Notes under the pieces: generated by a model
What the model was told of the DNA's origin: nothing
Database searches by the model: none
What the model saw: the letters and a program-made list of their open reading frames with translations, nothing else
Part shown: positions 1-64,000 of the stretch, in pieces
Numbering within the stretch: position 1 is the first letter of the stretch
Layout of the letters: every line of letters starts with the position of its first letter
Assembly: GCA_041645165.1 (NCBI GenBank)
Contig: JBAZQN010000007.1
Span: forward strand, 8,318 to 72,317
Direction of reading: 5' to 3'
Origin: Patescibacteria group bacterium
GTDB taxonomy: Bacteria; Patescibacteriota; Patescibacteriia; 2-02-FULL-49-11
Length of the DNA stretch: 64,000 bases
Made by a program: the position numbers and the translations under genes

Positions 1-650
1 TTCCCCACATCAGTGTCATATCCGCGCTCTTTGAGCACCACCCCGAGCGCATGGAATACTGCAACGCCTACCCGCACTTTCTCCCGCGCGCCTTTTCCGC
101 ACAAGGGCACTACCATGATTTCCTGCACATCAAGATTATTGTCCGCATGCGCGCCGCCGTTGAATATATTGAACATCGGCGTCGGCAGCCTGCTGATATT
201 TCGATCATTCTTCACCGGATGCTTCAGGTATAATGCGTGTAAATATGCAAAGAGCTCCATTCCCTGCGCTTGCGCCGCCGCGCGCGCGCAGGCAAAGGAC
301 ACGCCAATGGTGGCATTGCCTCCTAGGCGCGCCTTTTGGGGCGTGCCGTCAAACACGAGCATAGTCGCGTCAATGCGCTCCTGATCGCGCACATCCATGC
401 CTTTGAGGCGCGCGCCGATCTTTGCGACATTGGCGGATGCACGCAGCACTCCCTTACCCCGGTAGCGCTTCGCATCCCCGTCCCTCAATTCTACCGCCTC
501 GTGCGAGCCTGTGGACGCGCCTGAAGGCACCCCTGCCTTGGCCACAATCCCGCTCTCGAGCGCGACGGAAACCTCAAGAGTCGGGTTGCCGCGGGAATCA
601 AGTATTTCCCGGGCGCATATATTCTTTATAGAAAACTTTTTATGAATCAT
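1..650 (-). CDS. eno: enolase (phosphopyruvate hydratase), N-terminal ~216 aa; the C-terminus runs off the window edge
   Basis: Minus-strand translation from the ATG (complement of 648-650) gives MIHKKFSIKNICAREILDSRGNPTLEVSVALESGIVAKAGVPSGASTGSHEAVELRDGD..., the canonical enolase N-terminus. It was not in the ORF track because it is truncated; plus-strand ORFs 13..631 are antisense to it. Confidence 0.85.
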   Translation of the reverse strand, partial: MIHKKFSIKNICAREILDSRGNPTLEVSVALESGIVAKAGVPSGASTGSHEAVELRDGDAKRYRGKGVLRASANVAKIGARLKGMDVRDQERIDATMLVFDGTPQKARLGGNATIGVSFACARAAAQAQGMELFAYLHALYLKHPVKNDRNISRLPTPMFNIFNGGAHADNNLDVQEIMVVPLCGKGAREKVRVGVAVFHALGVVLKERGYDTDVG

Positions 651-681
651 ATCAAATTCTTAATTCTAAATTCTATATTCT

Positions 682-1944
682 TTATTCTCTCAATGGTTTT
701 AGTCCCGGCAATTCCTGTCCTGACAAAAATGCGAGCATCGCTCCTCCGCCCGTTGATACGAACCCAAACTGATCTCTCACTCCCGCCTGATCCACCAGAT
801 CCAGCGTGTCTCCACCGCCGATAACGGTAAAAGAAGGCGTTTTGACCAGATTTTTGGCAAGATCGATACTTGAACGGGCGAATAATGGCACTTCAAAATA
901 ACCAAGAGGCCCGTTCCATACCGTAAGCTTAGAGCGCGAGGCTGAAGCTACCATCGCTTTCACGGTCTGAGGCCCGATATCGTAAATAAATTCATCATCT
1001 CTTACCTCATCAACCGCACAATGGCGCAGTCCTCTTCCTTTGGCATCCTGCGCAACCGTGACATCAACCGGAAGCTGCACTTTTTCCCAACCAGGAAAAG
1101 AAAGCACCTCTTCAAATCCCTTCATGGTCATCGAAAGCCCAACGGGTTTTCCTTGGTAGGAGAGGATGGTATTGGCGGCCGCGCCACCGATAAAGAGCGC
1201 ATCCACGCGCGGCAGCATGTTTTTAATAATCGGCAGTTTCGTTTCAAGTTTCACGCCGCCTAAGATCAAGGTAAAGGGATGCGCGGGATTATCCACGAGC
1301 GTACTTAAATGCGCGACCTCGTCTATGAGAAGCGCTCCTGCAAAACTCGGTACCAGTTCGGTGATGGCGGCAACAGATGCGTGCTTCCTGTGGGAAGCGG
1401 AAAACTGGTCATTCACAAAATAATCCGCGTGGTGCGTAAGAGAGCGCGCGAACTCCGGATCATTCGCTTCCTCTTCGGGGTGGAAACGCACATTTTCAAG
1501 CAGCACGAGGTCGCCCGGCCGCGCGTGGTCTATTACTTCTTCCGTAGCAATACCTGTGCAGTCCGGTGCGCATAAAATGAGCGCCGTGCGCTTACCCTGC
1601 ACGCGAGAAGGCGGCACGGCGCCACGTTCAAAATTCGTCCATACCACTTCATTGGGAATACCCTGCTGGATAAGCAAGCCGCTCAAACAATGCGCTATGG
1701 GGCGCACACGCAGCTCTTCGCGCACCATCCCCTTTGGCCTTCCTACGTGGGTCAAGAGCACCACGACCGCGCCCTGTTCCATGAGGTAGGTAATGGTGGG
1801 CAAAGAACGTTTGATCCGCCAGCCGCCGTGCGGATCAACTTCATAACCGCCACTCAAAGGGCGCAACGGCACGTTGAAATCCACGCGGACAAGGACGCGC
1901 TTTCCCGCGAGATCTTTGACCGAACGTATGTCACGGAGTTGCAT
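682..1944 (-). CDS. pgk: phosphoglycerate kinase
   Basis: 420 aa. The N-terminus KRVLVRVDFNVPL, the length and the overall similarity are typical of PGK. It sits directly upstream of eno. Confidence 0.9.
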   Translation of the reverse strand: MQLRDIRSVKDLAGKRVLVRVDFNVPLRPLSGGYEVDPHGGWRIKRSLPTITYLMEQGAVVVLLTHVGRPKGMVREELRVRPIAHCLSGLLIQQGIPNEVVWTNFERGAVPPSRVQGKRTALILCAPDCTGIATEEVIDHARPGDLVLLENVRFHPEEEANDPEFARSLTHHADYFVNDQFSASHRKHASVAAITELVPSFAGALLIDEVAHLSTLVDNPAHPFTLILGGVKLETKLPIIKNMLPRVDALFIGGAAANTILSYQGKPVGLSMTMKGFEEVLSFPGWEKVQLPVDVTVAQDAKGRGLRHCAVDEVRDDEFIYDIGPQTVKAMVASASRSKLTVWNGPLGYFEVPLFARSSIDLAKNLVKTPSFTVIGGGDTLDLVDQAGVRDQFGFVSTGGGAMLAFLSGQELPGLKPLRE

Positions 1945-2128
1945 GAATATACTATACCAAAAAAAACCTTTAAGTTCTAGGATGGACTAAATTATAATTC
2001 CCATCTTACAATAAATTATGGAAACCGCCCCTCAAAGTCCCCTCCTTACTAAGGAGGGGATGGGGAGGTCTCCTTAGTGAGAGGGATTGAAATTCCGTTA
2101 CAATCAATTATCACCATTCTTTTCACTT

Positions 2129-2986
2129 TTACTGCGAGGTTCGTGAGGTAATCACTATTATCTTCTTCTCCCCTTCTTCTATTTTCTCCTTCTCCCCGGG
2201 AAAATCGTGAATAGCGTTCCAGATAACCTCATAAGGATAGCGATATCCTTCGCCGCGGCGCGTACCGACGTCATTAGTGATGAATTCCTGTTTCTCATCG
2301 TCAAATCCGCGGACCACTATCATATGGTACCAAGGTCCGGGCTGGCGGAAATATGGATTTTTTAAAAGCCGGCCTGCCATTGGCGCGATGACTAAATTCC
2401 CTCCTTTCAAAATCTCTTTCACCTCTTCCACCCCCTTAACCTCTTTAACCTCAACTCCGATCCCATACACCTGACGCCCGATCTCCGCGGTGCGTTCGGC
2501 ATCACTGTCGCGGTAATCGCCATACTGTTCCTTTTGGTACGACACAAGCTTTAAAATTTCATCTCGCATTTCTTCTTGGGTAAGCGTTTCCATATGGTGC
2601 GCGAAACGGTTCGCAAGCGCCAAGGCCGCCTCTTCGCACGCTTCTCCCCACGGCTCCCGCCAATCGCCAAACGGCGCCTGAGGCTGAAAAGGAACCGGCA
2701 GTACGACGTTATCCGACCTATCCTCCCTCTCAGTCTTATCTATCATATCCGCCGTATCCGACTTATTCGTTCCATCAGCCTTATCCGAATTAATATTTGC
2801 CTTATACGACCTATCGGTCTTATCCGTCCTCTTAGTCTCACCTATGATATCTAACCTATCCACTGTATGTGACTTATCCGTCCTATCAATCCTATAAAAA
2901 GAATCCTCCGGAATAGGAAGGCTTAATCGATACGCAACCACTATCCCTAATAGAATGCTAAGAGCAATGACCGCGGTCCATTTCAT
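2129..2986 (-). CDS. membrane-anchored C39-like cysteine peptidase domain protein with a D/K/T-rich repetitive linker
   Basis: N-terminal TM/signal anchor. Catalytic-Cys context WGEACEEAALALANRF and later PWYHMIVVRGFDDEKQEFITND match the Peptidase_C39-like (C39_2) Cys/His pattern. The linker (aa ~35-95) is encoded by TATCC-type DNA repeats. Confidence 0.55.
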   Translation of the reverse strand: MKWTAVIALSILLGIVVAYRLSLPIPEDSFYRIDRTDKSHTVDRLDIIGETKRTDKTDRSYKANINSDKADGTNKSDTADMIDKTEREDRSDNVVLPVPFQPQAPFGDWREPWGEACEEAALALANRFAHHMETLTQEEMRDEILKLVSYQKEQYGDYRDSDAERTAEIGRQVYGIGVEVKEVKGVEEVKEILKGGNLVIAPMAGRLLKNPYFRQPGPWYHMIVVRGFDDEKQEFITNDVGTRRGEGYRYPYEVIWNAIHDFPGEKEKIEEGEKKIIVITSRTSQ

Positions 2987-3732
2987 ATTCGCAGCACTGA
3001 CGTATAGATATCATCCCGCGGATGAATCTTCAATTTACCTCTTTCGCCTCTGGTAATAAACGTAACCGGCGCATCCTCGATGACTGCGATTGGCGTGCGC
3101 TCGTCTCCCTCGCCCATCGCAAGGACTGCCGCGCTCGCGAGGCAATCCGCGGCTGACACTTTGGTCATCCGCAAGCGCCTCCCCATTAAATCTTTTTTTC
3201 CCACGTAATTCTTTTGTCCTTCAAATCCAAAATACCCTAATGCAATGCCTATGACACCGTGCCGCAAAGGCATAGTCCATGAATCAGTAATAAGCACGCC
3301 GAGCCGTTTCACTTTGTAACGCTGTTTAAACGCATCGTGCAAACGCTTTGCGCTTTCAAAGGCATTCTTAGGCCAAAGAATAAATCCGCCAAACGCATTG
3401 GACTCGTCGATGCCTGCATTGGGAATGAGCATCCCATTCTTTAATGCAAGCCAGCAATGCTCGCTCGGCCACACCTTGTCCGCTTCCTTCCGTACTAATA
3501 TCTCTAGCTGCTTTTCTCTTTCTCTATCTGCGTGAATCTGCGTTTTAGGCAAGCGTGACGATCTGCGTATATCCGCGTCTTTGGGTATGAATCTCCCTTC
3601 GCTTAAACTTACCACTTTTGAAGTAATCGCAATCACACTGCCTTCTTTCACACGGAGAAGCGCGCGATGAATTATCTTAGTGATATCATCACCCGTTTTC
3701 ACTAACGGTGTTTTTATGGGGGTTATATGCAT
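2983..3732 (-). CDS. CofE-like protein (F420-0:gamma-glutamyl ligase family)
   Basis: 249 aa with LIPNAGIDESNA and LITDSW motifs characteristic of the CofE/F420 ligase fold. Confidence 0.55.
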   Translation of the reverse strand: MHITPIKTPLVKTGDDITKIIHRALLRVKEGSVIAITSKVVSLSEGRFIPKDADIRRSSRLPKTQIHADREREKQLEILVRKEADKVWPSEHCWLALKNGMLIPNAGIDESNAFGGFILWPKNAFESAKRLHDAFKQRYKVKRLGVLITDSWTMPLRHGVIGIALGYFGFEGQKNYVGKKDLMGRRLRMTKVSAADCLASAAVLAMGEGDERTPIAVIEDAPVTFITRGERGKLKIHPRDDIYTSVLRI

Positions 3733-3733
3733 A

Positions 3734-4627
3734 TCAGCCTGCGTCCTGCATTTTTAAAATCTTTTCAATCACCTGGACTGCGCCATCCTCCTCCACAGGT
3801 GGCGCAATATAATCAGCAATTTCTTTCAGAGAGGAAACTGCATTGCCCATCGCTACCTTGTAACCGCATGCCATGAGCAGAGGGAAATCATTCTCATCAT
3901 TCCCTACTCCCACTATATTCTGCAGCGGCACCCCAGTTACTTTGGAGAGCTCGAACACACCGTGCTGTTTGGTTGCTTGGCTATGGGTAATGTAAATACC
4001 GACCATCCCCGCGTTCCTTATTTCTTTATGCGTAGAACGTACGACCGCATACGCAATATCAGAGAATTGATGGAGTATGCGCCGCGCCTCATCAAGCGCC
4101 CCTGGCTTCAGATACCATACCAGATAGGTGAACTTCGTATAGTCGAGTGATGAATGTACTGCCGGCGTCAACACTTTTAAAGGAGTGCGCATCCGTGGTA
4201 TTCGTCCTTGTTCTAATGGCTCTTTCACTAGATTAGCGTATAGCTGCGCATACGCGGAAGAATCAAACATTATCCTGCCTGTATGGGCATAAAAGGCTGC
4301 ATTCTGCCCGAGCAAGAGAGAGATGAGTTCCTTTGCTTCCGGTGCGTTAAGATAGCAGGTCCACAAATCCTTCCTTTTTTGGGGATCATACAAACGTGCG
4401 CCTCCCGCTAATACCACGGGCGCGGTGATGCTAAGCCATTCATTGACGGATTCAAATGCGTGAATCTCCCTTCCGGTTACCACGCTTATAAATATTCCTT
4501 TCTCCTGCGCATGTTGCACGGCGTCCCGTACGCATTGCGTAGGAGGAGTACGCGCCCCTGCGATGAGAGTGCCATCAATATCAAATAAAATTGCCTGAAT
4601 ACTTTTTAAACTTTTATGAGAATACAT
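3734..4627 (-). CDS. Cof-type HAD-IIB family hydrolase
   Basis: ILFDIDGTL (HAD motif I) and GNDENDFPLLMACGYKVAMGNA (motif IV). Length 297 aa. Confidence 0.7.
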   Translation of the reverse strand: MYSHKSLKSIQAILFDIDGTLIAGARTPPTQCVRDAVQHAQEKGIFISVVTGREIHAFESVNEWLSITAPVVLAGGARLYDPQKRKDLWTCYLNAPEAKELISLLLGQNAAFYAHTGRIMFDSSAYAQLYANLVKEPLEQGRIPRMRTPLKVLTPAVHSSLDYTKFTYLVWYLKPGALDEARRILHQFSDIAYAVVRSTHKEIRNAGMVGIYITHSQATKQHGVFELSKVTGVPLQNIVGVGNDENDFPLLMACGYKVAMGNAVSSLKEIADYIAPPVEEDGAVQVIEKILKMQDAG

Positions 4628-4636
4628 ACACGAGCG

Positions 4637-5137
4637 CTAACGCGCTATGGGTATTATAAACGCCCGATTCGCCCGATACGATCCCTTTCCATATTCTGCA
4701 GCGCCGTATTCGAGGGAAAAGGCAAGTTCATAATCGCCGCATGCATCGGTGCACTCTTCCGGCAACGCGCGGAATTGGTATGAATAGTTTTGATTAATAT
4801 CCGCGGGTATGGGATTTAAAAAAACAGCTGCTCCCTCGCCGCAACTCTCGTCTGATCCGAGAAACCCTTTTTGTGCAGATCCTGCACAGAGCTGCCCGCC
4901 GCCATCCTTTCCTAAGGTGACCTGATCACCCGCGGGAAAGGATCCCTGCTGTTTGAAATATTCCTGCAATGCCACGCGAATATCTTTTATATCATCCAAT
5001 CTTCCCCTATCGCGCGCTTCCGCCTGCTTCGACCTCACCCCCATCACCACCACCGCGCCAATAAAACAAAAAATAAGGACAAGACCAAGGTATTCCAAGA
5101 GTCTTTTTCGAGGAAGAATGATTGGCATATTAGACAC
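4637..5137 (-). CDS. type IV pilin/pseudopilin-like protein with a non-canonical N-terminus
   Basis: N-terminal hydrophobic helix followed by ARDRGRLDDIKDIRVALQEYFKQQGSFPAG, the conserved segment that follows the prepilin helix in type IV pilins. It lacks a canonical G-F-T-L-I-E cleavage motif. Confidence 0.4.
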   Translation of the reverse strand: MSNMPIILPRKRLLEYLGLVLIFCFIGAVVVMGVRSKQAEARDRGRLDDIKDIRVALQEYFKQQGSFPAGDQVTLGKDGGGQLCAGSAQKGFLGSDESCGEGAAVFLNPIPADINQNYSYQFRALPEECTDACGDYELAFSLEYGAAEYGKGSYRANRAFIIPIAR

Positions 5138-5270
5138 TTCTTACCAATATCATGATATTTAAACCAAAAATCCAAAATTCAAATGCCAAATGAAGCTCAA
5201 AGCACAAATATATAAATTTTGACATTTGGATTTTGATATTCCTTTGAACTTTTGATTTTGAACTTTGACT

Positions 5271-5690
5271 TTACTCACTGCCTCGCTCTTCCCCCAGCCT
5301 TTTCGCGAGCATCCTCTGCTCTTCGAGCGTGTCAATAATGTCGCCTTCGAATCGCCAATGGGTGATCGAGTTTTTGCCGAAAGGGTTTGCATGGATATGC
5401 TCGGTCACCGCGGGGATATTGAGTTCCGCACCGCGCAGCAGCTCATGCACGACCGGCTCGCCATCGTTCCCAAACACGGTCACCATGGATTCCCCCTCGA
5501 TCTGCTTAAGCCGCTCCTCGACCGGGCGATGGTGCCTCTGCATTTCCTTTCCCGGCGGCAGTTCTAAATATCCCTCGCTCTTCGCATGGGTAGCGCTCGC
5601 GATATAGACGGTATAACCGCCGAGGTCTAACCGCTCGGCATCTTGCAATTGGGGAATGGGGGTGGACATAATATTTAAAATAATTTTCAA
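5271..5690 (-). CDS. cupin-domain protein
   Basis: PGKEMQRHHRPVEE ... VTVFGNDGEP matches the two-motif cupin signature. The start may be the internal MSTPIPQ. Confidence 0.4.
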   Translation of the reverse strand: MKIILNIMSTPIPQLQDAERLDLGGYTVYIASATHAKSEGYLELPPGKEMQRHHRPVEERLKQIEGESMVTVFGNDGEPVVHELLRGAELNIPAVTEHIHANPFGKNSITHWRFEGDIIDTLEEQRMLAKRLGEERGSE

Positions 5691-5826
5691 TTCTCAATTT
5701 TCAATTTCTCCCTCTTCGCGGGATCCCGCGTAGCGGGACAATCAATGTCGCAATGAATCAATTTTCAAACATTGCATCATTGATTCATTGAAAATTAATT
5801 GAAAATTGGTATTTGAAAATTGGAAA

Positions 5827-6783
5827 TTACTCACTGGGTTCTCCTACAATCTCCTTCCTCACCTCCTCCAAATACCCCACCACCATTTGTCGGCATAATT
5901 CCTGTTCCTCAACGCTTTCAATCGCCGCGCACTCCTCTACATTGCCCGTCACCAAGGCGCGGCAAAGCGCTTGCTGGCGTATGCTTTCAAATGCATTGCA
6001 TGACTCTGGCTGGCGCGCGTACGCGATGCAGAGGAATTTCAGCTGCGAGCTCTCAGGACTTACAGAATCACAAAAATCTGGGGGCAGCGTGTCACCCGCA
6101 CTCGCCGCGGCTATTGCCACTTGCGTAAAGCATGAATCGCGCTTGACCCCTTCTTCCTGCGTCTCGCAATAGGCAAGCGATTGGGTAAGCGCTGCGGAGA
6201 TATTCTCCTCCCCTCCCGCACCCGCAGGCGCGGACGAGTAAGTCACGTCAAGCGCCCCCCACGCCGCGATCCGCACGGCAACCAATACGCACACCGCAAC
6301 GATGAGCAATCTGCCGCTGCCTTTGTGAAAATCCTCATCTTCCTCTTGCGAAAAAAACCACTTGATTTGGAATAGCCCTATAAGCAGCACCACCAACGCC
6401 GTGATGCAGAGCAAAATGCCTGCGACAAACCCTGCGACCCACCACCTCCCCAGTTGTGAAGGCCATGAGGCCGCCGCAAAGCTCGTTCCCACTACGCTGG
6501 CCATCATGGCAACAACGACCTGCAGCACCATCAGCCCCCACCCCCACTTCTTGCGCTTCCACAGGCCCACTGCAGTAACAAGCACGAATACGCCTGCCAG
6601 AAATAATAACACCTTCAACTGCGGCGCAAGCGCCACGCTCGTGCGAACTCGCGCAAGGCTTATCACTGCCGCAGGCGCGAACGCAACCGCCAGCAGCGCT
6701 AATCCCGTCGCCGCGCGCTCGAGTGCCACTACCTTCACGCCCCATGCAATATTTAATTGTTTATGCATATCAGCGTAACACAT
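5827..6783 (-). CDS. polytopic membrane protein with a C-terminal 8-Cys domain, function unknown
   Basis: Several predicted TM helices followed by a Cys-rich tail (CETQ...CFTQ...CDSV...CIAY...CNAF...CRAL...CAAI...CRQM). The region is GC-rich, which produces long overlapping ORFs on both strands. Confidence 0.5.
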   Translation of the reverse strand: MCYADMHKQLNIAWGVKVVALERAATGLALLAVAFAPAAVISLARVRTSVALAPQLKVLLFLAGVFVLVTAVGLWKRKKWGWGLMVLQVVVAMMASVVGTSFAAASWPSQLGRWWVAGFVAGILLCITALVVLLIGLFQIKWFFSQEEDEDFHKGSGRLLIVAVCVLVAVRIAAWGALDVTYSSAPAGAGGEENISAALTQSLAYCETQEEGVKRDSCFTQVAIAAASAGDTLPPDFCDSVSPESSQLKFLCIAYARQPESCNAFESIRQQALCRALVTGNVEECAAIESVEEQELCRQMVVGYLEEVRKEIVGEPSE

Positions 6784-6834
6784 TAACCATCCAATTCTGC
6801 CACCATTTTACCATCCTTCACCCATCCGCGCCAC

Positions 6835-7045
6835 TAAATTAATCAGCCATATCCGTCTTATCCCATCCTATCCGACTTATCCGTTCCTATCCGATCCATT
6901 CCGCTTATCCGTCTTATCCCAATATCTCCGACTTATCCGTTCCTATCCGATCCATTCCGCTTATCCGTCTTATCCCACCTATCCGTCTTATCCCAACCTC
7001 TCAAATCTAATCAACCTATCAGACCTATTCTGACTTATCCGTCTT
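6835..7045. repeat. pyrimidine-rich TATCC-type repeat array phased at about 10 bp, including a ~57-bp tandem duplication
   Basis: cttatccgt / cctatccga / ccattccgc units recur roughly every 10-11 bp. gacttatccgttcctatccgatccattccgcttatccgtcttatccca occurs twice in tandem. Confidence 0.8.
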
Positions 7046-7112
7046 ATAATCCTATCCGCCACCTCTCGCCCACCTTTCAACTTCCAGCTTCTAACTTCTC
7101 CCACTTTCTCCT

Positions 7113-7141
7113 TGACACAGAGAGATAATACATGGTAAACC
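7113..7141 (+). promoter_or_regulatory. putative sigma70-like promoter for the lipoprotein gene
   Basis: TTGACA (7113-7118), a 17-nt spacer, and an extended -10 TGgTAAACC. It lies within a ~100-bp segment duplicated at 8215-8320. Confidence 0.3.
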
Positions 7142-7206
7142 AGACTAATTAAATCCATCTTAATAATTCACTAAAATCGTTTCATTAACAAGAAAGGAGG
7201 TACGCC

Positions 7207-7947
7207 ATGCGTACCCAAACAATCGTACTAGGGGTCCTGGGGATTTTTATATTCTCAATTTTTTTCATCAGCTGTGGCAAGACTCCCCCACCCCCCGGTT
7301 CTGTCCTTGCGTTCTGGGACGGCGTTAGCGGTGGGCTGGAGGATATCCTAAAAGGAGACGTCCAGGTTCTGCTCCCCCAGTCACCAGGCGATTGGGTCCT
7401 CCAGGAATCAGAAAAATCCCCGACTGACAAAGGGCTGACCGGCCTTAAGGGGGTCTATTTCTCCGGAGAAGGGGTATCACCGGCAGAATGGGGTCTTTAC
7501 CTTTGGGATGGGAAAAATTGGCAATGTTCTAATTTAATTATTATGCCATCCCCGCAACTATGGAATACCACGGGGGTCATGGCTCTGGAAACGGGCCATG
7601 CCGAATTTAAAGGTTGGTGGTGGAGACTCGTAATGAGGATCCATAGTAAGGAATTGATTTTCCTACCAGAACAGGATCACACCTTCAAGGAGGTGCTGGA
7701 TTTCCATCCAACATTTTATCGAGTAACAATAAAAGGATTTACACTCGATAAAAAAGGAAATTTTTCTAGGCAAACATTCACATCTGACCTAGAGCCTGGA
7801 TGGGGTACCGAGTATAATCCTCGCCTATGGCCGGTATCGCTGGCTAATAAAAGCGCCTACGAAGATGTTTTCAGCTTTCTCGAAGCGTTATTCAAAAACC
7901 TGGGAGGAGTTTCTCTCCAGAAAGGAGGCGCGCCCCTCGAGCCTTAA
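7207..7947 (+). CDS. putative lipoprotein, function unknown
   Basis: Signal peptide ending in a lipobox-like FFISCGK. RBS aaggagg 9 nt upstream. 246 aa. Confidence 0.5.
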   Translation: MRTQTIVLGVLGIFIFSIFFISCGKTPPPPGSVLAFWDGVSGGLEDILKGDVQVLLPQSPGDWVLQESEKSPTDKGLTGLKGVYFSGEGVSPAEWGLYLWDGKNWQCSNLIIMPSPQLWNTTGVMALETGHAEFKGWWWRLVMRIHSKELIFLPEQDHTFKEVLDFHPTFYRVTIKGFTLDKKGNFSRQTFTSDLEPGWGTEYNPRLWPVSLANKSAYEDVFSFLEALFKNLGGVSLQKGGAPLEP

Positions 7948-8039
7948 GGCTCAACACATGGCTTTATCGCAACGCTGCAAAAATCAAAGCCGCCTTGAAT
8001 TTATCGGGCGGCTTTTACGTCGTCCAGATTCAATGCGAG

Positions 8040-8240
8040 AATCCAACCACCGACTTACCCGTTCCTATTTCAACTTATCTCATCCCATCCGATCAATCCA
8101 ACTTATCCGTTCCTATCCGACCTATTCCACTTATCCAGATCTATTCCAGTCTTTGCAATCCAACCACCAACATATCCATTCCTATCCGTCCTATCCCATC
8201 CTATCCGACCTATCCACTCTTATCCGCCTTATAATCCTAT
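8040..8240. repeat. second TATCC-type phased repeat array
   Basis: ccgttcctat, cttatccgttcctatccgacctattccacttatcc and cctatccgtcctatcccatcctatccgacctatcc, homologous to 6835-7045. Confidence 0.75.
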
Positions 8241-8304
8241 CCGCCACCCCCATTCCATCCTCCAACTTCCAGCTTCTATATTCTAACTTCTCCTCTCGCT
8301 CCCT

Positions 8305-8333
8305 TTGACAAATCTCTTCCCACCCTGTATCTT
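8305..8333 (+). promoter_or_regulatory. putative promoter for the small gene at 8387
   Basis: TTGACA (8305-8310), a 17-nt spacer, and TATCTT. The surrounding ~100 bp is a diverged duplicate of 7018-7125. Confidence 0.35.
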
Positions 8334-8386
8334 ATCAACTCAACACTAAAAATTCCAAAATCGAAAAACAAAAAAGAAAGGAATTT

Positions 8387-8578
8387 ATGCTAGTAAAAAT
8401 TAATCTTCACGGGCGACTGACAATTAAAGATGCCGTCGCCCAACTCCTTCCACATCGGCATATCTATAAATTAACCTCCCTTGATGAATCAGTCCTAATA
8501 ATAAGCAGAGGTACTGATGCCGACATAGACACGCTTCGAGCGAAAGGACTGGAAGCGGAAAAAGTGGAAGGAAAATAA
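8387..8578 (+). CDS. small hypothetical protein (63 aa)
   Basis: It has its own promoter-like element, RBS (aaagaaagga) and a downstream intrinsic terminator. No recognisable family. Confidence 0.4.
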   Translation: MLVKINLHGRLTIKDAVAQLLPHRHIYKLTSLDESVLIISRGTDADIDTLRAKGLEAEKVEGK

Positions 8579-8585
8579 CCTTAAA

Positions 8586-8618
8586 AAAGCCGCGACTCTT
8601 GTCCGGCTTTTGCTTTTA
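8586..8618 (+). terminator. rho-independent terminator
   Basis: agccgcgactcttgtccggct hairpin followed by TTTTGCTTTT. Confidence 0.5.
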
Positions 8619-8817
8619 TAAAGCTTCAATTCAAAATCAATTACTCACTTCAATCTTCTAACTCCTATCTTCCATCTTCCAGCTTCTAAATTCTATCTTC
8701 AAGATTCCAACTTCCATCTTCCAACTTCCCTTTCCTCCACAACTCATCAACTCAAAAACTCACAAACTAACTAATTGACTGATCAACTGATAAACCGACC
8801 AACTGACAAACTGAAAA

Positions 8818-9477
8818 CTACTCCCTCACTCTCGGCACGAGCACGTTCCTCCGCCAGAGCTTGATGCCGCCCCAGCCGAACGCAAACCCGCCGATGTGGG
8901 CAAAAAATGCCACGCCGCCGCCCACGATGCCGAGGCTGCCGATGCCGGAGATAAATTGGAAAAAAATCCAGTACAGGAGCATCATGCGCGCGGGCACGGT
9001 TTCCCGCGACAGCATGAATCCCCATGTCCAGAGCACGTCAATCCGCTCATGGGGAAATAACACAAGATAGCCTCCCATCACGCCCGCGATCGCGCCCGAG
9101 GCGCCGAGCATTGGAATCGTGGAAGCAGGGCCCATGACGATTTGGAGCGCGCTCCCCGCAACACCTGCGGCCAAATAAAATATCAGGTACTTTACATGCC
9201 CCAACCGGTCTTCGAGGTTGTCCCCGAAAATGTTTAAAAACAGCATATTGCCGATGATGTGAGCAAATCCTCCGTGGAGAAACAGGGATGTGAAAAGGCT
9301 CACTAAATTCACGCCGCGGATAATGTCATAAGGCGTCACCGCATACCTTCCCACAAACGCCTCAAGCCCGCTGCCCAATGAGAGCATATACGCAAACACG
9401 GCCACATTCGCGCCGATGATGCCGTAAGTCACGTAAGGGAATTTGCCCGAAGGGGTATGATCGCGGATAGGAATCAT
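8818..9477 (-). CDS. rhomboid-family intramembrane serine protease
   Basis: Six TM segments, GASGAIAGVMG (GxSG catalytic Ser) and a C-terminal AHIGGFAFG catalytic His context. Confidence 0.8.
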   Translation of the reverse strand: MIPIRDHTPSGKFPYVTYGIIGANVAVFAYMLSLGSGLEAFVGRYAVTPYDIIRGVNLVSLFTSLFLHGGFAHIIGNMLFLNIFGDNLEDRLGHVKYLIFYLAAGVAGSALQIVMGPASTIPMLGASGAIAGVMGGYLVLFPHERIDVLWTWGFMLSRETVPARMMLLYWIFFQFISGIGSLGIVGGGVAFFAHIGGFAFGWGGIKLWRRNVLVPRVRE

Positions 9478-9493
9478 ACATCAGCAATAAATC

Positions 9494-9925
9494 CTAAACA
9501 GGATTTAGAATTTTTTCACTCACCTTTCTCCAACGAGCGCAATATTCATTTACCGGAATATAGGTGATGCCCAGCTTCGGGTACACATCTTCCGCATCCT
9601 GCACACGGTCGTCAATGGCGAAAGAGATACCTTCAGGCAATTTCGCTTTGTATCCCCCTACCACAAGTTCGCCTTCCGGAAACCCGTGCTTTTGAAGCCA
9701 CTCCTGATACACGCCGCGCTGGTCTTCACCGCGGTGTCCGAGATAGACGAGGCTGAACCGCTCATGCATGACCTTGCAGAATTCAACCGCGCCCTCAACC
9801 GGCAAAGATTCTATTAAACGCCGCAGGTAGCCTGAATCGTGTTTGGTGACCTTAAGATAAAGAATGGCCCGATCGTCCAGAATCGTGCCTTCGAGATAAA
9901 TAAGAAGTTTTGGTTTAATTATCAT
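9494..9925 (-). CDS. HAD-like hydrolase-fold protein with a degenerate motif I
   Basis: LLIYLEGTILDD resembles the DxDGT motif I with E in place of the first Asp. C-terminal AIDDRVQDAE resembles motif IV. Confidence 0.35.
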   Translation of the reverse strand: MIIKPKLLIYLEGTILDDRAILYLKVTKHDSGYLRRLIESLPVEGAVEFCKVMHERFSLVYLGHRGEDQRGVYQEWLQKHGFPEGELVVGGYKAKLPEGISFAIDDRVQDAEDVYPKLGITYIPVNEYCARWRKVSEKILNPV

Positions 9926-10110
9926 AATTATGACATGAAGATTCTAGATTATTACCAATCTGTCTTTGCTCTCCCCCTTAAGATAAGGGGGACTTAAAAG
10001 GGAGTTATGAAAACTTGCTAAAATTTCTATTACCTCTATCCTACCACATTCCCCGCCACTTAAGCAAAAACACCCTTTGAGGATTTTCGCGATCAATCAA
10101 CCGCATTGTC

Positions 10111-10130
10111 ATTCCCGCGAAGGCGGGAAT
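10111..10130. repeat. attcccgcgaaggcgggaat hairpin, a member of the TCCCGC-N3/4-GCGGGA hairpin family
   Basis: Perfect 8-bp stem with a 4-nt loop. Related hairpins occur at 5720-5762 and 22621-22665. Confidence 0.6.
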
Positions 10131-10290
10131 CCAGAAATCACCATACTCACGTAATCACTCAACCTACAAGCTTCCTCACCCTCACCTTTGTACTACCATC
10201 ACTAGGTCTCAAATCTTTCATCTACCTCTCTGTCCTATTCAAAATGACCAAATATCAATTATCAATAATAAAACTTATGCTGGATACAAG

Positions 10291-10324
10291 GACAATTAAT
10301 CTCACGATCGTGAAAATAATTGTT
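10291..10324. repeat. 34-bp palindrome family, copy A (GACAATTAATCTCACGATCGTGAAAATAATTGT)
   Basis: Perfect CACGATCGTG core flanked by inverted AT-rich arms. See copies at 13947, 14266, 14368, 14632 and 15342. Confidence 0.85.
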
Positions 10325-10770
10325 CTCTCTTCTCTAAAATAACTGCTTATTGAGTACTACTCTTGCGCAACCCTCTGCACTCAACTCCTTCAGTGAGGTT
10401 GCCTGCAAAAAAGTGTCTCGGAGGATTTGCGGGCACGGTCTCCGACCTCACGTCGGAGGAGCAAATCCGAGAGTCAAGTGGCCAACTCCTCGCAGGGGAA
10501 TTGGACCGCGTCTTTTTCTGCAGGCAATCCGAACGCTAGCCCCCATTGCTCCATTGCCAATTATGAATCGGGACGCACTCCAAAATCCTCCCCCTATGGC
10601 TTCGCCATATCTTGATGATAAAAAGAGGGAGGTTAGGTGAGGGTGTCTGTCGCAAATAAGTATATGCCACTTTTCCCATTGCCCACACCATAATTTTCTG
10701 TTAAGGTAACTTAATCCAAAAACTTAATAAACAGTGAACTTTTAAAATTTATCCAAAGAAAGGACGGTGT

Positions 10771-11046
10771 GTGATGACAAGGGTATATGTCGTTAAAAGC
10801 GACCACTCATTGGCTCAACTTGTCTTCCCTCCAAGACAAGGGAGAAATAATACCCTGCGGAAACGTGTCAGTGGTATAGTCAAGACCGCAGAGTTCCGCG
10901 GGATATTTTCAGGAGGGGAATATGGAGTTTTTCGTCAAAATGATGGGCAGTACATCGGACGGGCTCAACATGACTACGTAAAATTAATCGAATTCTGTAC
11001 CAAACACAATGGAGGTAAGGCACCGAAAAGTATTTATGTAGTGTAG
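10771..11046 (+). CDS. hypothetical small protein
   Basis: 91-aa ORF with an RBS-like aaagaaaggacgg upstream. It sits immediately upstream of purB. No family recognised. Confidence 0.3.
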   Translation: MMTRVYVVKSDHSLAQLVFPPRQGRNNTLRKRVSGIVKTAEFRGIFSGGEYGVFRQNDGQYIGRAQHDYVKLIEFCTKHNGGKAPKSIYVV

Positions 11047-11084
11047 TAAAACAAATAACCTTTTTAAAAGAAAGGAGGGATCAA

Positions 11085-12380
11085 ATGATCCCACGTTATA
11101 CGCGGCCAGAAATGGGGGCGATCTGGGACGACATATATAGATTCCGCACATGGCTCAAAGTGGAGCTTGCGGCCTGTGAAGCATGGGCCGAACTTGGCCA
11201 CATACCCGAAGATGACTTGGAGGAAATCAGGACCAAGGCTCGGTTTGATGTGGAGCGGATTGCGAAAATCGAGAATGAAGTCAAACACGACGTCATCGCT
11301 TTCTTGACTAATGTGGCGGAGTATGTCGGCCCTTCGTCCCGATTCATCCATCTTGGTATGACCTCTTCCGATCTGCTGGATACCGCTCTGGCTTTGCAGA
11401 TGAAAGAGGCTGGAGAAATAATTGAGCAAGACATTCTCACTCTACGGAAGGTGTTGCGTGCGCAAGCGATTGCGCATAAAAACACAATCTGCATCGGGCG
11501 CTCTCACGGCATTCATGCAGAACCTACTTCTTTCGGCCTCAAGTTCGTTCTATGGCATGATGAGATGGATCGTAACCTTGATAGGTTACAACGTGCCATC
11601 GAAACCATATCCGTTGGGATGATGTCGGGAGCGGTCGGCACGTATGCTTTTTTGGATCCCCGGGTGGAGGAAATAGTCTGCCAGAAGCTTGGACTGAAGC
11701 CTGCCCGTATTTCCACCCAAATTATTCAACGTGACGTGCACGCCGAGTTCATGACGACGTTAGCCTTACTCGGCTGCAGCGTAGAAAAGATCGCGGTTGA
11801 GATACGCCACCTGCAAAGAACAGAAGTTTTGGAAGCCGAAGAGCCTTTTGCGAAGGGTCAGAAAGGGTCTTCGGCCATGCCGCATAAGCGCAATCCCATT
11901 GGCTGCGAAAATATTTCCGGTTTAGCCAGATTGCTGAGAACCAATGCTTTGGCAGCCATGGAAAACGTCGCGCTCTGGCACGAACGGGACATCAGCCATT
12001 CTTCGGTGGAGCGAGTCATTCTGCCAGATAGTTGTATTCTGGCAGATTACATGCTGGCACGGATGACCAAGATTCTCGAGAATCTGGTCGTCTACCCGGA
12101 TAATATGCTGGCAAACTTAAGATTGACGCGAGGCTTGATTTTTTCACAACCTGTTCTCTTGGCTTTGACACAAGCAGGAATGAGTCGTGAGGAGGCGTAT
12201 CAAATCGTGCAGACACACACAATGGCCTGCTGGCAAGAACGGAGCGATTTCAAGGCGGTCATTTTGGCCGATCGACGCATTACAAAATTGCTAAAGCACG
12301 ATACAATTGAAGCCTGCTTTGATGAGACCATTGGTCTCAAGCATGTCGATTACATCTATAAAAAGGTCGGCCTTTTATAG
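11085..12380 (+). CDS. purB: adenylosuccinate lyase
   Basis: 431 aa. The N-terminus MIPRYTRPEMGAIW and a length near 430 aa are typical of PurB. Strong RBS aaaggaggga. Confidence 0.9.
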   Translation: MIPRYTRPEMGAIWDDIYRFRTWLKVELAACEAWAELGHIPEDDLEEIRTKARFDVERIAKIENEVKHDVIAFLTNVAEYVGPSSRFIHLGMTSSDLLDTALALQMKEAGEIIEQDILTLRKVLRAQAIAHKNTICIGRSHGIHAEPTSFGLKFVLWHDEMDRNLDRLQRAIETISVGMMSGAVGTYAFLDPRVEEIVCQKLGLKPARISTQIIQRDVHAEFMTTLALLGCSVEKIAVEIRHLQRTEVLEAEEPFAKGQKGSSAMPHKRNPIGCENISGLARLLRTNALAAMENVALWHERDISHSSVERVILPDSCILADYMLARMTKILENLVVYPDNMLANLRLTRGLIFSQPVLLALTQAGMSREEAYQIVQTHTMACWQERSDFKAVILADRRITKLLKHDTIEACFDETIGLKHVDYIYKKVGLL

Positions 12381-12471
12381 GCGCGACTGCATTTAGGGAG
12401 GTGATAAGAAAAATAAAAACTCAAAACCCGGGGGATTTTCAAGTCATGACAAGTAACTGGGAGATAGTAAA

Positions 12472-13785
12472 ATGAACCCATTCGAAAAAGATACAATGAT
12501 AATCGAGGGTAAGACTAAGAAGGTTTATTACGTCAAAGGCAACGAACACCTTGCCATTTTTGAAAATAAACCAGACGTCACAGCCTTCGATGATCCCAAA
12601 TTCACTAAACAATTCGAAGCAAAGGCCACATACGCCACGACCACAACCTGCCGCGTATTCGAGCTATTGAAAGATGCTGGCATCCCTGTAGCATACAAGC
12701 AACGACTATCTGCTTCTGAGTTTCTTGCCTTACGTTGTAATATGATCCCATTAGAAGTGGTTGGCCGTCGACTTGCAGTGGGTAGTTATCTTAAGAGACA
12801 TCCAGAGCTGGCACTTGATGGCGCCTTACCACCTCATCGTTTCCACCGTCTTGTTGCAGAATTCTTTTTAAAAACTACTGGCGGCAAGTTAATTGGACGA
12901 GATGGCGAAATTCTTATTGAAGGATTGGATCCGTCAAAAGGGGAAGAGGATCCGTTTATACCCAATCCGTTCGAACCGGTATGGCAACTCTTCCACTCCA
13001 AAAAGCCAACTTGGGACAATTCTGCCAACCTTGAGCGTACCCTAAGATGCGATTCCGTTGCAGGGACGAGCATGATGCAAGAGATGGAAAAAATTCTCCG
13101 CCGGGTTTTTTTCGTCCTTGAAGGAGCATGGAATACACTTGGTTATCGTTTAGTTGATCTGAAAATTGAATTCGGTATCACAACTGACGGAAATTGCCTC
13201 GTTGTTGCCGATGTAATTGACAACGATAGCTGGCGTCTTCGCGATGCAACCTGGCAAGAGTTAAGCAAACAGCTCTTTAGGGAAGGAGCAGCCTTGGACG
13301 AAGTTGAAGAAAAGTATGGCTTTGTAGCGAGCCTGGTTGAACGATTTCGAATTCCTAAACAAGTCATGGTTTTATGGCGTGCCTCAACGAAAGATGATTT
13401 CCCAATAACTGGAATCCTACCAGGAGTCGAAGTTCAACAGATAACTTTGTCTGGACACAAATACCCGCAAGTATGCTTAGACAAGTTAGAGGAAATAATG
13501 CGTAATTACCCAGACGGTGGAGCTATCGTAGTAAAAGTGGGAATGAGTAATGGACTGGGACCAATGTTGGCCGCACGTACAACCTGGCCAGTTATTACCA
13601 TTCCCGCATCCACAAAGGATGCCCCAAGCGATGTGTGGAGCTCTTTGCATCTGCCATCACTTGTTCCGATGGCAACCATCCTATCTGATAAAAATGCGTT
13701 TGATTTTGCTCTTAATGTACTGTCTGCTAAAAATCCTGCGGTGTATATGCATCGTCAATTCGCAAATGAACAACTCGATAAATAG
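12472..13785 (+). CDS. purC: SAICAR synthetase (PurC) fused to a PurE-like AIR carboxylase/mutase domain
   Basis: The N-terminal ~300 aa are PurC-like (KKVYYVKGNEHLAIFENKPDVTAFD..., a long SAICAR-synthetase fold). The C-terminal ~140 aa (VMVLWRASTKDDFPITG...GGAIVVKVGMSNGLGPMLAARTTWPVITIPAS) resemble the PurE Rossmann core (GS-D, AG-AAHLPG-A-T--PVIGVP). Confidence 0.55.
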   Translation: MNPFEKDTMIIEGKTKKVYYVKGNEHLAIFENKPDVTAFDDPKFTKQFEAKATYATTTTCRVFELLKDAGIPVAYKQRLSASEFLALRCNMIPLEVVGRRLAVGSYLKRHPELALDGALPPHRFHRLVAEFFLKTTGGKLIGRDGEILIEGLDPSKGEEDPFIPNPFEPVWQLFHSKKPTWDNSANLERTLRCDSVAGTSMMQEMEKILRRVFFVLEGAWNTLGYRLVDLKIEFGITTDGNCLVVADVIDNDSWRLRDATWQELSKQLFREGAALDEVEEKYGFVASLVERFRIPKQVMVLWRASTKDDFPITGILPGVEVQQITLSGHKYPQVCLDKLEEIMRNYPDGGAIVVKVGMSNGLGPMLAARTTWPVITIPASTKDAPSDVWSSLHLPSLVPMATILSDKNAFDFALNVLSAKNPAVYMHRQFANEQLDK

Positions 13786-13793
13786 AAGAAAAA

Positions 13794-13836
13794 AGGCGGA
13801 CACGGAGTGAGGAACCTTGTCCGCTTTGCCATTTTT
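13794..13836 (+). terminator. putative intrinsic terminator after purC-purE
   Basis: gcggacacgg...ccttgtccgc hairpin followed by TTTGCCATTTTT. Confidence 0.4.
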
Positions 13837-13946
13837 AAGCCCCCATTTCACCCTCTCCAATATCTTCTTTCTTCCCCTCTACCGCTTTCGTCCGCTTTCG
13901 TCCGTCTCAACCAGCACTAAAATCTAAACCAACACTAAAAACGAAA

Positions 13947-13980
13947 GACAATTAATCTCACGATCGTGAGGATAATGTCC
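13947..13980. repeat. 34-bp palindrome family, copy B
   Basis: gacaattaatctcacgatcgtgaggataatgtcc. Confidence 0.85.
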
Positions 13981-14045
13981 CTTCCTGTACATTACCTCTC
14001 TCGACAATATCACATTTCCATAAAATTTTCTGTCCATATTCATAT

Positions 14046-14215
14046 GAAGCTCCGCGGGCTTACACCCGCGGTGTCTTCCTCAACAGGAGATCCGGCGGAA
14101 TCCGCTTTAAGCTGCCTGCCGCCTTCGTCCCGACATGTTGGGACTTCGGCGGGTCCGCAATCCCGCATTCATCCGCGTATCTTACGCCCGCGGTTTTTTG
14201 CGGAGGCGGATAAAG
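14046..14215. repeat. ~170-nt hairpin-rich element, copy 1 of a two-copy family (candidate ncRNA or MITE)
   Basis: gaagctccgcgggcttacacccgcggtg ... cccgcattcatccgcgtatcttacgcccgcgg ttttttgcggaggcggataaa. It is homologous to 50570-50722, and the stems differ by paired, stem-preserving substitutions. Confidence 0.6.
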
Positions 14216-14265
14216 TGAAAACATCAATGATTATAAGTATTCAGAAATGAATTTCAATGAATGCC

Positions 14266-14304
14266 GACGACAATTAAAAATACGATCGTGACAATAATGT
14301 CCCC
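14266..14304. repeat. 34-bp palindrome family, copy C
   Basis: gacgacaattaaaaatacgatcgtgacaataatgtcccc. Confidence 0.8.
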
Positions 14305-14367
14305 TTGTCTTTCCCCACTTCCCGAATATGCCATCTTCCTACTTCTATTATTGCCTTTTTCAAGAGA

Positions 14368-14546
14368 GCAATTAATTCTACGATTCAGCCGACTGAAGCC
14401 ACAAGGCCACTATGGCGAAATTGGCTCACCCGCCTGCCAACGCCTGTCAGCAATGAACGGTGACATTCATCACGTTGTTATTATCCCTGACCAACATAAC
14501 GTTCCCCGGGAAAGGCAGATGGCGGGCAGGTGACAATAATGTCCCT
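14368..14546. repeat. 34-bp palindrome, copy D, split at its centre by two nested insertions
   Basis: Left half gcaattaattctacga and right half gtgacaataatgtccc are separated by a ~44-bp insert (ttcagccgac...ctatggcgaaattggctc, 14384-14427). A ~100-bp MITE-like element (cccgcctgcc...ggcgggcagg, 14429-14530) follows. Confidence 0.7.
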
Positions 14547-14631
14547 CCTATTTCCCCTTCATCGCCAGTTCTTTCCATTTCTCGTATCTCACCTCTTCCC
14601 TCCACGCCCAATATTCTATACTATAAAGAGC

Positions 14632-14666
14632 GCAATTATTTTCACGATCGTGAAAATAATGTCCCT
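14632..14666. repeat. 34-bp palindrome family, copy E
   Basis: gcaattattttcacgatcgtgaaaataatgtccc, immediately 3' of the PaaX-like gene. Confidence 0.85.
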
Positions 14667-14698
14667 TCACCTTTTTCTATTTTCCTTGCGTCGCATTA

Positions 14699-15250
14699 TT
14701 ACAGCCCAAACATCTTTTCCGCCTGCGCCATACCGTCAAAGTAGTCTGCCCGAATGTAACGGACATACTTCCCCACCTTGTAGTACGCCGTGGTCGCATT
14801 AATCTCGTCCTGACATTCATACGGATAAGCCCACACGCTTAAATTCACGTAACGGAATCCGAGATCACGGAGTTTTTTCCGGAATGCATCGCGCGCGCGG
14901 CGAAAATCTTCAGGAATATCAAACACGACTATACGCCATTTCCCGTCCCAGTGGGGAGGTTTCATTATGGTAATCGAATCGATCGCTCTTCCTTTCAATA
15001 CCTCCTTCCCCCTCTGGGTGAGCCGATACTCCCATGCGGTACGTTTACTGCTCACCCGCTCCACATACCCTTGTCGCTCGAATCTCCGCAGCGTGCGGCG
15101 CAGCGGTTTGCGCGGAATCGAATAGCGATTCGCACCCATGCCGAAGAGCTGCACTGCATTGGGCGCCATAACAGCCACGGTGAGCATTCCAATGCCCTCA
15201 AGAATTTTCCAAATGGTATCAGCGTACGCTTTTCCTTTCTTGGGTCTCAT
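14699..15250 (-). CDS. PaaX-like transcriptional regulator (wHTH N-terminal domain plus PaaX_C-like C-terminal domain)
   Basis: WDGKWRIVVFDIPE matches the PaaX hallmark WDGKWLLLL-E. The C-terminal RRARDAFRKKLRDLGFRYVNLSVWAY also has a Cas2-like character. Confidence 0.45.
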   Translation of the reverse strand: MRPKKGKAYADTIWKILEGIGMLTVAVMAPNAVQLFGMGANRYSIPRKPLRRTLRRFERQGYVERVSSKRTAWEYRLTQRGKEVLKGRAIDSITIMKPPHWDGKWRIVVFDIPEDFRRARDAFRKKLRDLGFRYVNLSVWAYPYECQDEINATTAYYKVGKYVRYIRADYFDGMAQAEKMFGL

Positions 15251-15341
15251 AAAAGTTGTAAATAAGTTACATTTTCATTCCCTAAAAAGAAGCGGCAAGA
15301 ATAAGAGCGATATGGTAATATTACTACGATATTATTTAAAA

Positions 15342-15415
15342 GACAATTAATGTCACGAGCCAACTTCGCCATAGTAGCCGATGGCTACGTCGGCTGAATC
15401 GTGAAAATAATTGTC
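15342..15415. repeat. 34-bp palindrome, copy F, with a ~41-bp central insertion
   Basis: agacaattaatgtcacga | gccaacttcgccatagtagccgatggctacgtcggctgaat | cgtgaaaataattgtc. The insert is the reverse complement of the one in copy D (14384-14427). It lies in the divergent PaaX-like / ECF sigma promoter region. Confidence 0.75.
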
Positions 15416-15512
15416 TTCTTGCCAGTCTCTCTTTTATGGTATTTATGGTATAGTGAAATCCCAGATTGTAATGATTCTAGCCTTTTTTCGACTACTGATA
15501 ACGTAAAAAAAC

Positions 15513-16058
15513 ATGCCTCCCGAACCAATACCAACTCGCGACAAGGAACTTGAGGAGCGTTTTTTGGCTGCGTATGACGCCCAGGTGAAATCCATTTTCC
15601 GCTACATCTACTACCGCACTGGCCAGGAAAAAGAGGAAACGCAAGAGCTCACGCAGGAAGTATTCATGCGCACATGGGCGTACCTGCAAGAAAATAAGCG
15701 CCCCATCGACGACATCCGCGCTTTCCTCTTTCAAGTGGCCCGCCATGTCATCGCGGACCGGTGGCGCAAACACAAACCTGCGCTTTCCCTCGAAGAGTTA
15801 TCTCCTCAAGAAGAGCCTGCCACCCCGCCGCTCCCGCACGCATCCCTCGACCTTCTCATCCTTGAACAGCACCTTTTGAAGCTCCCCGTACGCCACAGGG
15901 AAATATTAACGCTGCGCTTTATCAGCGACCTCTCGACTGAAGAAACAGGGCGCGTTCTCGGCATTAGCGCGAATAATGTGGCAGTACTCACCAATAGGGC
16001 GATTAAAAAATTAAGAAAATTACTTCCCACTACCATGCATGATGTATTGGATGCATAA
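15513..16058 (+). CDS. RNA polymerase sigma-70 factor, ECF subfamily
   Basis: 181 aa. Region 2 (QELTQEVFMRTWAY) and a region-4 HTH (LTLRFISDLSTEETGRVLGISANNVAVLTNRAIKKLR). Confidence 0.8.
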   Translation: MPPEPIPTRDKELEERFLAAYDAQVKSIFRYIYYRTGQEKEETQELTQEVFMRTWAYLQENKRPIDDIRAFLFQVARHVIADRWRKHKPALSLEELSPQEEPATPPLPHASLDLLILEQHLLKLPVRHREILTLRFISDLSTEETGRVLGISANNVAVLTNRAIKKLRKLLPTTMHDVLDA

Positions 16059-16107
16059 TTTACCGCATTAAATTATAACAAATTTTCAATTTTCAAATAC
16101 CAATTTT

Positions 16108-16207
16108 CCCGCCTGCCAACGCCTGTCAAGGGGGACGGTAACATTCTTAAGGTAAAAATTCTCCCTCATATACGGCACGTTCCCGGGGGAAGGCTGTGGC
16201 GGGCAGG
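16108..16207. repeat. ~100-bp MITE-like element, copy 2 (cccgcctgccaacgcctgtca...ggc-gtggcgggcagg)
   Basis: It shares both ends and ~70% of its interior with 14429-14530. A truncated third copy is at 37928-37975. Confidence 0.65.
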
Positions 16208-16302
16208 CAATTAATTTTCAATATCACAATGTTTGAACATTAGGTCATTGGGATTTATTTGAAAATTGAGAATTGAAAATTGAGAATTGAAAATTACACA
16301 TT

Positions 16303-17451
16303 ATGGATCCTCTCGAACAACAACTTAAATCCCTGAATTCCTCGCCTGCGAGCGAGCCTGATCCGCAGTGGGTGGCGAGCGCGCGCACGAAACTTGCGTG
16401 GACGATGGAATATCCAGTACAAGGAGCGCTACCGCGCGCCACTCCCCTGCCGCGCCTGCGCTTCGGGCTGCGCAGAATATGGATGACGGTTTCAATATCG
16501 CTCCTCGTGGTGCTCCTCCTAGGGTCAGGCATCACGTACGCGGCGCAGGGCGTCATGCCGGATAACATCCTCTATCCGGTAAAAATTGCAAGCGAAGAAG
16601 TTCTCCTTGGCGTCACCAAAGATCCCGTACAACGCACCAACCTTGAACTGCGGCTTGCCAACCGCCGCGTTGACGAACTCCAAGCACTCTCGCAATCGGA
16701 AACATTAGACGCAGACATTGCAGCAGAACTGCACGCGCGTTACCAAAAGCATATCACTGAAGTCCTGCAGGCACTTCCCACCATACCCCAAGACAAAGTG
16801 CAAACGGTCACGGAAACGCTTTCCCAAGATACAGAAGAGCACGCGCGCATTACGCAAGAGCTGGATGTGCGCGCCTCATCCGAGATCAAAGGAGAAATCA
16901 AAGCATCGGTAAAGGCATCACTTGAGCAGATGCGGCAATTCACCGAAGAAACCTCGCGCGCCGCTCACTACTTGAAAGAAAAGAGCAACCGGCCTACGAA
17001 ATGGAAGGTGAAGGTTGAGACGAACACGACAGGCGAAGCCCATGTAAAAGTTGAGACCGAAATGGGGAATAATGAAAAAAAGGAAAAACGCGAAATAGAG
17101 TTTCGTGCCACGCCGGGAGTGCCGCTCACCGTGACCTCAACCTGGCCCATGATAAAGGAGCGGCGCGAGAAAAAAAATGACGAGGAAACTGAAGATCAAG
17201 AGCCCTCACGCGTGCGCGCCACCACAACGATAATATTTGACCTTGACCAAGCGACCACCACCGTGCCTTCAAACACCATTGAACAGCTTGAAAAGATGAA
17301 ACGTATCCTCAATAAAGGATCCTTCTTCCAGTTCCAGTCCGATATGAGCGCGGAGGGCGGCAGCGTCGAACAGCGCGTGGAAACCGATATTAAAGGACAA
17401 TCACACATCCGCGTTGATTCACAGGAGGATTCTCAAGAGGACGATGATTGA
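16303..17451 (+). CDS. putative anti-sigma factor (N-terminal anti-sigma region, single TM, periplasmic DUF5667-like domain)
   Basis: Immediately downstream of the ECF sigma gene. TM segment ISLLVVLLLGSGITYAA, then a coiled, charged periplasmic region with a pattern typical of DUF5667. Confidence 0.45.
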   Translation: MDPLEQQLKSLNSSPASEPDPQWVASARTKLAWTMEYPVQGALPRATPLPRLRFGLRRIWMTVSISLLVVLLLGSGITYAAQGVMPDNILYPVKIASEEVLLGVTKDPVQRTNLELRLANRRVDELQALSQSETLDADIAAELHARYQKHITEVLQALPTIPQDKVQTVTETLSQDTEEHARITQELDVRASSEIKGEIKASVKASLEQMRQFTEETSRAAHYLKEKSNRPTKWKVKVETNTTGEAHVKVETEMGNNEKKEKREIEFRATPGVPLTVTSTWPMIKERREKKNDEETEDQEPSRVRATTTIIFDLDQATTTVPSNTIEQLEKMKRILNKGSFFQFQSDMSAEGGSVEQRVETDIKGQSHIRVDSQEDSQEDDD

Positions 17452-17485
17452 ATTAAAAACCGTTATCATTAATCCAGGTTCAGCA

Positions 17486-17511
17486 CTGTAGCGTGGCAGT
17501 TTATCTGCCAC
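17486..17511. repeat. 26-bp element ctgtagcgtggcagtttatctgccac; its exact reverse complement is at 37879-37904
   Basis: Verified by reverse-complementing. It lies within a three-hairpin region (17486-17545). Confidence 0.8.
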
Positions 17512-17569
17512 AGAGGTGGTCGGAGACAAGCTCCGACGCTACAAAATGATCCAATACAATATAACAACA

Positions 17570-17630
17570 GCACCCCGCATTTGCGGGGTGCTGCCTGTTT
17601 ACCGCGGTACCGCGGCTTTCTTTCTTTTCT
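17570..17630. terminator. putative bidirectional terminator between the anti-sigma operon and the HU gene
   Basis: gcaccccgcatttgcggggtgc hairpin plus ccgcggtaccgcgg followed by CTTTCTTTCTTTTCT on the plus strand. A T-rich run follows the first hairpin on the minus strand. Confidence 0.4.
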
Positions 17631-17697
17631 CACACGGATTCCTCTACTTTCTAGGAATCCCTTGTGGTTAAAGGATATGTTCGCTTCACGCATTGTC

Positions 17698-17988
17698 CTA
17701 CTCTCCGAGGATGGAATCTTTTGCCGCTTTCGCGACCCGGAACTTCACCACGGTCTTTGCTTTGATCTGGATCTGCTCGCCGGTCGCGGGATTCCTTCCC
17801 ATGCGCGCGGGGCGGAATTTCTTCATGAGCTTGCCGACTCCCGGCAGGGTGACCTCTCCGGCCTTCTTCACCTCACCATACATGAGGCCCACGAGCGCGT
17901 CTACCACATTAGCTGCCTCTTTCTTGGTGTGCCCTGTCTTCTCCGCGAGCGCTTGAAGAAACTGAGTCTTCGTCATTGATTTACCCAT
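17698..17988 (-). CDS. hup: HU family DNA-binding protein
   Basis: 96 aa. GEVTLPGVGKL...RMGRNPATGEQIQI beta-arm signature. Confidence 0.85.
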   Translation of the reverse strand: MGKSMTKTQFLQALAEKTGHTKKEAANVVDALVGLMYGEVKKAGEVTLPGVGKLMKKFRPARMGRNPATGEQIQIKAKTVVKFRVAKAAKDSILGE

Positions 17989-18595
17989 AGTAGTATATGT
18001 TAACGATTGGTAATCCCAATCCTATTTTAAGAAGACCTTTGAGGTGCCTTCCGCCTATAACCCCGCAGAAGGGTGGGGATAAAATTATCTCGTACGTGGT
18101 TGAGTATAGCCCAAATGACAAATAATGTGAATATAACACAAGACAATTACCCGCTTTCGTGCGTGATAAAGGTCGCGTTTCGTAGCCAATTCCGCTAATA
18201 TTTTAGTGTACAAAAGCTCCATTTTCTGTTAAAATATACCCCGTTACATCCAATATCCAGGCTTTTAATAGTATACCTAATATGCCGCTTTCTACCCTTT
18301 ATTATAGAATATTAATAAATTTTAGGTAACGGGGTAAATAAGATTATTTCTCTTAAACAAGCCTAATTTATGCCCAGCTATACAACATCCAAGAGGGAGG
18401 AAGATATCTTTGGCTAAAGAATTACTATGATATATAAGAGAACCTATGGAGAACGTTAAGAAACGCTTATTGCCTCCCTCACCGACCGCCACACCAGCAC
18501 TTAACCTTATTATAAACATTCCATAATAATCGCATTCATTAACCACAAACATGCAACGTCATCCGTGTGTGGCGTTGGATGTTGATATACTGGGT

Positions 18596-20359
18596 ATGAA
18601 AAGAAAGGCTAAAATTATAACCACGATAATCATAATTGCGGCAGTCGGAAGCGCGGTAGGCATCTCTCTTGCAAGGCGCAAGAGCGCAGTCCCCTATCTC
18701 ACCGAAAAGGCATCAAGGGACAGCCTTGCGCAAACCGTATCCGCATCGGGAAAGGTGAAATCATCCACCGATGTGCTGCTTTCATTTTCGCAAAGCGGAC
18801 GCGTGGCGTCGATCAAAGTAAAAGAGGGAGACAGGGTGGAGGAAGGGCAGCTGCTCCTGGCCTTAGACCCTTCAGAGGCTGAAGCGCGGGTAGACGAGTC
18901 CTTAGCGTCAGTGGCCGCCGCACGCGCTGACTATGACAAATTAATGGCAGGCGCATCACTCACCGAACGGTACCTTGCATCTGTCGCCGAAAAAAACACG
19001 CGCAACAACCTCGCGCAGGCGCGCATCCGCACGGAGGCGGATATCGCAAAAGCGGCTCAAGCGCTTGAAGAGGCGCGTACTGCCGTGAGCGCGTCAGAGA
19101 CAAACCTTCAGGAAGACCTTGCGGCGAAACTCACCGATGCGAAAACCGCGGCCGATACTGCGGAAAAAAAGACGCAGGGAGCCATGAACACCCTCGAGGA
19201 AATATATGACTCCGGAAATGATTTTAATTCTTACTTCACCATAAATAATACGGAAGCAAAAGAGAACGCGAAAAGCGCGAAAAGCGCTGCAGACAGCGCA
19301 TGGAGCCGATTCTCCTCTTCCCTTTCTTTGTTCCGCAACGCGCCCACGGAAGTGGCGGTCCACCAGTGGTTCCCCCGCTTAATTGAAGACCTCTCAATAA
19401 TGCGGATCTCCGTCTCCAAAACAAGTCTGGCGCTCAACGACGCCACGGTGAGCTCAAGCGCGCCAAAAACACTCACCACCTACCGCGCGGATATTGCGAG
19501 CGCCTGGACTGACCTCAACGCCTCCATCGCGGACCTCAATGACGCGGACATCGACCTTACCACCGCGCGCTTGAACGGCGAAGCTGCTTTAAAACTCAAA
19601 AAAGCGGCAGCCTCCACCGCGGAAGAAACACTTCAAGTGACCAAGGCGCAGGCGCAAACCACCCTTACCCAGGCAGAGGGAGATTTAAGAACTGCGGAAG
19701 CACAAAACCAGAAAACCATTGCGCCGCCCACCAAAGAGGAATCTGCGCTCTTAATCGCGCGGCTCGGGGAAGCGCAAGCATCCCTTGCCACGACGCAGGA
19801 TGCCCTTGAAAAAACGACAATGAAGAGCCCCCTAAAAGGCATTATTACCAATGTGGAAGTAAAAGTAGGCGAAACCGTATCGCCCGCCGTGACGGTCATC
19901 CGCCTCCTCACGGAAAACGCCCTTGAAATTTCCGTACAAACGCCGGAGTCGGACATCCCAAAATTGCAGATGAATGATAAGGCCGATATCACCCTTGACG
20001 CGTTTGGCAGCGCTACTGTCTTCGCGGGAAAAATCCGCTTTATCAATCCGGCAGAAACCATCATCGAAGGCGTGGTGTACTATGAAGTAACCGTCGCGTT
20101 TGATAACGCTGTTCCTGAAATCAAGCCGGGCATGAGCGCAGATGTTATCATGCATACTGATGAACGCAATAATGTCCTCACGGTTCCCTTGCGCGCCGTG
20201 AAGGAAAAAGACGGCATAAACTTCGTGGAAATACTCAATGGCGCATCCCTCGAGCAGAGAGAGGTTTCACTCGGCTTGCGCGGCGACGGCGGAAGGGTCG
20301 AGATCGCCAGCGGCCTCAAGGAAGGAGAGCTCGTGATCATTGGAACCAAAAAGAAATAA
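18596..20359 (+). CDS. HlyD/MacA-type periplasmic adaptor (membrane fusion protein) with an extended coiled-coil
   Basis: N-terminal TM anchor (MKRKAKIITTIIIIAAV), a biotinyl-lipoyl-like segment (GKVKSSTDVLLSFSQSGRVASIKVKEGDRVEEGQLLLALD), a very long Ala/Glu-rich coiled-coil, and a C-terminal beta-barrel. The ORF could instead start at 18551. Confidence 0.7.
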   Translation: MKRKAKIITTIIIIAAVGSAVGISLARRKSAVPYLTEKASRDSLAQTVSASGKVKSSTDVLLSFSQSGRVASIKVKEGDRVEEGQLLLALDPSEAEARVDESLASVAAARADYDKLMAGASLTERYLASVAEKNTRNNLAQARIRTEADIAKAAQALEEARTAVSASETNLQEDLAAKLTDAKTAADTAEKKTQGAMNTLEEIYDSGNDFNSYFTINNTEAKENAKSAKSAADSAWSRFSSSLSLFRNAPTEVAVHQWFPRLIEDLSIMRISVSKTSLALNDATVSSSAPKTLTTYRADIASAWTDLNASIADLNDADIDLTTARLNGEAALKLKKAAASTAEETLQVTKAQAQTTLTQAEGDLRTAEAQNQKTIAPPTKEESALLIARLGEAQASLATTQDALEKTTMKSPLKGIITNVEVKVGETVSPAVTVIRLLTENALEISVQTPESDIPKLQMNDKADITLDAFGSATVFAGKIRFINPAETIIEGVVYYEVTVAFDNAVPEIKPGMSADVIMHTDERNNVLTVPLRAVKEKDGINFVEILNGASLEQREVSLGLRGDGGRVEIASGLKEGELVIIGTKKK

Positions 20360-20488
20360 CCAAGTGCATAAATCCCAAATCCCAATTTCCAATGACCAAT
20401 AAAATCCCAATGTTTCAATGATCAAGTTTGGACATTTGGATTTTGAGCTTTATTGGGAATTGGGATTTGGACATTGGGATTTTCTCTT

Positions 20489-21196
20489 ATGCTCATTGAT
20501 GTCCGTAATCTCTCTAAAACTTACGTGAACGACGAAGTGGAAACTCCCGTCCTCTTCAACCTCTCCTTTTCAATTCAGAACGGAGAGTTTGTGGCTATTA
20601 TGGGGCCTTCAGGCTCCGGCAAATCCACGCTTATGCACATCCTCGGGTTCCTTGACCGCCCCACCAAGGGCACCTATTCGTTTCTCGGCGAGAATACGGC
20701 GCAATTCAGCGACACGGATCTCGCGGCATTGAGGAACAAAAAAATTGGCTTCGTGTTCCAGTCATTCAATCTTCTGCCACGCACCAAGGTGCTTGAGAAC
20801 GTCATCCTCCCTCTTGAATATACGAACCGCAAGGATAAAATAGAAGCTTCTCAAAACGCCCTCCGCGCAGTCGGGCTCGAGCACCGTATGGGGCACTACT
20901 CCAACCAGCTCTCGGGCGGCGAGAAGCAGCGGGTGGCGATCGCGCGGGCCTTGGTCAATGATCCTGACATTATTTTTGCCGACGAGCCGACCGGCAACCT
21001 GGATTCAAAATCAGGCCAACAAGTGATGGAAATCCTCCAAAAACTGAATGAACGAGGCAAAACCATCATACTGGTCACCCATGAACAGTACACCGCGGGA
21101 ATGGCCAAAAGGATCATAAAGATGCACGATGGCGCGATCATCGCCGATGAACAGGTGGAGCAGCGGCTGATGGCGGCAGACGGACTCATCAAATGA
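20489..21196 (+). CDS. ABC transporter ATP-binding protein (MacB/LolD type)
   Basis: Walker [10 protein letters not shown], signature [15 protein letters not shown] and Walker [13 protein letters not shown]. Confidence 0.85.
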
Positions 21197-21334
21197 GAAA
21201 TCCCAAACCCCAATGTCCAATTCCCAATAAAATCCCAACTCCAAAAATCCCAATTTGGCATTTGTCATTTAATCATTATTGGTCATTGGTCATTCATTTG
21301 ACATTGGGATTTTGACATTTGGATTTCTATTTCT

Positions 21335-22564
21335 ATGTTTTTCTCCCCCATTAAATCCTCTATTAAAATCCTCCGAAAGAGCCGCAACCGGACTTTTTTA
21401 TCCATACTCGGGATTGTCATCGGCATTGCCGCCGTCATTATTATCATGTCCGTGGGCGCGGGCGCGCAAAGCCTCATCTTCAACCAAATCACGTCCGTCG
21501 GATCCAATCTCATCGGGGTGCTGCCCGGCTACAGCGACGAAGAAGGGCCGCCCGCGTCAATCATGGGCATCGCGGTGACCACCCTCAAACATGAGGACGC
21601 ACTGGCGCTAAAAAAAATTACGGGAGTGGAGGCGGTGACGAGCTACGTGCGCGGCATTGAGAGCATCCAGTGGCAGAACCAAACAACGGACGCCACCTAC
21701 ATCGGCACTACTGCCGAATACCCGCAGGTGGAATCGGCTGATATGGAGATAGGCGATTTCTTTGACGCATCAAGCGAAACCGGCATCGCGCGCGTCGCAG
21801 TCCTCGGCTGGCAAGTCTGGCAGGAACTCTTCGGCGACCAAAGCCCCGTAGGAGAAACCATACGGATAAAAAGCGAACAGTTTCGCGTCATCGGCGTGAT
21901 AGAGAAAAAAGGGGTGCAGGGATTTGAAAACAAAGATATGCAAGTGTTTATTCCCCTCGAGACTGCGCAAAAACTCATGCTGGGGATCCGCCATGTCAAT
22001 ATGATTCGCATCAAGGTGGTGAGCGATGAAATGGTGTCCACCGCACTCGACCAGACCAAAGCAATCCTAAGAGAGCGCCACCGCCTCACCGGCACGATGC
22101 CTGACGACTTCACGGCGCGCGCGGCAACCCAAGCGCTTGATTCGCTCGGCCAGATCACCAATGCGTTGAAATTTTTCCTGGCGGGGATCGCCGCCATCTC
22201 CCTTTTGGTGGGCGGCGTAGGCATAATGAATATCATGCTGATTGCCGTCAATGAGCGGATGAGGGAAATCGGACTTCGCAAAGCAGTAGGCGCCACCAAT
22301 AGCAACATCCAGACACAATTTTTATCGGAAGCCTTGGTGCTCACGGTAGTGGGTGGTGTCATTGGCATTATCGTGGGCGCCGCGGTGTCCGCGCTCGTGG
22401 CGCTCGTGGCAAATTACCTTGGCTACCAATGGCAATATGTGGTCACCCTCTCATCGATTGTGCTTGGTGTTGGCTTTTCCGGCATGGTGGGCATCGTGTT
22501 CGGCTGGTATCCTGCCCGACGGGCATCAAAACTCGAACCCGTGGAAGCGCTGAGATATGAATAA
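21335..22564 (+). CDS. ABC transporter permease, FtsX/MacB family
   Basis: N-terminal TM, a large periplasmic domain, and a C-terminal FtsX 4-TM domain (GIRKAVGATNSNI...). Confidence 0.8.
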   Translation: MFFSPIKSSIKILRKSRNRTFLSILGIVIGIAAVIIIMSVGAGAQSLIFNQITSVGSNLIGVLPGYSDEEGPPASIMGIAVTTLKHEDALALKKITGVEAVTSYVRGIESIQWQNQTTDATYIGTTAEYPQVESADMEIGDFFDASSETGIARVAVLGWQVWQELFGDQSPVGETIRIKSEQFRVIGVIEKKGVQGFENKDMQVFIPLETAQKLMLGIRHVNMIRIKVVSDEMVSTALDQTKAILRERHRLTGTMPDDFTARAATQALDSLGQITNALKFFLAGIAAISLLVGGVGIMNIMLIAVNERMREIGLRKAVGATNSNIQTQFLSEALVLTVVGGVIGIIVGAAVSALVALVANYLGYQWQYVVTLSSIVLGVGFSGMVGIVFGWYPARRASKLEPVEALRYE

Positions 22565-22796
22565 TTCAAATCCATAATTTTCAAGGTTCAATTTTGCAAT
22601 TTTTCCCCCGACTTGTCGGGGGATCCCGCTGCGGCGGGACAATCAATGTTACAATGATCCAATTTTCCAATGTTTGAAAATTGTCGCATTGAAAATTATT
22701 TGAAAATTGAGCACTGGGAATTGAAAATTATCAAGGTTGGGATTTATTTGGACACTGGACATTGGAATTTGGAAATTGAAATACACTCATTACTTT

Positions 22797-24047
22797 ATGA
22801 CTCTCCTCTCTCCCCTCTCCATCTCCTACCGCACCTTGAAGGCCCACAAAGTGAGATCGCTGCTCACGGTACTTGGCCTCATGATCGGTGTCATGTCAAT
22901 CATTCTCGTCATGAACATGGGGCAGGGCATCAAGCATTTCGTATTAAGCGAAGCATCGGCCTTTGGTACCGATTTTATCCAAATTGAAATCAAGGTGCCT
23001 TCCACGAAACATACCTCCAGCGAAAACGCCATGGGGCTCGCCCAGGGCATTACCATCACGACGCTGAAGATAAAAGACGCGGAACAGATAGCGAAACACC
23101 CTAATATCAAAGGCTATTACGCGAACCAAATGGGTCAGGAGATTGTGAGCACTGACATGGATGATAAAACGGCGATGCTCTGGGGTGTGTCAGCGCAGTT
23201 TTTTGGCCTGTATCAAGCGCAGGTGGCAGAAGGCCGCCCTTTTACCGATGAAGAAGACAAATCCCAGGAACAAGTGGCGGTCATCGGCACCGCTTTAAAA
23301 AAAACATTATTCAATGATGATGCCGCGCTCGGCAAGAAGATAAAAGTGGGAACGACGAAATTTACCGTCATCGGCGTCATGGAGGAGCAAGGAAGCTACT
23401 TTGGGTTCCTTGATATGGATAATATAGTCTTCTTGCCAGTGAGAACCCTGCAGAAAAAAATTATGGGCATTGACCACCTCCAGTCCATCACCGCATATTT
23501 GAAAGACCCTAATCTCGCGCATGCCACCGCAGAAGACATAACCGGCATCCTGCGTGAACAGCACGCGATTACTGATCCTAAAAAGGACGACTTTTCGGTC
23601 ACCACCATGGATGATGCGCTTGCCATGATCAACACCATCAGCGGCGGCATCACGCTCTTGCTTGTCGCGATCGCCGCCATCTCCCTTTTGGTGGGCGGCG
23701 TGGGCATCATGAACGTGATGTATGTGTCGGTGTCAGAGCGCACGTATGAAATAGGGCTGCGCAAGGCGGTGGGAGCGACAGAAAAAGCAATCCTTTGGCA
23801 ATTTTTATGGGAAGCGATTTTCTTGACATTTTCCGGAGGGCTTGTCGGCGTGACCTTAGGCACGCTCCAAAGTTTCGCCGTCACCTATGCGGCAAGGTAT
23901 GCAGGAATTGACTGGGGCTTCCAATTTTCCTGGGGAGGCGTGGCGCTCGCGGTATGTTTTTCCGTGGTGGTCGGCCTCATCTTCGGCATTTATCCCGCGC
24001 GCAAAGCATCCCGCATGCAGCCAGTCGAAGCCCTAAGGCAAGAATAA
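22797..24047 (+). CDS. second ABC transporter permease, FtsX/MacB family
   Basis: Same architecture (GLRKAVGATEKAI...). The internal ATG at 22797 is preferred because the annotated upstream region lies in a repeat. Confidence 0.8.
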   Translation: MTLLSPLSISYRTLKAHKVRSLLTVLGLMIGVMSIILVMNMGQGIKHFVLSEASAFGTDFIQIEIKVPSTKHTSSENAMGLAQGITITTLKIKDAEQIAKHPNIKGYYANQMGQEIVSTDMDDKTAMLWGVSAQFFGLYQAQVAEGRPFTDEEDKSQEQVAVIGTALKKTLFNDDAALGKKIKVGTTKFTVIGVMEEQGSYFGFLDMDNIVFLPVRTLQKKIMGIDHLQSITAYLKDPNLAHATAEDITGILREQHAITDPKKDDFSVTTMDDALAMINTISGGITLLLVAIAAISLLVGGVGIMNVMYVSVSERTYEIGLRKAVGATEKAILWQFLWEAIFLTFSGGLVGVTLGTLQSFAVTYAARYAGIDWGFQFSWGGVALAVCFSVVVGLIFGIYPARKASRMQPVEALRQE

Positions 24048-24107
24048 TTTTCAAGGCAAAAATAAAAACCATATCATACCCTGATATGGCATCTTGTTCC
24101 GTTAAAA

Positions 24108-24202
24108 CTATTCACCTATTTCCGCCATAGGCGGACAAGCGCGCCTGCCCCGCTCGCCACGTTGCATAACTGTGGCCGCATGGCTGGGGCGAATTAGAGA
24201 AG
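24108..24202. repeat. ~95-bp direct repeat, copy 1 (ctattcacctatttccgccataggcggac...ggctggggcgaattagagaag)
   Basis: About 95% identical to 26699-26792. It contains the hairpins ccgccataggcgg and gcccc..gccac..gtggc..ggggc. Confidence 0.85.
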
Positions 24203-24222
24203 GTAAATGAAATAATTCGTGT

Positions 24223-24990
24223 TTATTTGGTTTTCTCATCCCTTCCCAGCGATTCCCACAGTGACCAAAATAAGAAACACAAAATTTGCGCAATTGGTAC
24301 ACTCTCAATCACTATCGCTTGTGGTACTTTCTCAAACGAGACCAGGACAATTTTATCACCACAGAGACAGAAGATGGAATTGAACGTAATTGGTTTAGAC
24401 AAAAAGCGATACTCGCGGAATAACGTGTCGCCTTCCTGAAACCGTTTCTCACTAATCAAATTACGATCGGTAATCGCATAGAGCTTTGACCCACCAATCT
24501 GGCGGCGTTTTTTTGTAAATTTTTTAAGGATCTGCGCCAACGTCGTGTGTGCAAGTACTGTATTTCCCGAGTACACAAAAAGAAGATCATGCCGATCATG
24601 GAGGAGCTCGCTCCCCAGTTTCCACAGAGACATCACGCCTTCATATATTCTCACGTGCGGCATCGTCGCCGGAGACGCGGCAGCGAGTGCTTGCAATCGC
24701 GGCAAAGCTTTCATAAGGCTATTTTCTTTTGCTTCAATTTCAGCCTTCTGCGCGCGGACAAGTTTTAACAATTCTTCCGGATCGACCGCGCTGTAAGCTT
24801 TCTTGCCCTTTTTAACGCTCACTTCGATAACCCCAAGCTTAATGAGTCGCTCCAAGCAAAAATACACAGTGGGACGTTTAATACCCGAAATTTGGCTGAT
24901 TTCCCTAACTTCACTCGCTCCAAGCTTAAGCAAGGTGGTAAAGATACTTGCCTCTTTCTGTGATAATCCCAATTTTTCTAGAATTTTCAT
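24223..24990 (-). CDS. TrmB-family transcriptional regulator
   Basis: N-terminal wHTH (LSQKEASIFTTLLKLGASEVREISQISGIKRPTVYFCLERLIKLGVI) and a TrmB-like C-terminal domain. The annotated ORF begins at a TTG (25017); the first ATG (24990) is preferred. Confidence 0.6.
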   Translation of the reverse strand: MKILEKLGLSQKEASIFTTLLKLGASEVREISQISGIKRPTVYFCLERLIKLGVIEVSVKKGKKAYSAVDPEELLKLVRAQKAEIEAKENSLMKALPRLQALAAASPATMPHVRIYEGVMSLWKLGSELLHDRHDLLFVYSGNTVLAHTTLAQILKKFTKKRRQIGGSKLYAITDRNLISEKRFQEGDTLFREYRFLSKPITFNSIFCLCGDKIVLVSFEKVPQAIVIESVPIAQILCFLFWSLWESLGRDEKTK

Positions 24991-25225
24991 ATTTCTGTTA
25001 GTAACCGCTGACAACATTGATATCTTATTCTTTTGCTTAAATTAGTCAAATTTTCCGTGCCTTGTCCATGTAATGAAAAAATATTTCAGTACCTATTGTT
25101 AATAGAGCAGCAATGGAAGAAGCTGATAGTGATAAATTCACAACATTCTGTCATTCCGGACCTGATCCGGAGAATCCAGAAAAACAAATCACGTCAAATG
25201 AACCTTAACAAAAGGAGATGAGAAA

Positions 25226-26593
25226 ATGAAAAAGAGAGTATTGTTTTTGCAATTCACGATCGGTACACTAGACCGTGGATATTGGAATCCTCTTGGTTTG
25301 GCTCCGCATGATTATTTCTACGCGGAGCCAGGTGTCGCTTGGGTGGCACAAGCGATCGCGGCCGACCACGAAGTCCAAGTGATCGACTGCGACTTCTTGA
25401 ACGATGAGGAAGTGTTGTCCTCAATCGCCCAATTTGGTCCCAATATCGTCGGATTTTCCTGCTTCACCGCAGGATATCCACGAGCACAGAGGATTACCTG
25501 GTTAATTAATTCGGCAATTGTGAAACTTTGGGGCGGTTGGCACGCATCAATGATCTCGGCGCAAGTGCTCGCGGAGAACCCAAATTCTATCGTAGTCAAG
25601 GGAAGAGGCGAGGGAGTTATTCGAGATATCGTGAATTCGCCCCGGCACTACACCGGAACAATTATCGATGGGAACGCGATTCCAGCGCCGCGACATTATC
25701 CCTTCTCCGTGGTTACGCGGACGCCGTATTTTAAATTCTTCGGCGTTCCACCGGAACAAAAAACAGCTTCTGTCGTTATTTGCGGAGGCTGCACTTTAGG
25801 GTGCAGCTATTGCCCATCGGCCAGATCTGGTCTCGGGTTTATGCGATCCCCTGAAGATATCATTCACGAAGTAATACAGCTCGAAGAACGAGGAGTCAAC
25901 TTTATCTTTGTTCGAGATGAAAATCCCTTCCTCCTCAAGTTTCGACCATGGTTGCTCCGCTTCTGTGATCTCGCCGAACGAACAATTCGTGGACGGGTTC
26001 AATTCCATTCATTCGGCGACGCACGCTTTGTCGACACAGAACTCGTTCAAGCACTGGCAGGAGCAGGATGGAGCGGTTTGGATATCGGGATAGAACACAT
26101 CACCGCTGCGGGTCGCAAACGCTTAGGAAGAAAACAGGACTGGTGGAAAACCGTCGAGGCGTTCGAAATGATGAAGAATAAGGGTTTATTTTTGACCGCA
26201 AATTTCATTGTCTGGGCTCCTGGAGATACTCTTAAAACATTTAACCAAACACTACTGGGTCTTAAGGAACTCCGACCTGACGAATTACTGCCGCTATTTT
26301 TCACTCCTTTACCAGGATTGGCCGATGGCAAGTTTGACAGTCTTCCAAGGCGAACCCAACGATTGGAGGATTTTCATTTTTTAAAACCAATTCTGGTAAA
26401 TGACGCACAAGTAACCGATGAGGAGCTCATCGTACAGAGGAAACTCCTCATGCGAAATTATTACTCTTCATCTGAATATATAGCTTTAATGAAATTCCGA
26501 AGACGACAATTCGGAGACCAGCGGTTCAAGAATCTCACCGCCATCCGCCGGCAAAGGTTCTTGAAATACGGCATTGATCTATGGAACCTTTAG
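25226..26593 (+). CDS. B12-binding-domain radical SAM enzyme (class B rSAM family)
   Basis: N-terminal cobalamin-binding Rossmann-like domain and the CxxxCxxC motif CTLGCSYC in the radical SAM core. Strong RBS aaaaggag. Confidence 0.7.
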   Translation: MKKRVLFLQFTIGTLDRGYWNPLGLAPHDYFYAEPGVAWVAQAIAADHEVQVIDCDFLNDEEVLSSIAQFGPNIVGFSCFTAGYPRAQRITWLINSAIVKLWGGWHASMISAQVLAENPNSIVVKGRGEGVIRDIVNSPRHYTGTIIDGNAIPAPRHYPFSVVTRTPYFKFFGVPPEQKTASVVICGGCTLGCSYCPSARSGLGFMRSPEDIIHEVIQLEERGVNFIFVRDENPFLLKFRPWLLRFCDLAERTIRGRVQFHSFGDARFVDTELVQALAGAGWSGLDIGIEHITAAGRKRLGRKQDWWKTVEAFEMMKNKGLFLTANFIVWAPGDTLKTFNQTLLGLKELRPDELLPLFFTPLPGLADGKFDSLPRRTQRLEDFHFLKPILVNDAQVTDEELIVQRKLLMRNYYSSSEYIALMKFRRRQFGDQRFKNLTAIRRQRFLKYGIDLWNL

Positions 26594-26602
26594 TAAAAAA
26601 CG

Positions 26603-26636
26603 TCCGCATATAGTACGATCGTATTATAGACGGACG
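26603..26636. repeat. near-perfect 34-bp palindrome gtccgcatatagtacgatcgtattatagacggac, sharing the ACGATCGT core
   Basis: Its reverse complement differs at a few positions. It has the same architecture as the CACGATCGTG family (GC-rich outer arms, AT-rich inner arms). Confidence 0.6.
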
Positions 26637-26650
26637 TTTCCTAAACAGCA

Positions 26651-26688
26651 AAGACCGCTACAATATACGCAGCGGTCTTATTTTTTAC
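26651..26688 (+). terminator. intrinsic terminator after the rSAM gene
   Basis: agaccgctacaatatacgcagcggtct hairpin followed by TATTTTTT. Confidence 0.55.
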
Positions 26689-26698
26689 ACTATTCCCC

Positions 26699-26792
26699 TA
26701 TTCCCCTATTTCCGCCATAGGCGGACATGCGCGCTCGCCCCGCTCGCCACGTTGCATAACTGTGGCCGAATGGCTGGGGCGAATTAGAGAAG
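26699..26792. repeat. ~95-bp direct repeat, copy 2
   Basis: ctattcccctatttccgccataggcggacatgcgcgctcgccccgctcgccacgttgcataactgtggccgaatggctggggcgaattagagaag. Confidence 0.85.
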
Positions 26793-26829
26793 TATGTGAT
26801 GTATAATTTTCCTATAATCCTTTAAAAAA

Positions 26830-27360
26830 CTATGGTGAGAATCCCGCATCAATGATGCGCTTGGCTTCAGTGAGAAACGCCAGTTCCCGCGCGTGGATGA
26901 ATATGCCAAAATAATTGTCCACTTTCTCACCGCGTATCACATTGATGGCTTCCTCAAGCCCCATCCACTGGATTTCAAGCCCTTTCTCTTTCTCATCCTG
27001 GGTAAGCTGCGGCTCTTGTAGCTCGCCCACCGACCGCGCTATCCAACAATACGAATCCCTCATTTGCCGCGCGCGATCGCGATACTCGATGACGCGCCCC
27101 ACTTCATGGAGCAGAGTGACTTCACAGCCCACTTCCTCGCGCAACTCCCTCTTCAGCGACGCGGCAATTGATTCGCCGTCTTCCACGCCGCCGCCCGGCA
27201 GCTTGTGGTAACCGCGGTTTTTAATGTACACAAGCGCAATCTTTTGCACGGAATTAATCACGACCGCACGCACCGAGAGCTTACGATCATTATATATTCC
27301 ATGCCGCGTATCAGCGTCTTTCAACAAATCACGATCATGAATCTCTTGCAGTAGCTTCAT
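26830..27360 (-). CDS. NUDIX hydrolase
   Basis: Nudix box GGGVEDGESIAASLKRELREEVG. Confidence 0.8.
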   Translation of the reverse strand: MKLLQEIHDRDLLKDADTRHGIYNDRKLSVRAVVINSVQKIALVYIKNRGYHKLPGGGVEDGESIAASLKRELREEVGCEVTLLHEVGRVIEYRDRARQMRDSYCWIARSVGELQEPQLTQDEKEKGLEIQWMGLEEAINVIRGEKVDNYFGIFIHARELAFLTEAKRIIDAGFSP

Positions 27361-27376
27361 GAGGATTATGGCATAT

Positions 27377-27724
27377 TTATAATTTTGTATATTTTGTATT
27401 CTTCCCCTTTGATTTCTCTATGGGATATTTCGCTTCGTTTTTCCTGATTTTTTTCTGCGCGGCGGTGATCAGGTCAATGCCGAGCTTATCGCTCAACATT
27501 AGCAGGTAAACCAGCACATCTGAAAGTTCATCGCTCACTTCGCCCTTCTGGGCATCGAGGTATAGAGCGAGCTCTTCTCCATTTTTCCATTGAAAATGCT
27601 CTAGGACTTCAGCAGCCTCCAACACAAGCGAAATGGCAAGATCTTTGGGATTATGGTACTGATCCCAATCCCGGGCATTGGTAAATGCGCGTATTTTATT
27701 AAGAAGAGTCTCTATTGAGTCCAT
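27377..27724 (-). CDS. MazG-like nucleotide pyrophosphohydrolase (single-domain)
   Basis: 115-aa all-alpha protein with EAAEVLEHFQWK and DELSDVLVYLLMLSDKLGIDL motifs typical of the MazG/dCTPase family. Confidence 0.6.
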   Translation of the reverse strand: MDSIETLLNKIRAFTNARDWDQYHNPKDLAISLVLEAAEVLEHFQWKNGEELALYLDAQKGEVSDELSDVLVYLLMLSDKLGIDLITAAQKKIRKNEAKYPIEKSKGKNTKYTKL

Positions 27725-27831
27725 AAAATTACCATAAAATTACGATATTGACAGTATAATACTCAGCGCCTTTAGTATCAAATGAGTGTTACACGCACAC
27801 AGGATATCACGCGTCGTTTATATGAAAAATT

Positions 27832-28950
27832 TCATGCAAGCACTGCATTACGCGATAAAACATTTACGATGCCGTGATCCGCGTCAACCTCGACCAAATC
27901 TCCCTGTTGCAGTATGGAGGTTGCGTTCTGTGTGCCGACAATGCACGGTTTCTTCAATTCCCGGCAAATAATCGCCGCATGGGTGAGTACGCCGCCAAGA
28001 TCAGTCACTACCGCGATTGCCTGCGTGATGAGGGTGATGTACTCTGGCGTGGTCATAGTGCACACCAACACTTCATTCTCTTTAAATATTCCTTCCTGCA
28101 CGCGCGCTTCAGGCACGATGCGCACGCGGCCTTGCACGACCCCTCCATGCCCTATGTGGCCCTTGAGTGTAGCTTTAACCCCTACGTCAACATGATGGTG
28201 CAGAATCTGGAATTCGCTGTAGAGCGATCCCAACAGCCTATTATAATCAAGAAACCATATCCCGGATTCCTCCACGGTCACGGTTTCAAAATAACCCTGC
28301 AAATAATTATTTGAAAATAAAGCTCCCAATTTCTGTTGCAGCACATCCTGGATATGCCTCTCTTCTACCAAAAGGTGCTTCATGATAGCCAGCAAATGCT
28401 GCTGCGCCTCCTGATCATCTCCGCTTAATGTCCACTCACGCCAATCAAAAGAGAATGTGAGAGGCACCTGTTCAGCGTAAAACCCCTGCGTGAGCTGATA
28501 GTGGCCTCCGCGAATGATTTCTCCGCAAATACCATATGCATTGACGACGAAAATGGTTGACCACAGCGTGGTTTTATGGGAAACAAAATCTGCCCTGTAG
28601 TTCACCGGTTCAATCTGCTGCGCATGGAACCATGCCACGGCCTCTTTTACCGTATGCCCCCGCATGCGCAGCTTAGGCAAAGAAGGGTCAAGGGGAATGA
28701 GCCTTAACGCGCATAGTTCGTCACCCCGCGCGGCAAAGAATTCCTGAAATAGGGCGCTCTGCGAAGCAATATCCATTGCCGAAAATTGCACAGGCCTGTC
28801 AAAGGGAAGCCCGATCACTTCATTGAGCACCTTCATCCGTTCACGCTTTTCATTGTCTTCCTCGCGGAAAGCCCTTGCCTTTTCATGGCCGATTTTCTCC
28901 AGCCATTCCGTCAAAGAAATCTGCGTCTGGTAAAGTTTCGTAATATCCAT
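27832..28950 (-). CDS. PEP-utilizing-enzyme mobile (swivel) domain protein
   Basis: C-terminal VVTDLGGVLTHAAIICRELKKPCIVGTQNA is the phosphohistidine swivel-domain signature. The N-terminal ~250 aa are unassigned. Confidence 0.5.
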   Translation of the reverse strand: MDITKLYQTQISLTEWLEKIGHEKARAFREEDNEKRERMKVLNEVIGLPFDRPVQFSAMDIASQSALFQEFFAARGDELCALRLIPLDPSLPKLRMRGHTVKEAVAWFHAQQIEPVNYRADFVSHKTTLWSTIFVVNAYGICGEIIRGGHYQLTQGFYAEQVPLTFSFDWREWTLSGDDQEAQQHLLAIMKHLLVEERHIQDVLQQKLGALFSNNYLQGYFETVTVEESGIWFLDYNRLLGSLYSEFQILHHHVDVGVKATLKGHIGHGGVVQGRVRIVPEARVQEGIFKENEVLVCTMTTPEYITLITQAIAVVTDLGGVLTHAAIICRELKKPCIVGTQNATSILQQGDLVEVDADHGIVNVLSRNAVLA

Positions 28951-29063
28951 ATAGCCTTATGCCTATCTTCTCTAATTCATTTTACCTCCAATGATAAAGT
29001 CTTGACAAGAAAATATACAGCCGCTATACTTGTGCTACTGTGCTAATACAGTGAAACACTACT

Positions 29064-29348
29064 ATGGAACAACAGCTCTCGACAAAACAGGCCAATGACC
29101 TTTTTGACGCAATATTATCGCTCAAATCAGCCAAAGAATGCAAAGCATTTCTTAGGGATCTCTGCACTCTGTCTGAAATTGAGGCGATGATAGAACGTTT
29201 ACATGTTGCCAAAATGGTTAAAAGTGACATACCATACCGTGAAATTAGCGCTAAAACCGGTTCAAGTACCGCTACCGTCACCCGTGTGGCCCATTGGTTT
29301 CATCATGGGATGGGTGGCTATGGGCTTGTGCTTGACCGCGTGAAATAA
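29064..29348 (+). CDS. YerC/YecD (TrpR-like) family DNA-binding protein
   Basis: LSEIEAMIERLHVAKMV ... ISAKTGSSTATVTRVAHWF matches the Trp-repressor-like YerC/YecD family. A paralog is at 48979-49293. Confidence 0.7.
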   Translation: MEQQLSTKQANDLFDAILSLKSAKECKAFLRDLCTLSEIEAMIERLHVAKMVKSDIPYREISAKTGSSTATVTRVAHWFHHGMGGYGLVLDRVK

Positions 29349-29374
29349 ACTGCATCAAACACTTGCGTCCAGTC

Positions 29375-29408
29375 ACCCGTTTAAAAAACGGGTTTTTTAT
29401 TTTATTCA
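29375..29408 (+). terminator. intrinsic terminator
   Basis: acccgtttaaaaaacgggt hairpin followed by TTTTTTATTTTATT. Confidence 0.55.
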
Positions 29409-29423
29409 CCTAATTTTTGCCTT

Positions 29424-30713
29424 ATGAACAAAATCCAACCAACGATTCTCAAAGGAACCCGCGATGTGCTCCCTCCGCAAATGATACAGCGCAATGCGGT
29501 CATGGAAACCATGCGTAAGACTTTTGAAAGTTTCGGATATGCACCGATTGAAACGCCGATAATTTGCCCTGCGGAGACCATTTTGGGCAAATATGGCGAA
29601 GAAGGAGACCGGCTCACCTATTCATTCAAAGACCGAGGGGGAAGGCTCATCGCGTTGCCATATGATTTGACGGTGCCCTTCGCGCGTTTTTTCGCGGCAA
29701 ATTATCAAAAATTGCCTTTTCCTTTCAAGCGCTACCAAATGCAGCGTGTGTGGAGAGCGGAAAAACCGCAAAAAGGTCGCCTGCGCGAATTTTACCAGTG
29801 CGATATTGACATCATCGGATCAAAAAGCCTGATCTGTGAAGCAGAAATTGTCAAAATTATCGCGGTAGTATTTGAAAAACTGGGAATTCGAAACATCGTG
29901 ATCAAGGCGAACTCAAGACGGCTGATGAATGCAATATTGCAGTCTTATGGCATTGATCAAGACAATGCGGTATCAGTCATTCGCATAATCGACAAAATGA
30001 CAAAAATCGGGAAGGATTCTGTAATATCAGAATTGAAAAAAATGGGGGTAAACGACGCCGAAAAAATAATCAAAACGCTTTCTCCTGAAGATACAAACGC
30101 AAACACGCTGAAAAAACTAGCCGCGTACGACAGCTCCTCTTTGGAAGAATTTTTAGCTTACTGTAATACCCTTGGCGTACCTGAAAAATGCCTCCAAATT
30201 GATCCGACGCTGGCGAGAGGGCTCGATTACTATACTGGGCTTACCTTTGAGGCGGTGAGCGAGAATACGGATTTCGGATCAATATGCGCCGGCGGCCGTT
30301 ATGACGATCTCTGCGGCATTTTCTCTGATAAAAACTTTTCCGGAGTCGGCGTCGCGTTCGGTTTTGAACGGATCATGCTATTGCTCGAACAACTGCGGCT
30401 TTTACCCAACGGCAGCGCACCGTCGCAAGTTCTCGTGACTATTTTTGATAAAAATTCAATCCAAGAAGCGCTGCAGATTTATAACAGGCTCATTGAAGCC
30501 GGCGTCGCGGCGGAAATTTACTTTGAACCTGAAAAGCTGTCAAAACAATTCAAATTCGCGGATAAAAAACAAATTCCGTTTGTGCTTATTCAGGGGCCTG
30601 ATGAGAGGGGAAAAAGTGAAATTACCGTCAAACGAATGCAAAACGGAAAACAGAAAACTTTGCCGGTAAGCCAATTAATTTCCTATCTAGGAAATTTCTA
30701 TGAAACGAAATAA
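29424..30713 (+). CDS. hisS: histidyl-tRNA synthetase-like protein (HisRS motifs plus an anticodon-binding domain) at the head of the his operon; possibly doubles as HisZ
   Basis: Motif 2 WRAEKPQKGRLREFYQCD, motif 3 GGRYDDL, and a C-terminal anticodon-binding-like domain. Its 14-nt overlap with the short-form hisG is the position HisZ normally occupies. Confidence 0.6.
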   Translation: MNKIQPTILKGTRDVLPPQMIQRNAVMETMRKTFESFGYAPIETPIICPAETILGKYGEEGDRLTYSFKDRGGRLIALPYDLTVPFARFFAANYQKLPFPFKRYQMQRVWRAEKPQKGRLREFYQCDIDIIGSKSLICEAEIVKIIAVVFEKLGIRNIVIKANSRRLMNAILQSYGIDQDNAVSVIRIIDKMTKIGKDSVISELKKMGVNDAEKIIKTLSPEDTNANTLKKLAAYDSSSLEEFLAYCNTLGVPEKCLQIDPTLARGLDYYTGLTFEAVSENTDFGSICAGGRYDDLCGIFSDKNFSGVGVAFGFERIMLLLEQLRLLPNGSAPSQVLVTIFDKNSIQEALQIYNRLIEAGVAAEIYFEPEKLSKQFKFADKKQIPFVLIQGPDERGKSEITVKRMQNGKQKTLPVSQLISYLGNFYETK

Positions 30714-31320
30714 TATCAGGATCGCAATTCAGAAAGAAGGGCGGCTTAAAAACCCGAGTCTTGAGTTTCTTGAATCTTTAGGCCTTCAATTTTCCAAAGC
30801 CAGCGGCAGAACGCTTGTCGTGCCCTGCGAGAACGTTGATGTCGAAATTTTGTATGTGCGACACAGCGATATACCGCAGTATCTCCAGAGCGGAGCGGCT
30901 GATTTTGCCGTTGTCGGCGGCAATGTGCTGTATGAAAATAATTTTAACATAAGAGAAATAAAACAACTGGATTTTGGCATATGCAGTTTGGTGATCGCCA
31001 TACCAATCGACTCTCCCATTCAAAAAACACAGGAGCTTGAAGGAGAACGTATCGCAACGTCTTATCCAAACAGCTTGCGCAAATTTTTACAAAAACAAAA
31101 AATCAATGCGTCCATCATTGAAATAACGGGCTCCGTTGAAGTTGCGCCCGCGTTGGGGCTTGCAGATGCGATTTGCGATCTTACACAGACAGGGAATACG
31201 CTCAAAGAAAACGCTCTGAAACCGATAGAAACATTATTTGATTCTATGGCTGTATTCATTGCGTCGCCGTTTGAAAGCAGGCAGAAGAGTGGATTTATCA
31301 ATAAATTTTTAACCCAATAA
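30700..31320 (+). CDS. hisG: ATP phosphoribosyltransferase, short form
   Basis: 206 aa (HisG_S length). MKRNNIRIAIQKEGRL...DLTQTGNTLKENAL. Confidence 0.85.
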   Translation: MKRNNIRIAIQKEGRLKNPSLEFLESLGLQFSKASGRTLVVPCENVDVEILYVRHSDIPQYLQSGAADFAVVGGNVLYENNFNIREIKQLDFGICSLVIAIPIDSPIQKTQELEGERIATSYPNSLRKFLQKQKINASIIEITGSVEVAPALGLADAICDLTQTGNTLKENALKPIETLFDSMAVFIASPFESRQKSGFINKFLTQ

Positions 31321-31322
31321 AT

Positions 31323-31577
31323 ATGATTGAACTAATTGGATACACAGCAGCATTTCTTACGGCATCTGTTATGATACCTCAAATTGCTAGATCAATTCGC
31401 ACGAAAAGCGTTGGAGATATCTCGTTTATGATGTTGGCTTTATACATTACAAATACAGGATTATGGGTAACTTATGGCGTTCTCATAGGGGCTGGACCTG
31501 TTGTCGTAGCAGATAGTTTTGCTTGCTGTGCTGGAATTACACAATTAATTATAAAATTAAAATACAATAAATTATGA
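31323..31577 (+). CDS. SemiSWEET / PQ-loop small membrane transporter
   Basis: 84 aa, three predicted TM helices, PQ motif (MIPQIARSIRTKS) in TM1. It is embedded between hisG and hisD with 2-nt gaps. Confidence 0.55.
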   Translation: MIELIGYTAAFLTASVMIPQIARSIRTKSVGDISFMMLALYITNTGLWVTYGVLIGAGPVVVADSFACCAGITQLIIKLKYNKL

Positions 31578-32860
31578 AAAAATATTACTTCAAGCAACTT
31601 GACGACGTCTTATTAAAAAACCTTTGCGAAAGAAAGGCAATCCGTTTTGATGACGTTTTGCCCGTTGTTAAAAACATACTGGATAAAGTAAAAAATAATG
31701 GCGATGAAGCTGTGGGTGAATTTACGCAAAAATTCGACAAAGTTCACCTTTCGTCTCTCGCCGTAACTCAACAGGAAATTGATCGGGCTTGCAAGCGCAT
31801 TCCGACAAACATTCAAAATGCTTTCGCACAAGCGGCGCGTAATATTGAGAAATTTCACAAATCACAATTGGTTAAACGGATAAAAGTGGAAACAGCAGCG
31901 GGGGTTACCTGTTTTACAGAGACGAGGCCGATTGAAAAAGTCGGATTATACATTCCGGGCGGCACCGCTTCCCTGCCTTCCACAGTGCTCATGCTTGCAA
32001 TTCCTGCAAAGCTGGCGGGATGCGGGGAAATCGTGCTGGTGACCCCGCCCGCTAAAGACGGAAACGTCCCCGATGTTATATTATTCGCCGCCACGCTATG
32101 CGGAATTGCGCGAATCTATAAAATTGGCGGCGCACAAGCTATTGCGGCGCTTGCGTTCGGCACGGAAAGTATACCAAAGGTGTACAAAATTTTCGGTCCT
32201 GGCAATCAGTACGTCACCGCTGCAAAGATGCTTGTTTCCATCGATCCTGAAGGCGCTGCTATTGATATGCCCGCGGGCCCGACGGAGGTGCTGGTGATTG
32301 CCGATGAAAGCGCGCGAGCCGATTTTGTGGCAGGCGATCTTTTGGCGCAAGCGGAGCACGGTGCTGATTCGCAGGCGATACTCATTGCCACTTCCGACAA
32401 GAAAGCTGACGAGGTTTCAGATGAAGCGTATCGGCAACTACAAACCCTGCCGCGAAAAGAGACTGCTCAAAAATCTTTGAAAAACAGCTTCGCCATCATT
32501 GTCAATTCTATGAATGAGGCCCTTGCATTCTCCAACAGATATGCGCCGGAACACCTTATCTTGAATGTGAAAAACGCCTTCAGGTACGTGCCAAAAGTGG
32601 AAAGCGCCGGTTCCGTATTTTTAGGTCCGTACTCCTGTGAATCAGCCGGGGATTATGCAAGCGGTGCCAATCACACGTTGCCGACGTATGCGCGAGCCCG
32701 CGCCTCCGGAGGCGTCTCGGTAAGTAGTTTTCAAAAACAAATAACCTTTCAAAAAGTGACGAAGCAAGGCGCGAAAAATATAAACCCTCTCGTGTCCACC
32801 ATGGCCGGTCAAGAATCGCTTGAGGGGCACAAAAGAGCCATGCAATTGCGTTTAGAATGA
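31574..32860 (+). CDS. hisD: histidinol dehydrogenase
   Basis: 428 aa. The HisD length plus motifs IGGAQAIAALAFGTESIPKVYKIFGPGNQYV and EHGADSQ. Confidence 0.9.
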   Translation: MKKYYFKQLDDVLLKNLCERKAIRFDDVLPVVKNILDKVKNNGDEAVGEFTQKFDKVHLSSLAVTQQEIDRACKRIPTNIQNAFAQAARNIEKFHKSQLVKRIKVETAAGVTCFTETRPIEKVGLYIPGGTASLPSTVLMLAIPAKLAGCGEIVLVTPPAKDGNVPDVILFAATLCGIARIYKIGGAQAIAALAFGTESIPKVYKIFGPGNQYVTAAKMLVSIDPEGAAIDMPAGPTEVLVIADESARADFVAGDLLAQAEHGADSQAILIATSDKKADEVSDEAYRQLQTLPRKETAQKSLKNSFAIIVNSMNEALAFSNRYAPEHLILNVKNAFRYVPKVESAGSVFLGPYSCESAGDYASGANHTLPTYARARASGGVSVSSFQKQITFQKVTKQGAKNINPLVSTMAGQESLEGHKRAMQLRLE

Positions 32861-32870
32861 CTGTTATAAT

Positions 32871-34436
32871 ATGAGGAATCTCGCACTGGATAGAATCCGA
32901 AAGATGAAACCGTATATACCACCATTAGACGGCCGATTTATGTATGGTGGAATGCTGCTGGATTTCAGTGAGAACACATTATCATCCCGAAGTAAGGTCG
33001 CTCAAGCACTGAATAAATTTGTGAAGGAGAGAAAACTGCATATCTATCCCGAGTATTATAATTTGGAAGAAATAATCGCAAACTACGCGGGAGTGAATGC
33101 AAATCAGATAATGATCACCAACGGTTCCGACCAAGGAATTGACGTTATCTTTCGCACATTCACCGATAAGGGGAGCAAGGTCATCATTCCGCGCCCCAGC
33201 TTCGCCATGTTTTACCAATGCGCCCAAGTGGTCGGTAATGAAGTGGTGCGCCCCGCATATCGAGAGGAAGATCTTTCATTTCCGTTGGATGAAGTGCTTA
33301 ATTCGATTGATGACGAGGTAAGGCTCGTGGTGGTGTGCAATCCCAACAATCCTACGGGTACCGCCGTATCCGTTGCCGACATTGCAAAAATCGCACGTAA
33401 GGCGAAGGAGGCGATCATTTACGTCGATGAGGCATATTTTGAATTTTCAAAGATCACCGCTCTGCCACTCATTAATAGATTTCCTAACATCGTCATCACG
33501 AGGACTTTTTCGAAAGCATTCGGTCTCGCCTCCATGAGAATCGGCTACGTCATTGCAAGAAAAGAATATATATCCGAAATGCTGAAAGTGCGCGGTCCTT
33601 TTGATATCAATATGGCCGCGTACTATACCGCCAGTGCCGCACTTGAGGAGAAACAAAATATGCAACGTTACGTTGATGAAGTCATGCAGCGCGCAAAACC
33701 GTTTGTGGAAAAATTCTTTTCCCAAAATGCCATACCATATTTCTCCTCTTGTGCAAATTTTATTCTGTTTCGTCCAGACAATCCCGCCCGCGTCATGACA
33801 CAACTTCGTAGGGGCGGTGCGCTGGTGAGACCGCAAACTCAAAAAGGGGTGGAAAACACTTTACGGGTAAGCATTGGCACCGCTGATCAAATGCAGAAAT
33901 TCGTGGAGATTTATAAAAAATTCGTTCTGAGCAACTCTCAACAAAAATATGCATTTCTTGATCGTGACGGCACACTGATATATGAACCACAAACCACGTA
34001 TCAAATCGACAGTGTAAGGAAACTAAAAATCCTTGACGGCGCGATAAAAGGACTGCAAGAACTGCAAAAAAGGGGTTATTCATTAATAATGATTTCCAAC
34101 CAGGACGGCTTGGGCACCTCGTCATTCCCTCGTAAGAATTTTAAAGCTCCACAAGAGAAGATGCTGAATATTTTCCGCAAAAAGGGAATAACTTTTGAAC
34201 GGATATTCATCTGCCCTCACCTGCCGCATGAGGCGTGTACTTGCCGGAAACCAAAAATGGGACTGGTGGATGCGTATTTGAGGAACTCAAATTTTGATAA
34301 AAACCTGTCATTGGTGTGCGGAGACAGAAAAAGCGACCGGCAGTTCGCAAAAAATATCGGCCTTACATTCGTCTTTATGGAGACGAACGGCAATTTTTAC
34401 GAAGCAATTAAATCAGTGCTAACCGAATCTCTATGA
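32871..34436 (+). CDS. hisC: histidinol-phosphate aminotransferase fused to a HAD-type histidinol-phosphatase domain (HisC-HisN/HisB-N fusion)
   Basis: The N-terminal ~350 aa are a class-II aminotransferase (TRTFSKAFGLASMRIGY). The C-terminal ~165 aa have HAD motifs FLDRDGTL, ISNQDG and GDRKSD, as in the HisB N-terminal phosphatase. Confidence 0.75.
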   Translation: MRNLALDRIRKMKPYIPPLDGRFMYGGMLLDFSENTLSSRSKVAQALNKFVKERKLHIYPEYYNLEEIIANYAGVNANQIMITNGSDQGIDVIFRTFTDKGSKVIIPRPSFAMFYQCAQVVGNEVVRPAYREEDLSFPLDEVLNSIDDEVRLVVVCNPNNPTGTAVSVADIAKIARKAKEAIIYVDEAYFEFSKITALPLINRFPNIVITRTFSKAFGLASMRIGYVIARKEYISEMLKVRGPFDINMAAYYTASAALEEKQNMQRYVDEVMQRAKPFVEKFFSQNAIPYFSSCANFILFRPDNPARVMTQLRRGGALVRPQTQKGVENTLRVSIGTADQMQKFVEIYKKFVLSNSQQKYAFLDRDGTLIYEPQTTYQIDSVRKLKILDGAIKGLQELQKRGYSLIMISNQDGLGTSSFPRKNFKAPQEKMLNIFRKKGITFERIFICPHLPHEACTCRKPKMGLVDAYLRNSNFDKNLSLVCGDRKSDRQFAKNIGLTFVFMETNGNFYEAIKSVLTESL

Positions 34437-35023
34437 AATCAAGAACGGCAACAATCAGGCGCAAGACGATGGAAACGGATATAACTGTAAATGTGAATCT
34501 CGACGGTACGGGCAAATACCGGGTGGATACCGGCATCGGCTTCCTGAATCACATGCTGGAGCTTTTTTCCAAGCATTCATTGATAGATCTCACCCTGAAA
34601 GCGAAAGGCGATGCGAAGGTGGATGAACACCACACTATTGAGGACGTCGGCATCTGTCTCGGCAAGGCGCTGCGCAAGGCTTTAGGGGATAAGAAAGGCA
34701 TTGAGCGGTATGGATTTCTGCTGCCGATGGACGAAGCTCTGACCGAAGCCGCAATTGATTTGGGCGGAAGGCCTTATCTTGTGTGGAACGTTTCTTTTAA
34801 GCGGGAAATGATCGGAGACATGCCGACAGAGCTTTTCGAGGATTTCTTCAAGGCAGTGGCCGATAACCTTCAAGCGAATATCCACCTCAATGTAAAATAC
34901 GGCAGGAATGAACACCACATCGCGGAAAGCGTCTTTAAGGCGCTCGCAAGATGCTTGAGGTCTGCAGTGAGCCGCCAAACTCGCACGAAAAAACTATTAC
35001 CCTCTACCAAAGGAAAACTATGA
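34433..35023 (+). CDS. hisB: imidazoleglycerol-phosphate dehydratase
   Basis: 196 aa with the IGPD conserved His/Glu clusters (DEHHTIED, HHIAES). Confidence 0.85.
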   Translation: MKSRTATIRRKTMETDITVNVNLDGTGKYRVDTGIGFLNHMLELFSKHSLIDLTLKAKGDAKVDEHHTIEDVGICLGKALRKALGDKKGIERYGFLLPMDEALTEAAIDLGGRPYLVWNVSFKREMIGDMPTELFEDFFKAVADNLQANIHLNVKYGRNEHHIAESVFKALARCLRSAVSRQTRTKKLLPSTKGKL

Positions 35024-35610
35024 TTGCCATAATCAATTACAAGGCCGGCAATGTCGCGTCAGTGAAAAATGCGCTGGAACGGCTGGGGAGCGCGTGCACC
35101 GTCACATCCGATCCGGAGGAAATTCTATCCGCTGATGGCGTGATTTTCCCTGGCCAAGGCAGGGCAGGCGCCGCTCTGTCAGAACTGCAAAAGGCACGCA
35201 TTGATACCGTTATCCCTCGAATCACCAAGCCGTTTTTAGGCATTTGTTTAGGGATGCAGCTCCTTGGACGCTTTTCCGAAGAAGATAACACAAAATGTCT
35301 CGAGGTGTTTCAGGGTATAAGTCGCAAGTTTCCGCCGACGCTCAAAACCCCGCACCTCGGCTGGAATAAAGCAGAACTCACGAAAAAATCCCCCCTCACG
35401 GCGGGTATCACGAACGGATCGTACTTTTATTTCGTGCACTCATATTACATGGATGCTACGGAGGATCAAACGGCGGGGACAACGAGTTATGGTTTTGATT
35501 TCACTTCAATCATGCAAAAAGACAACTTTTTTGCCGTCCAGTTCCACCCAGAAAAATCCGGCGCGCAGGGCTTGCGATTGCTTACTAATTTTTACGAATT
35601 ATGCTTGTAA
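35020..35610 (+). CDS. hisH: imidazole glycerol phosphate synthase, glutamine amidotransferase subunit
   Basis: MIAIINYKAGN start and GICLGMQLL nucleophile-Cys context. It overlaps the hisB stop (ATGA). Confidence 0.8.
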   Translation: MIAIINYKAGNVASVKNALERLGSACTVTSDPEEILSADGVIFPGQGRAGAALSELQKARIDTVIPRITKPFLGICLGMQLLGRFSEEDNTKCLEVFQGISRKFPPTLKTPHLGWNKAELTKKSPLTAGITNGSYFYFVHSYYMDATEDQTAGTTSYGFDFTSIMQKDNFFAVQFHPEKSGAQGLRLLTNFYELCL

Positions 35611-37076
35611 TACCAGCCATTGATATTGTCGGCGGCAAATGCGTGCGCCTCACGCAGGGCGATTTTGCCAAAAGCACCCTCTACAGCGCGAATCCGGCTG
35701 ATGTCGCGAAAGATTTTGAACGTCAGGGTACGCGATTTCTGCATGTCGTGGATTTGGACGGCGCCAGAACAGGTTTTCCGGTGAATTCGGAAACAATTCT
35801 TTCCATCGCAAAATCGGTCGGCATTCCGATCCAAATCGGAGGAGGAATCCGCTCCTACGATCAGGCACGCGGGTATCTTGAGGGCGGCGTCTCGAAAATC
35901 GTTTTAGGCACCGCGGTTATTGAGAATCCAAAAATGCTAGAGCGCGTGTCCAGGGATTTTGGTAAGTCGCGTGTTACGGTCTCTGTCGACATAAAAGATG
36001 GAAACGCTGCCACTTGCGGGTGGCTGAAAAAGAGCACTGAAACCGCTCCTGCACTCATTGCCGCTCTCAAAAAAATAGGTATTGCGTCCGTGATAGTAAC
36101 CGACACTTCAAAAGACGGCCTGCTCCAGGGTCCGAATTTTGGTTTGACAAAGCTGTTTATTGATGAAGGTTTTGAGACTATCGCGGCCGGAGGCGTGACC
36201 TCTTTATCCGATATTAGGGAGTTTACCAAACTTGGCGCGTATGGCGTTATCGTGGGGAAAGCGATCTATGAAAATAAGATTGATATGCGAAACGCGCAGC
36301 GCGAAGCGGCGTACAAAAGCAGCTTGGCAAAAAGAATAATCCCGTGTTTGGATGTAAAAAATGGACGCGTGGTAAAGGGCACTTATTTTACGAATCTGCG
36401 CGATGCCGGCGATCCCGTTGCATTGGGAAAAAAATATTGCCAGCAAGGAGCCGATGAGCTCATTTTATTGGATATTGCGGCAACGTTAGAAAGCCGCAAA
36501 ACGTTTTGCGATCTGGTATCGGCAATAGCGCGTGAGATAAGCATACCATTTACCGTAGGCGGCGGGATCACCACCATAGAAGACATTCGTAAACTGCTGA
36601 GTGTCGGGGCAGACAAAGTTTCCATCGGGACCGCGGCAGTGAGAAATCCCCGTTTTATCAAAGATGCGGCCGCATATTTTGGTTCGCAATGCATTGTTAT
36701 TTCAATTGACGCAAAAAGGCAGAATGAAGACTTCATAATTTACATAAAGGGCGGGACGGAAAAAACAGAGATGGACGCCGTGGCTTTTTCCAAACAAATG
36801 GCGCAGTATGGCGCCGGCGAGCTTCTGGTAAATAGTTTGGATCGCGACGGGACCCAAAAAGGATTTGATGTTGAGCTGTTAAAAAGAGTTACCGACAGCG
36901 TATCCATACCGGTGATTGCTTCAAGCGGCGCAGGCTCAATGAGGGATTTCTTGACGGTCTTTGAAAAAACAAACGTAGATGCGGCTCTTGGCGCGAGCAT
37001 TTTTCATTCTCAAGAGAAGAGCATCATGGAACTTAAAAGGTTTTTATCCAGCAATAACATACCTATACGCCTATGA
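35601..37076 (+). CDS. hisA: HisA-HisF fusion (ProFAR isomerase plus IGP synthase cyclase subunit)
   Basis: The N-terminal half is HisA-like (LVIPAIDIVGGKCVRL). The C-terminal half is HisF-like (RIIPCLDVKNGRVVKG...). Both are (beta/alpha)8 barrels in one 491-aa ORF. Confidence 0.8.
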   Translation: MLVIPAIDIVGGKCVRLTQGDFAKSTLYSANPADVAKDFERQGTRFLHVVDLDGARTGFPVNSETILSIAKSVGIPIQIGGGIRSYDQARGYLEGGVSKIVLGTAVIENPKMLERVSRDFGKSRVTVSVDIKDGNAATCGWLKKSTETAPALIAALKKIGIASVIVTDTSKDGLLQGPNFGLTKLFIDEGFETIAAGGVTSLSDIREFTKLGAYGVIVGKAIYENKIDMRNAQREAAYKSSLAKRIIPCLDVKNGRVVKGTYFTNLRDAGDPVALGKKYCQQGADELILLDIAATLESRKTFCDLVSAIAREISIPFTVGGGITTIEDIRKLLSVGADKVSIGTAAVRNPRFIKDAAAYFGSQCIVISIDAKRQNEDFIIYIKGGTEKTEMDAVAFSKQMAQYGAGELLVNSLDRDGTQKGFDVELLKRVTDSVSIPVIASSGAGSMRDFLTVFEKTNVDAALGASIFHSQEKSIMELKRFLSSNNIPIRL

Positions 37077-37756
37077 ATACCGTTAAAAATGCGAAAAAAA
37101 ACGTACTAAAACCTGTTCAGGTTAATATCTCTCATGGGGTAGATAAACTCAACACCGAACGATTGGATTTCGAGAAACTTAGCGGGATCATACCTGCTAT
37201 CATTCAAGATGCCGACACCAAGCTCGTGCTTATGCTGGGTTTTATGAATAAAGACGCACTGAACAAAACAATAAAAAACAGAAAGGTGACTTTTTGGAGT
37301 AGGACAAAAAAACGGCTATGGGAAAAAGGGAAATCTTCTGGCAATACGCTTAAGGTGCTCTCCATTGCCACAGATTGCGACCACGACACGCTTTTGATTT
37401 TAACAAAGCCGCAAGGGCCTGTCTGCCACACCGGTGCCTATTCTTGTTTTGGAGTAAAAAAACAAGAGCGATCTGATTTTTTGAAGGAACTCTATGACCT
37501 GATCGCCACAAGGAAAAAAGAATTGCCGATACGTTCTTACACCACCTCTCTTTTTAACCAAGGGCTGGGTAAAATACTGAAAAAGGTTAAGGAAGAATCC
37601 GGTGAAGTAATACAGGCTGCGAAAAAAGAGTCAAAAACACGGCTCATCGAAGAAAGTGCCGATCTCGTCTATCACTTATGGGTGCTGTTGGCTGAAAAAA
37701 ACATCTCAATCTGCGATCTCCTTACTGAACTCAAACGCAGAAGAAAAGGCGGTTAA
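37073..37756 (+). CDS. hisI: bifunctional phosphoribosyl-AMP cyclohydrolase / phosphoribosyl-ATP pyrophosphatase
   Basis: HisI core (TFWSRTKKRLWEKGKSSGNTLKV...CDHDTLL) plus a C-terminal HisE/MazG-like domain (KILKKVKEESGEVIQAAK). Confidence 0.8.
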   Translation: MNTVKNAKKNVLKPVQVNISHGVDKLNTERLDFEKLSGIIPAIIQDADTKLVLMLGFMNKDALNKTIKNRKVTFWSRTKKRLWEKGKSSGNTLKVLSIATDCDHDTLLILTKPQGPVCHTGAYSCFGVKKQERSDFLKELYDLIATRKKELPIRSYTTSLFNQGLGKILKKVKEESGEVIQAAKKESKTRLIEESADLVYHLWVLLAEKNISICDLLTELKRRRKGG

Positions 37757-37878
37757 ACCCGTTCCCGCTCCCCTACCACCATATAAAAGAGCGTCGGGAT
37801 GATAAAGAGCGTGAAAAAGGAATAAAACAAAAATCCTATCTCAAAGGACAGGGTGATTTCAAATATGGAAGCGACGTG

Positions 37879-37904
37879 GTGGCAGATAAACTGCCACGCT
37901 ACAG
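37879..37904. repeat. inverted copy of the 26-bp element at 17486-17511
   Basis: gtggcagataaactgccacgctacag. Confidence 0.8.
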
Positions 37905-37927
37905 TCGATTGCATTTCTCGCCGTATG

Positions 37928-37975
37928 CCCGCCTGCCAACCCGCCCACAGATACGCAGTTGCTGGCGGGGGCAGG
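37928..37975. repeat. truncated third copy of the MITE-like element (cccgcctgccaacccgcccacag...gctggcgggggcagg)
   Basis: It shares both terminal motifs with 14429-14530 and 16108-16207 but has a much shorter interior. Confidence 0.5.
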
Positions 37976-38111
37976 TAGCTTCGGAACTTGTCTCCGACTT
38001 CACGTTCGTAGCGTCAGAGCTAGTCTCTGACTTCGTGTGGCAGGCATCCCAGTCATTCGACGGGACAAGAGCTGCCACACTACATTGTCCGTGTGCGTCA
38101 GCGTTTGTGTA

Positions 38112-40871
38112 TCAGGCGGCGCTCATTTTCGCAAATGCGATAAACAAAAGCGTGAACACGGCGGTCATAATAAAGGGCGCAAAATCGGAGAGATAGTCGC
38201 GCCGTGCTAATTGAAACCGTTTCAAAAGGAGCGAATTGGTAACGACCGAAACCGAGCTTAATGCCATCGCAAGGCCCGCAAGCTCCGGCTTGAGCGACAA
38301 GCCGATCCCTATGAATATCCGCGCCGCAACGGGAATACCGATGACGTTATAAAACAGGGCGAAGAACATGTTCTGTTTTACCTTGCTCATGGTCACGCGG
38401 CTTAAACGGATGGCATGCGCCACATCTTGCAGGTCATTCTTGATAATCACGACGCCGCCCGCTTCCATCGCCACATCAGTGCCGCTCCCCATGGCAATGC
38501 CCACATCCGCCTGTGCGAGCGCGGGCGAGTCATTGATGCCGTCGCCCACCATGGCGACCCTGCTCGCGCGCACGCGCCCCCGCCGATCCGTCTGGGGCAC
38601 GAGTTGGAGCTTCTTCACTGCTTCTGCTTTTTCGTGCGGCAATACCTCCGCTAAAATATTCTGTTCGGGAATGCCGAGTTGTTTGCCTATTGCCAAGGCA
38701 GTACGGCGATTGTCTCCCGTTATCATATAAATGGAAATCTTTGCATCTTTAAGCATGGACAGTGCGGCAAGCGACGTATCTTTGATCGTATCGGATACCG
38801 CAATAATGCCCAGCACTTTGTCTCTGCGCGCGAGCAGCATCGCGGTTTTGCCCGCAGTCTCAAGGCGCTCTACTCTGCGGCTAATTATTTCTAAGTTATG
38901 CCCCAACCCTGCCATAAGCGCGCGATTGCCAAAGAAATATTCTTGGCCTGCCACAGACCCTGAAACGCCCTTGCCGGGAATCGCTTTAAAATTCTCGACT
39001 TCTTGCATCTGCGCGCGTTCGGCTTCCGCGTAGGCGGTAATGCTCTCTGCAAGCGAGTGTTCAGAGCCTTTTTCAAGGCTGCCGGCAATCCCCAACAGTT
39101 CGTCTTCCCCTATCTCGCTTACTGAGACAAGGTCAGTTACTTCAGGAGTTCCTTTCGTGAGCGTGCCTGTTTTATCAAAGAGCACCGCATCAATTTTTGA
39201 AAGCGCTTCCAAGGGCTCCCCTCCTTTAATCAGTATGCCGAACTCCGCGCCCTTGCCGGTCCCCACCATCACCGCCGTCGGCGTGCCAAGGCCGAGCGCG
39301 CAGGGACACGCAATCACAATCACTGACACGAAGGTAAGGAGCGCGAACGTGAGAGAGGCACCTAGGGCAAAATACCATACCAGGAAAGAGAGGAGCGCCA
39401 AACCGATCACCGCAGGGACAAACCATGCGGAAATCCGGTCTGCATACGCCTGGATCGGCGCCTTTGACCCTTGCGCGTCTTCAATAAGCTGGATGATGTG
39501 TGAAAGAACCGTATCCGCGCCCACTTTCGAAGCGCGAAATTCAAAACTGCCGAGCTTGTTCATGGTCGCGCCGATGACCGTATCGCCCTCTTTCTTTTCC
39601 ACCGGCATGCTTTCGCCCGTGAGCATGGACTCGTCAACGGCAGAATACCCTTTGGTGATCACGCCATCGACAGGAATCTTCTCGCCCGGGCGCACCACCA
39701 CCGTATCGCCTGCCACGACCTCTTCCACGGGAATGTCCATAGCGGTTCCTTGGCGCAATACCCGGGCGGTTTTCGCCTGTAATCCCATGAGTTTCTTGAT
39801 CGCATCGCTGGTGCGGCCTTTCGCGCGCGCTTCCAGCCACTTCCCCATGAGCACGAAGGTAATGAGCAACACGCCGATTTCGAAATAGAGATTAGGAATC
39901 TTCTCGCCCAAAAGCGCCCACACAGAACCCGTGGCGAGCCAAAAGCGGACAAACTCGTAAAGGCTGTAGAAAAATGCGGTGCTCGTGCCGATCGCGATGA
40001 GGCTGTCCATGTTAAACGTGCCCATGCGCAGGCTAGACCACATGCCGCGGTAAAAACCCGCGCCGAGGATGAATTGCGCCGGCAGCGCCAGCATGAGAGA
40101 AATGGCGCCAATGGCAGGAAGGATCTGCTCACGGAAGGGAAGGCGGGAAGAAAAATCAAGCGCCATGAAATAGACGAGCGGCACGCTCAATATCACGCCA
40201 AAGATAAACTTGTCACGGTACGCGCGAATTTCCTTCTCGCGCTTTTTCCTATCAAATTCCTGGTCTTTGGGATTGCTTATCTCCGCCTTATATCCCGCGG
40301 CCTTCACCGCATCCTTTATCTTCTCCTCATTGAGCTTCCCCGCATCAAACACCACGCGCGCTTTTTCGGCGCCATAATTCACATGCGCCTCCCTGACCCC
40401 GGGAACTTTCCTTAATTTGCGCTCAATAAGATTCGCGCAGCTTGTGCAGTGCATGCCATAGATATTGAAACTTGCGCGCCTCTCTCCCTGTGCTCCTGCT
40501 GCCTGCGGCGCAGCCTGTGCGGGCTCTCCTTGCTCGCCTTCGCCTAAAGGCTTCGGCGAAGCAGGCCCGCCTTGCGGCAGGCCCGGCGAAGCAGGCTCAT
40601 ACGCGCTTAATCGTTCCAAAAGGGAGCTCATGGGCCGCAGCGTCTTCTGCAAAAATGAAGCAAATTCCTCTGCGTCCTGCTTGCCTTCCGGAAACTCTAT
40701 GGAACCATTTTTTTGCACCTCAATTTTCCCCACGAACTGGGGCGACTGGTCCTCTGAATGCCGTAAATTCCCTTCAGCGTGAATCGTGCTCTCAATGTGG
40801 AGCTTGAACGCGTGCGGGTCTTTTTGCGGCTTTAAATCCATGGGATGAGCCGCGCCATTTGAGGTATCCAT
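38112..40871 (-). CDS. copA: copper-translocating P1B-type ATPase
   Basis: HMA domain ([12 protein letters not shown]), CPC in TM6 ([15 protein letters not shown]), DKTGTLT, and the [10 protein letters not shown] hinge. The internal ATG (MDTSNG) is preferred so that it does not overlap copZ. Confidence 0.85.
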
Positions 40872-40878
40872 ATATTTA

Positions 40879-41097
40879 TTATGATAAAACGCCTTCGAGC
40901 GTATACGCGCCGAGCGATTCAATCTCTTTCTTTAAACGCTGCCAATCCAGATTCTCTTCGTGTTCAACCACCGTCTTCCCGGTGATAAAATCCACGGTGC
41001 ACGCGCGCACCCCCGGCACGTCGCGGCAGGCATCTTCGATGAGCGCTTTGCACGATGCGCAATGTGTCCCTTTGATGGTAATGGTCGAGGTAGCCAT
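40879..41097 (-). CDS. copZ: copper chaperone CopZ-like HMA domain protein
   Basis: 72 aa. [12 protein letters not shown] (MxCxxC). Confidence 0.7.
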
Positions 41098-41139
41098 ACT
41101 TGATTTATTAAAGTTGCTAAATAAATTATGTTAAGTCTC

Positions 41140-41808
41140 TCATTTTATAAGCCATACAATAAGCAAAAGGCCAGAAATAATCATGGAGAGCGCCATGATG
41201 AGCTTCACCGACGAAAAGGTGCGGGTATGCAGCTGTTGGCAGTACTGGAAAACAGCCTTGTTGCTCACCGAAACAAACAGCACGACGAGCGGAAGGACAA
41301 ACATGAAATTATACACAAGCAAATACCCCACTCCGCGCCAAAACGTCTCCTTGATGCTCAACAGGCTCACCGTGGCCAGATACACGCCGCCAGAACAGGG
41401 AAATTCACAGATACCCACCAACACCCCCAAGGTGATCGCTGACATGATGGTAATCTCCGGTTTCCATTTTGGAATTCGGCAGCGATTGAAGAACGAGGAG
41501 AGAAACGGTATCCGCACACGCGGCCATACATACTCCTTAAGGTGGAAAATCCCCAACGCGAGTATGAGGATCGCGGCTGCCCAGCCGAAGAAATCATGAA
41601 CGCCGAAGAGGTGCGCTACTTTCAGGATCCCCAGCCCTATGAGGAAATAGGTGACATAGGTGGCGGCGATATAGAAGAGGCCGAAACTTATAAAAAGCCT
41701 TTTCTCCAGCTTCAAGGAAAGCATCATCGCCAAATAGAACAGGAGCACGCCCACTGCGCAGGGATTGAATGAATCTATAAGGCCATTTATTAAAACAAGA
41801 GGAAGCAT
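41140..41808 (-). CDS. ccdA: CcdA/DsbD-family thiol-disulfide transporter (cytochrome c biogenesis protein transmembrane region)
   Basis: Six TM helices. DSFNPCAVGVL and CEFPCSGG Cys motifs. Confidence 0.7.
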   Translation of the reverse strand: MLPLVLINGLIDSFNPCAVGVLLFYLAMMLSLKLEKRLFISFGLFYIAATYVTYFLIGLGILKVAHLFGVHDFFGWAAAILILALGIFHLKEYVWPRVRIPFLSSFFNRCRIPKWKPEITIMSAITLGVLVGICEFPCSGGVYLATVSLLSIKETFWRGVGYLLVYNFMFVLPLVVLFVSVSNKAVFQYCQQLHTRTFSSVKLIMALSMIISGLLLIVWLIK

Positions 41809-41941
41809 ACATTAAGATAAGCATTTCGTGGCGTATACTGGCGTTATGCTGGCGTAAACTGGCTTCTATACCCCATAGATGCGGAAGAACGCAGATAATT
41901 ACGCAGAATAACGCAGAAATTAAAAACTCCGGTACGATAAA

Positions 41942-42439
41942 TTATTCGACATCTGCGGTGAATTTCAGGTTCACCAAGGGTCTCAAAGGGTCATTCGTCC
42001 TGAAAACCACCTCCCGCGTGACACGACCTTTTACCGGCATGATCGAAGGCTGATAGGTGACTCTTACCACTGCTTCGCCGCGAGGCGATATTTCCCCGCG
42101 CCATTGCGGGTTGCGATGCATGGAAAACCGAGGGCTTTCCCTCCCGCCGATGATAAACTGCGCAAACGTGCAATCGCATGAGGTGATCACATCATTGATG
42201 ACGAGCGGCTTCTCGCCCCGATTTGTTAATCGTATCTCTTTGACTTTTGTTTCTTCCAATTTCATGGTACCAAAATCAAATACGGTTTCATCTATGAGCA
42301 AGCGGGGAGCGGGGCTCTCTTGGGTTGTGTACTGGGGAATAGGGGCTCCCCGCTGGCTGAGCGCTGCAGCGAGCACGCCGCCCATGACCATAATAATCAA
42401 TATGATAATGCCGGCCATGATAGGATCAATCTTCTTCAT
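41942..42439 (-). CDS. DUF1573 domain protein (membrane-anchored)
   Basis: PLVINDVITSCDCTFA matches the DUF1573 SCGCT-type motif. Start taken at the internal MKKIDP. Confidence 0.55.
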   Translation of the reverse strand: MKKIDPIMAGIIILIIMVMGGVLAAALSQRGAPIPQYTTQESPAPRLLIDETVFDFGTMKLEETKVKEIRLTNRGEKPLVINDVITSCDCTFAQFIIGGRESPRFSMHRNPQWRGEISPRGEAVVRVTYQPSIMPVKGRVTREVVFRTNDPLRPLVNLKFTADVE

Positions 42440-42440
42440 A

Positions 42441-43472
42441 TCACTCTTTCTTAAGCAGGCCATCAATAATTTGCTGGAACGCCTCATAGGGAAGGGCGCC
42501 GCTTACCAGCTGGCCGTTCACAAACGTCGCGGGAGTGCCGTTCACCCCTTTGCGCTGCCCTTCATCAAAATCACTCTGGACCTTTGATGCGTATTTTCCC
42601 GCATCGAGACAGCTATTAAATTGCGCTGCGTTAAGCCCCGTATCTTGCGCCCATTTCTTAAATTTATCCAGGCTGTAACCGCTTGGCTGGTTTTCGAAAA
42701 GGATGTCGTGATACTCCCAAAATTTCCCTTGCTCGTCGGCGCACTCTGACGCTTCAGCGGCCTTCTGCGCATTGGGATGGAAACTTAAGGGAAAGTGCTT
42801 ATATACAAGCCTTACTTTTCCCGCATAATCGCTTAATATCTTTTTCAGGGTGGGATAATGCCGCTCGCAAAAAGGGCATTCAAAATCAGAAAACTCAACA
42901 AACGTAATAGGCGCGTCGAACTCTCCCCGCACATGATTATCCTCTGCGACCTCAAACGTCTGCAGGGGAAGCGGATTATTCGCGGGCGCGGGGGCAGGCG
43001 GAAGGATGGCGCCTGCCGCTTGCTTATTTTGCGCCTGTACGGCTTTTTGTCCCTGCGCTGTGTCATTTGTCCGCGATGCGCGGAGAAGCTTTACTCCCAA
43101 TACCACATTGAGAGACAGAGAAAGCAGAGAGACGCCCGTGAGAAAACCAAGGAGGAATGGCGCTTTCCCATTACGCGCGGGGATAAACACGCGCTGCGAG
43201 GGCGCAGATTTTGTCTCTTTCATTTCTTCCTTCACTTCCCTTATCATCTCCACCGCATAATCCCCCGCTCCCCTTACCGTTTTTTCAATATCCTGTTCGC
43301 TGATTTTGCTCTCGTCATACACCACCGCAAGCTTCTGGGATTCGTGGTTCGCTTTCGCTCTTACGACCCCTTCCTTTTTCCCTAAAAGATCCTCGAGAGC
43401 GTCAGCGTTCGCGCTCCCGCGCATGCCTGCCTGTGCAGACAGGCCTTTGATATGGAATGTTGCTTTTTTCAT
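42441..43472 (-). CDS. DsbA-family thiol:disulfide oxidoreductase with an N-terminal HMA-like (Cys-less) domain
   Basis: The N-terminal ferredoxin-like ATFHIKGLSAQAGMRGSANADALEDL segment lacks CxxC. It is followed by a TM segment and a thioredoxin-fold domain with CPFC. Confidence 0.6.
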   Translation of the reverse strand: MKKATFHIKGLSAQAGMRGSANADALEDLLGKKEGVVRAKANHESQKLAVVYDESKISEQDIEKTVRGAGDYAVEMIREVKEEMKETKSAPSQRVFIPARNGKAPFLLGFLTGVSLLSLSLNVVLGVKLLRASRTNDTAQGQKAVQAQNKQAAGAILPPAPAPANNPLPLQTFEVAEDNHVRGEFDAPITFVEFSDFECPFCERHYPTLKKILSDYAGKVRLVYKHFPLSFHPNAQKAAEASECADEQGKFWEYHDILFENQPSGYSLDKFKKWAQDTGLNAAQFNSCLDAGKYASKVQSDFDEGQRKGVNGTPATFVNGQLVSGALPYEAFQQIIDGLLKKE

Positions 43473-43695
43473 AGGTGGAATATAAACATGATAATTGTAT
43501 TCATTCGCGAGGGCGTGTCACAGTTCGCCGTGAGGATTGTCTGAGGCAGTCCCGATAAGCTATTGACTGATGAGGATTGGAGGCTTATCGGGACGGTCTC
43601 CCGACCGCGTCGGGAGAGCCGAGTTCCGCAACAAGAACTGGGGTGCGCTCGAGCAGAATAGTACCAATTCATAGTGTAAAATTAATATTAATCTT

Positions 43696-45432
43696 CTATT
43701 GAGGGACCCCGCAGCTGCCGCTTCCCCCGCCTCCGCAGCCGCATCCGCTCGCGCCTGAAGGCACCGGGGAATTATCGCTCAAAGCCGCGCCAGAAAGAGT
43801 GGGGGCGTCCGCGCGGTCAGCGCTCACCGCTTCGATAACGCCAGAAATCATGCCCATCCAGCAGCTGAATTTATATTTCCCGGCTTTGGGCACCGTGAAT
43901 TCCTTAACCGATGTCGTGCCGGGAGTAAGGTCTATCTGCCCGCTAAACAAGCCGCGCGCGAGCACCGCATTGGTGCAGCCGCTGGTGCCCGTATCAGTAA
44001 TCTCCCACCTCACGGGCACGCCTGCCCTCACCTTGAAATAGTTAGGCTTATACCCTTGCGAGGACGCTTCCATCTTGATAACCTGCACGCCGTTTACCAT
44101 GGCGGGAAGGTCTTTATCGTCTGTCTTCGCGGCGCCGTTCGTAGCGGAAGTGGCCGCTTTAAGCGAGAAATTACTTAATGAGGGAGCTCCCAGCGCGTTT
44201 AACTGCGAATTAATATTGAAGAGAGCGAAAAAGAGCACCACCACTCCCGCGACCTTAAGGAAGGAGCTCGACAGATGCGGCCTTGAAGCAAATGTGACGC
44301 TCGAGAGGCCAATCATGAGGAGAGGCAGTGCGGTGCCCAAGGCAAACGAGAACATGATAAGCCCGCCTTGAAGAGCGCTGCCGGAGAGGAGCGCCAATCC
44401 CTGCGCGGTGATGGTAAATCCGCAGGGAAGGAAAAAAGTAAACGCGCCCATCAAGGATGGGAGGAAACGCCCTTTAAATTTCGATTCGTCCGCAATGCGC
44501 CGGGTAATGGATTTTGGCAAAGTAAACTGGAATTTCTGAAATGCCTTGACTCCCAGCATTTGGAGGCCCAAAAGCAGCATGAATCCTGAAACGCCAATCA
44601 CGAGCAAGGAGCTAAAGGTTAAGGAAATTCTCAACTGGCTCCCCACGGCCCCGAGCACCGCGCCGAAAAAGGCGTAGGAAGCCATCCGTCCCGCGTTGAA
44701 AAGGAGATGCGGCTGGAGTTTAGAGATGAGCGTTGCCTCGCGCGCGTAAAGCTCATGCCACTGTTTCGACATTGACAGGATGATGCCGCCTACCAAGGCC
44801 GCGCAGGTGGAAAGGCCCGCAAGCAACCCGAGGAGAAAAAAAGAAGGCAGGGATGAACGCGCGCTCACATTGACGAGGGCGCCGATACCTAACTTATTAA
44901 ACAGTATGAAAACGGCAATAATGGCAAGAGAAATGCCGATAACCGCACCCGCATTGCTCTTCTTTTGAACCTCGGCTTCGCGGGTTGGATGGTTAAAAAA
45001 CCGATATCCATCTTGCTTAAATAATTGATCCAACTCTGCGATATTTGGTTTTTTGTCTCGGTATTCTATTACTACCTCTCCCTTATTGGTTGAGGCTTCG
45101 ACTGATCGTATGCCATCCAATTTAAGCAGCTTTTTTTCTATAAGCACTTCGCAGCTCGCGCAGTGCATGCCTTTAACATAATAGGTGTGCTCTTGCGTTA
45201 GTTGAGCGCTCTGCGCAGGGTCTGCTATGACGCGGTAGCCAAGGCTCCTCAAAGCCTGAATAATTTCATCCTGCGCGATACTCTCTTTGTCAAATTCGAC
45301 AGACGCCTCTCCTGTCTGCTCATTGACGAGTACGCTCTGCACGCCTGCCAGCACCTCAATTTCTGTTTCAATGCGTATTTTATCATCAATGGATTCCACG
45401 CCCTCAAGATGAACCTTTATAGTATGGAACAT
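43696..45432 (-). CDS. two HMA domains, a DsbD_2-type transmembrane domain and a C-terminal cupredoxin-like domain with a Gly/Cys-rich tail
   Basis: YYVKGMHCASCEVLIE (MxCxxC), membrane Cys motifs LAGLSTCAAL and FFLPCGFT, the C-terminal beta-sandwich FKVRAGVPVRWEITDTGTSGCTNA...FSCWMGMISGVIE, and the tail GCGCGGGGSGSCG. Confidence 0.55.
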   Translation of the reverse strand: MFHTIKVHLEGVESIDDKIRIETEIEVLAGVQSVLVNEQTGEASVEFDKESIAQDEIIQALRSLGYRVIADPAQSAQLTQEHTYYVKGMHCASCEVLIEKKLLKLDGIRSVEASTNKGEVVIEYRDKKPNIAELDQLFKQDGYRFFNHPTREAEVQKKSNAGAVIGISLAIIAVFILFNKLGIGALVNVSARSSLPSFFLLGLLAGLSTCAALVGGIILSMSKQWHELYAREATLISKLQPHLLFNAGRMASYAFFGAVLGAVGSQLRISLTFSSLLVIGVSGFMLLLGLQMLGVKAFQKFQFTLPKSITRRIADESKFKGRFLPSLMGAFTFFLPCGFTITAQGLALLSGSALQGGLIMFSFALGTALPLLMIGLSSVTFASRPHLSSSFLKVAGVVVLFFALFNINSQLNALGAPSLSNFSLKAATSATNGAAKTDDKDLPAMVNGVQVIKMEASSQGYKPNYFKVRAGVPVRWEITDTGTSGCTNAVLARGLFSGQIDLTPGTTSVKEFTVPKAGKYKFSCWMGMISGVIEAVSADRADAPTLSGAALSDNSPVPSGASGCGCGGGGSGSCGVPQ

Positions 45433-45470
45433 AAGATTATGGTATCCCGCGCGATATGCGCGGGTGCAGT

Positions 45471-45785
45471 TTATTTGTTAAACAACTTGGTCACCTTTAA
45501 TATTTCCTGGGTCATCTCCTGCTTCCTCTTCTCGTTTTTTGTCACCATCGCGGTCTTAAAACAAGAGTTGAGATGATTCTCCATCAGCATCTGGTGGGCG
45601 GACTTTAAAAGCCCCACCACCGCTAAATTCTGCTGCATGACGTCGATGCAGTAATGGTTGCCCTCGACCATCTGGATGATCTTTGATAAAAGGCTGTGGG
45701 CTTTTTTGAAATTAATCAGGGTCTTCTCTTTGTGGCTTTTCATAGGTGTAGCGATTACGTGGGTATATAGAGTATTAAAAGGCAA
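45471..45785 (-). CDS. csoR: CsoR/RcnR-family metal-sensing transcriptional repressor
   Basis: HYCIDVMQQ...HQ...HL...C residues in the CsoR W-X-Y-Z positions. Confidence 0.7.
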   Translation of the reverse strand: MPFNTLYTHVIATPMKSHKEKTLINFKKAHSLLSKIIQMVEGNHYCIDVMQQNLAVVGLLKSAHQMLMENHLNSCFKTAMVTKNEKRKQEMTQEILKVTKLFNK

Positions 45786-45875
45786 ATGCTATACCTATAC
45801 CCCAGGTATAGGTCTATCCCACAGGATAGCAAATCACCGTAGTGCTGTCAATAACCCACAAAGGAGAACACGAGA

Positions 45876-46154
45876 TTAATGGCAACAGCCGGAATCGCCT
45901 TTCCCCTCGCTGCCTGATTTCGGCCTTTCGTCCTCTTTGCGCGTGCCATGCGCGCCATGCCTCCGCATCCTGCCGAGATGGAAGGCGATGAGAACAATCG
46001 CGGGAATGAACCATACCCAGCTTCTCTCTCCGCCGGACGTGTTGATCCGGCCGCTAAAGAGCACGAGGAACATGGGCAGGAGAATGCACCCTGCCATCAT
46101 CCACCACATGTGTTTTGAATCATGGTTATTGTGATCGGAGTGCGACATACACAT
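45876..46154 (-). CDS. small His/Cys-rich membrane protein (DUF2933-like)
   Basis: MSHSDHNNHDSKHMWWMM..., a TM helix, and a C-terminal CCH. Confidence 0.35.
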   Translation of the reverse strand: MCMSHSDHNNHDSKHMWWMMAGCILLPMFLVLFSGRINTSGGERSWVWFIPAIVLIAFHLGRMRRHGAHGTRKEDERPKSGSEGKGDSGCCH

Positions 46155-46171
46155 AAATAAAAAGATAAATT

Positions 46172-46885
46172 TTATCTACTGCTAAATAGAGAACTTTTTA
46201 GTTCTGGTTTCCGTTGGGGAACCCATGCGGGCGTTGTTCGCGCGTAGGTTCCCCACGCTTCGCCGAACGTCAATCGTGCTTCTTCCTCTTCCTTTTTCGC
46301 CAAGCGCACATACCTCCAGGTCAGGATGGGAAACATGATCAACGTAAGAATCGTCGGCCATTGCAGGAGGAATCCCACCATAATCAAAATGAATGCGGTA
46401 TATTGAGGATGGCGTATGCGCGCGTACGGACCGGTCATTGCCAGCGCGTGTTCACGCTGCGCCTGATAGAGCACCTTCCACGCATCCGAGAGAAGACCGA
46501 AACCGATGAAGATGAGTATAATACTCACGATATGGAATGGTCCTATGTGAGGATTCGCGCGCCAGCCGAAGAGCGTTTCCAGGAGATGGCCTGAGTCGTG
46601 GGAAAAGAAGTTGACGCCAGGGAACCTGCTCGTGAGCCACCCTGAGAACAAGTAGATCGTGAGAGGAAAGCCGTACATCTCCGTAAACAGCGCGACGATG
46701 AATGCCGCGAATCCTCCCAAGGTGCGCCAGTCTCGCGAAGTTTTCGGTTTCACGAAACTCGCCGCGAAGGCAATCAGCAGGACGGAGGCGATGATAACGA
46801 GCGGCCATCTGCCATAGTCCTCGAATAGTGTATTCATGTGGGTTGAGATTATGTGTGTGGTTGCCGCGATAATGTCGACTCGCAT
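46172..46885 (-). CDS. ICMT/PEMT-family membrane methyltransferase
   Basis: RIRHPQYTAFILIMVGFLLQWPTIL and the C-terminal E...W pattern of isoprenylcysteine carboxyl methyltransferase-like proteins. Confidence 0.55.
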   Translation of the reverse strand: MRVDIIAATTHIISTHMNTLFEDYGRWPLVIIASVLLIAFAASFVKPKTSRDWRTLGGFAAFIVALFTEMYGFPLTIYLFSGWLTSRFPGVNFFSHDSGHLLETLFGWRANPHIGPFHIVSIILIFIGFGLLSDAWKVLYQAQREHALAMTGPYARIRHPQYTAFILIMVGFLLQWPTILTLIMFPILTWRYVRLAKKEEEEARLTFGEAWGTYARTTPAWVPQRKPELKSSLFSSR

Positions 46886-46923
46886 CGCCGCATAAATTCA
46901 GTGTTGATTTTTTAACTCAACGT

Positions 46924-47640
46924 CTACGAATAGAGATATTTGTACAAGAGCTGTGCTTGGTCAACGATTGCCTGAAATACGCTTACTTCATCTCCCAGAT
47001 CAGAATTCATCGTCTTCGGGAACACCAGATATCCTTGCACCGGCATCTCCTGATCGGTGGTGGGGATTACGCAGAGTTCGCCAATCTCGCGAACGTTCTT
47101 TTTTTGTTCTCTTGTCTGGATAAGTTCCCGATTGGAGACGCTTGTTTTGAGGAGCAGAAAATGTCGCGACGTATACACGAATTCTTTCACGGTTTGCTCG
47201 TGCGCGCTCTCCACAAACCTGAACATCCCCCACTCGGCCTTAGCGACCGACGTGACAGCTACGGCGAGCAACCGCTGAAACATGTCTTTTCGAGCCTTCT
47301 CGCTCCCTTTCTCGGTCGCAAGGAGATCGCTCGTGAGTTTCTTGAGAAGCGGCAGTCTGCGGTTCACCACGCCGATGTACTCAAACGCGTCAATGAGCTT
47401 TTCTTGGGTGATACGCCCCTCGTGCTCGATCTGCCGCACATGTTCTTCTTTTCGTTTCACATCGCGCCGATGGAGCACATATACTCCATAGGCGAGACCG
47501 AATGCCAGCAAGGACACGACTGACTCTGCGTATTCTTCTGGAAGGGCAAACACATGGCCGGTAATCACATGCGGCTCTCCCAAAATCACCAGAAACAATA
47601 TGAAAAATGCCATTTTCATGGTAAGAGTCATGGCCGTCAA
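46924..47640 (-). CDS. hypothetical membrane-anchored protein
   Basis: N-terminal TM followed by a soluble domain with no recognised motifs. Confidence 0.35.
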   Translation of the reverse strand: MTAMTLTMKMAFFILFLVILGEPHVITGHVFALPEEYAESVVSLLAFGLAYGVYVLHRRDVKRKEEHVRQIEHEGRITQEKLIDAFEYIGVVNRRLPLLKKLTSDLLATEKGSEKARKDMFQRLLAVAVTSVAKAEWGMFRFVESAHEQTVKEFVYTSRHFLLLKTSVSNRELIQTREQKKNVREIGELCVIPTTDQEMPVQGYLVFPKTMNSDLGDEVSVFQAIVDQAQLLYKYLYS

Positions 47641-47642
47641 TA

Positions 47643-48032
47643 TTAAAGAGCGTCAATCACACCCTTGAGGATCGTCTCAACTTCTTGGGCAAGCGGCTCC
47701 AGCGATACATTGTTAATAACGCTAAACGCAATAGTCGGACGCTGTGCAGATACGACCACTGAACCATCATCCCGTTCATAGACGATCACGTTGCAGGGCA
47801 GGAGCAGTCCGATTTCTTCTTCCCTCTGCAGCGCCTTATATGCCCTAGGCGGATTGCATGCGCCCAAGATGCGATAGCGCCTAAACTCAACGCCAAGTTT
47901 TTCCTTTAAGGTCTTCTGCACGTCAATGTCCGTGAGTATGCCGAATCCTTGCGCCTTGAGCGCCGTGACTGTTTTCTCAACCGCTTCCTCAAAAGGAATG
48001 GTAAGGTGCTTTGAGTATCCGTAAGTAGACAT
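47643..48032 (-). CDS. DUF302 domain protein
   Basis: GFGILTDIDVQKTLKEKLG...YRILGACNPPRAY fits the DUF302 consensus. Confidence 0.65.
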   Translation of the reverse strand: MSTYGYSKHLTIPFEEAVEKTVTALKAQGFGILTDIDVQKTLKEKLGVEFRRYRILGACNPPRAYKALQREEEIGLLLPCNVIVYERDDGSVVVSAQRPTIAFSVINNVSLEPLAQEVETILKGVIDAL

Positions 48033-48039
48033 AGGATTA

Positions 48040-48264
48040 TTAGTTAATCTCTTTCTTTATTTTCTCGAATTCCTCTCTTGTGATTTCTCCCTTTGCATAC
48101 CGCTCTTTCAGAATATCAAGCGCTGGTTTCCCTTGCGGCTGACCCCTTCCGCTCATCTCACGGATAAGCCAGGCAATCAGGAGAACCACCCCTCCCCAGA
48201 AGAGGAGCATCATGACGCCGCCCATAAACCACCCAAACATATTACCGGCTGCATAGTTCCACAT
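48040..48264 (-). CDS. SHOCT-domain small membrane protein
   Basis: TM helix plus C-terminal LKERYAKGEITREEFEKIKKEI (SHOCT motif). Confidence 0.6.
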   Translation of the reverse strand: MWNYAAGNMFGWFMGGVMMLLFWGGVVLLIAWLIREMSGRGQPQGKPALDILKERYAKGEITREEFEKIKKEIN

Positions 48265-48352
48265 AAGAAATTGAATAAATTAAATAAAACAAAAATACGC
48301 CTCTATAACTGCGAGGGCAAAGCCTTTCTATAAACTTATAGAAAGGTTGCCT

Positions 48353-48784
48353 CTATATGGAAGCGTATACGCGGGGATTGAGCACCCCGCCGGCATAAGC
48401 GCGCACGAGATACGAATACCACTTGGAGTCTCTCACGAAACGTTCATAGAGCAAGAACCGCCTACTAGGAGGGCTCTCCGCAACCATCGGCGTAAGGTGC
48501 CACACGACGATTGCGATGAACATGGTGAGGCTCATCAAGAGCAGGGTCACCCACAGAGGGGCGCTCGCGAATAACGCGCGCCACTCCATGAGGTGGCTGC
48601 CCACATTCATGGGACAGAAAGATGACTTATGCTGCGGCGCAAAGGGGCACCCTGACATGCCCTGCTCGTCCATGCGCATGGTGAGATTTGCTCCTACGGA
48701 AACCAACACAAGCGCCAGCGCCGCTCCCGCAACCAACAGGCGAAATGCACTGTGTTTTTGAACCGATAATTTCATAATCCTCAT
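48353..48784 (-). CDS. hypothetical membrane protein
   Basis: Signal/TM segments. Paired Cys (CPFAPQHKSSFCPM). No family assignment. Confidence 0.35.
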   Translation of the reverse strand: MRIMKLSVQKHSAFRLLVAGAALALVLVSVGANLTMRMDEQGMSGCPFAPQHKSSFCPMNVGSHLMEWRALFASAPLWVTLLLMSLTMFIAIVVWHLTPMVAESPPSRRFLLYERFVRDSKWYSYLVRAYAGGVLNPRVYASI

Positions 48785-48978
48785 TGTGTAACAATTTGGC
48801 AGTTTAACAGTTTAGCAGTTTAAACAACTTAGGGCGCTTAAAAAAATAACATTTCTATTAACTACAAGGTTTGGCCTTGTTTTCCGGAACTATAATGTCA
48901 ATAGGTTGGATATGTTATTTTTTTACGGCGCCTTAGCCATTTAACCATTAATATTAAACAACAATTAAAGTGCAGAAA

Positions 48979-49293
48979 TTATAGCACAGTTCTCTTTTTC
49001 TTGCCAACACCCATGCGCGTAAGCATAGCGCGGTAACCACCCATCCCACTTTTTAGCCAGTGCGCCACGCGCACCACCGTGGAGGTAGACAGTCCTGTCT
49101 TTTTCGCCACCTCGCGGTAGGTCTCCCCTTCTGCCAGCAGATTCACCGCCTGCCAGCGCTTGCTGAATTCCCTGATTTCTTCAAGGGTCAGAAGGTCCCT
49201 GAAAAAACGTTCGGCTTCGCTCAAGTCTTTGAGCTTCAGCACTGCCCTGCACAGGGATCTGGTATGTTCATTCGTCCATGGATACGGAGCCAT
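48979..49293 (-). CDS. YerC/YecD (TrpR-like) family protein, second paralog
   Basis: LTLEEIREFSKRWQAVNLL...VAKKTGLSTSTVVRVAHWL, closely parallel to 29064-29348. Confidence 0.65.
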   Translation of the reverse strand: MAPYPWTNEHTRSLCRAVLKLKDLSEAERFFRDLLTLEEIREFSKRWQAVNLLAEGETYREVAKKTGLSTSTVVRVAHWLKSGMGGYRAMLTRMGVGKKKRTVL

Positions 49294-49329
49294 AAAACAG
49301 CTAACTATAGAATATATGTCGTTTGAAAA

Positions 49330-50523
49330 TCAATCAAATGTAGCCAGAACTTGAGGCCAATCGCGCCAGCCGAGCACGGAAGCGGCCTGGCGCTTCTGCG
49401 TTTGTTCTCCCCCATACACAATATACGACGAAGCGGCCTGCTTGGATATGGCACGGTAATACGCAATCCCGTCAAAAAATTCTGATGCTACGGTCTGGCC
49501 GGATTTGATTTCAATCGGCAGTAACCCTCCATGACGCTCAATAACCAGGTCAACTTCGTGGCCGGTTTTGTCCCTCCAAAAAAACGCCCGAGGCACAAGC
49601 CCGCGGTGAAAACGGTGCTTTAACCACTCCGCGATCACCATTGATTCAAAAATCCCTCCTCTCAAGTAATGGCTTTTGAGTTGACTGGCCTGTGTAATAT
49701 GGAGAAGGGCGCACAACACGCCCGTATCATAAAAATAAATTTTTGGCGTTTTCACCACCCGTTTATTAAAATTCCTGTGATGCGGCTGCAATAAGAAAAT
49801 AATGAAGCTCGCTTCCAGGATGGAGAGCCACGCCTTCACGGTTGCCTGATTAATGCCGCAATCGTTGCCAAGCGAGGTGATATTAAGGAGTTGGCCAACC
49901 CGTGCCGCTACGAGCTGTAAAAATTTTCTAAAAGTGCTGAGGTTTTCGATATTTTTAATCAGCCGCACGTCGCGCTCCACATAGGTCTGAATATAATTTT
50001 GGTAATAACTGGATGCGTCCATCTTTTGATCAAATAGCTTAGGGTAGAATCCCTTCAATAGTACTTCCTCAATCGTTATCCGAGTAAACCCCTTATACGC
50101 TTCGGCCAATTCTTCAAGCGCAAGCGGCAGCAAATGCGCGATGGCAACCCGGCCGGCAAGCGACTGGGTAATGCCTTCCAGCAATAAAAAATTCTGTGAG
50201 CCGGTCAAAATATACTGGCCGTTCTTGCGTGTTTCGTCCGCGATTGTTTGCAAGAGGGAAAAAAGCTTAGGCACCCGCTGCGCTTCATCAATCACCGCCC
50301 CGTCCGCATACTGGCCAAGCAGGCCTTTCGGATCCTTTTCAGCAAACTCCCTCGTTTCCAGATCTTCAAGGTTGAGGTAAGGTTTAGTGGGGAAAAGGGA
50401 TCTGACGAGGGTAGTTTTGCCAGACTGTCGAGGACCTGTCACGGCAACGACCGGATAGTGTCGAGTGTATTCTTTAATTTTTTTCGCTAGGGTTCTCTTA
50501 ATCATGTTATTATGATACTCCAC
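49330..50523 (-). CDS. AAA+ ATPase (AAA_14 plus DUF4143 family)
   Basis: Walker A GPRQSGKTT, Walker B AVIDEAQ, and a C-terminal DUF4143-like region. Confidence 0.75.
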   Translation of the reverse strand: MEYHNNMIKRTLAKKIKEYTRHYPVVAVTGPRQSGKTTLVRSLFPTKPYLNLEDLETREFAEKDPKGLLGQYADGAVIDEAQRVPKLFSLLQTIADETRKNGQYILTGSQNFLLLEGITQSLAGRVAIAHLLPLALEELAEAYKGFTRITIEEVLLKGFYPKLFDQKMDASSYYQNYIQTYVERDVRLIKNIENLSTFRKFLQLVAARVGQLLNITSLGNDCGINQATVKAWLSILEASFIIFLLQPHHRNFNKRVVKTPKIYFYDTGVLCALLHITQASQLKSHYLRGGIFESMVIAEWLKHRFHRGLVPRAFFWRDKTGHEVDLVIERHGGLLPIEIKSGQTVASEFFDGIAYYRAISKQAASSYIVYGGEQTQKRQAASVLGWRDWPQVLATFD

Positions 50524-50569
50524 TTGGACAAATCTGTCAATTGAGTATAAGATTTGTCAAAACGCACGT

Positions 50570-50722
50570 GAAGCTCCACGGCTTTACCGCCGTGGCATCT
50601 TCACGTTCTTCGGCGGAACCCGCCGAAGCGTATCCGCCTTCGCTTGAAGGCTACGGCGGATTACCCGCATCGCATTCATCCACCCCGCCATGGCGGGGTG
50701 GCTTTCTGCGGAGGCGGGTAAA
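50570..50722. repeat. ~155-nt hairpin-rich element, copy 2 of the family seen at 14046-14215 (candidate ncRNA or MITE)
   Basis: gaagctccacggctttaccgccgtgg ... cccgcatcgcattcatccaccccgccatggcggggtgg ctttctgcggaggcgggtaaa. Every stem is complementary within the copy, and the stems differ from copy 1 by paired changes. Confidence 0.6.
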
Positions 50723-50907
50723 ATTTACCATCAGAGGCCTTCATTTTCAGTTGGTCACATTTTGTGACTAGTGCCGTAACAATTTAATTATGCCATATCA
50801 CTGGCGTGTTTTGAGCAGTATTTACAGGGAGATTTGGCACTATGCATGTTGCGAAACTTAATTGTTACGGTACTAGGCCGCAAACCGCGGCGCCCTCCCC
50901 TTTCTCG

Positions 50908-51639
50908 CTATTTTTCCCCAAGAAAGCTTACGATTTTCTGCTCAAGGATTTTACGGAAATCTTTAAGATGCATGACATGGCTTGCGGGTAAAAATTCCCG
51001 AAGTTCGCCGCGGAAATTGATCTTGGATTTCTTCAATAAAGCAAGAACTTGAGTGAGATCGTCTTTTTCCTTCACCAATGGATAGTTTCCCGAAAGCAAA
51101 AAGAAATAATCGTAAAAATCCCTTGGTTTATGACGATTGATAAGTGCTTTCATTTTACCTTTAATGATTTCTTCTTTCGGTAAATGGACAAGGGTATAGG
51201 GCTGAATATAGTCATTTTCAATCAGCGTTCTGACGCCCCTAATCCAATTGTCATTGCGCAGAGAAACCTCAAAATAAATTTCAGTGATTTTATCGTAGGC
51301 GCTAAATTCAAATATGCCCAAGTATCCTCCGGTTGTGTATTTCCCTTCTTTGAGGGAAACGTGGATACCGGTCTTCTCGATATTGGCCAAGGTATTGATA
51401 AAAAGTTTCTCAACTTTATGTTTGGCAATTTTCACACCGGTAAAATCAAGATCTTCTGAAAAACGAGGACTATGGAAAACAATCCGCAAAGCTGTGCCGC
51501 CCTTGAAGAGCAGACGATCCGCATCGGGCAATTGGTAAAGATACGACAAAAACAAGTGCTGGCAATATTCTCGAACGACATTTCCGAGTTTAGTTTGCGT
51601 GTGATCAGTAAATTTTTGGAGGTTTGCGCGTGTCAACAT
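50908..51639 (-). CDS. AbiEii/AbiGii-family nucleotidyltransferase toxin (type IV TA)
   Basis: GGTALRIVFHSPRFSEDLDFT is the DUF1814/AbiEii signature. Confidence 0.7.
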   Translation of the reverse strand: MLTRANLQKFTDHTQTKLGNVVREYCQHLFLSYLYQLPDADRLLFKGGTALRIVFHSPRFSEDLDFTGVKIAKHKVEKLFINTLANIEKTGIHVSLKEGKYTTGGYLGIFEFSAYDKITEIYFEVSLRNDNWIRGVRTLIENDYIQPYTLVHLPKEEIIKGKMKALINRHKPRDFYDYFFLLSGNYPLVKEKDDLTQVLALLKKSKINFRGELREFLPASHVMHLKDFRKILEQKIVSFLGEK

Positions 51640-52231
51640 ACATTTGCTTGATACGCTTTAACATACCCGGCCTCTTGAACAGTTTTGCATATTCAATCAG
51701 TTTCGGCCTGTCAATGTTCCGCAGTTTCAAACGATCATTCAGGGACACTTTTTTGAGATCAACAAAATACAGATAATCAGCCAGCGCCTTTTCCGGCTCG
51801 GCAATCAAAACTTTATAACGATCGACTTCCCGTAATTCATAACCGGTGAATGCCTCGGTTTTAATATGACGATAAGTGAAATTCCCGATTGGCGTTTCAA
51901 ATTCCCTGGAAGTTTTAGTGGTTATTGAAGTATTTCCATACACCACTTCTGGAATAATTTTATAATAAGATAGCGCCGTTTCCAGCGAGACATAAGATGG
52001 CTGATAAAGCTTGTTCGCGATAAAAAAGTAATCCGGGTGGCTGTCTTTAATTGTATAAAAATTATTGCGCAACTTTACAAAAAGACCGCTCGTTAAATTC
52101 GAGGAAATAAAATTAGCCGCTCTTTTCAAGGACACATTGAAAACGCCCTTGAATTCTTGTGGAGTAAACACCTCTAATCCTATTTTTTTAAGTTTTTCTT
52201 CCACTTCTATACGTTTCAGTTTTAGTGCCAT
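51605..52231 (-). CDS. AbiEi-like antitoxin / transcriptional regulator
   Basis: It is immediately upstream of and overlaps the AbiEii gene. Length and composition are typical of AbiEi. Confidence 0.6.
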   Translation of the reverse strand: MALKLKRIEVEEKLKKIGLEVFTPQEFKGVFNVSLKRAANFISSNLTSGLFVKLRNNFYTIKDSHPDYFFIANKLYQPSYVSLETALSYYKIIPEVVYGNTSITTKTSREFETPIGNFTYRHIKTEAFTGYELREVDRYKVLIAEPEKALADYLYFVDLKKVSLNDRLKLRNIDRPKLIEYAKLFKRPGMLKRIKQMYVDTRKPPKIY

Positions 52232-52760
52232 ATACCAGTAAAAATGAATTGACTACCTTCATTGTAGTCTATGGCGAAATCCATGTCAAACATATATAGA
52301 GGAGTGGCGCGGAATGCACCCCTCTCACACACTCCTGCTTATTATATTTTAATTCGCGCGAATTAGAATATATAAGAATGGTCCCATTTATATCAGTTTT
52401 CTCGTGTAGCCTGTAAGAATGTTCAAAAAAACAAAACGGGCGATAATAGCTCTATGAGCATATTCCGCCCGTTGCCGCAAATAGTATTTACTATTAAAAC
52501 TGGAAGTGAAGACCCAGCTGCTGCTGATAACCAGCGATTCTTGCGCTCAATGCAACGAATCGCCCCAGAAGTGAGTTCATGTTCGGCATGATGATAACGC
52601 CGGCTAAGAGGATGACGATCAAATATTTTTTCATAAGAGTCTGCGCCTTGTGGGGAATACCTCGACCTTTGATCCCCTCCATTGATTCCATTACACCATA
52701 CCGCGGCAATTCCGCATCAGGGGGAAAACTGACTCAATTCCTCCCTGCAAAAAGGATCTG

Positions 52761-55136
52761 TCAGAGTTTCTCAAAATCCTTTTCCGAAATTCCGAGCCCG
52801 AGATTCCTCATCACGCTATAGGCGTCTGCGGCGCGGCCGAGGAAATAGCGCTTACCGTCTTTGGGGTTGATATACCACGCCTCTCCCCTGCTCTCTACCT
52901 GCAGAAATATCTTGCCCTTATGCTTATTGGCAAACGCGATATCAGTGCGCACCTTAGCGGTGCCATGCACCGTGGGCGCGCTTCCTTGCTCGATCTCTTG
53001 CTTATCGCCCATGCCGTCGCCATCCGTATCGGCTTTCGCCTTATCCGTTCCCAGCGCGTCTTCGAGCAGATCCGACAATCCATCTTTATCTGCATCCTCC
53101 CCTGCCATCTGCACGAGCCCCACGGGAATTTTTGACAAATCAACTGTCTTTACGCCAACCCCCTGCTGGCGCATAATCGCATACGCATCATCCGCACGGC
53201 CTAAGTAATACGCGGTCGTGTCCCGCACGCTAAAATACCAGGCTTCACCATGTTTCTCGACCTGGAGAACAATTCTCCCCAAAAGCGACCTCCCCTTGCT
53301 GCTGGAAATTTTCTTTGAGGACAAGGGCGCAGAAGACGATTGAGGCTGGAGGTTCTGCGACAGTGATGGCGCGGGTGACGGAGCGGCTGAAGAGGAGGGG
53401 GTCGCCGCAGGAGGAGCAGCTACCGGCCTGCCGAGCGAGAGCCCGGCAAGCACCTCACGCTCAAACTGCGCGACAAGATCGTCAAATTTCTTCTGATCGC
53501 TGCCGTACCACTCAAACATGACAACCATCACGCGATCCTTCTCTCGTATGCGATAACCGGCGCCAAACCATTCAGCGGTGTTCCCCGTTTCTTCATTTTC
53601 GAAACGGTATCGGTAGTGGATGCCATCCGGCACCTCGCCGTTCACACGGTAATGAAATGATGACTGATAACGTTTGGGAGTGTAGAGAGACGCGACGGTA
53701 AAATCGCTGGCAATGATATTCTTAATAGAATCAAAATACTGTTCATTTGTCGCGTTTTCTACGCTTGAGGTTTGTTCCACAAGATACACGCCCCAGCCTA
53801 ACTCCGGTATGTCCTGATTTTGGCCGCTCGCCGGATGGCCGGAATGGTTAAGCGGCTTGAGCACCCATGGCTTGGGTACGGTAATCGTAAAGTGAGGTTT
53901 CGCGTGTTCGTAATACCGCTGTTCTGTAAAAGGAGCGCCATCATCCTTCAACACAAGCGTTTTGAACATGCTGTCAATCTTGTCTTTATCTTTCTTGTTT
54001 TTGCCTTCATACCAGGTGAGCGTGACAATGTATTGCTTACTTGGGAATAGGGCGGTATATAACTCCCCTTCCGACACTTGTTTTGCGAAACGTTTGCCGG
54101 TCTTTCCGCTCACCACCATATCCCCCTGTTGAATAAGAGAAGAGATCTTCTGGAGTATGTTAGCACTTACTTCCAGGATATGCGGCGTGATGAGAAGCTC
54201 CGTAGGCGCCCAAGATGCACTCAAAAATCCACCGTCGGGATCGTCATTTTCCACGCCTATGGCGTTCTCGTCATCGTGAAAAAATTTCCAGCCATCCGGT
54301 TTCGTCATCTTAAGATAAGGGATAGTGCTGGTAAACACGTTGATATTTTTCAGCCCCACTTGCTCCCTGATAAGCGCATCTATCCTGCCCTGCAAAGGTG
54401 AAACGCTTGTGGACTTCTGGTATGCCTTCAAGAGCCACGGTTCTACCGTTGCCATGCTAATGGCGTATCCAAGGCTTCCCGTGTAATCAGAATGCGCTTC
54501 CGAAGTGATGCCGATAAGTTCTCCGCTCACATTCACGAGTGCGCCGCCGGATGATCCAAAGGAAATCACGGCGCCGGTTTTTATCCACGATTTTTGATAT
54601 TTTTCTAACGTGCCCGCGACCGTATCCACGCTTGCGGTAATGGTCTTCCCTCCAATGCTGGGGTACCCGAGCGCGAGCACCTCGTCGCCGGTTTTCACTG
54701 ACGCGTGCGTGCCGCGATTATAATAATCAAACTGGGTGATGCGGCTAAGACCCTCCACGTTGCGGATTTTCAAGAGCGCGAGATCAAGCTCCTTATTTTT
54801 GTCGATCACGTGGGCGGAATAACTGCAGTCCGGCTCCTCGGTGAGCGATGTGGTAAGGCATACGATGTACGCGGTTGCGAGGGGCTCCCGGAACCGATCC
54901 TCGCTGTGGATGACGTGGTAATTGGTGAGCATGTCGCCCTGGTTATTGATGATAACTCCCGAACCATAGCCCACGAGGACGAGATTGCGATAATTATCCT
55001 CAATGTAAGTCTTGATTTTTACCACAGCCTTATGCGCGTCATCCGCGTTCACCGCCGCGCGTGCGGGCATAGCGGTGCTGACAACAAACAAGATTGCAGC
55101 CATGATAATGACAAATGTTCGGGAAATGGTATACAT
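52761..55136 (-). CDS. secreted trypsin-like (S1C/HtrA-family) serine protease with a Pro/Ser-rich linker, TSP3-like calcium-binding repeats and two ~45-aa C-terminal modules
   Basis: Catalytic triad contexts TNYHVI, D, GSSGGALVN. DTDGDGMGD / DADKDGLSD repeats. The duplicated LQVE(K/S)(H/R)GEAWY...YFLGRA(D/A)DAY modules. Confidence 0.7.
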   Translation of the reverse strand: MYTISRTFVIIMAAILFVVSTAMPARAAVNADDAHKAVVKIKTYIEDNYRNLVLVGYGSGVIINNQGDMLTNYHVIHSEDRFREPLATAYIVCLTTSLTEEPDCSYSAHVIDKNKELDLALLKIRNVEGLSRITQFDYYNRGTHASVKTGDEVLALGYPSIGGKTITASVDTVAGTLEKYQKSWIKTGAVISFGSSGGALVNVSGELIGITSEAHSDYTGSLGYAISMATVEPWLLKAYQKSTSVSPLQGRIDALIREQVGLKNINVFTSTIPYLKMTKPDGWKFFHDDENAIGVENDDPDGGFLSASWAPTELLITPHILEVSANILQKISSLIQQGDMVVSGKTGKRFAKQVSEGELYTALFPSKQYIVTLTWYEGKNKKDKDKIDSMFKTLVLKDDGAPFTEQRYYEHAKPHFTITVPKPWVLKPLNHSGHPASGQNQDIPELGWGVYLVEQTSSVENATNEQYFDSIKNIIASDFTVASLYTPKRYQSSFHYRVNGEVPDGIHYRYRFENEETGNTAEWFGAGYRIREKDRVMVVMFEWYGSDQKKFDDLVAQFEREVLAGLSLGRPVAAPPAATPSSSAAPSPAPSLSQNLQPQSSSAPLSSKKISSSKGRSLLGRIVLQVEKHGEAWYFSVRDTTAYYLGRADDAYAIMRQQGVGVKTVDLSKIPVGLVQMAGEDADKDGLSDLLEDALGTDKAKADTDGDGMGDKQEIEQGSAPTVHGTAKVRTDIAFANKHKGKIFLQVESRGEAWYINPKDGKRYFLGRAADAYSVMRNLGLGISEKDFEKL

Positions 55137-55232
55137 AAAATTCGCGATTAATAATAAAGCCCCTATGCTTAAAATGTTCAGATCGACGTGTCAAGTGTCC
55201 GTAGACTTGGCATCTATGAAATTATAATAAAC

Positions 55233-56036
55233 TTACTTTGAGACCTCATTTGAAGGCGCGCCCTTTATTGTATTTAATTCTTTATACTGCAAATACGTGT
55301 AGGCGATGAATACAGGAGTGATGATGCTGGTGATAATTTGTATGATGTTTTGCCATACTGCGCTGAAGATCTTGTCGCCTGTGAACATTTTCACGGGAAT
55401 GGAGAGGATGACGTAGATCAAGACTGAGATAACGAGGACAAACAGCGACCTTCCAAATATCGCCCACCAATATCCTGTTATTATTTCCTTACTTCGCTTC
55501 AATGACGCGCGGATTCCCGAATTTTCGAAAACCACCACAAATAACGCAAACGAATAATACACCCAATAGATAATGCCAGGTACGATGAGGAGAAGGGACA
55601 ACAACACAATTAACAATCCGTACAGAAAGCCCGCACCTACCACTTTCCACCAATAGCGCTGCGCGCGTTTGAATGTCTCTCGCACCGATTCGGAGGGCAG
55701 TGACTGCATGCGGAGACATATCGCCGTAGAGGTAAGAATGCTGAGGTAAACAAGCAGAAGAAGCCACACGATACCGAAGATGCCCAGAATAATATTCACA
55801 ATCGCCTCCTCTCTTGCGCTCCCCTTATGAAGTACCATGATTATCACATTAAGAAGCAGCAATACACGGGGGAGCAATCCTACGAGGATTATCAATGCGT
55901 AAGGCTTGAGCTGTGAAAGGACGAGCTCAACCGCCTGTTTGAATAGGTCGGGAGGACTGCTAAGTGTGGGTCGTTGAATTGTAAGTGGTTGCATATCATT
56001 GGTCATACGTGATGGAGTGAGATTTAATGCCAACAT
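55233..56036 (-). CDS. polytopic membrane protein, function unknown (DUF975-like)
   Basis: Six or more predicted TM helices, no motifs. Confidence 0.4.
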   Translation of the reverse strand: MLALNLTPSRMTNDMQPLTIQRPTLSSPPDLFKQAVELVLSQLKPYALIILVGLLPRVLLLLNVIIMVLHKGSAREEAIVNIILGIFGIVWLLLLVYLSILTSTAICLRMQSLPSESVRETFKRAQRYWWKVVGAGFLYGLLIVLLSLLLIVPGIIYWVYYSFALFVVVFENSGIRASLKRSKEIITGYWWAIFGRSLFVLVISVLIYVILSIPVKMFTGDKIFSAVWQNIIQIITSIITPVFIAYTYLQYKELNTIKGAPSNEVSK

Positions 56037-56899
56037 AGTGAAGGTTTTTCACCGATGATTTTCTCCAAGTAGGTGATTGCGTCCCGCTGGTCTCCCAAAC
56101 GGTCTGCCAAGCCCACATCCAATGCGCGTTTACCCAACATGGTTGATCCATCGGCAAGGTTCTTGATAGCCGCTTCATCAAGTCCTCTATTGACCGCCAC
56201 ATCTTGGACGAACATATCGTGGAGCGCCACGATGTCCCGCATCATGAGCTGTCTTTCCTCATTTGTTAGTGGCTTATTTGAGTTTCCAATATCTTTGTAT
56301 TGTGCGGATACTAAGCGTTCGTATACGAGCCCTTCACGATTATTTTTTCCTGTTTCCTCAAGAAAAGACCAGTTGACGCCTATCCCACCTACATCAGATG
56401 TAGGTGAAACGAAAATCGTATCGGCGCCGCTCGCGGCTAAATATGCGGACGAAGTACCGCTGCTTCGTATGACCGCAACCGTCGGCTTCTGCACCCGCTT
56501 GAACGCGTCGGCAATTTCTTTCCCCGCAGTGAGGGAACCGCCGTATGAATCAAACTCGAGCAACACCGCCTTGACGCGATCCAGTCCTTCAGCCTGCTCA
56601 AGGTAGTGAATGATCCTGTCCGACGATACCCTGCTCTCTCGCTCCTCATTTTCATCTGATTTATCATCACCAGAGTTCGACTCATTCGGTATATAAGTTA
56701 AGATGGTTCCATGCACCTCGATGCCCATTACATTGCCGTCTGGACAGATTTCTGACGATACACTCATCTCCCCACGAGTCGAATCTTTTCCAAAATGGTT
56801 CTGATAATTCAACGTCCAATACGAAACCAACGTTCCGACAACGAGGAAGTAAAAAAGTACTTTCAACGATCTCATTGTGCTTTCAAATGCTGGGGACAT
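56024..56899 (-). CDS. sppA: signal peptide peptidase SppA (S49 family)
   Basis: VAVIRSSGTSSAYLAASGADTIFVSPTSDVGGIGV is the S49 catalytic-Ser region. Confidence 0.7.
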   Translation of the reverse strand: MSPAFESTMRSLKVLFYFLVVGTLVSYWTLNYQNHFGKDSTRGEMSVSSEICPDGNVMGIEVHGTILTYIPNESNSGDDKSDENEERESRVSSDRIIHYLEQAEGLDRVKAVLLEFDSYGGSLTAGKEIADAFKRVQKPTVAVIRSSGTSSAYLAASGADTIFVSPTSDVGGIGVNWSFLEETGKNNREGLVYERLVSAQYKDIGNSNKPLTNEERQLMMRDIVALHDMFVQDVAVNRGLDEAAIKNLADGSTMLGKRALDVGLADRLGDQRDAITYLEKIIGEKPSLCWH

Positions 56900-57022
56900 A
56901 GTATTATGTTGATCGCTTCAGCCAATTATATCATCCAACTCCTATGTTGGCTAACAGTCAAATGCAAATATTGCTCAATATTAAGCTCTGTGTGTGAGTA
57001 CAAATCAACGTACTTTTATTAT

Positions 57023-57268
57023 TTAATTACCTATAAAATTCAATACGACACCCATAATTATCAAACAAATTCCCAAAAGCGTAAACGGAATTTTTATCAG
57101 GATTCGAGTTTGCTCATTTTTATCCTGAAATAATTCCCTGAATCTACCATAGCCGGGGAAGATAGTAAATAAATAGTATATCTTACCCAATGCTGAAATA
57201 ATGATGGGGAACTGCATTAATGCTATTATGACAAAACCAAATATAATCAGACGTATTGCTGTACTCAT
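57023..57268 (-). CDS. small two-TM membrane protein (possible immunity or orphan)
   Basis: 81 aa, hydrophobic, immediately downstream of the RHS remnant. Confidence 0.3.
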   Translation of the reverse strand: MSTAIRLIIFGFVIIALMQFPIIISALGKIYYLFTIFPGYGRFRELFQDKNEQTRILIKIPFTLLGICLIIMGVVLNFIGN

Positions 57269-57279
57269 AGACTAAGCTA

Positions 57280-58085
57280 TTATTCACTACTCTGGGTCTT
57301 TTCTAATCCAACCGCCAAGAAAACCGAATCCTGTCTTAAGAACTGACCAATATTCTGCTTGTAGTACCTGGCGTTCGCATACGTCAAACTGGTGTCCCTG
57401 TCATACATGTGCCCTGTAAACTTCCTCTGTTCGTCGAAGGAGCCTGATTTCCAGTCAATCCTCATTGATCCGTAGGGGTAGTAGTCCAATAATTGTACCA
57501 TGCCTCCGGTGCTATTCGTAGCGACGTTAGAACCCGTCAGATGATCCGTGTGGATGTATTGGAGGGTTGAGCCTTCCACTGTGGCAACCAGCTGGCTTCC
57601 TGCGTAGATATGCTTACTATTCTTCGTCCCATCGCTATTATACAGCTTATTCGCATACCGCGTCGTCACGCTTCCTGAAACCAGTTTCGTCCTCTGGCCT
57701 GTATGGTCGTACTGATAGGTGACGGTGGAACCTGTTTTCTGGGATTGGGTCAGCTGGTTGGCGTAGTTCCATGAGTGAGTCCAGGTGGAATCAGAGGTCA
57801 GGTTGCCGTTGTTATCATACGCGTAGGTCACGCCGTTGACCGACGTTGCCGCATGGGGGTTCGCGTAATTGGTGCCTTGGTAGAGGTAAGCCCCGACATC
57901 TGACTTGTTAGAGATGTTGCCGATGGCGTCGTAGGAATACGTTTGCGTGAAGTTTCCTGGACTGGTGGATGTGGCGTTGGTGGCGATAGCGGAGGTAAGG
58001 CGATGCAGATCATCATAGGCATGGGTGATGGTATCCGCGTCTGGCTCTGCATTTGGCGCGATTGCGGGGGCTATTTCGTCGAATA
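57280..58085 (-). pseudogene. RHS/YD-repeat C-terminal fragment, truncated and frameshifted remnant
   Basis: 57280-57831 encodes YDHTGQRTK...YANARYYKQNIGQFLRQD but stops right after the RHS core. 57828-58052 continues in another frame. The DNA is near-identical to 59200-59640 and 61590-62040. Confidence 0.55.
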
Positions 58086-58129
58086 AATCTTATTAAGGTA
58101 TTTGCCCCCTTATCTATACTCAACTTCAC

Positions 58130-58417
58130 TCAATCAATCATAATGCCTATATTATGCAATTGTTTCTTTGGGTCCCAATTTTCTGGTTCATTGTCTATCT
58201 TATCTCTCCATGGCATTCCCTCCTCTATCCACTTTTTACGCAATTCCAAATGCCGTTTCTCGCGCTCTTGCGCAGTCTTACCGAAATCATGATATCCATA
58301 TTGTATATGACAACATGGGCAAATATTATCGGACTGACTGTCTCCCTTCCATGCAGGCTCATGATAAACCGAATATATATCGTACCCGCATACCGGGCAA
58401 TAAGAATCGTTAGTCAT
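58130..58417 (-). CDS. small Cys-rich (zinc-ribbon-like) protein, candidate immunity protein
   Basis: CPVCG...CPCC. Its start is 3 nt after the stop of the upstream RHS-CT cassette. Confidence 0.4.
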   Translation of the reverse strand: MTNDSYCPVCGYDIYSVYHEPAWKGDSQSDNICPCCHIQYGYHDFGKTAQEREKRHLELRKKWIEEGMPWRDKIDNEPENWDPKKQLHNIGIMID

Positions 58418-58420
58418 ATC

Positions 58421-59656
58421 TCATTCCTTAATAACGTTATCAACTTTATTCCAATCAACCAACTCGCCTTGTTGGTTATTCCAATAATCCAGATTTGTTC
58501 CTTGTCCATGAACGGCAGGGTCTGGTTTGAAGAACGTCCTGATAGTGCCGTCCGGATTGTAGGAACCGAGCGTGTTCGCTGCTTCGTCATAGACTCTGAC
58601 AATGCCATCTTTATCAATCTTAGTCGGCAACTTATCGCTCTGTGCTCTCTGAAGAAAGTCGCGAGCCAAATCTGTATATTCGTCAGCGCTCCGAGCGCCG
58701 AATTCGCTAGCATGGTCCAAGTAATGTTCTTTATATTTTGTAGGGCTGGCCCACGCCTTAGCTCCTTTCAACCCTTTCGACGCATCCGCCACATTATCGA
58801 AGTGGCCCGCAACGAGTCTCGCTGCCTTACCGTATCCGCCTCCAACGGATAGAAGCCCAATGCCTACGCCTGCAAGAGTAATACTCTTCTGAATTTTGGT
58901 CGAGTTTGGATTAAGCCAAGTCTTTACGAGATCATAGACGTCCCAGACCGTAAAACCCGCTTCAACTGCAAGGTACATTAATCCTGCGATACTGAATGTA
59001 ACCGGTTCAGTGCCGAACGGGTCAATATATTTCATCGGATTATTATTCGCGTATGCATAGCTGTTCAATCCTTGTGGATTGCTCAACAGTGCTGCCGACT
59101 GCGCTCCATCTCGAACACCAATAGTAAGATACACGGGATCCTGTGATAAGAACCGTCCAATCCCCTGCTTGTAATACCTCGCATTGGCATACGTTAAACT
59201 GGTATCCCTATCAAACTCATGCCCCGTGAACTTCCTCTGTTCGTCGAAGGAGCCTGACTTCCAGTCAATCCTCATTGATCCGTAGGGATAGTAGTCCAAT
59301 AATTGTACCATGCCTCCACTACTGTTCGTAGCGGCGTTCGAGCCGGTGAGGTGGTCGGTATGGAGGTATTGAAGTGTCGTACCCTCGACTGTTCCTATGA
59401 GCTGGCTTCCTGCGTAGATATGCTTGGTTGCCGTGGTTTGCTTGATATTGTAGAGCTTGTTGGGATAGTGGCGGGCATAGCCGCTCACGCCGTCATAGTA
59501 CTTGGTCCTTTGCCCTGTGTGGTCGTATTGGTAGGTGACGGTGGAGCCTGTTTTCTGGGACTGGGTAAGCTGGTTAGCGTAGTTCCAAGTGTGAGTCCAC
59601 GTCGAATCTGACGTGAGATTGCCGTTGTTGTCATACGCGTAGGTCACGCCACCCAC
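58421..59656 (-). CDS. orphan RHS C-terminal cassette: RHS core plus a distinct C-terminal toxin domain of unknown type
   Basis: YDHTGQRTKYYDG...DRDTSLTYANARYYKQGIGRFLSQDPV (RHS repeat-associated core), then a ~230-aa unrelated C-terminal domain ending HGQGTNLDYWNNQ. Confidence 0.6.
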   Translation of the reverse strand: MGGVTYAYDNNGNLTSDSTWTHTWNYANQLTQSQKTGSTVTYQYDHTGQRTKYYDGVSGYARHYPNKLYNIKQTTATKHIYAGSQLIGTVEGTTLQYLHTDHLTGSNAATNSSGGMVQLLDYYPYGSMRIDWKSGSFDEQRKFTGHEFDRDTSLTYANARYYKQGIGRFLSQDPVYLTIGVRDGAQSAALLSNPQGLNSYAYANNNPMKYIDPFGTEPVTFSIAGLMYLAVEAGFTVWDVYDLVKTWLNPNSTKIQKSITLAGVGIGLLSVGGGYGKAARLVAGHFDNVADASKGLKGAKAWASPTKYKEHYLDHASEFGARSADEYTDLARDFLQRAQSDKLPTKIDKDGIVRVYDEAANTLGSYNPDGTIRTFFKPDPAVHGQGTNLDYWNNQQGELVDWNKVDNVIKE

Positions 59657-59696
59657 TGACGTTGCCGCGTGGGGATTGGCGGTTTCAGTGTCGGAA

Positions 59697-60233
59697 TCAA
59701 TTTTCGGTGCTTGTTATTGTATTATTCGGATTAAAGTATTTTTTATTCTTAAACAGTCCTATTAATAACACAATAAAGACTAAGAAATAAATGCCAAAAT
59801 TTACCGCCATGCCCACCGGAGAAAAAGTAAAATCAAGCGCTTCCTGACGTACCGCAAGTCCACGCGCCTCACGACTTATAATATATGCGTCCTTTGCCAA
59901 ATCGACATGAGTGAATGAAATGACAAACATGACTACCGTAAAGAATAAATAAAGAACAATACCCGCCACAGCTATTGGGAAGGCTCGTGGATATTGTTTA
60001 AATACAAAGACCGCTGCACTACCCGTAACAATCAATACCGCGAGAGCAAAGACTATATACAATACACCGAATCCAAAATTATTTAGTATATTGTAGTCGG
60101 ATACCGTTTGATAGCGGAGAAGATCGAAAAGTGTGCGTACGAACAACCAAACTAATACGATTATAAGAATCGTGATAATTTTGGGCCGTTTTGACTGCGT
60201 ACTGACCTGTGAATTTGTGACCGTTTGTTCCAT
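59697..60233 (-). CDS. four-TM membrane protein, function unknown
   Basis: Hydrophobic segments only. Confidence 0.4.
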   Translation of the reverse strand: MEQTVTNSQVSTQSKRPKIITILIIVLVWLFVRTLFDLLRYQTVSDYNILNNFGFGVLYIVFALAVLIVTGSAAVFVFKQYPRAFPIAVAGIVLYLFFTVVMFVISFTHVDLAKDAYIISREARGLAVRQEALDFTFSPVGMAVNFGIYFLVFIVLLIGLFKNKKYFNPNNTITSTEN

Positions 60234-60248
60234 ATGATTTTTTGTAGA

Positions 60249-60842
60249 TTACCACATCCGTTCGAATTCGGTGGATTTTATCAATTCTAAATTGGTGAGC
60301 TTAGCGCTTTCGAGCGCCTCTGCAACACGTTCTGTGACGAATCTTACACCTGTACCTTCCGCAAGGAAAATATCGCTTCCGTCCCACATTTTGAGATCGA
60401 AGTAATATCCATATCGTGCACGATATGATCCGTACTTCTCACTTGCAGGTACCTGCACCCACTCACTTTTACTATCATCAATGGGTCCACACTTACCCGT
60501 CACTACAAGCCCGCTATATCCTGACACTTCCTCTCTTTTTTTATTAAAAACTCTTGCCGGGAAAGTTGACCAGCCGGTGAACCTTCCCTTCTTCAACACT
60601 TCGACTACTCTATCGCTGATTAGGAGAATGGGAGGGTTTGCCGACATGAAGTCCTTTGGCCGTGTGCCGCCATTATGACCGAAGATCACGGGCTTTGCTG
60701 AACCTTCCTTTCCAGCAAGCAAGTCGAAGTCGTATTGTACCTTATCTTTGACTCTTTCAGGATACTCCTTAACATATTGGCTCATCGCGCCATATTCTAT
60801 CCCCGCTCCTAGAAGGTAAAATTGGTCTGGAGTGTATGCCAT
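60249..60842 (-). CDS. candidate immunity protein for the AHH toxin
   Basis: Its start codon is 1 nt after the toxin stop. The longer annotated ORF (to 61133) would overlap the toxin by 290 nt, so the internal MAYTPDQF start is preferred. Confidence 0.45.
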   Translation of the reverse strand: MAYTPDQFYLLGAGIEYGAMSQYVKEYPERVKDKVQYDFDLLAGKEGSAKPVIFGHNGGTRPKDFMSANPPILLISDRVVEVLKKGRFTGWSTFPARVFNKKREEVSGYSGLVVTGKCGPIDDSKSEWVQVPASEKYGSYRARYGYYFDLKMWDGSDIFLAEGTGVRFVTERVAEALESAKLTNLELIKSTEFERMW

Positions 60843-60843
60843 A

Positions 60844-62451
60844 TTATTCAATCTTAAAATCAATCCTATACTTCTCGGCTGTTTCATTCGCAAAATTATG
60901 TATCTGCTCTTGCGAAGCGTTTGGATTTTTACTGATAAACTTCTCCCACCTTGCATTATACTCGTTTGATAACTTCTGATGTGTCCCATCCGGTCCCTTC
61001 TGCCACCATGAACCGTACTTGGGATCATGGACATTAATACCGGCTCGCTCAAAGAATCCTCTAAAATTTTCCGTTTGCGGCAACATATGGTGCGCGTCGA
61101 ACCCGCTCCCCGGATTCTTTCCAGTGAGTTCAATTAAGTTACCCCTGAAATGCCCTGAGGTAAAACTCTTAAAGTTCATCGCTCTGTCGACCGCTTTTGC
61201 TGCGTCACTCGCCTTATCCGCAACCCTCGTCACCCGTGCCGCTGCTCCCAACCCGGTCGCGAAAGGAATAGCGGCGCCGCCAATATCAAGCCCCAGGCTC
61301 AACATTTCTCCCTTCACGTCTCCTCCATGAGCAATCGCACCACCTAATTTGTAAAGATCGTACGCGATGAAGCCGATATCAATAAAGGTATCAAGAAACT
61401 CACCTCCCTTGTCAACATACTTGAGAGGATTGTTGGTGACGTAAGAGTAAGAATTGAGGTATTGAGGATTGGAGAGATACTCTCGCATCCTCATGTTCGT
61501 TCCTTGTTGGATTGCCTGCTCGTCCCCGATAGAGAGGAATACGGGATCCTGCGACAGGAAACGCCCTATGTTCTGCTTATAATACCTCGCATTGGCGTAG
61601 GTAAGACTGGTGTCTCTATCGAACTCATGCCCCGTGAACTTCCTCTGCTCGTCGAAAGAGCCTGATTTCCAGTCTATCCTCATGCTGCCATACGGGTAGT
61701 AGTCCAATAATTGTACCATGCCTCCACTGCTGTTCGTAGCGACGTTCGAGCCAGTGAGGTGGTCGGTATGGAGGTATTGGAGGGTTGAGCCTTCCACGGT
61801 GGCAATCAGTTGACTTCCGGCGTAGATGTGCTTGGTTGCCGTGGTTTGCTTGATATTGTAGAGCTTGTTGGGATAGTGGCGGGCATAGCCGCTCACGCCG
61901 TCATAGTACTTGGTCCTTTGCCCTGTGTGGTCGTATTGGTAGGTCACGGTGGAGCCGCCTGTGGATTGGGTAAGCTGGTTAGCGTAGTTCCAAGTGTGAG
62001 TCCACGTCGAATCTGACGTGAGATTGCCGTTGTTGTCATACGCATACACGGCAGAGCCGACTTTTGTCACTGCATGAGGGTTGGCGTAATTGGTGCCTTC
62101 ATAGAGATACGTGCCTTGGTCAGATGCCGTGAGAATATTCCCAATCGCGCTGTAGGTGTACGTTCTTCCGGTGTTATCGCCATTCGCCGCGCCGGTAATT
62201 GAAGAGGTCAAAAGCCTATGCAAATCGTCGTAGGTATAGGTGATGGTCTTGCCTGCGTTGGTGCTGGACGCTTCTACGATCTGAGTGATATTCCCCACCT
62301 GGTCGTATGACCATTCTTGAGGTATCACATTTTTACGATCGTTAGCTTTTGATACCTCTGCATCATCACTTGCAATCCACCCCCTATCAATAACGATCGC
62401 TATATATTGGAAGTGGATATGAACGAGTATTGAACGCCATAATGCTCTCAC
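60844..62451 (-). CDS. RHS/YD-repeat protein (C-terminal portion) with an AHH-family HNH-like nuclease toxin domain
   Basis: YD repeats (TYTYDDLHRL, YAYDNNGNLT, YQYDHTGQRT), the RHS core (DRDTSLTYANARYYKQNIGRFLSQDPV) and C-terminal GSGFDAHHMLPQ (the AHH motif). Confidence 0.6.
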   Translation of the reverse strand: MRALWRSILVHIHFQYIAIVIDRGWIASDDAEVSKANDRKNVIPQEWSYDQVGNITQIVEASSTNAGKTITYTYDDLHRLLTSSITGAANGDNTGRTYTYSAIGNILTASDQGTYLYEGTNYANPHAVTKVGSAVYAYDNNGNLTSDSTWTHTWNYANQLTQSTGGSTVTYQYDHTGQRTKYYDGVSGYARHYPNKLYNIKQTTATKHIYAGSQLIATVEGSTLQYLHTDHLTGSNVATNSSGGMVQLLDYYPYGSMRIDWKSGSFDEQRKFTGHEFDRDTSLTYANARYYKQNIGRFLSQDPVFLSIGDEQAIQQGTNMRMREYLSNPQYLNSYSYVTNNPLKYVDKGGEFLDTFIDIGFIAYDLYKLGGAIAHGGDVKGEMLSLGLDIGGAAIPFATGLGAAARVTRVADKASDAAKAVDRAMNFKSFTSGHFRGNLIELTGKNPGSGFDAHHMLPQTENFRGFFERAGINVHDPKYGSWWQKGPDGTHQKLSNEYNARWEKFISKNPNASQEQIHNFANETAEKYRIDFKIE

Positions 62452-62893
62452 CGGATGCTTTTAGAGATTTTCAAGGTGCTTTGCGGTTACTATGCCCACC
62501 TCTGGAGGGTCTACTGGACTTCCCCTACCCCTGCGGCATCATTGTCCTGTAATGAAGTATATCACGGAGGAAATCGAACGAAAAAATCCATGGAAGCCGT
62601 CTTTCTGATACGGTGATAAAGGGGATGTTTGATCGAAATTCTCTCTCCTTGAATAGGGGGAAAGGTGCCCGCGTCACGAAATATCGGAGTGCGATCAGCA
62701 GCGGCTTCGCTTCAATGTGAGCAACAAATTGAGTATGCCCGCCCAAGGCTAGACTCCACCGACGTACATCCCCTACCCATGGGAGCAAAATCGTCTATTC
62801 ATTGAAGAACTAAGTGTTAAGAAGAGAGGAGAAAATAACATACGTATCCTCTTTATCTTATACTACAAATAGGATAGGGAAATCATTCAAATA

Positions 62894-63718
62894 TTACTTA
62901 GGTATTAACACTTCTATATCCAGAAGCTGATATAAATAATATTTAGTTTTTTCTATTACCTTATTGGTTAAACCATAAATTTGTTGATAATTATATTTGG
63001 CATTTTCTGACCACCAATTTTTTCCTTCTTCAATTGATTCTGTTAAATTTTTCTTCACCTCAACTACCCCTTTTTCTGTTAACCTACTGAATAATTCTTC
63101 CTGATTAAGTATTGTTTCGGCCATATACGCTTTTGAAATATAGGGGTCAACGAATCTATAATTTCCATGACGAAGATCTCCCCTTAATTTTGAACTACCA
63201 AAAACTCGTGATATATCTTTCACCCATTGCTTCAATGCTTCGTCGACTTCTTTTTTATTTATAGCAACTTTTTTAATATCGTTTTTCATTTCAGTTATAT
63301 AACGTACTATTTTATTTTTTACCGTCTCCATATCTTCTAGATAAGCGTATATATGATGTTCTAAAGCTTCATGGTTTGAAACTTTTTCATTACTTGTATA
63401 AAATTCGTTAAAATAAAGCGGGTATTTGCTTATTTTTTTTACAAACCAATCAATTGCTGTCAGTAATTTCCAATATTTTTCTACGATATCCCTATTAAAA
63501 CTTGATCCTTTTTTCGTATCGTCTGCTAAAGAAGGAGAAAAATACTCTGGATTAAGATAAATCAACAAATTGGATAATAGATTTTCTATTTCATTTTGTC
63601 TACTAGGAGTACTCATACTTGCTTCTTCAATTCTACATCTCCAGTCGAGAAAACAGTACTTTGTTGATAGCCGACTGAAAGAGTGGGGTGCAGGCGGCCG
63701 GAACGCTGAAGTCTTCAA
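62894..63718 (-). CDS. hypothetical protein encoded in a strongly AT-rich segment
   Basis: 274 aa, K/E/N/Y-rich. Local composition is far more AT-rich than the flanks. Confidence 0.4.
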   Translation of the reverse strand: MKTSAFRPPAPHSFSRLSTKYCFLDWRCRIEEASMSTPSRQNEIENLLSNLLIYLNPEYFSPSLADDTKKGSSFNRDIVEKYWKLLTAIDWFVKKISKYPLYFNEFYTSNEKVSNHEALEHHIYAYLEDMETVKNKIVRYITEMKNDIKKVAINKKEVDEALKQWVKDISRVFGSSKLRGDLRHGNYRFVDPYISKAYMAETILNQEELFSRLTEKGVVEVKKNLTESIEEGKNWWSENAKYNYQQIYGLTNKVIEKTKYYLYQLLDIEVLIPK

Positions 63719-64000
63719 GACTCGGATGAAAGAGCTACAGACTCCGCAAGCTCGAGCATCCCAAACCTCGCAACAGCTTCTTCCTGCATAACATACTCAA
63801 CAACAATTATGCGACTCAGCTCCGCAGAGTTATTTTATTTCTCCTCATGTAAATAAATTGGAGAGGGTTCTTGAAACCGCTATTCGCTCTTACCCACTAA
63901 GCAGGACCATTCAAGACATACCGGCCATTGTGCCAGGTCACCAATAAAACGTATAAGTAATTTCTTTATACGTTTGCATTCTTTTTTTCAACAACCAACC

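Follow-up and report, generated by a model that had tools for sequence, protein, structure and literature searches.

Tandem rhs C-terminal toxin/immunity cassettes, probably displaced from a carrier gene, in a Patescibacteria contig

The minus strand of region 57023-62451 of the window (the 64,000-nucleotide stretch of Patescibacteria DNA analysed here) contains the 3' end of an rhs gene in three tandem copies, and the region is a classic orphan rhs-CT/immunity array of an already known kind. Very probably, the locus is the downstream part of a Patescibacteria (CPR) rhs polymorphic-toxin array, whose displaced rhs-CT/immunity cassettes would act as a reservoir of toxin tips. The copies, cassettes A, B and C (Table 1), lie in three minus-strand ORFs (535, 411 and 183 aa), which were initially annotated as consecutive and as carrying the RHS core, and all three indeed match RHS_repeat PF05593 above threshold as well as TIGR03696, the RHS repeat-associated core. 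A (59.9 bits) and B (69.1 bits) match the TIGR03696 model over its full length; C (41.2 bits) matches only positions 1-55 of its 76. Taken as a whole, the initial reading of the locus, in which displaced (orphan) C-terminal cassettes of polymorphic RHS toxins have immunity genes next to them, finds support on most points.

Table 1. Features of the cassette array and its flank, in window positions
Feature	Position	Strand	Basis or remark
3' end of 75-aa two-TM ORF of the P0001 cassette	63966..64000	-	rest beyond window
Low-GC (about 30%) ORF between P0001 cassette and cassette A	62894..63616	-	
Cassette A, 5'-truncated rhs fragment	60844..62451	-	ORF, PF05593, PF09533, TIGR03696
Cassette A, RHS block homologous to upstream gene	about 61609-62307	-	DNA 81% identical over 704 bp
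Cassette A, RHS-associated core	61402-61701	-	TIGR03696
Cassette A, variable tip	60847-61404	-	
Cassette A, DUF2380/SitA6-type toxin domain with AHH motif	60862-61119	-	PF09533
Candidate immunity gene for tip A, Imm11 family, 197 aa	60249..60842	-	PF07791 and neighbourhood
Conserved 178-aa protein, four predicted TM segments, last gene of tip-A unit	59697..60233	-	
Cassette B, 5'-truncated rhs fragment	58421..59685	-	ORF 58421-59656; homology from about 59685
Cassette B, core	59012-59293	-	TIGR03696, 69.1 bits
Cassette B, tip	58424-59011	-	
Cassette B, toxin domain	about 58424-58759	-	homologous to CdiA-CT of PDB 8EY4
Candidate immunity gene for tip B, Zn95, 95 aa, Cys4 zinc-ribbon type	58130..58417	-	
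Cassette C, rhs remnant truncated at both ends	57280..58047	-	in-frame translation, TIGR03696 part match; ORF 57280-57831
81-aa ORF, two predicted TM segments, 11 nt past cassette C	57023..57268	-	

Cassette by cassette, the conserved rhs part, 500-800 bp of 3' coding DNA with the last YD-repeat block and the RHS-associated core, gives way to a variable tip and then to a tightly linked small gene. The gap to that gene is 1 nt for A, 3 nt for B and 11 nt for C; thus, the spacing of 1-3 nt first given for every cassette applies to A and B but not to C. The 5' truncation points differ from one cassette to another. The motif DRDTSLTYANARYYKQ.IG.FL.QD is invariant in all three, and the sequences diverge beyond it. 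This divergence had been called complete, and the tips do differ, but a weak relationship between the pre-toxin linkers of A and B (27% identity, pairwise E=0.009) means that it falls slightly short of complete. DNA comparison (blastn) shows the copies in A, B, C and the upstream gene to be 74-89% identical over 400-700 bp, and the longest exact matches among them are 116, 54, 47 and 29-32 bp. Identity between B and A is 88.8% over 509 bp, including the 116-bp exact match, and C is 74-79% identical to the other copies (blastn). Identities of 75-89% over 509-583 bp indicate that the resemblance is not due to chance.

Tandem copies might also arise in assembly, from a repeat joined wrongly or a MAG contig that is chimeric, and both the 116-bp exact match between A and B and a contig end that falls inside the repeat family, as is typical of repeat-induced assembly breaks, would fit such an artefact. 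Nevertheless, this explanation is barely credible: the ENA (74,818 bp) and NCBI/JGI (77,422 bp) records agree exactly in the proteins of A, B, C and the immunity genes and in the order of their accessions; the B tip and Zn95 recur at 100% identity in another sequencing run, SRR8449827 (L003); the copies differ by 11-25% in DNA, which is sufficient for unambiguous assembly; and the same architecture is present in related genomes.

The tip of cassette A, originally described as an AHH-type nuclease, carries an AHH motif that reads DAHHMLPQ and matches PF09533 (DUF2380/SitA6) above the Pfam cutoff of 26.3, at 27.4 bits when the entire protein is searched and 29.7 bits when only the tip is. The description does not extend to the AHH Pfam model itself, which tip A fails to pass (13.2 vs a cutoff of 22.3), and its TIGR02269 score is far from the equivalog cutoff (34.7 vs 85.75). 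Its demarcation motif is VDKGG, not the canonical DPxGL. Cassette A opens at a GTG, with neither an ATG nor a Shine-Dalgarno sequence, and NCBI calls a different GTG that gives 494 aa; the first ~45 codons are unrelated sequence, with no homology to RHS. The rest of the protein is a mosaic. Relative to P0024, the RHS block is 67% identical and the stretch from the core through the pre-toxin linker 94-96%; relative to P0001, the RHS block is 85% identical and the tip 22%.

One nucleotide past the stop of A lies the ATG of its candidate immunity gene. The product scores 21.3 bits against Imm11 PF07791 (E=1.8e-4), 0.8 bit under the cutoff of 22.1. Six of the seven aligned family sequences, which include the window protein, match Imm11 (best E=2.1e-7), and a 73%-identical Imm11-family gene follows the matching tip A in L091. 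Judged by these profile matches, the protein belongs to the Imm11 family, in keeping with its earlier designation as a candidate immunity gene. In the literature, AHH toxins are paired with Imm11 (PMC12077181, PMC3482391), and SitA6 toxins pair with double-CXXCG proteins, a partner in the same immunity clan as Imm11, CL0767 (PMC12077181). With its PF09533 match, its AHH motif and a neighbour of the Imm11 family and this clan, tip A resembles the AHH-Imm11 and SitA6 (PF09533/TIGR02269)-double-CXXCG pairs of Myxococcus xanthus (PMC12077181). Unlike the toxins of those pairs, tip A is no lipoprotein and has no outer-membrane exchange or T6SS delivery, and the SitA6-type toxin here sits beside an Imm11-type rather than a double-CXXCG-type gene.

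Between the Imm11-family gene and cassette B is a further gene, absent from the initial annotation, that encodes the 178-aa membrane protein. It matches nothing in Pfam, NCBIfam or PHROG, and both L083 and L091 have an 82-84% identical protein in the same position. The next RHS fragment begins 10-20 nt past its stop, in L083 as in the window. The unit of tip A, Imm11-family and 178-aa genes is also found in another metagenome (L091), on a much more divergent RHS block, with its proteins 73-86% identical to those of the window.

Cassette B starts at a GTG, and homology begins upstream of it. Its tip had been described as an unrelated domain of ~230 aa; the toxin domain is indeed a different one, but the tip is about 200 aa long and its linker is weakly akin to that of A. 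It consists of a Gly-rich pre-toxin linker followed by a toxin domain of about 110 aa, for which Pfam and NCBIfam have no match. The domain occurs in 1456 cluster representatives, always at the C terminus, including those of RHS and PT-HINT proteins. Tip B matches 8ey4_A, the CdiA-CT of E. coli, with E=2.8e-4 as a single sequence and 1.7e-16 with a profile. By sequence homology, then, tip B is a genuine, recurrent C-terminal toxin domain related to a CDI toxin of solved structure. The AF2 model of tip B (pLDDT 77.6) predicts helices followed by a four-stranded sheet. In a Foldseek search with this model, 8ey4_A comes first (prob 0.99), followed by the colicin D tRNase (E 0.1-0.3, TM about 0.4), a match below significance. 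This weak signal suggests a BECR/colicin-D-like RNase fold for the modelled domain. Searchable literature yielded no reported activity for the tip-B family.

Zn95, the small protein encoded behind tip B, has the cysteine pattern CPxCG...CPxC. Its ATG lies 3 nt past the stop of B and has an AAGGA Shine-Dalgarno-like sequence upstream. Homologues with 41-42% identity are found directly behind tip-B-family toxin ORFs in two unrelated contigs (L089 and L090), so that the pairing is kept across distant, high-GC contigs; this synteny supports the proposal that the zinc-ribbon gene is the immunity partner of the second tip. In a profile search of the PDB, the Zn95 family matched only generic Cys4 zinc fingers and rubredoxins and none of the chains of 8EY4, and its match to Cys_rich_CPCC is weak (E=0.063, below threshold). 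Tip B is thus like the toxin of the CDI toxin-immunity complex of E. coli O32:H37 (8EY4), whose whole toxin chain the tip-B family profile covers, and after it, below significance, like the colicin D tRNase (1V74, 5ZNM). It is unlike that CdiA-CT in being carried on an RHS protein and in having as neighbour a Cys4 zinc ribbon that matches no 8EY4 chain.

Cassette C had been read as a truncated remnant, and it is cut at both ends. Its reading frame, open from about 58047, runs for about 70 codons before the sole start codon, the GTG at 57831; the in-frame translation is 86% identical to P0013 over 240 aa. It ends 14 codons past the ...QDS motif, short of the NNP...DPxG demarcation, and therefore has no toxin tip. 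The 81-aa ORF behind it has no Pfam, NCBIfam or PHROG family match and no homologue in any fetched locus. With no tip to neutralise, its earlier assignment as an immunity gene finds no support, and it is possibly the leftover immunity gene of a lost tip, itself an unsupported idea. Beyond it are a promoter-like site and a housekeeping S49 peptidase gene.

A tipless C, an 81-aa ORF lacking homologues in the fetched loci and the absence of proper starts from all cassettes are what might be expected of decaying pseudogene fragments, left by past duplications, whose tips and small ORFs are now functionless. Such wholesale decay is very improbable for the array: there is no frameshift or stop in A and B over 1.2-1.6 kb, the immunity genes have clean ATG starts 1-3 nt past the toxin stop, the A unit is kept at 73-86% protein identity in another metagenome, and the pairing of Zn95 with tip B is conserved in distant, high-GC contigs.

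The statement that no RHS N-terminal part lies upstream of 62451 is true inside the window. Only the variable end is visible there, as also stated, but the source contig shows the array continuing upstream. At least two more cassettes, P0001 and P0013, bring the array to at least five members, and the fourth rhs gene lies 2.06 kb upstream of 62451; the NCBI accessions of P0001, P0013, A, B and C are sequential. P0001 (797 aa) has 92-aa and 75-aa TM genes behind its tip, the latter crossing the window edge (L001 2295-2522 = window 64193-63966). P0013 has a CHAP tip and is cut by the contig end. The low-GC ORF between P0001 and A, with an uncertain start (ATG at 63616 or TTG at 63568 or 63718), has no significant family match, including in Pfam, NCBIfam and PHROG. 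No full-length carrier gene is visible at the locus, where both assemblies end inside or near P0013, and the ~22 neighbouring genes for which Pfam data exist include no PAAR, VgrG or T6SS match.

Related loci indicate what such a carrier might look like. Full-length relatives in Saccharibacteria measure 2100-2700 aa and combine a signal peptide with SpvB, FG-GAP and RHS; the closest, L005 (2133 aa) and L007 (2661 aa), have SpvB, FG-GAP repeats, RHS repeats, the core and a variable end. In L005, three shorter RHS cassettes, each accompanied by a small ORF, come after the main gene, and L004, L010 and L041 have 2-3 core copies each. Because both assemblies end where they do, the recipient of recombination at the present locus is deduced from these relatives only: it would likewise be 2100-2700 aa long and comprise a Sec signal peptide, SpvB, an FG-GAP propeller and an RHS shell. 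Homologous recombination in the shared core-coding DNA would move a silent tip onto this exported protein and so switch the toxin delivered. Once exported, the tip would be enclosed by the RHS shell and cut free by the core domain at the NNP...D(P/K)xG motif. Tip A may degrade DNA as an AHH/HNH-type nuclease that the Imm11-type protein blocks; tip B would cleave RNA, provided that the weak resemblance of its predicted fold to the colicin D tRNase holds, and its inhibitor would be the zinc-ribbon protein; cassette C would be a dead remnant. The immunity genes, with their own ATG starts, would be expressed and would shield the cell from kin or neighbours deploying matching toxins. If this reading is true, detached toxin ends with their antidotes form a well-preserved, swappable stock for a secreted carrier in an ultra-small genome.

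A silent reservoir need not stay intact, yet A and B are fully intact, which counts against it. Their integrity over 535 and 411 codons may instead mean that the cassettes are expressed alone, from internal promoters and non-ATG starts, as intracellular toxin-antitoxin modules or independently exported mini-RHS toxins. A Salmonella Typhimurium rhs orphan has been shown to be an intracellular toxin-antitoxin module, A and B have possible GTG starts, and many RHS homologues from Patescibacteria are 400-650 aa long, though often from short contigs. In addition, two downstream cassettes of the L091 array (509 aa and 420 aa) consist of their own N-terminal signal-peptide-like segment, truncated RHS/core and toxin tip. 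However, hydrophobic-segment prediction finds no leader in A, B or C, their called starts are all GTG with no Shine-Dalgarno sequence, and RHS homology extends upstream of those called for B and C. The only promoter candidate for A is a 9/12 match inside the ORF, with none convincing upstream, and, judging from known Rhs/TcC structures, ~300 aa of RHS is too short for a closed shell. Independent expression thus seems unlikely here; it is compatible with, and does not exclude, a tip reservoir.

The tip-reservoir reading has precedents in the orphan rhs-CT/rhsI modules of Enterobacteria, at the Dickeya dadantii rhsC locus, in Yersinia pseudotuberculosis and in the Salmonella Typhimurium rhs-orphan (PMC3150448, PMC7043789); PMC3150448 sets out the concept of the orphan module and the features that define it. 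As in those modules, rhs coding DNA just upstream of the demarcation motif is kept, with a variable CT and then a small immunity ORF behind it; signals for starting translation are missing from the fragments, which sit one after another downstream of a longer rhs gene; and the same CT also occurs joined to other rhs genes elsewhere (here P0024). Unlike them, the array is in a Patescibacteria MAG, and its ~22 neighbours with Pfam data include no PAAR/VgrG/T6SS; export of its full-length relatives relies on a Sec signal peptide, together with SpvB and FG-GAP; one unit has an extra conserved membrane gene; and there are at least five members. The Tc-toxin TcB/TcC-type RHS cocoon is the TcdB/TcaC trafficking class of polymorphic toxins (PMC3482391). 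Its architecture (SpvB, FG-GAP propeller, RHS shell, core, toxin) is shared by L005 and L007; at the present locus it was not recovered, the contig ending first, and no TcA-like partner is seen. The tips here differ from insecticidal TcB/TcC effectors: from their sequences, they are putative nucleases of antibacterial type and a putative CHAP peptidoglycan hydrolase, accompanied by immunity genes. Bacillus subtilis WapA uses wall-binding repeats, unlike relatives of the present locus, which use SpvB and FG-GAP. WapA and other Gram-positive RHS toxins (PMC12704120) resemble the present array in its predicted Sec-type export from a cell without a T6SS and in its putative tRNase- or nuclease-type tips with a downstream immunity gene.

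The window contains three tandem cassettes, A, B and C, each of which is the 3' end of an rhs gene. All three match the YD/RHS repeats of PF05593 (37.5, 25.2 and 23.4 bits for A, B and C, respectively; cutoff, 22 bits) and the RHS repeat-associated core of TIGR03696 (59.9, 69.1 and 41.2 bits; cutoff, 32.5 bits), with the core match in C restricted to positions 1-55 of the 76 in the model. Alignment of the proteins reveals a long invariant block that runs up to DRDTSLTYANARYYKQ.IG.FL.QD, followed by divergence. At the DNA level, A and B are 88.8% identical over 509 bp, B and C 79% over 547 bp, and A and C 75% over 583 bp. These values bear out the initial annotation of three RHS-core ORFs with diverging ends, and the tandem rhs-CT arrangement is real, far beyond chance.

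Features of the array (window coordinates unless indicated)
Feature	Position	Strand	Product
P0001, fourth rhs gene	L001 2-1975 (window-equivalent 64513-66486)	same as array	797 aa
Cassette A	60844-62451	-	535-aa ORF
ImmA, putative Imm11-family gene after A	60249-60842		
178-aa four-TM gene, between ImmA and B	59697-60233	-	178 aa
Cassette B	58421-59656	-	411-aa ORF
Zn95, Cys4 gene after B	58130-58417		95 aa
Cassette C	57280-57831	-	183-aa ORF

In B, the demarcation motif, NNPMKYIDPFGT, is near the canonical DPxGL type and is followed by the variable C-terminal end (tip B). The motif of A, NNPLKYVDKGGE, is a variant that is also present in the related loci L083 and L091 and in P0131, a homologous protein on locus L090, and the upstream gene P0001 carries the canonical motif, NNPLKYIDPVGLD. 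C ends 14 codons past ...QDS, ahead of the NNP...DPxG demarcation, and thus lacks a toxin tip; this stop and the partial core match agree with its earlier description as a truncated remnant. The divergence after the core, at first taken to be complete, holds for the sequences past the motif, although a weak relationship exists between the Gly-rich pre-toxin linkers of A and B, and tip B is about 200 aa rather than the ~230 aa originally given. A small ORF, labelled at first as a candidate immunity gene, lies right after each cassette, at a distance of 1 nt (A), 3 nt (B) or 11 nt (C), so that the spacing of 1-3 nt noted at the outset applies to A and B but not to C. Family or synteny evidence supports the assignment for the first two; the immunity label given to the 81-aa ORF after C is not supported. 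Apart from that label, and from the 178-aa gene that had been overlooked, the first reading of the locus as a whole is supported.

The array continues beyond the window, which is an exact part of ENA contig ERZ27249422:k141_80972 (74,818 bp; locus L001, in which position x is window position 66488-x). There, P0001 lies 2.06 kb upstream of A and is cut by the contig end. In a 77,422-bp NCBI/JGI version of the contig it is a protein of 797 aa (MFA4873017, "Patescibacteria group bacterium") that begins within RHS repeats and so also looks like a longer displaced copy. The gene order upstream of the window rests on sequential NCBI accessions: C, ..009; Zn95, ..010; B, ..011; ImmA, ..013; A, ..014; P0001, ..017; and a fifth rhs gene, P0013, ..019. 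P0013 (MFA4873019), an rhs protein of 506 aa, has a tip of the CHAP peptidoglycan-hydrolase type; it is the furthest-upstream cassette and is N-terminally partial because the 77,422-bp contig ends there. This brings the array to at least five members, all on one strand, the last three of which are in the window. An assembly artefact can be rejected, since two records that differ in length agree with each other and with a third sequencing run. The suggestion to look for an RHS N-terminus upstream of 62451 yielded more rhs cassettes (P0001 and P0013), but both assemblies end at P0013; a full-length rhs head gene with a delivery domain is known from the relatives L005 and L007. Other Patescibacteria relatives among the homologues carry VanY, M15, M23, SLT, LysM, EndoU, Ntox44 and Tox-REase tips.

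The tip of P0001 (~207 aa) is unrelated to the other tips and has no match in Pfam, NCBIfam or the PDB. It contains the motifs VSLLFHSGG and INLLICHSGD, which could tentatively be read as a His/Cys dyad like that of caspase-like or CHAT-like hydrolases. P0001 is followed by a 92-aa ORF (3 TM), a 75-aa ORF (2 TM) and then a low-GC ORF; the first two would suit an envelope-acting toxin. The low-GC ORF (62894-63616, open to 63718) sits between the upstream cassette and A, has a GC content of about 30% compared with 45-53% in the rest of the region, and is followed by ~440 bp of non-coding DNA (62452-62893). None of the 178-aa, 81-aa, 92-aa, 75-aa and low-GC ORFs has a match in PHROGs, Pfam or NCBIfam. 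A prophage origin was rejected, as none of the seven small ORFs and tip sequences that were compared with PHROGs gave a match.

The cassettes in the window combine 5' truncation, a lack of translation initiation signals, and homology to the longer upstream rhs genes P0001 and P0013. The called starts of A, B and C are all GTG without a Shine-Dalgarno sequence, and the NCBI annotation picks other GTGs for A (494 aa) and B (408 aa). RHS homology extends 5' of the called starts in B and C. In B it starts about 12 nt past the stop of the 178-aa gene, and in C a stretch of ~70 RHS-like codons (TITHAYDDLHRLTSAIATNATSTSPGNFTQTY...) is open without any start codon; over 240 aa, this frame is 86% identical to P0013. 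The first ~45 codons of A are unrelated sequence, and its homology to P0001 begins exactly at the last RHS block of P0001, after a Pro-rich linker. No hydrophobic leader was found in A, B or C, and a promoter scan gave nothing convincing for the cassettes. Terminator-like sites occur at chance frequency in the scan, and Rfam and tRNA scans of the window revealed no RNA genes.

Identity between cassettes varies from segment to segment. Between A and P0024, a homologue on L091 from another metagenome, identity is 67% in the RHS block, rises to 94-96% over the stretch from the core motif to the end of the pre-toxin linker, and is 81% in the toxin domain. The opposite pattern is seen between A and P0001, which share 85% identity in the RHS block but 22% in the tip. 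L091 holds the same three-gene unit (tip A, 86%; Imm11-like gene, 73%; membrane gene, 82%) with different cassettes after it. L083 has a variant of tip A with an IHH motif (46% identity), then a different immunity gene and the 178-aa membrane gene (84%), with a 5'-truncated RHS fragment right past the membrane-gene stop. The longest exact DNA match between A and B is 116 bp; the upstream gene shares up to 54 bp with A and 47 bp with B, and the longest matches that involve C are 29-32 bp. Exact matches of 29-116 bp are adequate substrates for RecA-dependent recombination. As judged from these alignments, the cassettes show a mosaic pattern of recombination.

Tip A had been designated an AHH-type nuclease. 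It contains the AHH motif DAHHMLPQ and passes the gathering score of 26.3 for DUF2380/SitA6, PF09533 (27.4 bits with the whole protein, 29.7 bits with the tip by itself, over profile positions 93-179 of 187), as does P0024 (28.1 bits). The designation holds in these respects but not for the Tox-AHH model itself, PF14412 (HNH/EndoVII nuclease), against which tip A reaches 13.2 bits (E=0.093; gathering score, 22.3). Its match to the SitA6 lipoprotein equivalog TIGR02269 is partial and also falls short (34.7 bits; cutoff, 85.75). Unlike SitA6, which is a lipoprotein, the PF09533 domain here ends an RHS fragment with no lipoprotein architecture. PDB sequence searches with tip A, ImmA and the upstream-gene tip returned nothing usable, and Foldseek matches of an AF2 model of tip A (2-sequence alignment, pLDDT 58) to the FtsH N-domain and integrase cores were discarded as meaningless.

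The ATG of ImmA lies 1 nt past the stop of A, a position right after an AHH/HNH/SHH-type toxin. ImmA scores 21.3 bits against Imm11, PF07791 (gathering score, 22.1); Imm11 matches are found in 6 of 7 aligned family sequences, the window protein included (best E=2.1e-7), and five ImmA homologues carry precomputed PF07791 annotation. AHH toxins are partnered with Imm11, and SitA6/PF09533 toxins with double-CXXCG proteins of the same immunity clan (PMC12077181, PMC3482391). The 178-aa membrane protein that follows ImmA is 82-84% identical across three arrays (window, L083 and L091). L083 retains it next to a toxin of 46% identity and a replacement immunity gene, and the next truncated RHS fragment starts 10-20 nt past its stop. 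The finding has modest value in drawing attention to this conserved membrane gene, which travels with one cassette type. On a speculative and rather unlikely reading, its product would be a new factor, either accessory or a second layer of immunity, linked to the Gly-rich pre-toxin linker.

Neither Pfam nor NCBIfam has a match for the last ~110 aa of B. The family to which this toxin domain belongs has 1456 cluster representatives (E<=1e-3); among the 150 listed of these, the domain is always C-terminal, in proteins of 100-1957 aa, several of which are RHS proteins and one of which has a PT-HINT domain. As a single sequence, tip B matches PDB 8EY4 chain A, part of a contact-dependent growth inhibition toxin-immunity complex of E. 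coli O32:H37, with E=2.8e-4 (phmmer), and a profile of eight family members matches the whole chain (residues 10-88 of 88) with E=1.7e-16. No publication on 8EY4 was found in the literature searched. In an AF2 model of tip B (pLDDT 77.6), helices precede a four-stranded sheet. With this model, Foldseek ranks 8EY4 first (prob 0.99), followed by the colicin D tRNase domain at a non-significant E of 0.1-0.3; TM scores against the colicin D structures 1V74, 5ZNM and 1TFK are 0.37-0.46. Because of the sequence and profile matches to 8EY4 and its top Foldseek rank, tip B is called here a predicted CdiA-CT-type toxin. The model suggests that it may be a BECR/colicin-D-like RNase, and His311 and His315 are invariant in 8 aligned tip-B sequences.

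Zn95 has the Cys4 pattern CPxCG...CPxC. Two unrelated contigs, L089 and L090, each carry a homologue (41-42% identity) that directly follows an ORF of the tip-B family. This is good comparative evidence for Zn95 as the candidate cognate immunity gene of tip B. A Zn95 profile retrieves only generic zinc-ribbon, GATA and rubredoxin structures from the PDB, and no 8EY4 chain. L089 (Logan SRR25168029, 3066 bp, apparently high-GC) is a small array in which each of three short toxin-like ORFs has a small ORF after it; the stop of its tip-B homologue (65% identity) is overlapped by the Zn95 homologue. In L090, P0131 (125-676) consists of a tip-A-like Gly-rich linker fused to a tip-B-like toxin domain, again followed by a Zn95 homologue. 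This hybrid suggests that linker and toxin domain recombine as separate modules. If the pairing of tip B with the Cys4 zinc ribbon is true, it would constitute a widespread toxin-immunity family without a Pfam or NCBIfam model.

Tandem core copies are also present in related loci: L005 and L004, both from Ca. Saccharibacteria, have four and two, respectively, L010 (Adlerbacteria) has two and L041 (Acidobacteriota) has three. L005 has a complete layout, with a 2133-aa main gene, a 154-aa ORF and three shorter RHS cassettes (450, 421 and 707 aa), each followed by a small ORF. In L005 and L007, the full-length relatives start with a Sec-type signal peptide and also contain SpvB, FG-GAP repeats and RHS repeats, an architecture that resembles TcB/TcC and is without PAAR or VgrG. 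The PAAR/VgrG partner that had been suggested as a check was likewise not found: A, B, C, P0001, P0013 and the ~22 neighbours with Pfam data have no Pfam match to PAAR, VgrG or an EagR-type chaperone. Linkage to a T6SS was rejected, given that no PAAR or VgrG match occurs among these ~22 neighbours.

Observed directly are the anatomy of the array, the family assignments and the conserved toxin-immunity synteny. The mechanism proposed for them, the same as the orphan-module model of Poole et al. (PMC3150448), is that the displaced tips would be silent spares, which recombination can transfer to a full-length RHS carrier that is exported. The tip would then be severed by the RHS core, tip A would degrade DNA, tip B would cleave RNA, and the immunity genes would be expressed and protect against the tip A and tip B toxins. 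The main rival explanation, which is compatible with the orphan model, is that the cassettes are expressed internally as TA-like modules (PMC7043789) or have evolved into independent mini-RHS toxins. The latter is suggested by two downstream cassettes of L091 (2803-4332 and 5849-7111). In each of these, an N-terminus of its own that resembles a signal peptide precedes a truncated RHS/core and a toxin tip; one tip is of the Tox-REase-7 type, and the other contains a WHH-like motif. The two may be independently exported mini-RHS toxins. If this is true, some downstream cassettes may have become signal-peptide-bearing toxins in their own right.

Orphan rhs-CT/immunity arrays that diversify toxins through recombination have been textbook knowledge since 2009-2014, and thus the present finding mainly adds an example. 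No paper on such arrays in CPR/Patescibacteria was found in the searchable literature. The value of the array is modest: it documents a long array, of at least 5 cassettes, for a CPR/Patescibacteria genome, and it links a widespread, un-modelled toxin domain, the 8EY4 homologue, to a candidate zinc-ribbon immunity protein. Patescibacteria are episymbionts with tiny genomes, and to our knowledge, little is known of their means of attack or competition. A speculative and rather unlikely reading is that they wage contact-dependent or secreted warfare on hosts or rival epibionts by means of RHS cocoons that are exported by Sec, resemble TcB/TcC and receive exchangeable tips from long orphan arrays. 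Among the tips observed are the CHAP wall hydrolase, the AHH-type nuclease and the CdiA-CT-like domain, possibly an RNase.

Pfam data cover ~22 genes near the array, among them an S49 peptidase, a trypsin-like protease, an AbiE TA pair and a DUF4143 ATPase, but no T6SS gene. At 50908-52231, a 243-aa AbiEii nucleotidyltransferase toxin overlaps a 208-aa upstream ORF, and the two are likely to form an AbiE-type TA pair. An ATPase with AAA_14 and DUF4143 domains (49330-50523) adjoins this pair, and the array may be located in a small conflict/defence island. The trypsin-like protease (52761-55136) is a secreted protein of 791 aa whose C-terminus contains two ~50-aa repeats (…LQVE..GEAWY…YLGRA.DAY..M…) with an Asp-rich linker between them. 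Farther away are a heavy-metal P-type ATPase with an HMA domain (38112-40922) and an unusual fusion of an HMA domain, a DsbD-like membrane domain and a cupredoxin domain (43696-45432).

Follow-up and report, generated by a model that had tools for sequence, protein, structure and literature searches.

The 64,000-nt window analysed here, a stretch of a Patescibacteria genome (candidate phyla radiation, CPR), probably carries a displaced orphan rhs 3′ cassette in which an AHH-type toxin domain of the DUF2380/SitA6 branch is paired with an immunity protein of Imm11 fold. As reconstructed, the cassette would comprise the last ∼300 residues of an RHS shell, a Gly-rich linker, a toxin domain of ∼110 residues and the Imm11-fold protein.

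Organisation of the cassette

The toxin ORF, the immunity ORF and the neighbouring cassettes all lie on the minus strand of the window, with the following features (basis in brackets where given):

60844..62451, minus: orphan rhs 3′ cassette 'A', 535 codons plus TAA (longest ORF; RHS_repeat 37.5 bits)
61399..62319, minus: conserved RHS/YD core, residues 45–351 (nucleotide identity, repeat families D1/D2, protein alignment)
61177..61398, minus: Gly/Ala-rich hydrophobic linker or pre-toxin segment, residues 352–425 (read from the sequence)
60847..61176, minus: C-terminal toxin domain, residues 426–535, DUF2380/SitA6 type, AHH-like predicted His-Me finger nuclease
61087..61095, minus: AHH motif, A453-H454-H455 (invariant alignment columns, DSSP of the model)
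60843..60846, minus: junction, toxin TAA (60846..60844) plus 1-nt spacer (60843) (sequence)
60249..60842, minus: immunity gene, 197 aa, Imm11 fold, P0001, NCBI WC659_03705 (Imm11 match, AF2, Foldseek)
59697..60233, minus: 178-aa protein, four TM segments predicted, 15 nt beyond the end of the immunity gene, GC 38%
58421..59656, minus: orphan rhs cassette 'B', 411 codons, C-terminal domain unrelated to that of A and matching no family
58130..58417, minus: 95-aa ORF rich in Cys, 3 nt beyond the stop of orphan B (weak CPCC match, E 0.063)
57280..57831, minus: orphan rhs remnant 'C', 183 codons, ending just after the core, no toxin domain

The first possible start of the 535-codon ORF is a GTG (62451) with no Shine-Dalgarno sequence upstream, and residues 1–44 are unrelated to RHS when aligned to the tail of the main rhs gene and to the two other orphans. 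The RHS core of cassette A ends in NNPLKYVDKGGE, at the place where a PxxxxDPxGL motif is usual, and is separated from the toxin domain by the linker; for residues 378–450, which hold most of that linker, there is no Pfam match, PT-TG included. The tail of the ORF reads ...GSGFDAHHMLPQ...HDPKYGSWW..., its last 110 residues being NFKSFTSGHFRGNLIELTGKNPGSGFDAHHMLPQTENFRGFFERAGINVHDPKYGSWWQKGPDGTHQKLSNEYNARW...KIE*. The original prediction had placed an AHH tripeptide near the C-terminus of a 535-aa RHS fragment and the next ORF 1 nt beyond the toxin stop, and both observations hold: A453-H454-H455 is encoded at 61095..61087, and the TAA and single spacer nucleotide are followed by an ATG (60842..60840) opening an ORF that ends at 60249. 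Although this stop/spacer/ATG junction is identical in L001 and L002, a spacer of 1 nt occurs only among such close relatives, with 4, 5 or 31 nt elsewhere, and the '1-nt coupled' arrangement is therefore a local detail and not a family trait. No Shine-Dalgarno sequence was found within range of the immunity ATG (an AGGA lies at −25), which, with the ATG 1 nt after the toxin stop, suggests that the immunity gene is translated by termination-reinitiation.

The toxin domain

The toxin tip matches PF09533/DUF2380, the SitA6 toxin domain, at 30.8 bits (E 2.5e-7), above the Pfam cutoff of 26.3, and the whole toxin ORF still scores 27.4 bits against the same model. Against AHH (PF14412), the family named in the original prediction, the tip reaches 14.4 bits (E 0.04; profile positions 9–71 of 111), below the cutoff of 22.3, and the call to the AHH family thus stands in part: the PF14412 threshold is missed and that of PF09533 passed, while homologues of the tip bridge to AHH. 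When matches at E ≤ 1 are counted, 42 of 44 homologues hit DUF2380, 33 hit AHH (best 1.9e-5) and 8 hit HNH_2; at E ≤ 1e-3 the figures are 35 of 43 for DUF2380 and 5 of 43 for AHH. On these profile matches the DUF2380 and AHH models are linked via bridging homologues, and a tip resembling neither AHH nor any HNH-like fold, which would have spoken against the prediction, is not what emerged. The tip also matches TIGR02269, 'SitA6 family polymorphic toxin lipoprotein' (E 1.5e-9), in its toxin part only (model positions 116–201 of 209), with 37.7 bits against an equivalog cutoff of 85.75; identity as a full-length SitA6 lipoprotein does not apply, as the N-terminal part is RHS core and only the toxin module is common to both.

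The 138-aa toxin tip gave no match in a word-indexed homology search, and an exhaustive HMMER search was needed to collect its relatives: among 1.84 billion proteins, homologues of the toxin domain (clustered at 50% identity) number 1242 cluster representatives at E ≤ 1e-3 and 511 at E ≤ 1e-10. Almost all of the 150 matches listed carry the domain ≤11 residues from the C-terminus, in proteins of up to 4646 aa, and the carriers are RHS proteins with DUF6443, DUF6531 or TcdB_midN heads. The tip is a genuine C-terminal domain of a polymorphic toxin. The AHH tripeptide by itself would mean nothing; the domain is real because of the Pfam match at E 2.5e-7, the 1242 representatives and the invariance of A, H and H in an alignment of 43 sequences of ∼40% identity.

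The other invariant residues in this alignment are P477, W482, H491 (60979–60981) and W502, with Y498 and N499 nearly invariant, and all invariant and near-invariant residues are intact in the window copy. The published Tox-AHH signature consists of [AG]HH, N, H, H and Y (Zhang et al. 2012, PMC3482391). Set against it, the AHH and the helix H491 are invariant and Y498 nearly so, the 'N' position (H475) is occupied by H, N or D, and the second helix His is absent from the family, with N499 and W502 conserved instead. The domain also shares the context of Tox-AHH, being C-terminal on polymorphic-toxin carriers and next to an immunity gene of a listed partner type (Imm11); Imm11 is among the partners recorded for Tox-AHH, and RHS and TcdB/TcaC are among its carriers (PMC3482391). 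SitA6 toxin modules/alleles have been described as AHH nucleases in the myxobacterial literature (PMC8546572).

The AlphaFold (AF2) model of the toxin (pLDDT 91.3) has a beta-(alpha)-beta-alpha topology, with, in the numbering of the 120-aa construct, a strand (36–40) ending in AHH, a second strand (65–69) and a helix (72–93) containing H76. The AHH thus sits at the end of predicted strand 1 and H491 at the start of the long helix, a modelled layout compatible with the HNH fold. Foldseek match lists for the model consist mostly of HNH nucleases, none of them significant (best E 5 in the PDB and 0.87 in the viral BFVD), and the similarity of the model to solved and viral HNH nucleases is suggestive only. 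Neither the single toxin sequence nor its profile retrieved a homologue of solved structure from the PDB.

The immunity protein

The 197-aa protein matches Imm11 (PF07791) at 21.3 bits (E 1.8e-4; profile positions 53–191 of 194), missing the gathering threshold of 22.1 narrowly, by 0.8 bit. Among homologues, 37 of 48 match Imm11 at E ≤ 0.01 (best 6.9e-15) and 3 of 48 match Imm43, which the 197-aa protein itself also matches weakly; the double-CXXCG family PF09535 gave no match to it at E ≤ 10. The AF2 model (pLDDT 95.9) aligns in Foldseek with MXAN_0049 (PDB 6a4c) over 196 columns (E 6.9e-10, probability 1.00, TM 0.70/0.65), the only PDB match with E ≤ 1e-3, whereas PDB sequence searches with the same protein returned chance-level matches only, MXAN_0049 at E 0.47. 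As modelled, the 197-aa protein has the Imm11 fold, and its earlier designation as an immunity protein is well supported.

The length of this protein depends on the start codon. The longest ORF in its frame begins at TTG 61133, encodes 294 aa and would overlap the toxin ORF by 290 nt (61133−60844+1), as had been calculated; this long form was, however, taken for the annotated one, and the NCBI (WC659_03705) and ENA calls are both of 197 aa. An immunity gene overlapping the toxin gene, either in the 294-aa form or from a TTG 9 nt upstream of the ATG, is highly improbable. In its favour, the 97 codons ahead of the ATG contain no stop in the window and in L001/L002, and one public gene call (P0004) takes such a frame, but the extension has no similarity to the N-terminus of any homologue, distant homologues begin at the same Met as the 197-aa form, and, going upstream from the ATG, a stop is reached after 7 codons in L003 and after 18 in L006. 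The AF2 model obtained for the 197 residues is, moreover, complete and confident from residue 1. The 294-aa form was rejected on the homologue N-termini and the upstream stops, and the short ATG start, which agrees with the internal start and ∼197-aa product originally proposed, is well supported by the public gene calls, which adopt it, and by the stops that interrupt the extension in distant homologues.

Conservation of the toxin–immunity pair

The same toxin C-terminal domain stands directly upstream of an immunity homologue in L001/2, L003, L006/7, L008 and L010, and the pairing was found in 18 of 27 loci of GTDB representative genomes, a set to which the genome of the window does not belong; these loci come from Planctomycetota, Chloroflexota, Bacteroidota, Actinomycetota and others. 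The placement typical of Imm11, directly downstream of an AHH/HNH/SHH-type toxin domain, is seen in the window and in six further contexts. In Bellilinea (L008) a stop codon interrupts the homologous toxin, next to an intact immunity gene. The remaining immunity homologues (9/27) have no such toxin upstream; a canonical PF14412 toxin was sought beside these nine, which lack a DUF2380-type neighbour, without success, the upstream ORFs being unrelated or spurious and one of them ankyrin-like. The closest full-length carrier of the exact toxin–immunity pair is found in Kerfeldbacteria (L006), where the toxin is borne by a full-length 2189-aa SpvB-TcdB_midN-RHS protein (SpvB, TcdB_toxin_midN, FG-GAP and RHS repeats).

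An orphan rhs array

Three orphan rhs 3′ cassettes, A among them, follow a main rhs gene situated just past window position 64000; the tail of that gene, present in L004, terminates near window position 64513, and the ENA contig breaks off within the gene, so that only its tail is covered. The core of cassette A shares 81.4% nucleotide identity with the main rhs gene over 699 nt and 89.3% with orphan B over 506 nt, and protein alignment places its divergence from the main rhs after the core. Cassette A is thus an orphan rhs-CT: a 5′-truncated copy of the core whose C-terminal domain has diverged and which is followed by an immunity gene of its own. The PxxxxDPxGL self-cleavage motif is absent from its core end, which has VDKGGE instead; orphan B and the main rhs gene have NNPMKYIDPFGT and NNPLKYIDPVGL, respectively, and a DKGGE core end also occurs in the close relatives L001 and L002. 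Self-cleavage of the cassette A core is therefore uncertain.

Among the neighbours, the 95-aa Cys-rich ORF is a candidate immunity protein for orphan B. The 178-aa TM protein matched no family in family searches and does not follow the homologous cassettes of L001, L002 or L006, and its membership of the cassette is uncertain.

Proposed mechanism and alternative readings

In the favoured reading, the toxin domain would belong to the DUF2380/SitA6 branch of the AHH-type HNH/EndoVII (His-Me finger) nucleases, and the tip would be fused to a full-length RHS carrier through homologous recombination within the 77–89% identical core that it has in common with the main rhs gene, placing the toxin inside an RHS cocoon as in the Kerfeldbacteria relative. 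Autoproteolysis of the core would free the toxin, which would then be delivered to a neighbouring cell and there cut nucleic acid, most likely DNA, using a putative metal and general-base site formed by H454/H455 on strand 1 and H491 on the helix. The producer would be protected by the co-translated Imm11 protein, presumed to bind the toxin domain and so neutralise it.

The toxin may nevertheless be silent in this genome, because the cassette has no credible start codon or Shine-Dalgarno sequence of its own. A real possibility, though not the favoured one, is that the orphan toxin is a relic never expressed or recombined and that only the immunity gene works, against the same toxin in neighbours ('orphan immunity'). 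The GTG start and the 44 initial codons unrelated to RHS would fit such a relic, as would the visible decay of orphan C, the stop-broken toxin beside an intact immunity gene in Bellilinea and the 9 of 27 immunity homologues with no toxin upstream; yet the ORF is open across 535 codons, the conserved toxin residues are all intact in the window copy and the core, 81% identical to the main gene over 699 nt, would suffice for recombination. Silence of the toxin is in any case compatible with the identity of the parts as given in the main explanation. It is unlikely that the AHH-like scaffold has an activity other than that of the characterised AHH DNases, for example as an RNase or on another non-DNA target. 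A score under the AHH threshold, the missing second helix His and canonical Asn, the family's own invariant P, W and W and the want of a significant Foldseek match all point that way, as do the 'presumed mechanism' and weak activity reported for SitA6 (PMC8546572). Against this, no variation is seen in the HH dyad and the helix His, which make up the core of the His-Me site, bridging homologues connect the family to AHH and HNH_2, and the immunity partner is of Imm11 type, as in the characterised pair with the AHH nuclease MXAN_0050 (PMC12077131).

Relation to known systems

The cassette with its predicted nuclease toxin and Imm11-fold protein resembles several described systems in different respects. 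The orphan rhs-CT/immunity arrays of Enterobacteria, e.g. E. coli, Salmonella and Dickeya, are said to have been described by Poole in 2011 and Koskiniemi in 2013/2014. As in those arrays, a main rhs gene in the window locus is followed by several 5′-truncated copies of its core, with a different C-terminal toxin and its own immunity gene for each copy and the common core as a probable recombination substrate; the window locus differs in its phylum, in the VDKGGE rather than DPxGL core end of cassette A and in the small membrane-protein genes interspersed among the cassettes.

A close characterised pair is MXAN_0050/MXAN_0049 of Myxococcus xanthus, a T6SS-delivered AHH nuclease toxin, assayed on genomic or plasmid DNA, with an Imm11 immunity protein that neutralises it (PMC12077131); metal-dependent nuclease activity is known only for AHH toxins of the MXAN_0050 type (PMC12077131). 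The window immunity protein has the fold of MXAN_0049 (6a4c, E 6.9e-10, TM 0.70) at only 18% sequence identity, and its gene likewise comes right after that of a toxin whose AHH is invariant; the window toxin is presumed to be a DNase neutralised by binding (PMC12077131). In contrast to MXAN_0050, the window toxin domain falls in the PF09533 branch and not in PF14412, its carrier is of RHS/TcdB type and not a PAAR/T6SS effector, and its host is a CPR bacterium. The homologous toxin domain (PF09533 above GA; TIGR02269 E 1.5e-9) is known from SitA6/SitI6 of myxobacteria, PF09533/TIGR02269 lipoprotein toxins transferred by outer-membrane exchange, but the window toxin has neither lipoprotein signal nor escort domain and is carried on RHS. 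Its immunity protein is Imm11 proper, whereas the SitA6 partner belongs to the double-CXXCG family PF09535 (PMC12077181), which shares a Pfam clan with Imm11. The Kerfeldbacteria L006 carrier corresponds to the Tc-toxin BC components (SpvB/TcdB_midN/RHS cocoon, the 'TcdB/TcaC' class of Zhang et al. 2012), TcdB/TcaC being among the Tox-AHH delivery types (PMC3482391); for the window's own genome, unlike the L006 carrier, this delivery class would be an extrapolation.

Implications for annotation and biology

The 'AHH...P...W...H...YN..W' DUF2380-like clade, which holds at least 1242 clusters at 50% identity, mostly on RHS proteins, might conceivably form a functionally distinct branch of His-Me finger toxins with its own Imm11 subclade, a suggestion to be treated as improbable. 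If true, the substrate or chemistry of a branch with a single helix His could differ from those of the characterised AHH DNases, and TcdB/RHS carriers in CPR could mean that episymbionts use cocoon toxins against hosts or competitors.

The cassette is of the ordinary 'toxin tip plus antidote' type and leaves knowledge of how such systems work unchanged; the main value of the finding lies in the annotation of genes and families. Two 'hypothetical' CPR genes receive names, a SitA6/AHH-type RHS orphan toxin tip and an Imm11 immunity protein, and PF09533, to Pfam a myxobacterial lipoprotein DUF, proves to be widespread as an RHS toxin tip in many phyla and to come with an Imm11 subclade of its own. 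The locus adds one more example of an RHS orphan array, in Patescibacteria, where it may serve contact-dependent or Tc-like antagonism.

A predicted toxin-immunity gene pair in an orphan rhs cassette

Cassette A, an orphan rhs 3′ ORF, ends in a predicted nuclease domain and is followed on the same strand by the gene of an Imm11-type protein; the original prediction of a toxin tip with its immunity partner is essentially right.

Toxin-immunity junction
62451..60844, minus strand: cassette A toxin ORF, 535 codons (ORF listing), C-terminus ...NFKSFTSGHFRGNLIELTGKNPGSGFDAHHMLPQTENFRGFFERAGINVHDPKYGSWWQKGPDGTHQKLSNEYNARW...DFKIE*
60846..60844, minus strand: toxin stop, TAA
60843, minus strand: single spacer base between toxin stop and immunity ATG
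60842..60249, minus strand: immunity gene, 197 codons, with ATG at 60842

The 1-nt gap that had been proposed between the two reading frames is thus present. The spacer is identical in two of the loci fetched for comparison (L001 and L002); in L003, L006 and L010 it lengthens to 4, 5 and 31 nt, respectively. The longest-ORF version of the immunity gene (TTG at 61133, 294 aa) reproduces the anticipated 290-nt overlap with the toxin ORF; it had been taken for an annotated form and is absent from public annotation, where the 197-aa form is used both by NCBI (WC659_03705, ‘Patescibacteria group bacterium’) and in the ENA gene call. All distant immunity homologues (39–50% identity) have their aligned start at the ATG at 60842, as expected for the proposed internal start. 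The frame 5′ of this start stays open for 97 codons here and in close relatives. This extension is fortuitous, a by-product of the toxin frame that it overlaps, because a stop closes the same frame after 7 codons in L003 and 18 codons in L006; public gene call P0004, of this long-extension kind, is spurious. No Shine–Dalgarno sequence was found 5′ of the immunity ATG (AGGA at −25 only), which makes termination–reinitiation coupling from toxin to immunity gene plausible; strong AAGGAGG sites precede several other genes of the window.

Family and predicted fold of the toxin domain

The last ∼90 residues of the toxin tip match DUF2380 (Pfam accession: PF09533; 30.8 bits, E 2.5e-7, gathering threshold 26.3), and the NCBIfam model TIGR02269, ‘SitA6 family polymorphic toxin lipoprotein’, is matched at E 1.5e-9, the match being confined to the model's C-terminal toxin part and scoring far below the equivalog cutoff. 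Strict membership of AHH (PF14412), the Pfam family originally proposed, was rejected at 14.4 bits (E 0.04, profile positions 9–71; threshold 22.3). SitA6 toxins have been equated with PF09533 (PMC12077181), and SitA6 alleles have been described as AHH nuclease-containing (PMC8546572). When toxin homologues were scanned singly at E≤1, DUF2380 was matched by 42 of 44, AHH by 33 of 44 (best 1.9e-5) and HNH_2 by 8 of 44, with DUF2380 and AHH retained at E≤1e-3 by 35 and 5 of 43, respectively; at the level of profile matches, the family shows a bridge to AHH and HNH_2.

Within the toxin domain (residues 426–535), a 43-sequence alignment at ∼40% identity identifies A453, H454, H455, P477, W482, H491 and W502 as invariant and R436, N438, L439, P458, F467, G471, Y498, N499 and F505 as nearly so. 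Compared with the published Tox-AHH signature ([AG]HH, N, H, H, Y; PMC3482391), the family keeps the AHH, one helix His and the Tyr, but is without the second helix His and carries H, N or D at the Asn position. An AlphaFold2 model of a 120-aa construct, built with an alignment, is confident (pLDDT 91.3) and places, in construct numbering, a strand ending in AHH at 36–40, a helix insert at 46–54, a second strand at 65–69, and a long helix at 72–93 with the invariant His near its start; this predicted layout is that of a beta-beta-alpha-metal fold with an insert. Foldseek searches with the model returned nothing significant in the PDB (best BrxU, Cap5 and HNH-Cascade, E 5–9) and mostly HNH endonucleases in BFVD, yet with a best E of 0.87; no solved structure was found among the sequence homologues. 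Homology, motif and topology support well the prediction of an ‘AHH-type HNH-superfamily nuclease’, and the AHH nuclease tip of the original prediction stands in this AHH-like sense; on profile evidence the right family label is DUF2380/SitA6 toxin domain, AHH-like, in place of PF14412 proper.

An exhaustive HMMER search of 1.84 billion cluster representatives recovered 1242 relatives of the tip at E≤1e-3, of which 511 also pass E≤1e-10. In nearly all of the 150 relatives listed, whose proteins reach 4646 aa in length, the domain lies ≤11 residues from the C-terminus. RHS repeats were present in four of six long carriers scanned, while one had DUF6443 only and one was without any match; heads among these carriers are DUF6443, DUF6531/Big_9 or TcdB_toxin_midN.

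The immunity protein

Imm11 (PF07791) scores 21.3 bits on the 197-aa protein (E 1.8e-4, threshold 22.1). A profile search brought up no fewer than 213 relatives, many of which carry precomputed PF07791 matches, and 37 of 48 aligned homologues match Imm11 at E≤0.01 (best 6.9e-15). AlphaFold2 models the protein with very high confidence (pLDDT 95.9), and among PDB structures only the Imm11 prototype MXAN_0049 matches the model significantly (6a4c; E 6.9e-10, TM 0.70/0.65, 196 aligned columns). Experiments have shown MXAN_0049 to be the immunity protein of the AHH nuclease MXAN_0050 (PMC12077131). The fold supports the anticipated immunity role, and the protein should be named Imm11.

Conservation of the pair

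In every protein-index context fetched, the toxin C-terminal domain lies directly upstream of the immunity homologue, on varied carriers.

Carriers of the toxin domain
L001 / L002: RHS protein of >844 aa
L003: RHS fragment
L006 / L007 (Candidatus Kerfeldbacteria, another CPR lineage): 2189-aa SpvB / TcdB_toxin_midN / FG-GAP / RHS protein
L008 / L009 (Bellilinea caldifistulae): orphan rhs fragment in which a stop breaks the toxin domain; immunity gene intact
L010: YD protein of >3443 aa

The Bellilinea caldifistulae cassette (DF967971.1, L008 5007–6627), where the stop splits the toxin between ...NFRENL* and MEAHHVLPQ..., illustrates how a toxin can decay while its immunity gene is kept; an IS110 transposase adjoins it. 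Of 27 loci in GTDB species representatives that encode an immunity relative (L012–L037), 18 have the toxin domain right upstream of it (hmmsearch E 1e-44 to 2e-7), the pair occurring in Planctomycetota, Chloroflexota, Bacteroidota, Actinomycetota, Hydrogenedentota and others. No recognisable toxin lies upstream in the other nine, including L028, where the immunity relative follows an ankyrin-repeat-like ORF; these are likely orphan or poly-immunity loci, for which absence of a toxin is expected. In Myxococcus, the immunity partners of PF09533 toxins are double-CXXCG proteins (PF09535), a family of the same Pfam clan as Imm11 (PMC12077181), whereas the partner here is Imm11 proper, a small difference within a known theme.

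The rhs array and its surroundings

In the ENA copy of the contig (L004), the main rhs gene can be traced to its end at ∼64513 in window numbering, a little beyond the window itself; three 5′-truncated copies of its core come after it.

Array and downstream genes
62894–63718, minus strand: very AT-rich ORF (29% GC), between main rhs locus and cassette A
62452–62893: ∼440 nt, apparently non-coding
59697–60233, minus strand: protein of 178 aa, four hydrophobic segments; gene lies 15 nt past the immunity gene
59656..58421, minus strand: cassette B, 411 codons (ORF listing)
58130–58417, minus strand: Cys-rich 95-aa ORF
57831..57280, minus strand: remnant C, 183 codons, without toxin domain
57023–57268, minus strand: hydrophobic 81-aa ORF
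56024–56899: S49 peptidase
52761–55136: trypsin-like 791-aa protein
50908–52231, minus strand: AbiEii-family gene with overlapping 208-aa partner (L004 gene table)
49330–50523, minus strand: DUF4143/AAA_14 ATPase

The 190-aa C-terminal domain of the main gene, unrelated to the cassette A tip, gave no family match; next come two small ORFs, one of 92 aa and one of 75 aa, the latter with weak membrane-family matches only, and then the AT-rich ORF (224 aa as called, 274 aa if started at TTG), also without a family match. The rhs cores are 77–89% identical in nucleotide sequence over 400–700 nt, and a shared rhs core is a classic substrate for toxin-tip swapping. Cassette A nominally starts at a GTG without a Shine–Dalgarno sequence, its first 44 codons being unrelated to RHS, and its toxin may be silent until recombined. 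Its core ends in NNPLKYVDKGGE, not the usual ...DPxGL; at 61396–61434 (minus strand), NNPLKYVDKGGEF replaces the usual PxxxxDPxGL self-cleavage motif, kept in the main rhs gene (IDPVGL) and cassette B (IDPFGT). The variant end also occurs in L001 and L002, and may still be functional since it is common to a full-length relative in L001.

Cassette B, with a ∼225-aa C-terminal domain lacking any Pfam or NCBIfam match, is joined through TGA and a 3-nt spacer to the ATG of the Cys-rich ORF (weak Cys_rich_CPCC match, E 0.063), probably forming an uncharacterised toxin-immunity pair; remnant C stops just past the core (…QDSVFLAVGLEKTQSSE*). The gene of the 178-aa protein (38% GC versus 48% for the window) matched no family and is missing downstream of the homologous cassettes in L001, L002 and L006; it could encode a second immunity or entry-exclusion factor, or be unrelated cargo. 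With the AbiEii-family and DUF4143/AAA_14 genes a few kb downstream of the array, and the S49 peptidase and trypsin-like protein between, this region looks like a variable or defence island.

Proposed mechanism and significance

Homology, immunity-protein fold, synteny and orphan structure are shown by the analysis; the following mechanism is a proposal. Once carried by a full RHS protein, the tip would lie inside the RHS shell until aspartyl autoproteolysis of the core set it free, and would then be delivered to a neighbouring cell, where DNA would be cleaved at a His-Me finger site formed by H454/H455 and H491 with a divalent metal. Co-expressed Imm11 protein, binding the toxin stoichiometrically, would protect the producer. 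The system is already well known in kind, and is mildly informative for its CPR host, for how broad the PF09533-like family of RHS tips is, and for the dedicated Imm11 subclade of that family.
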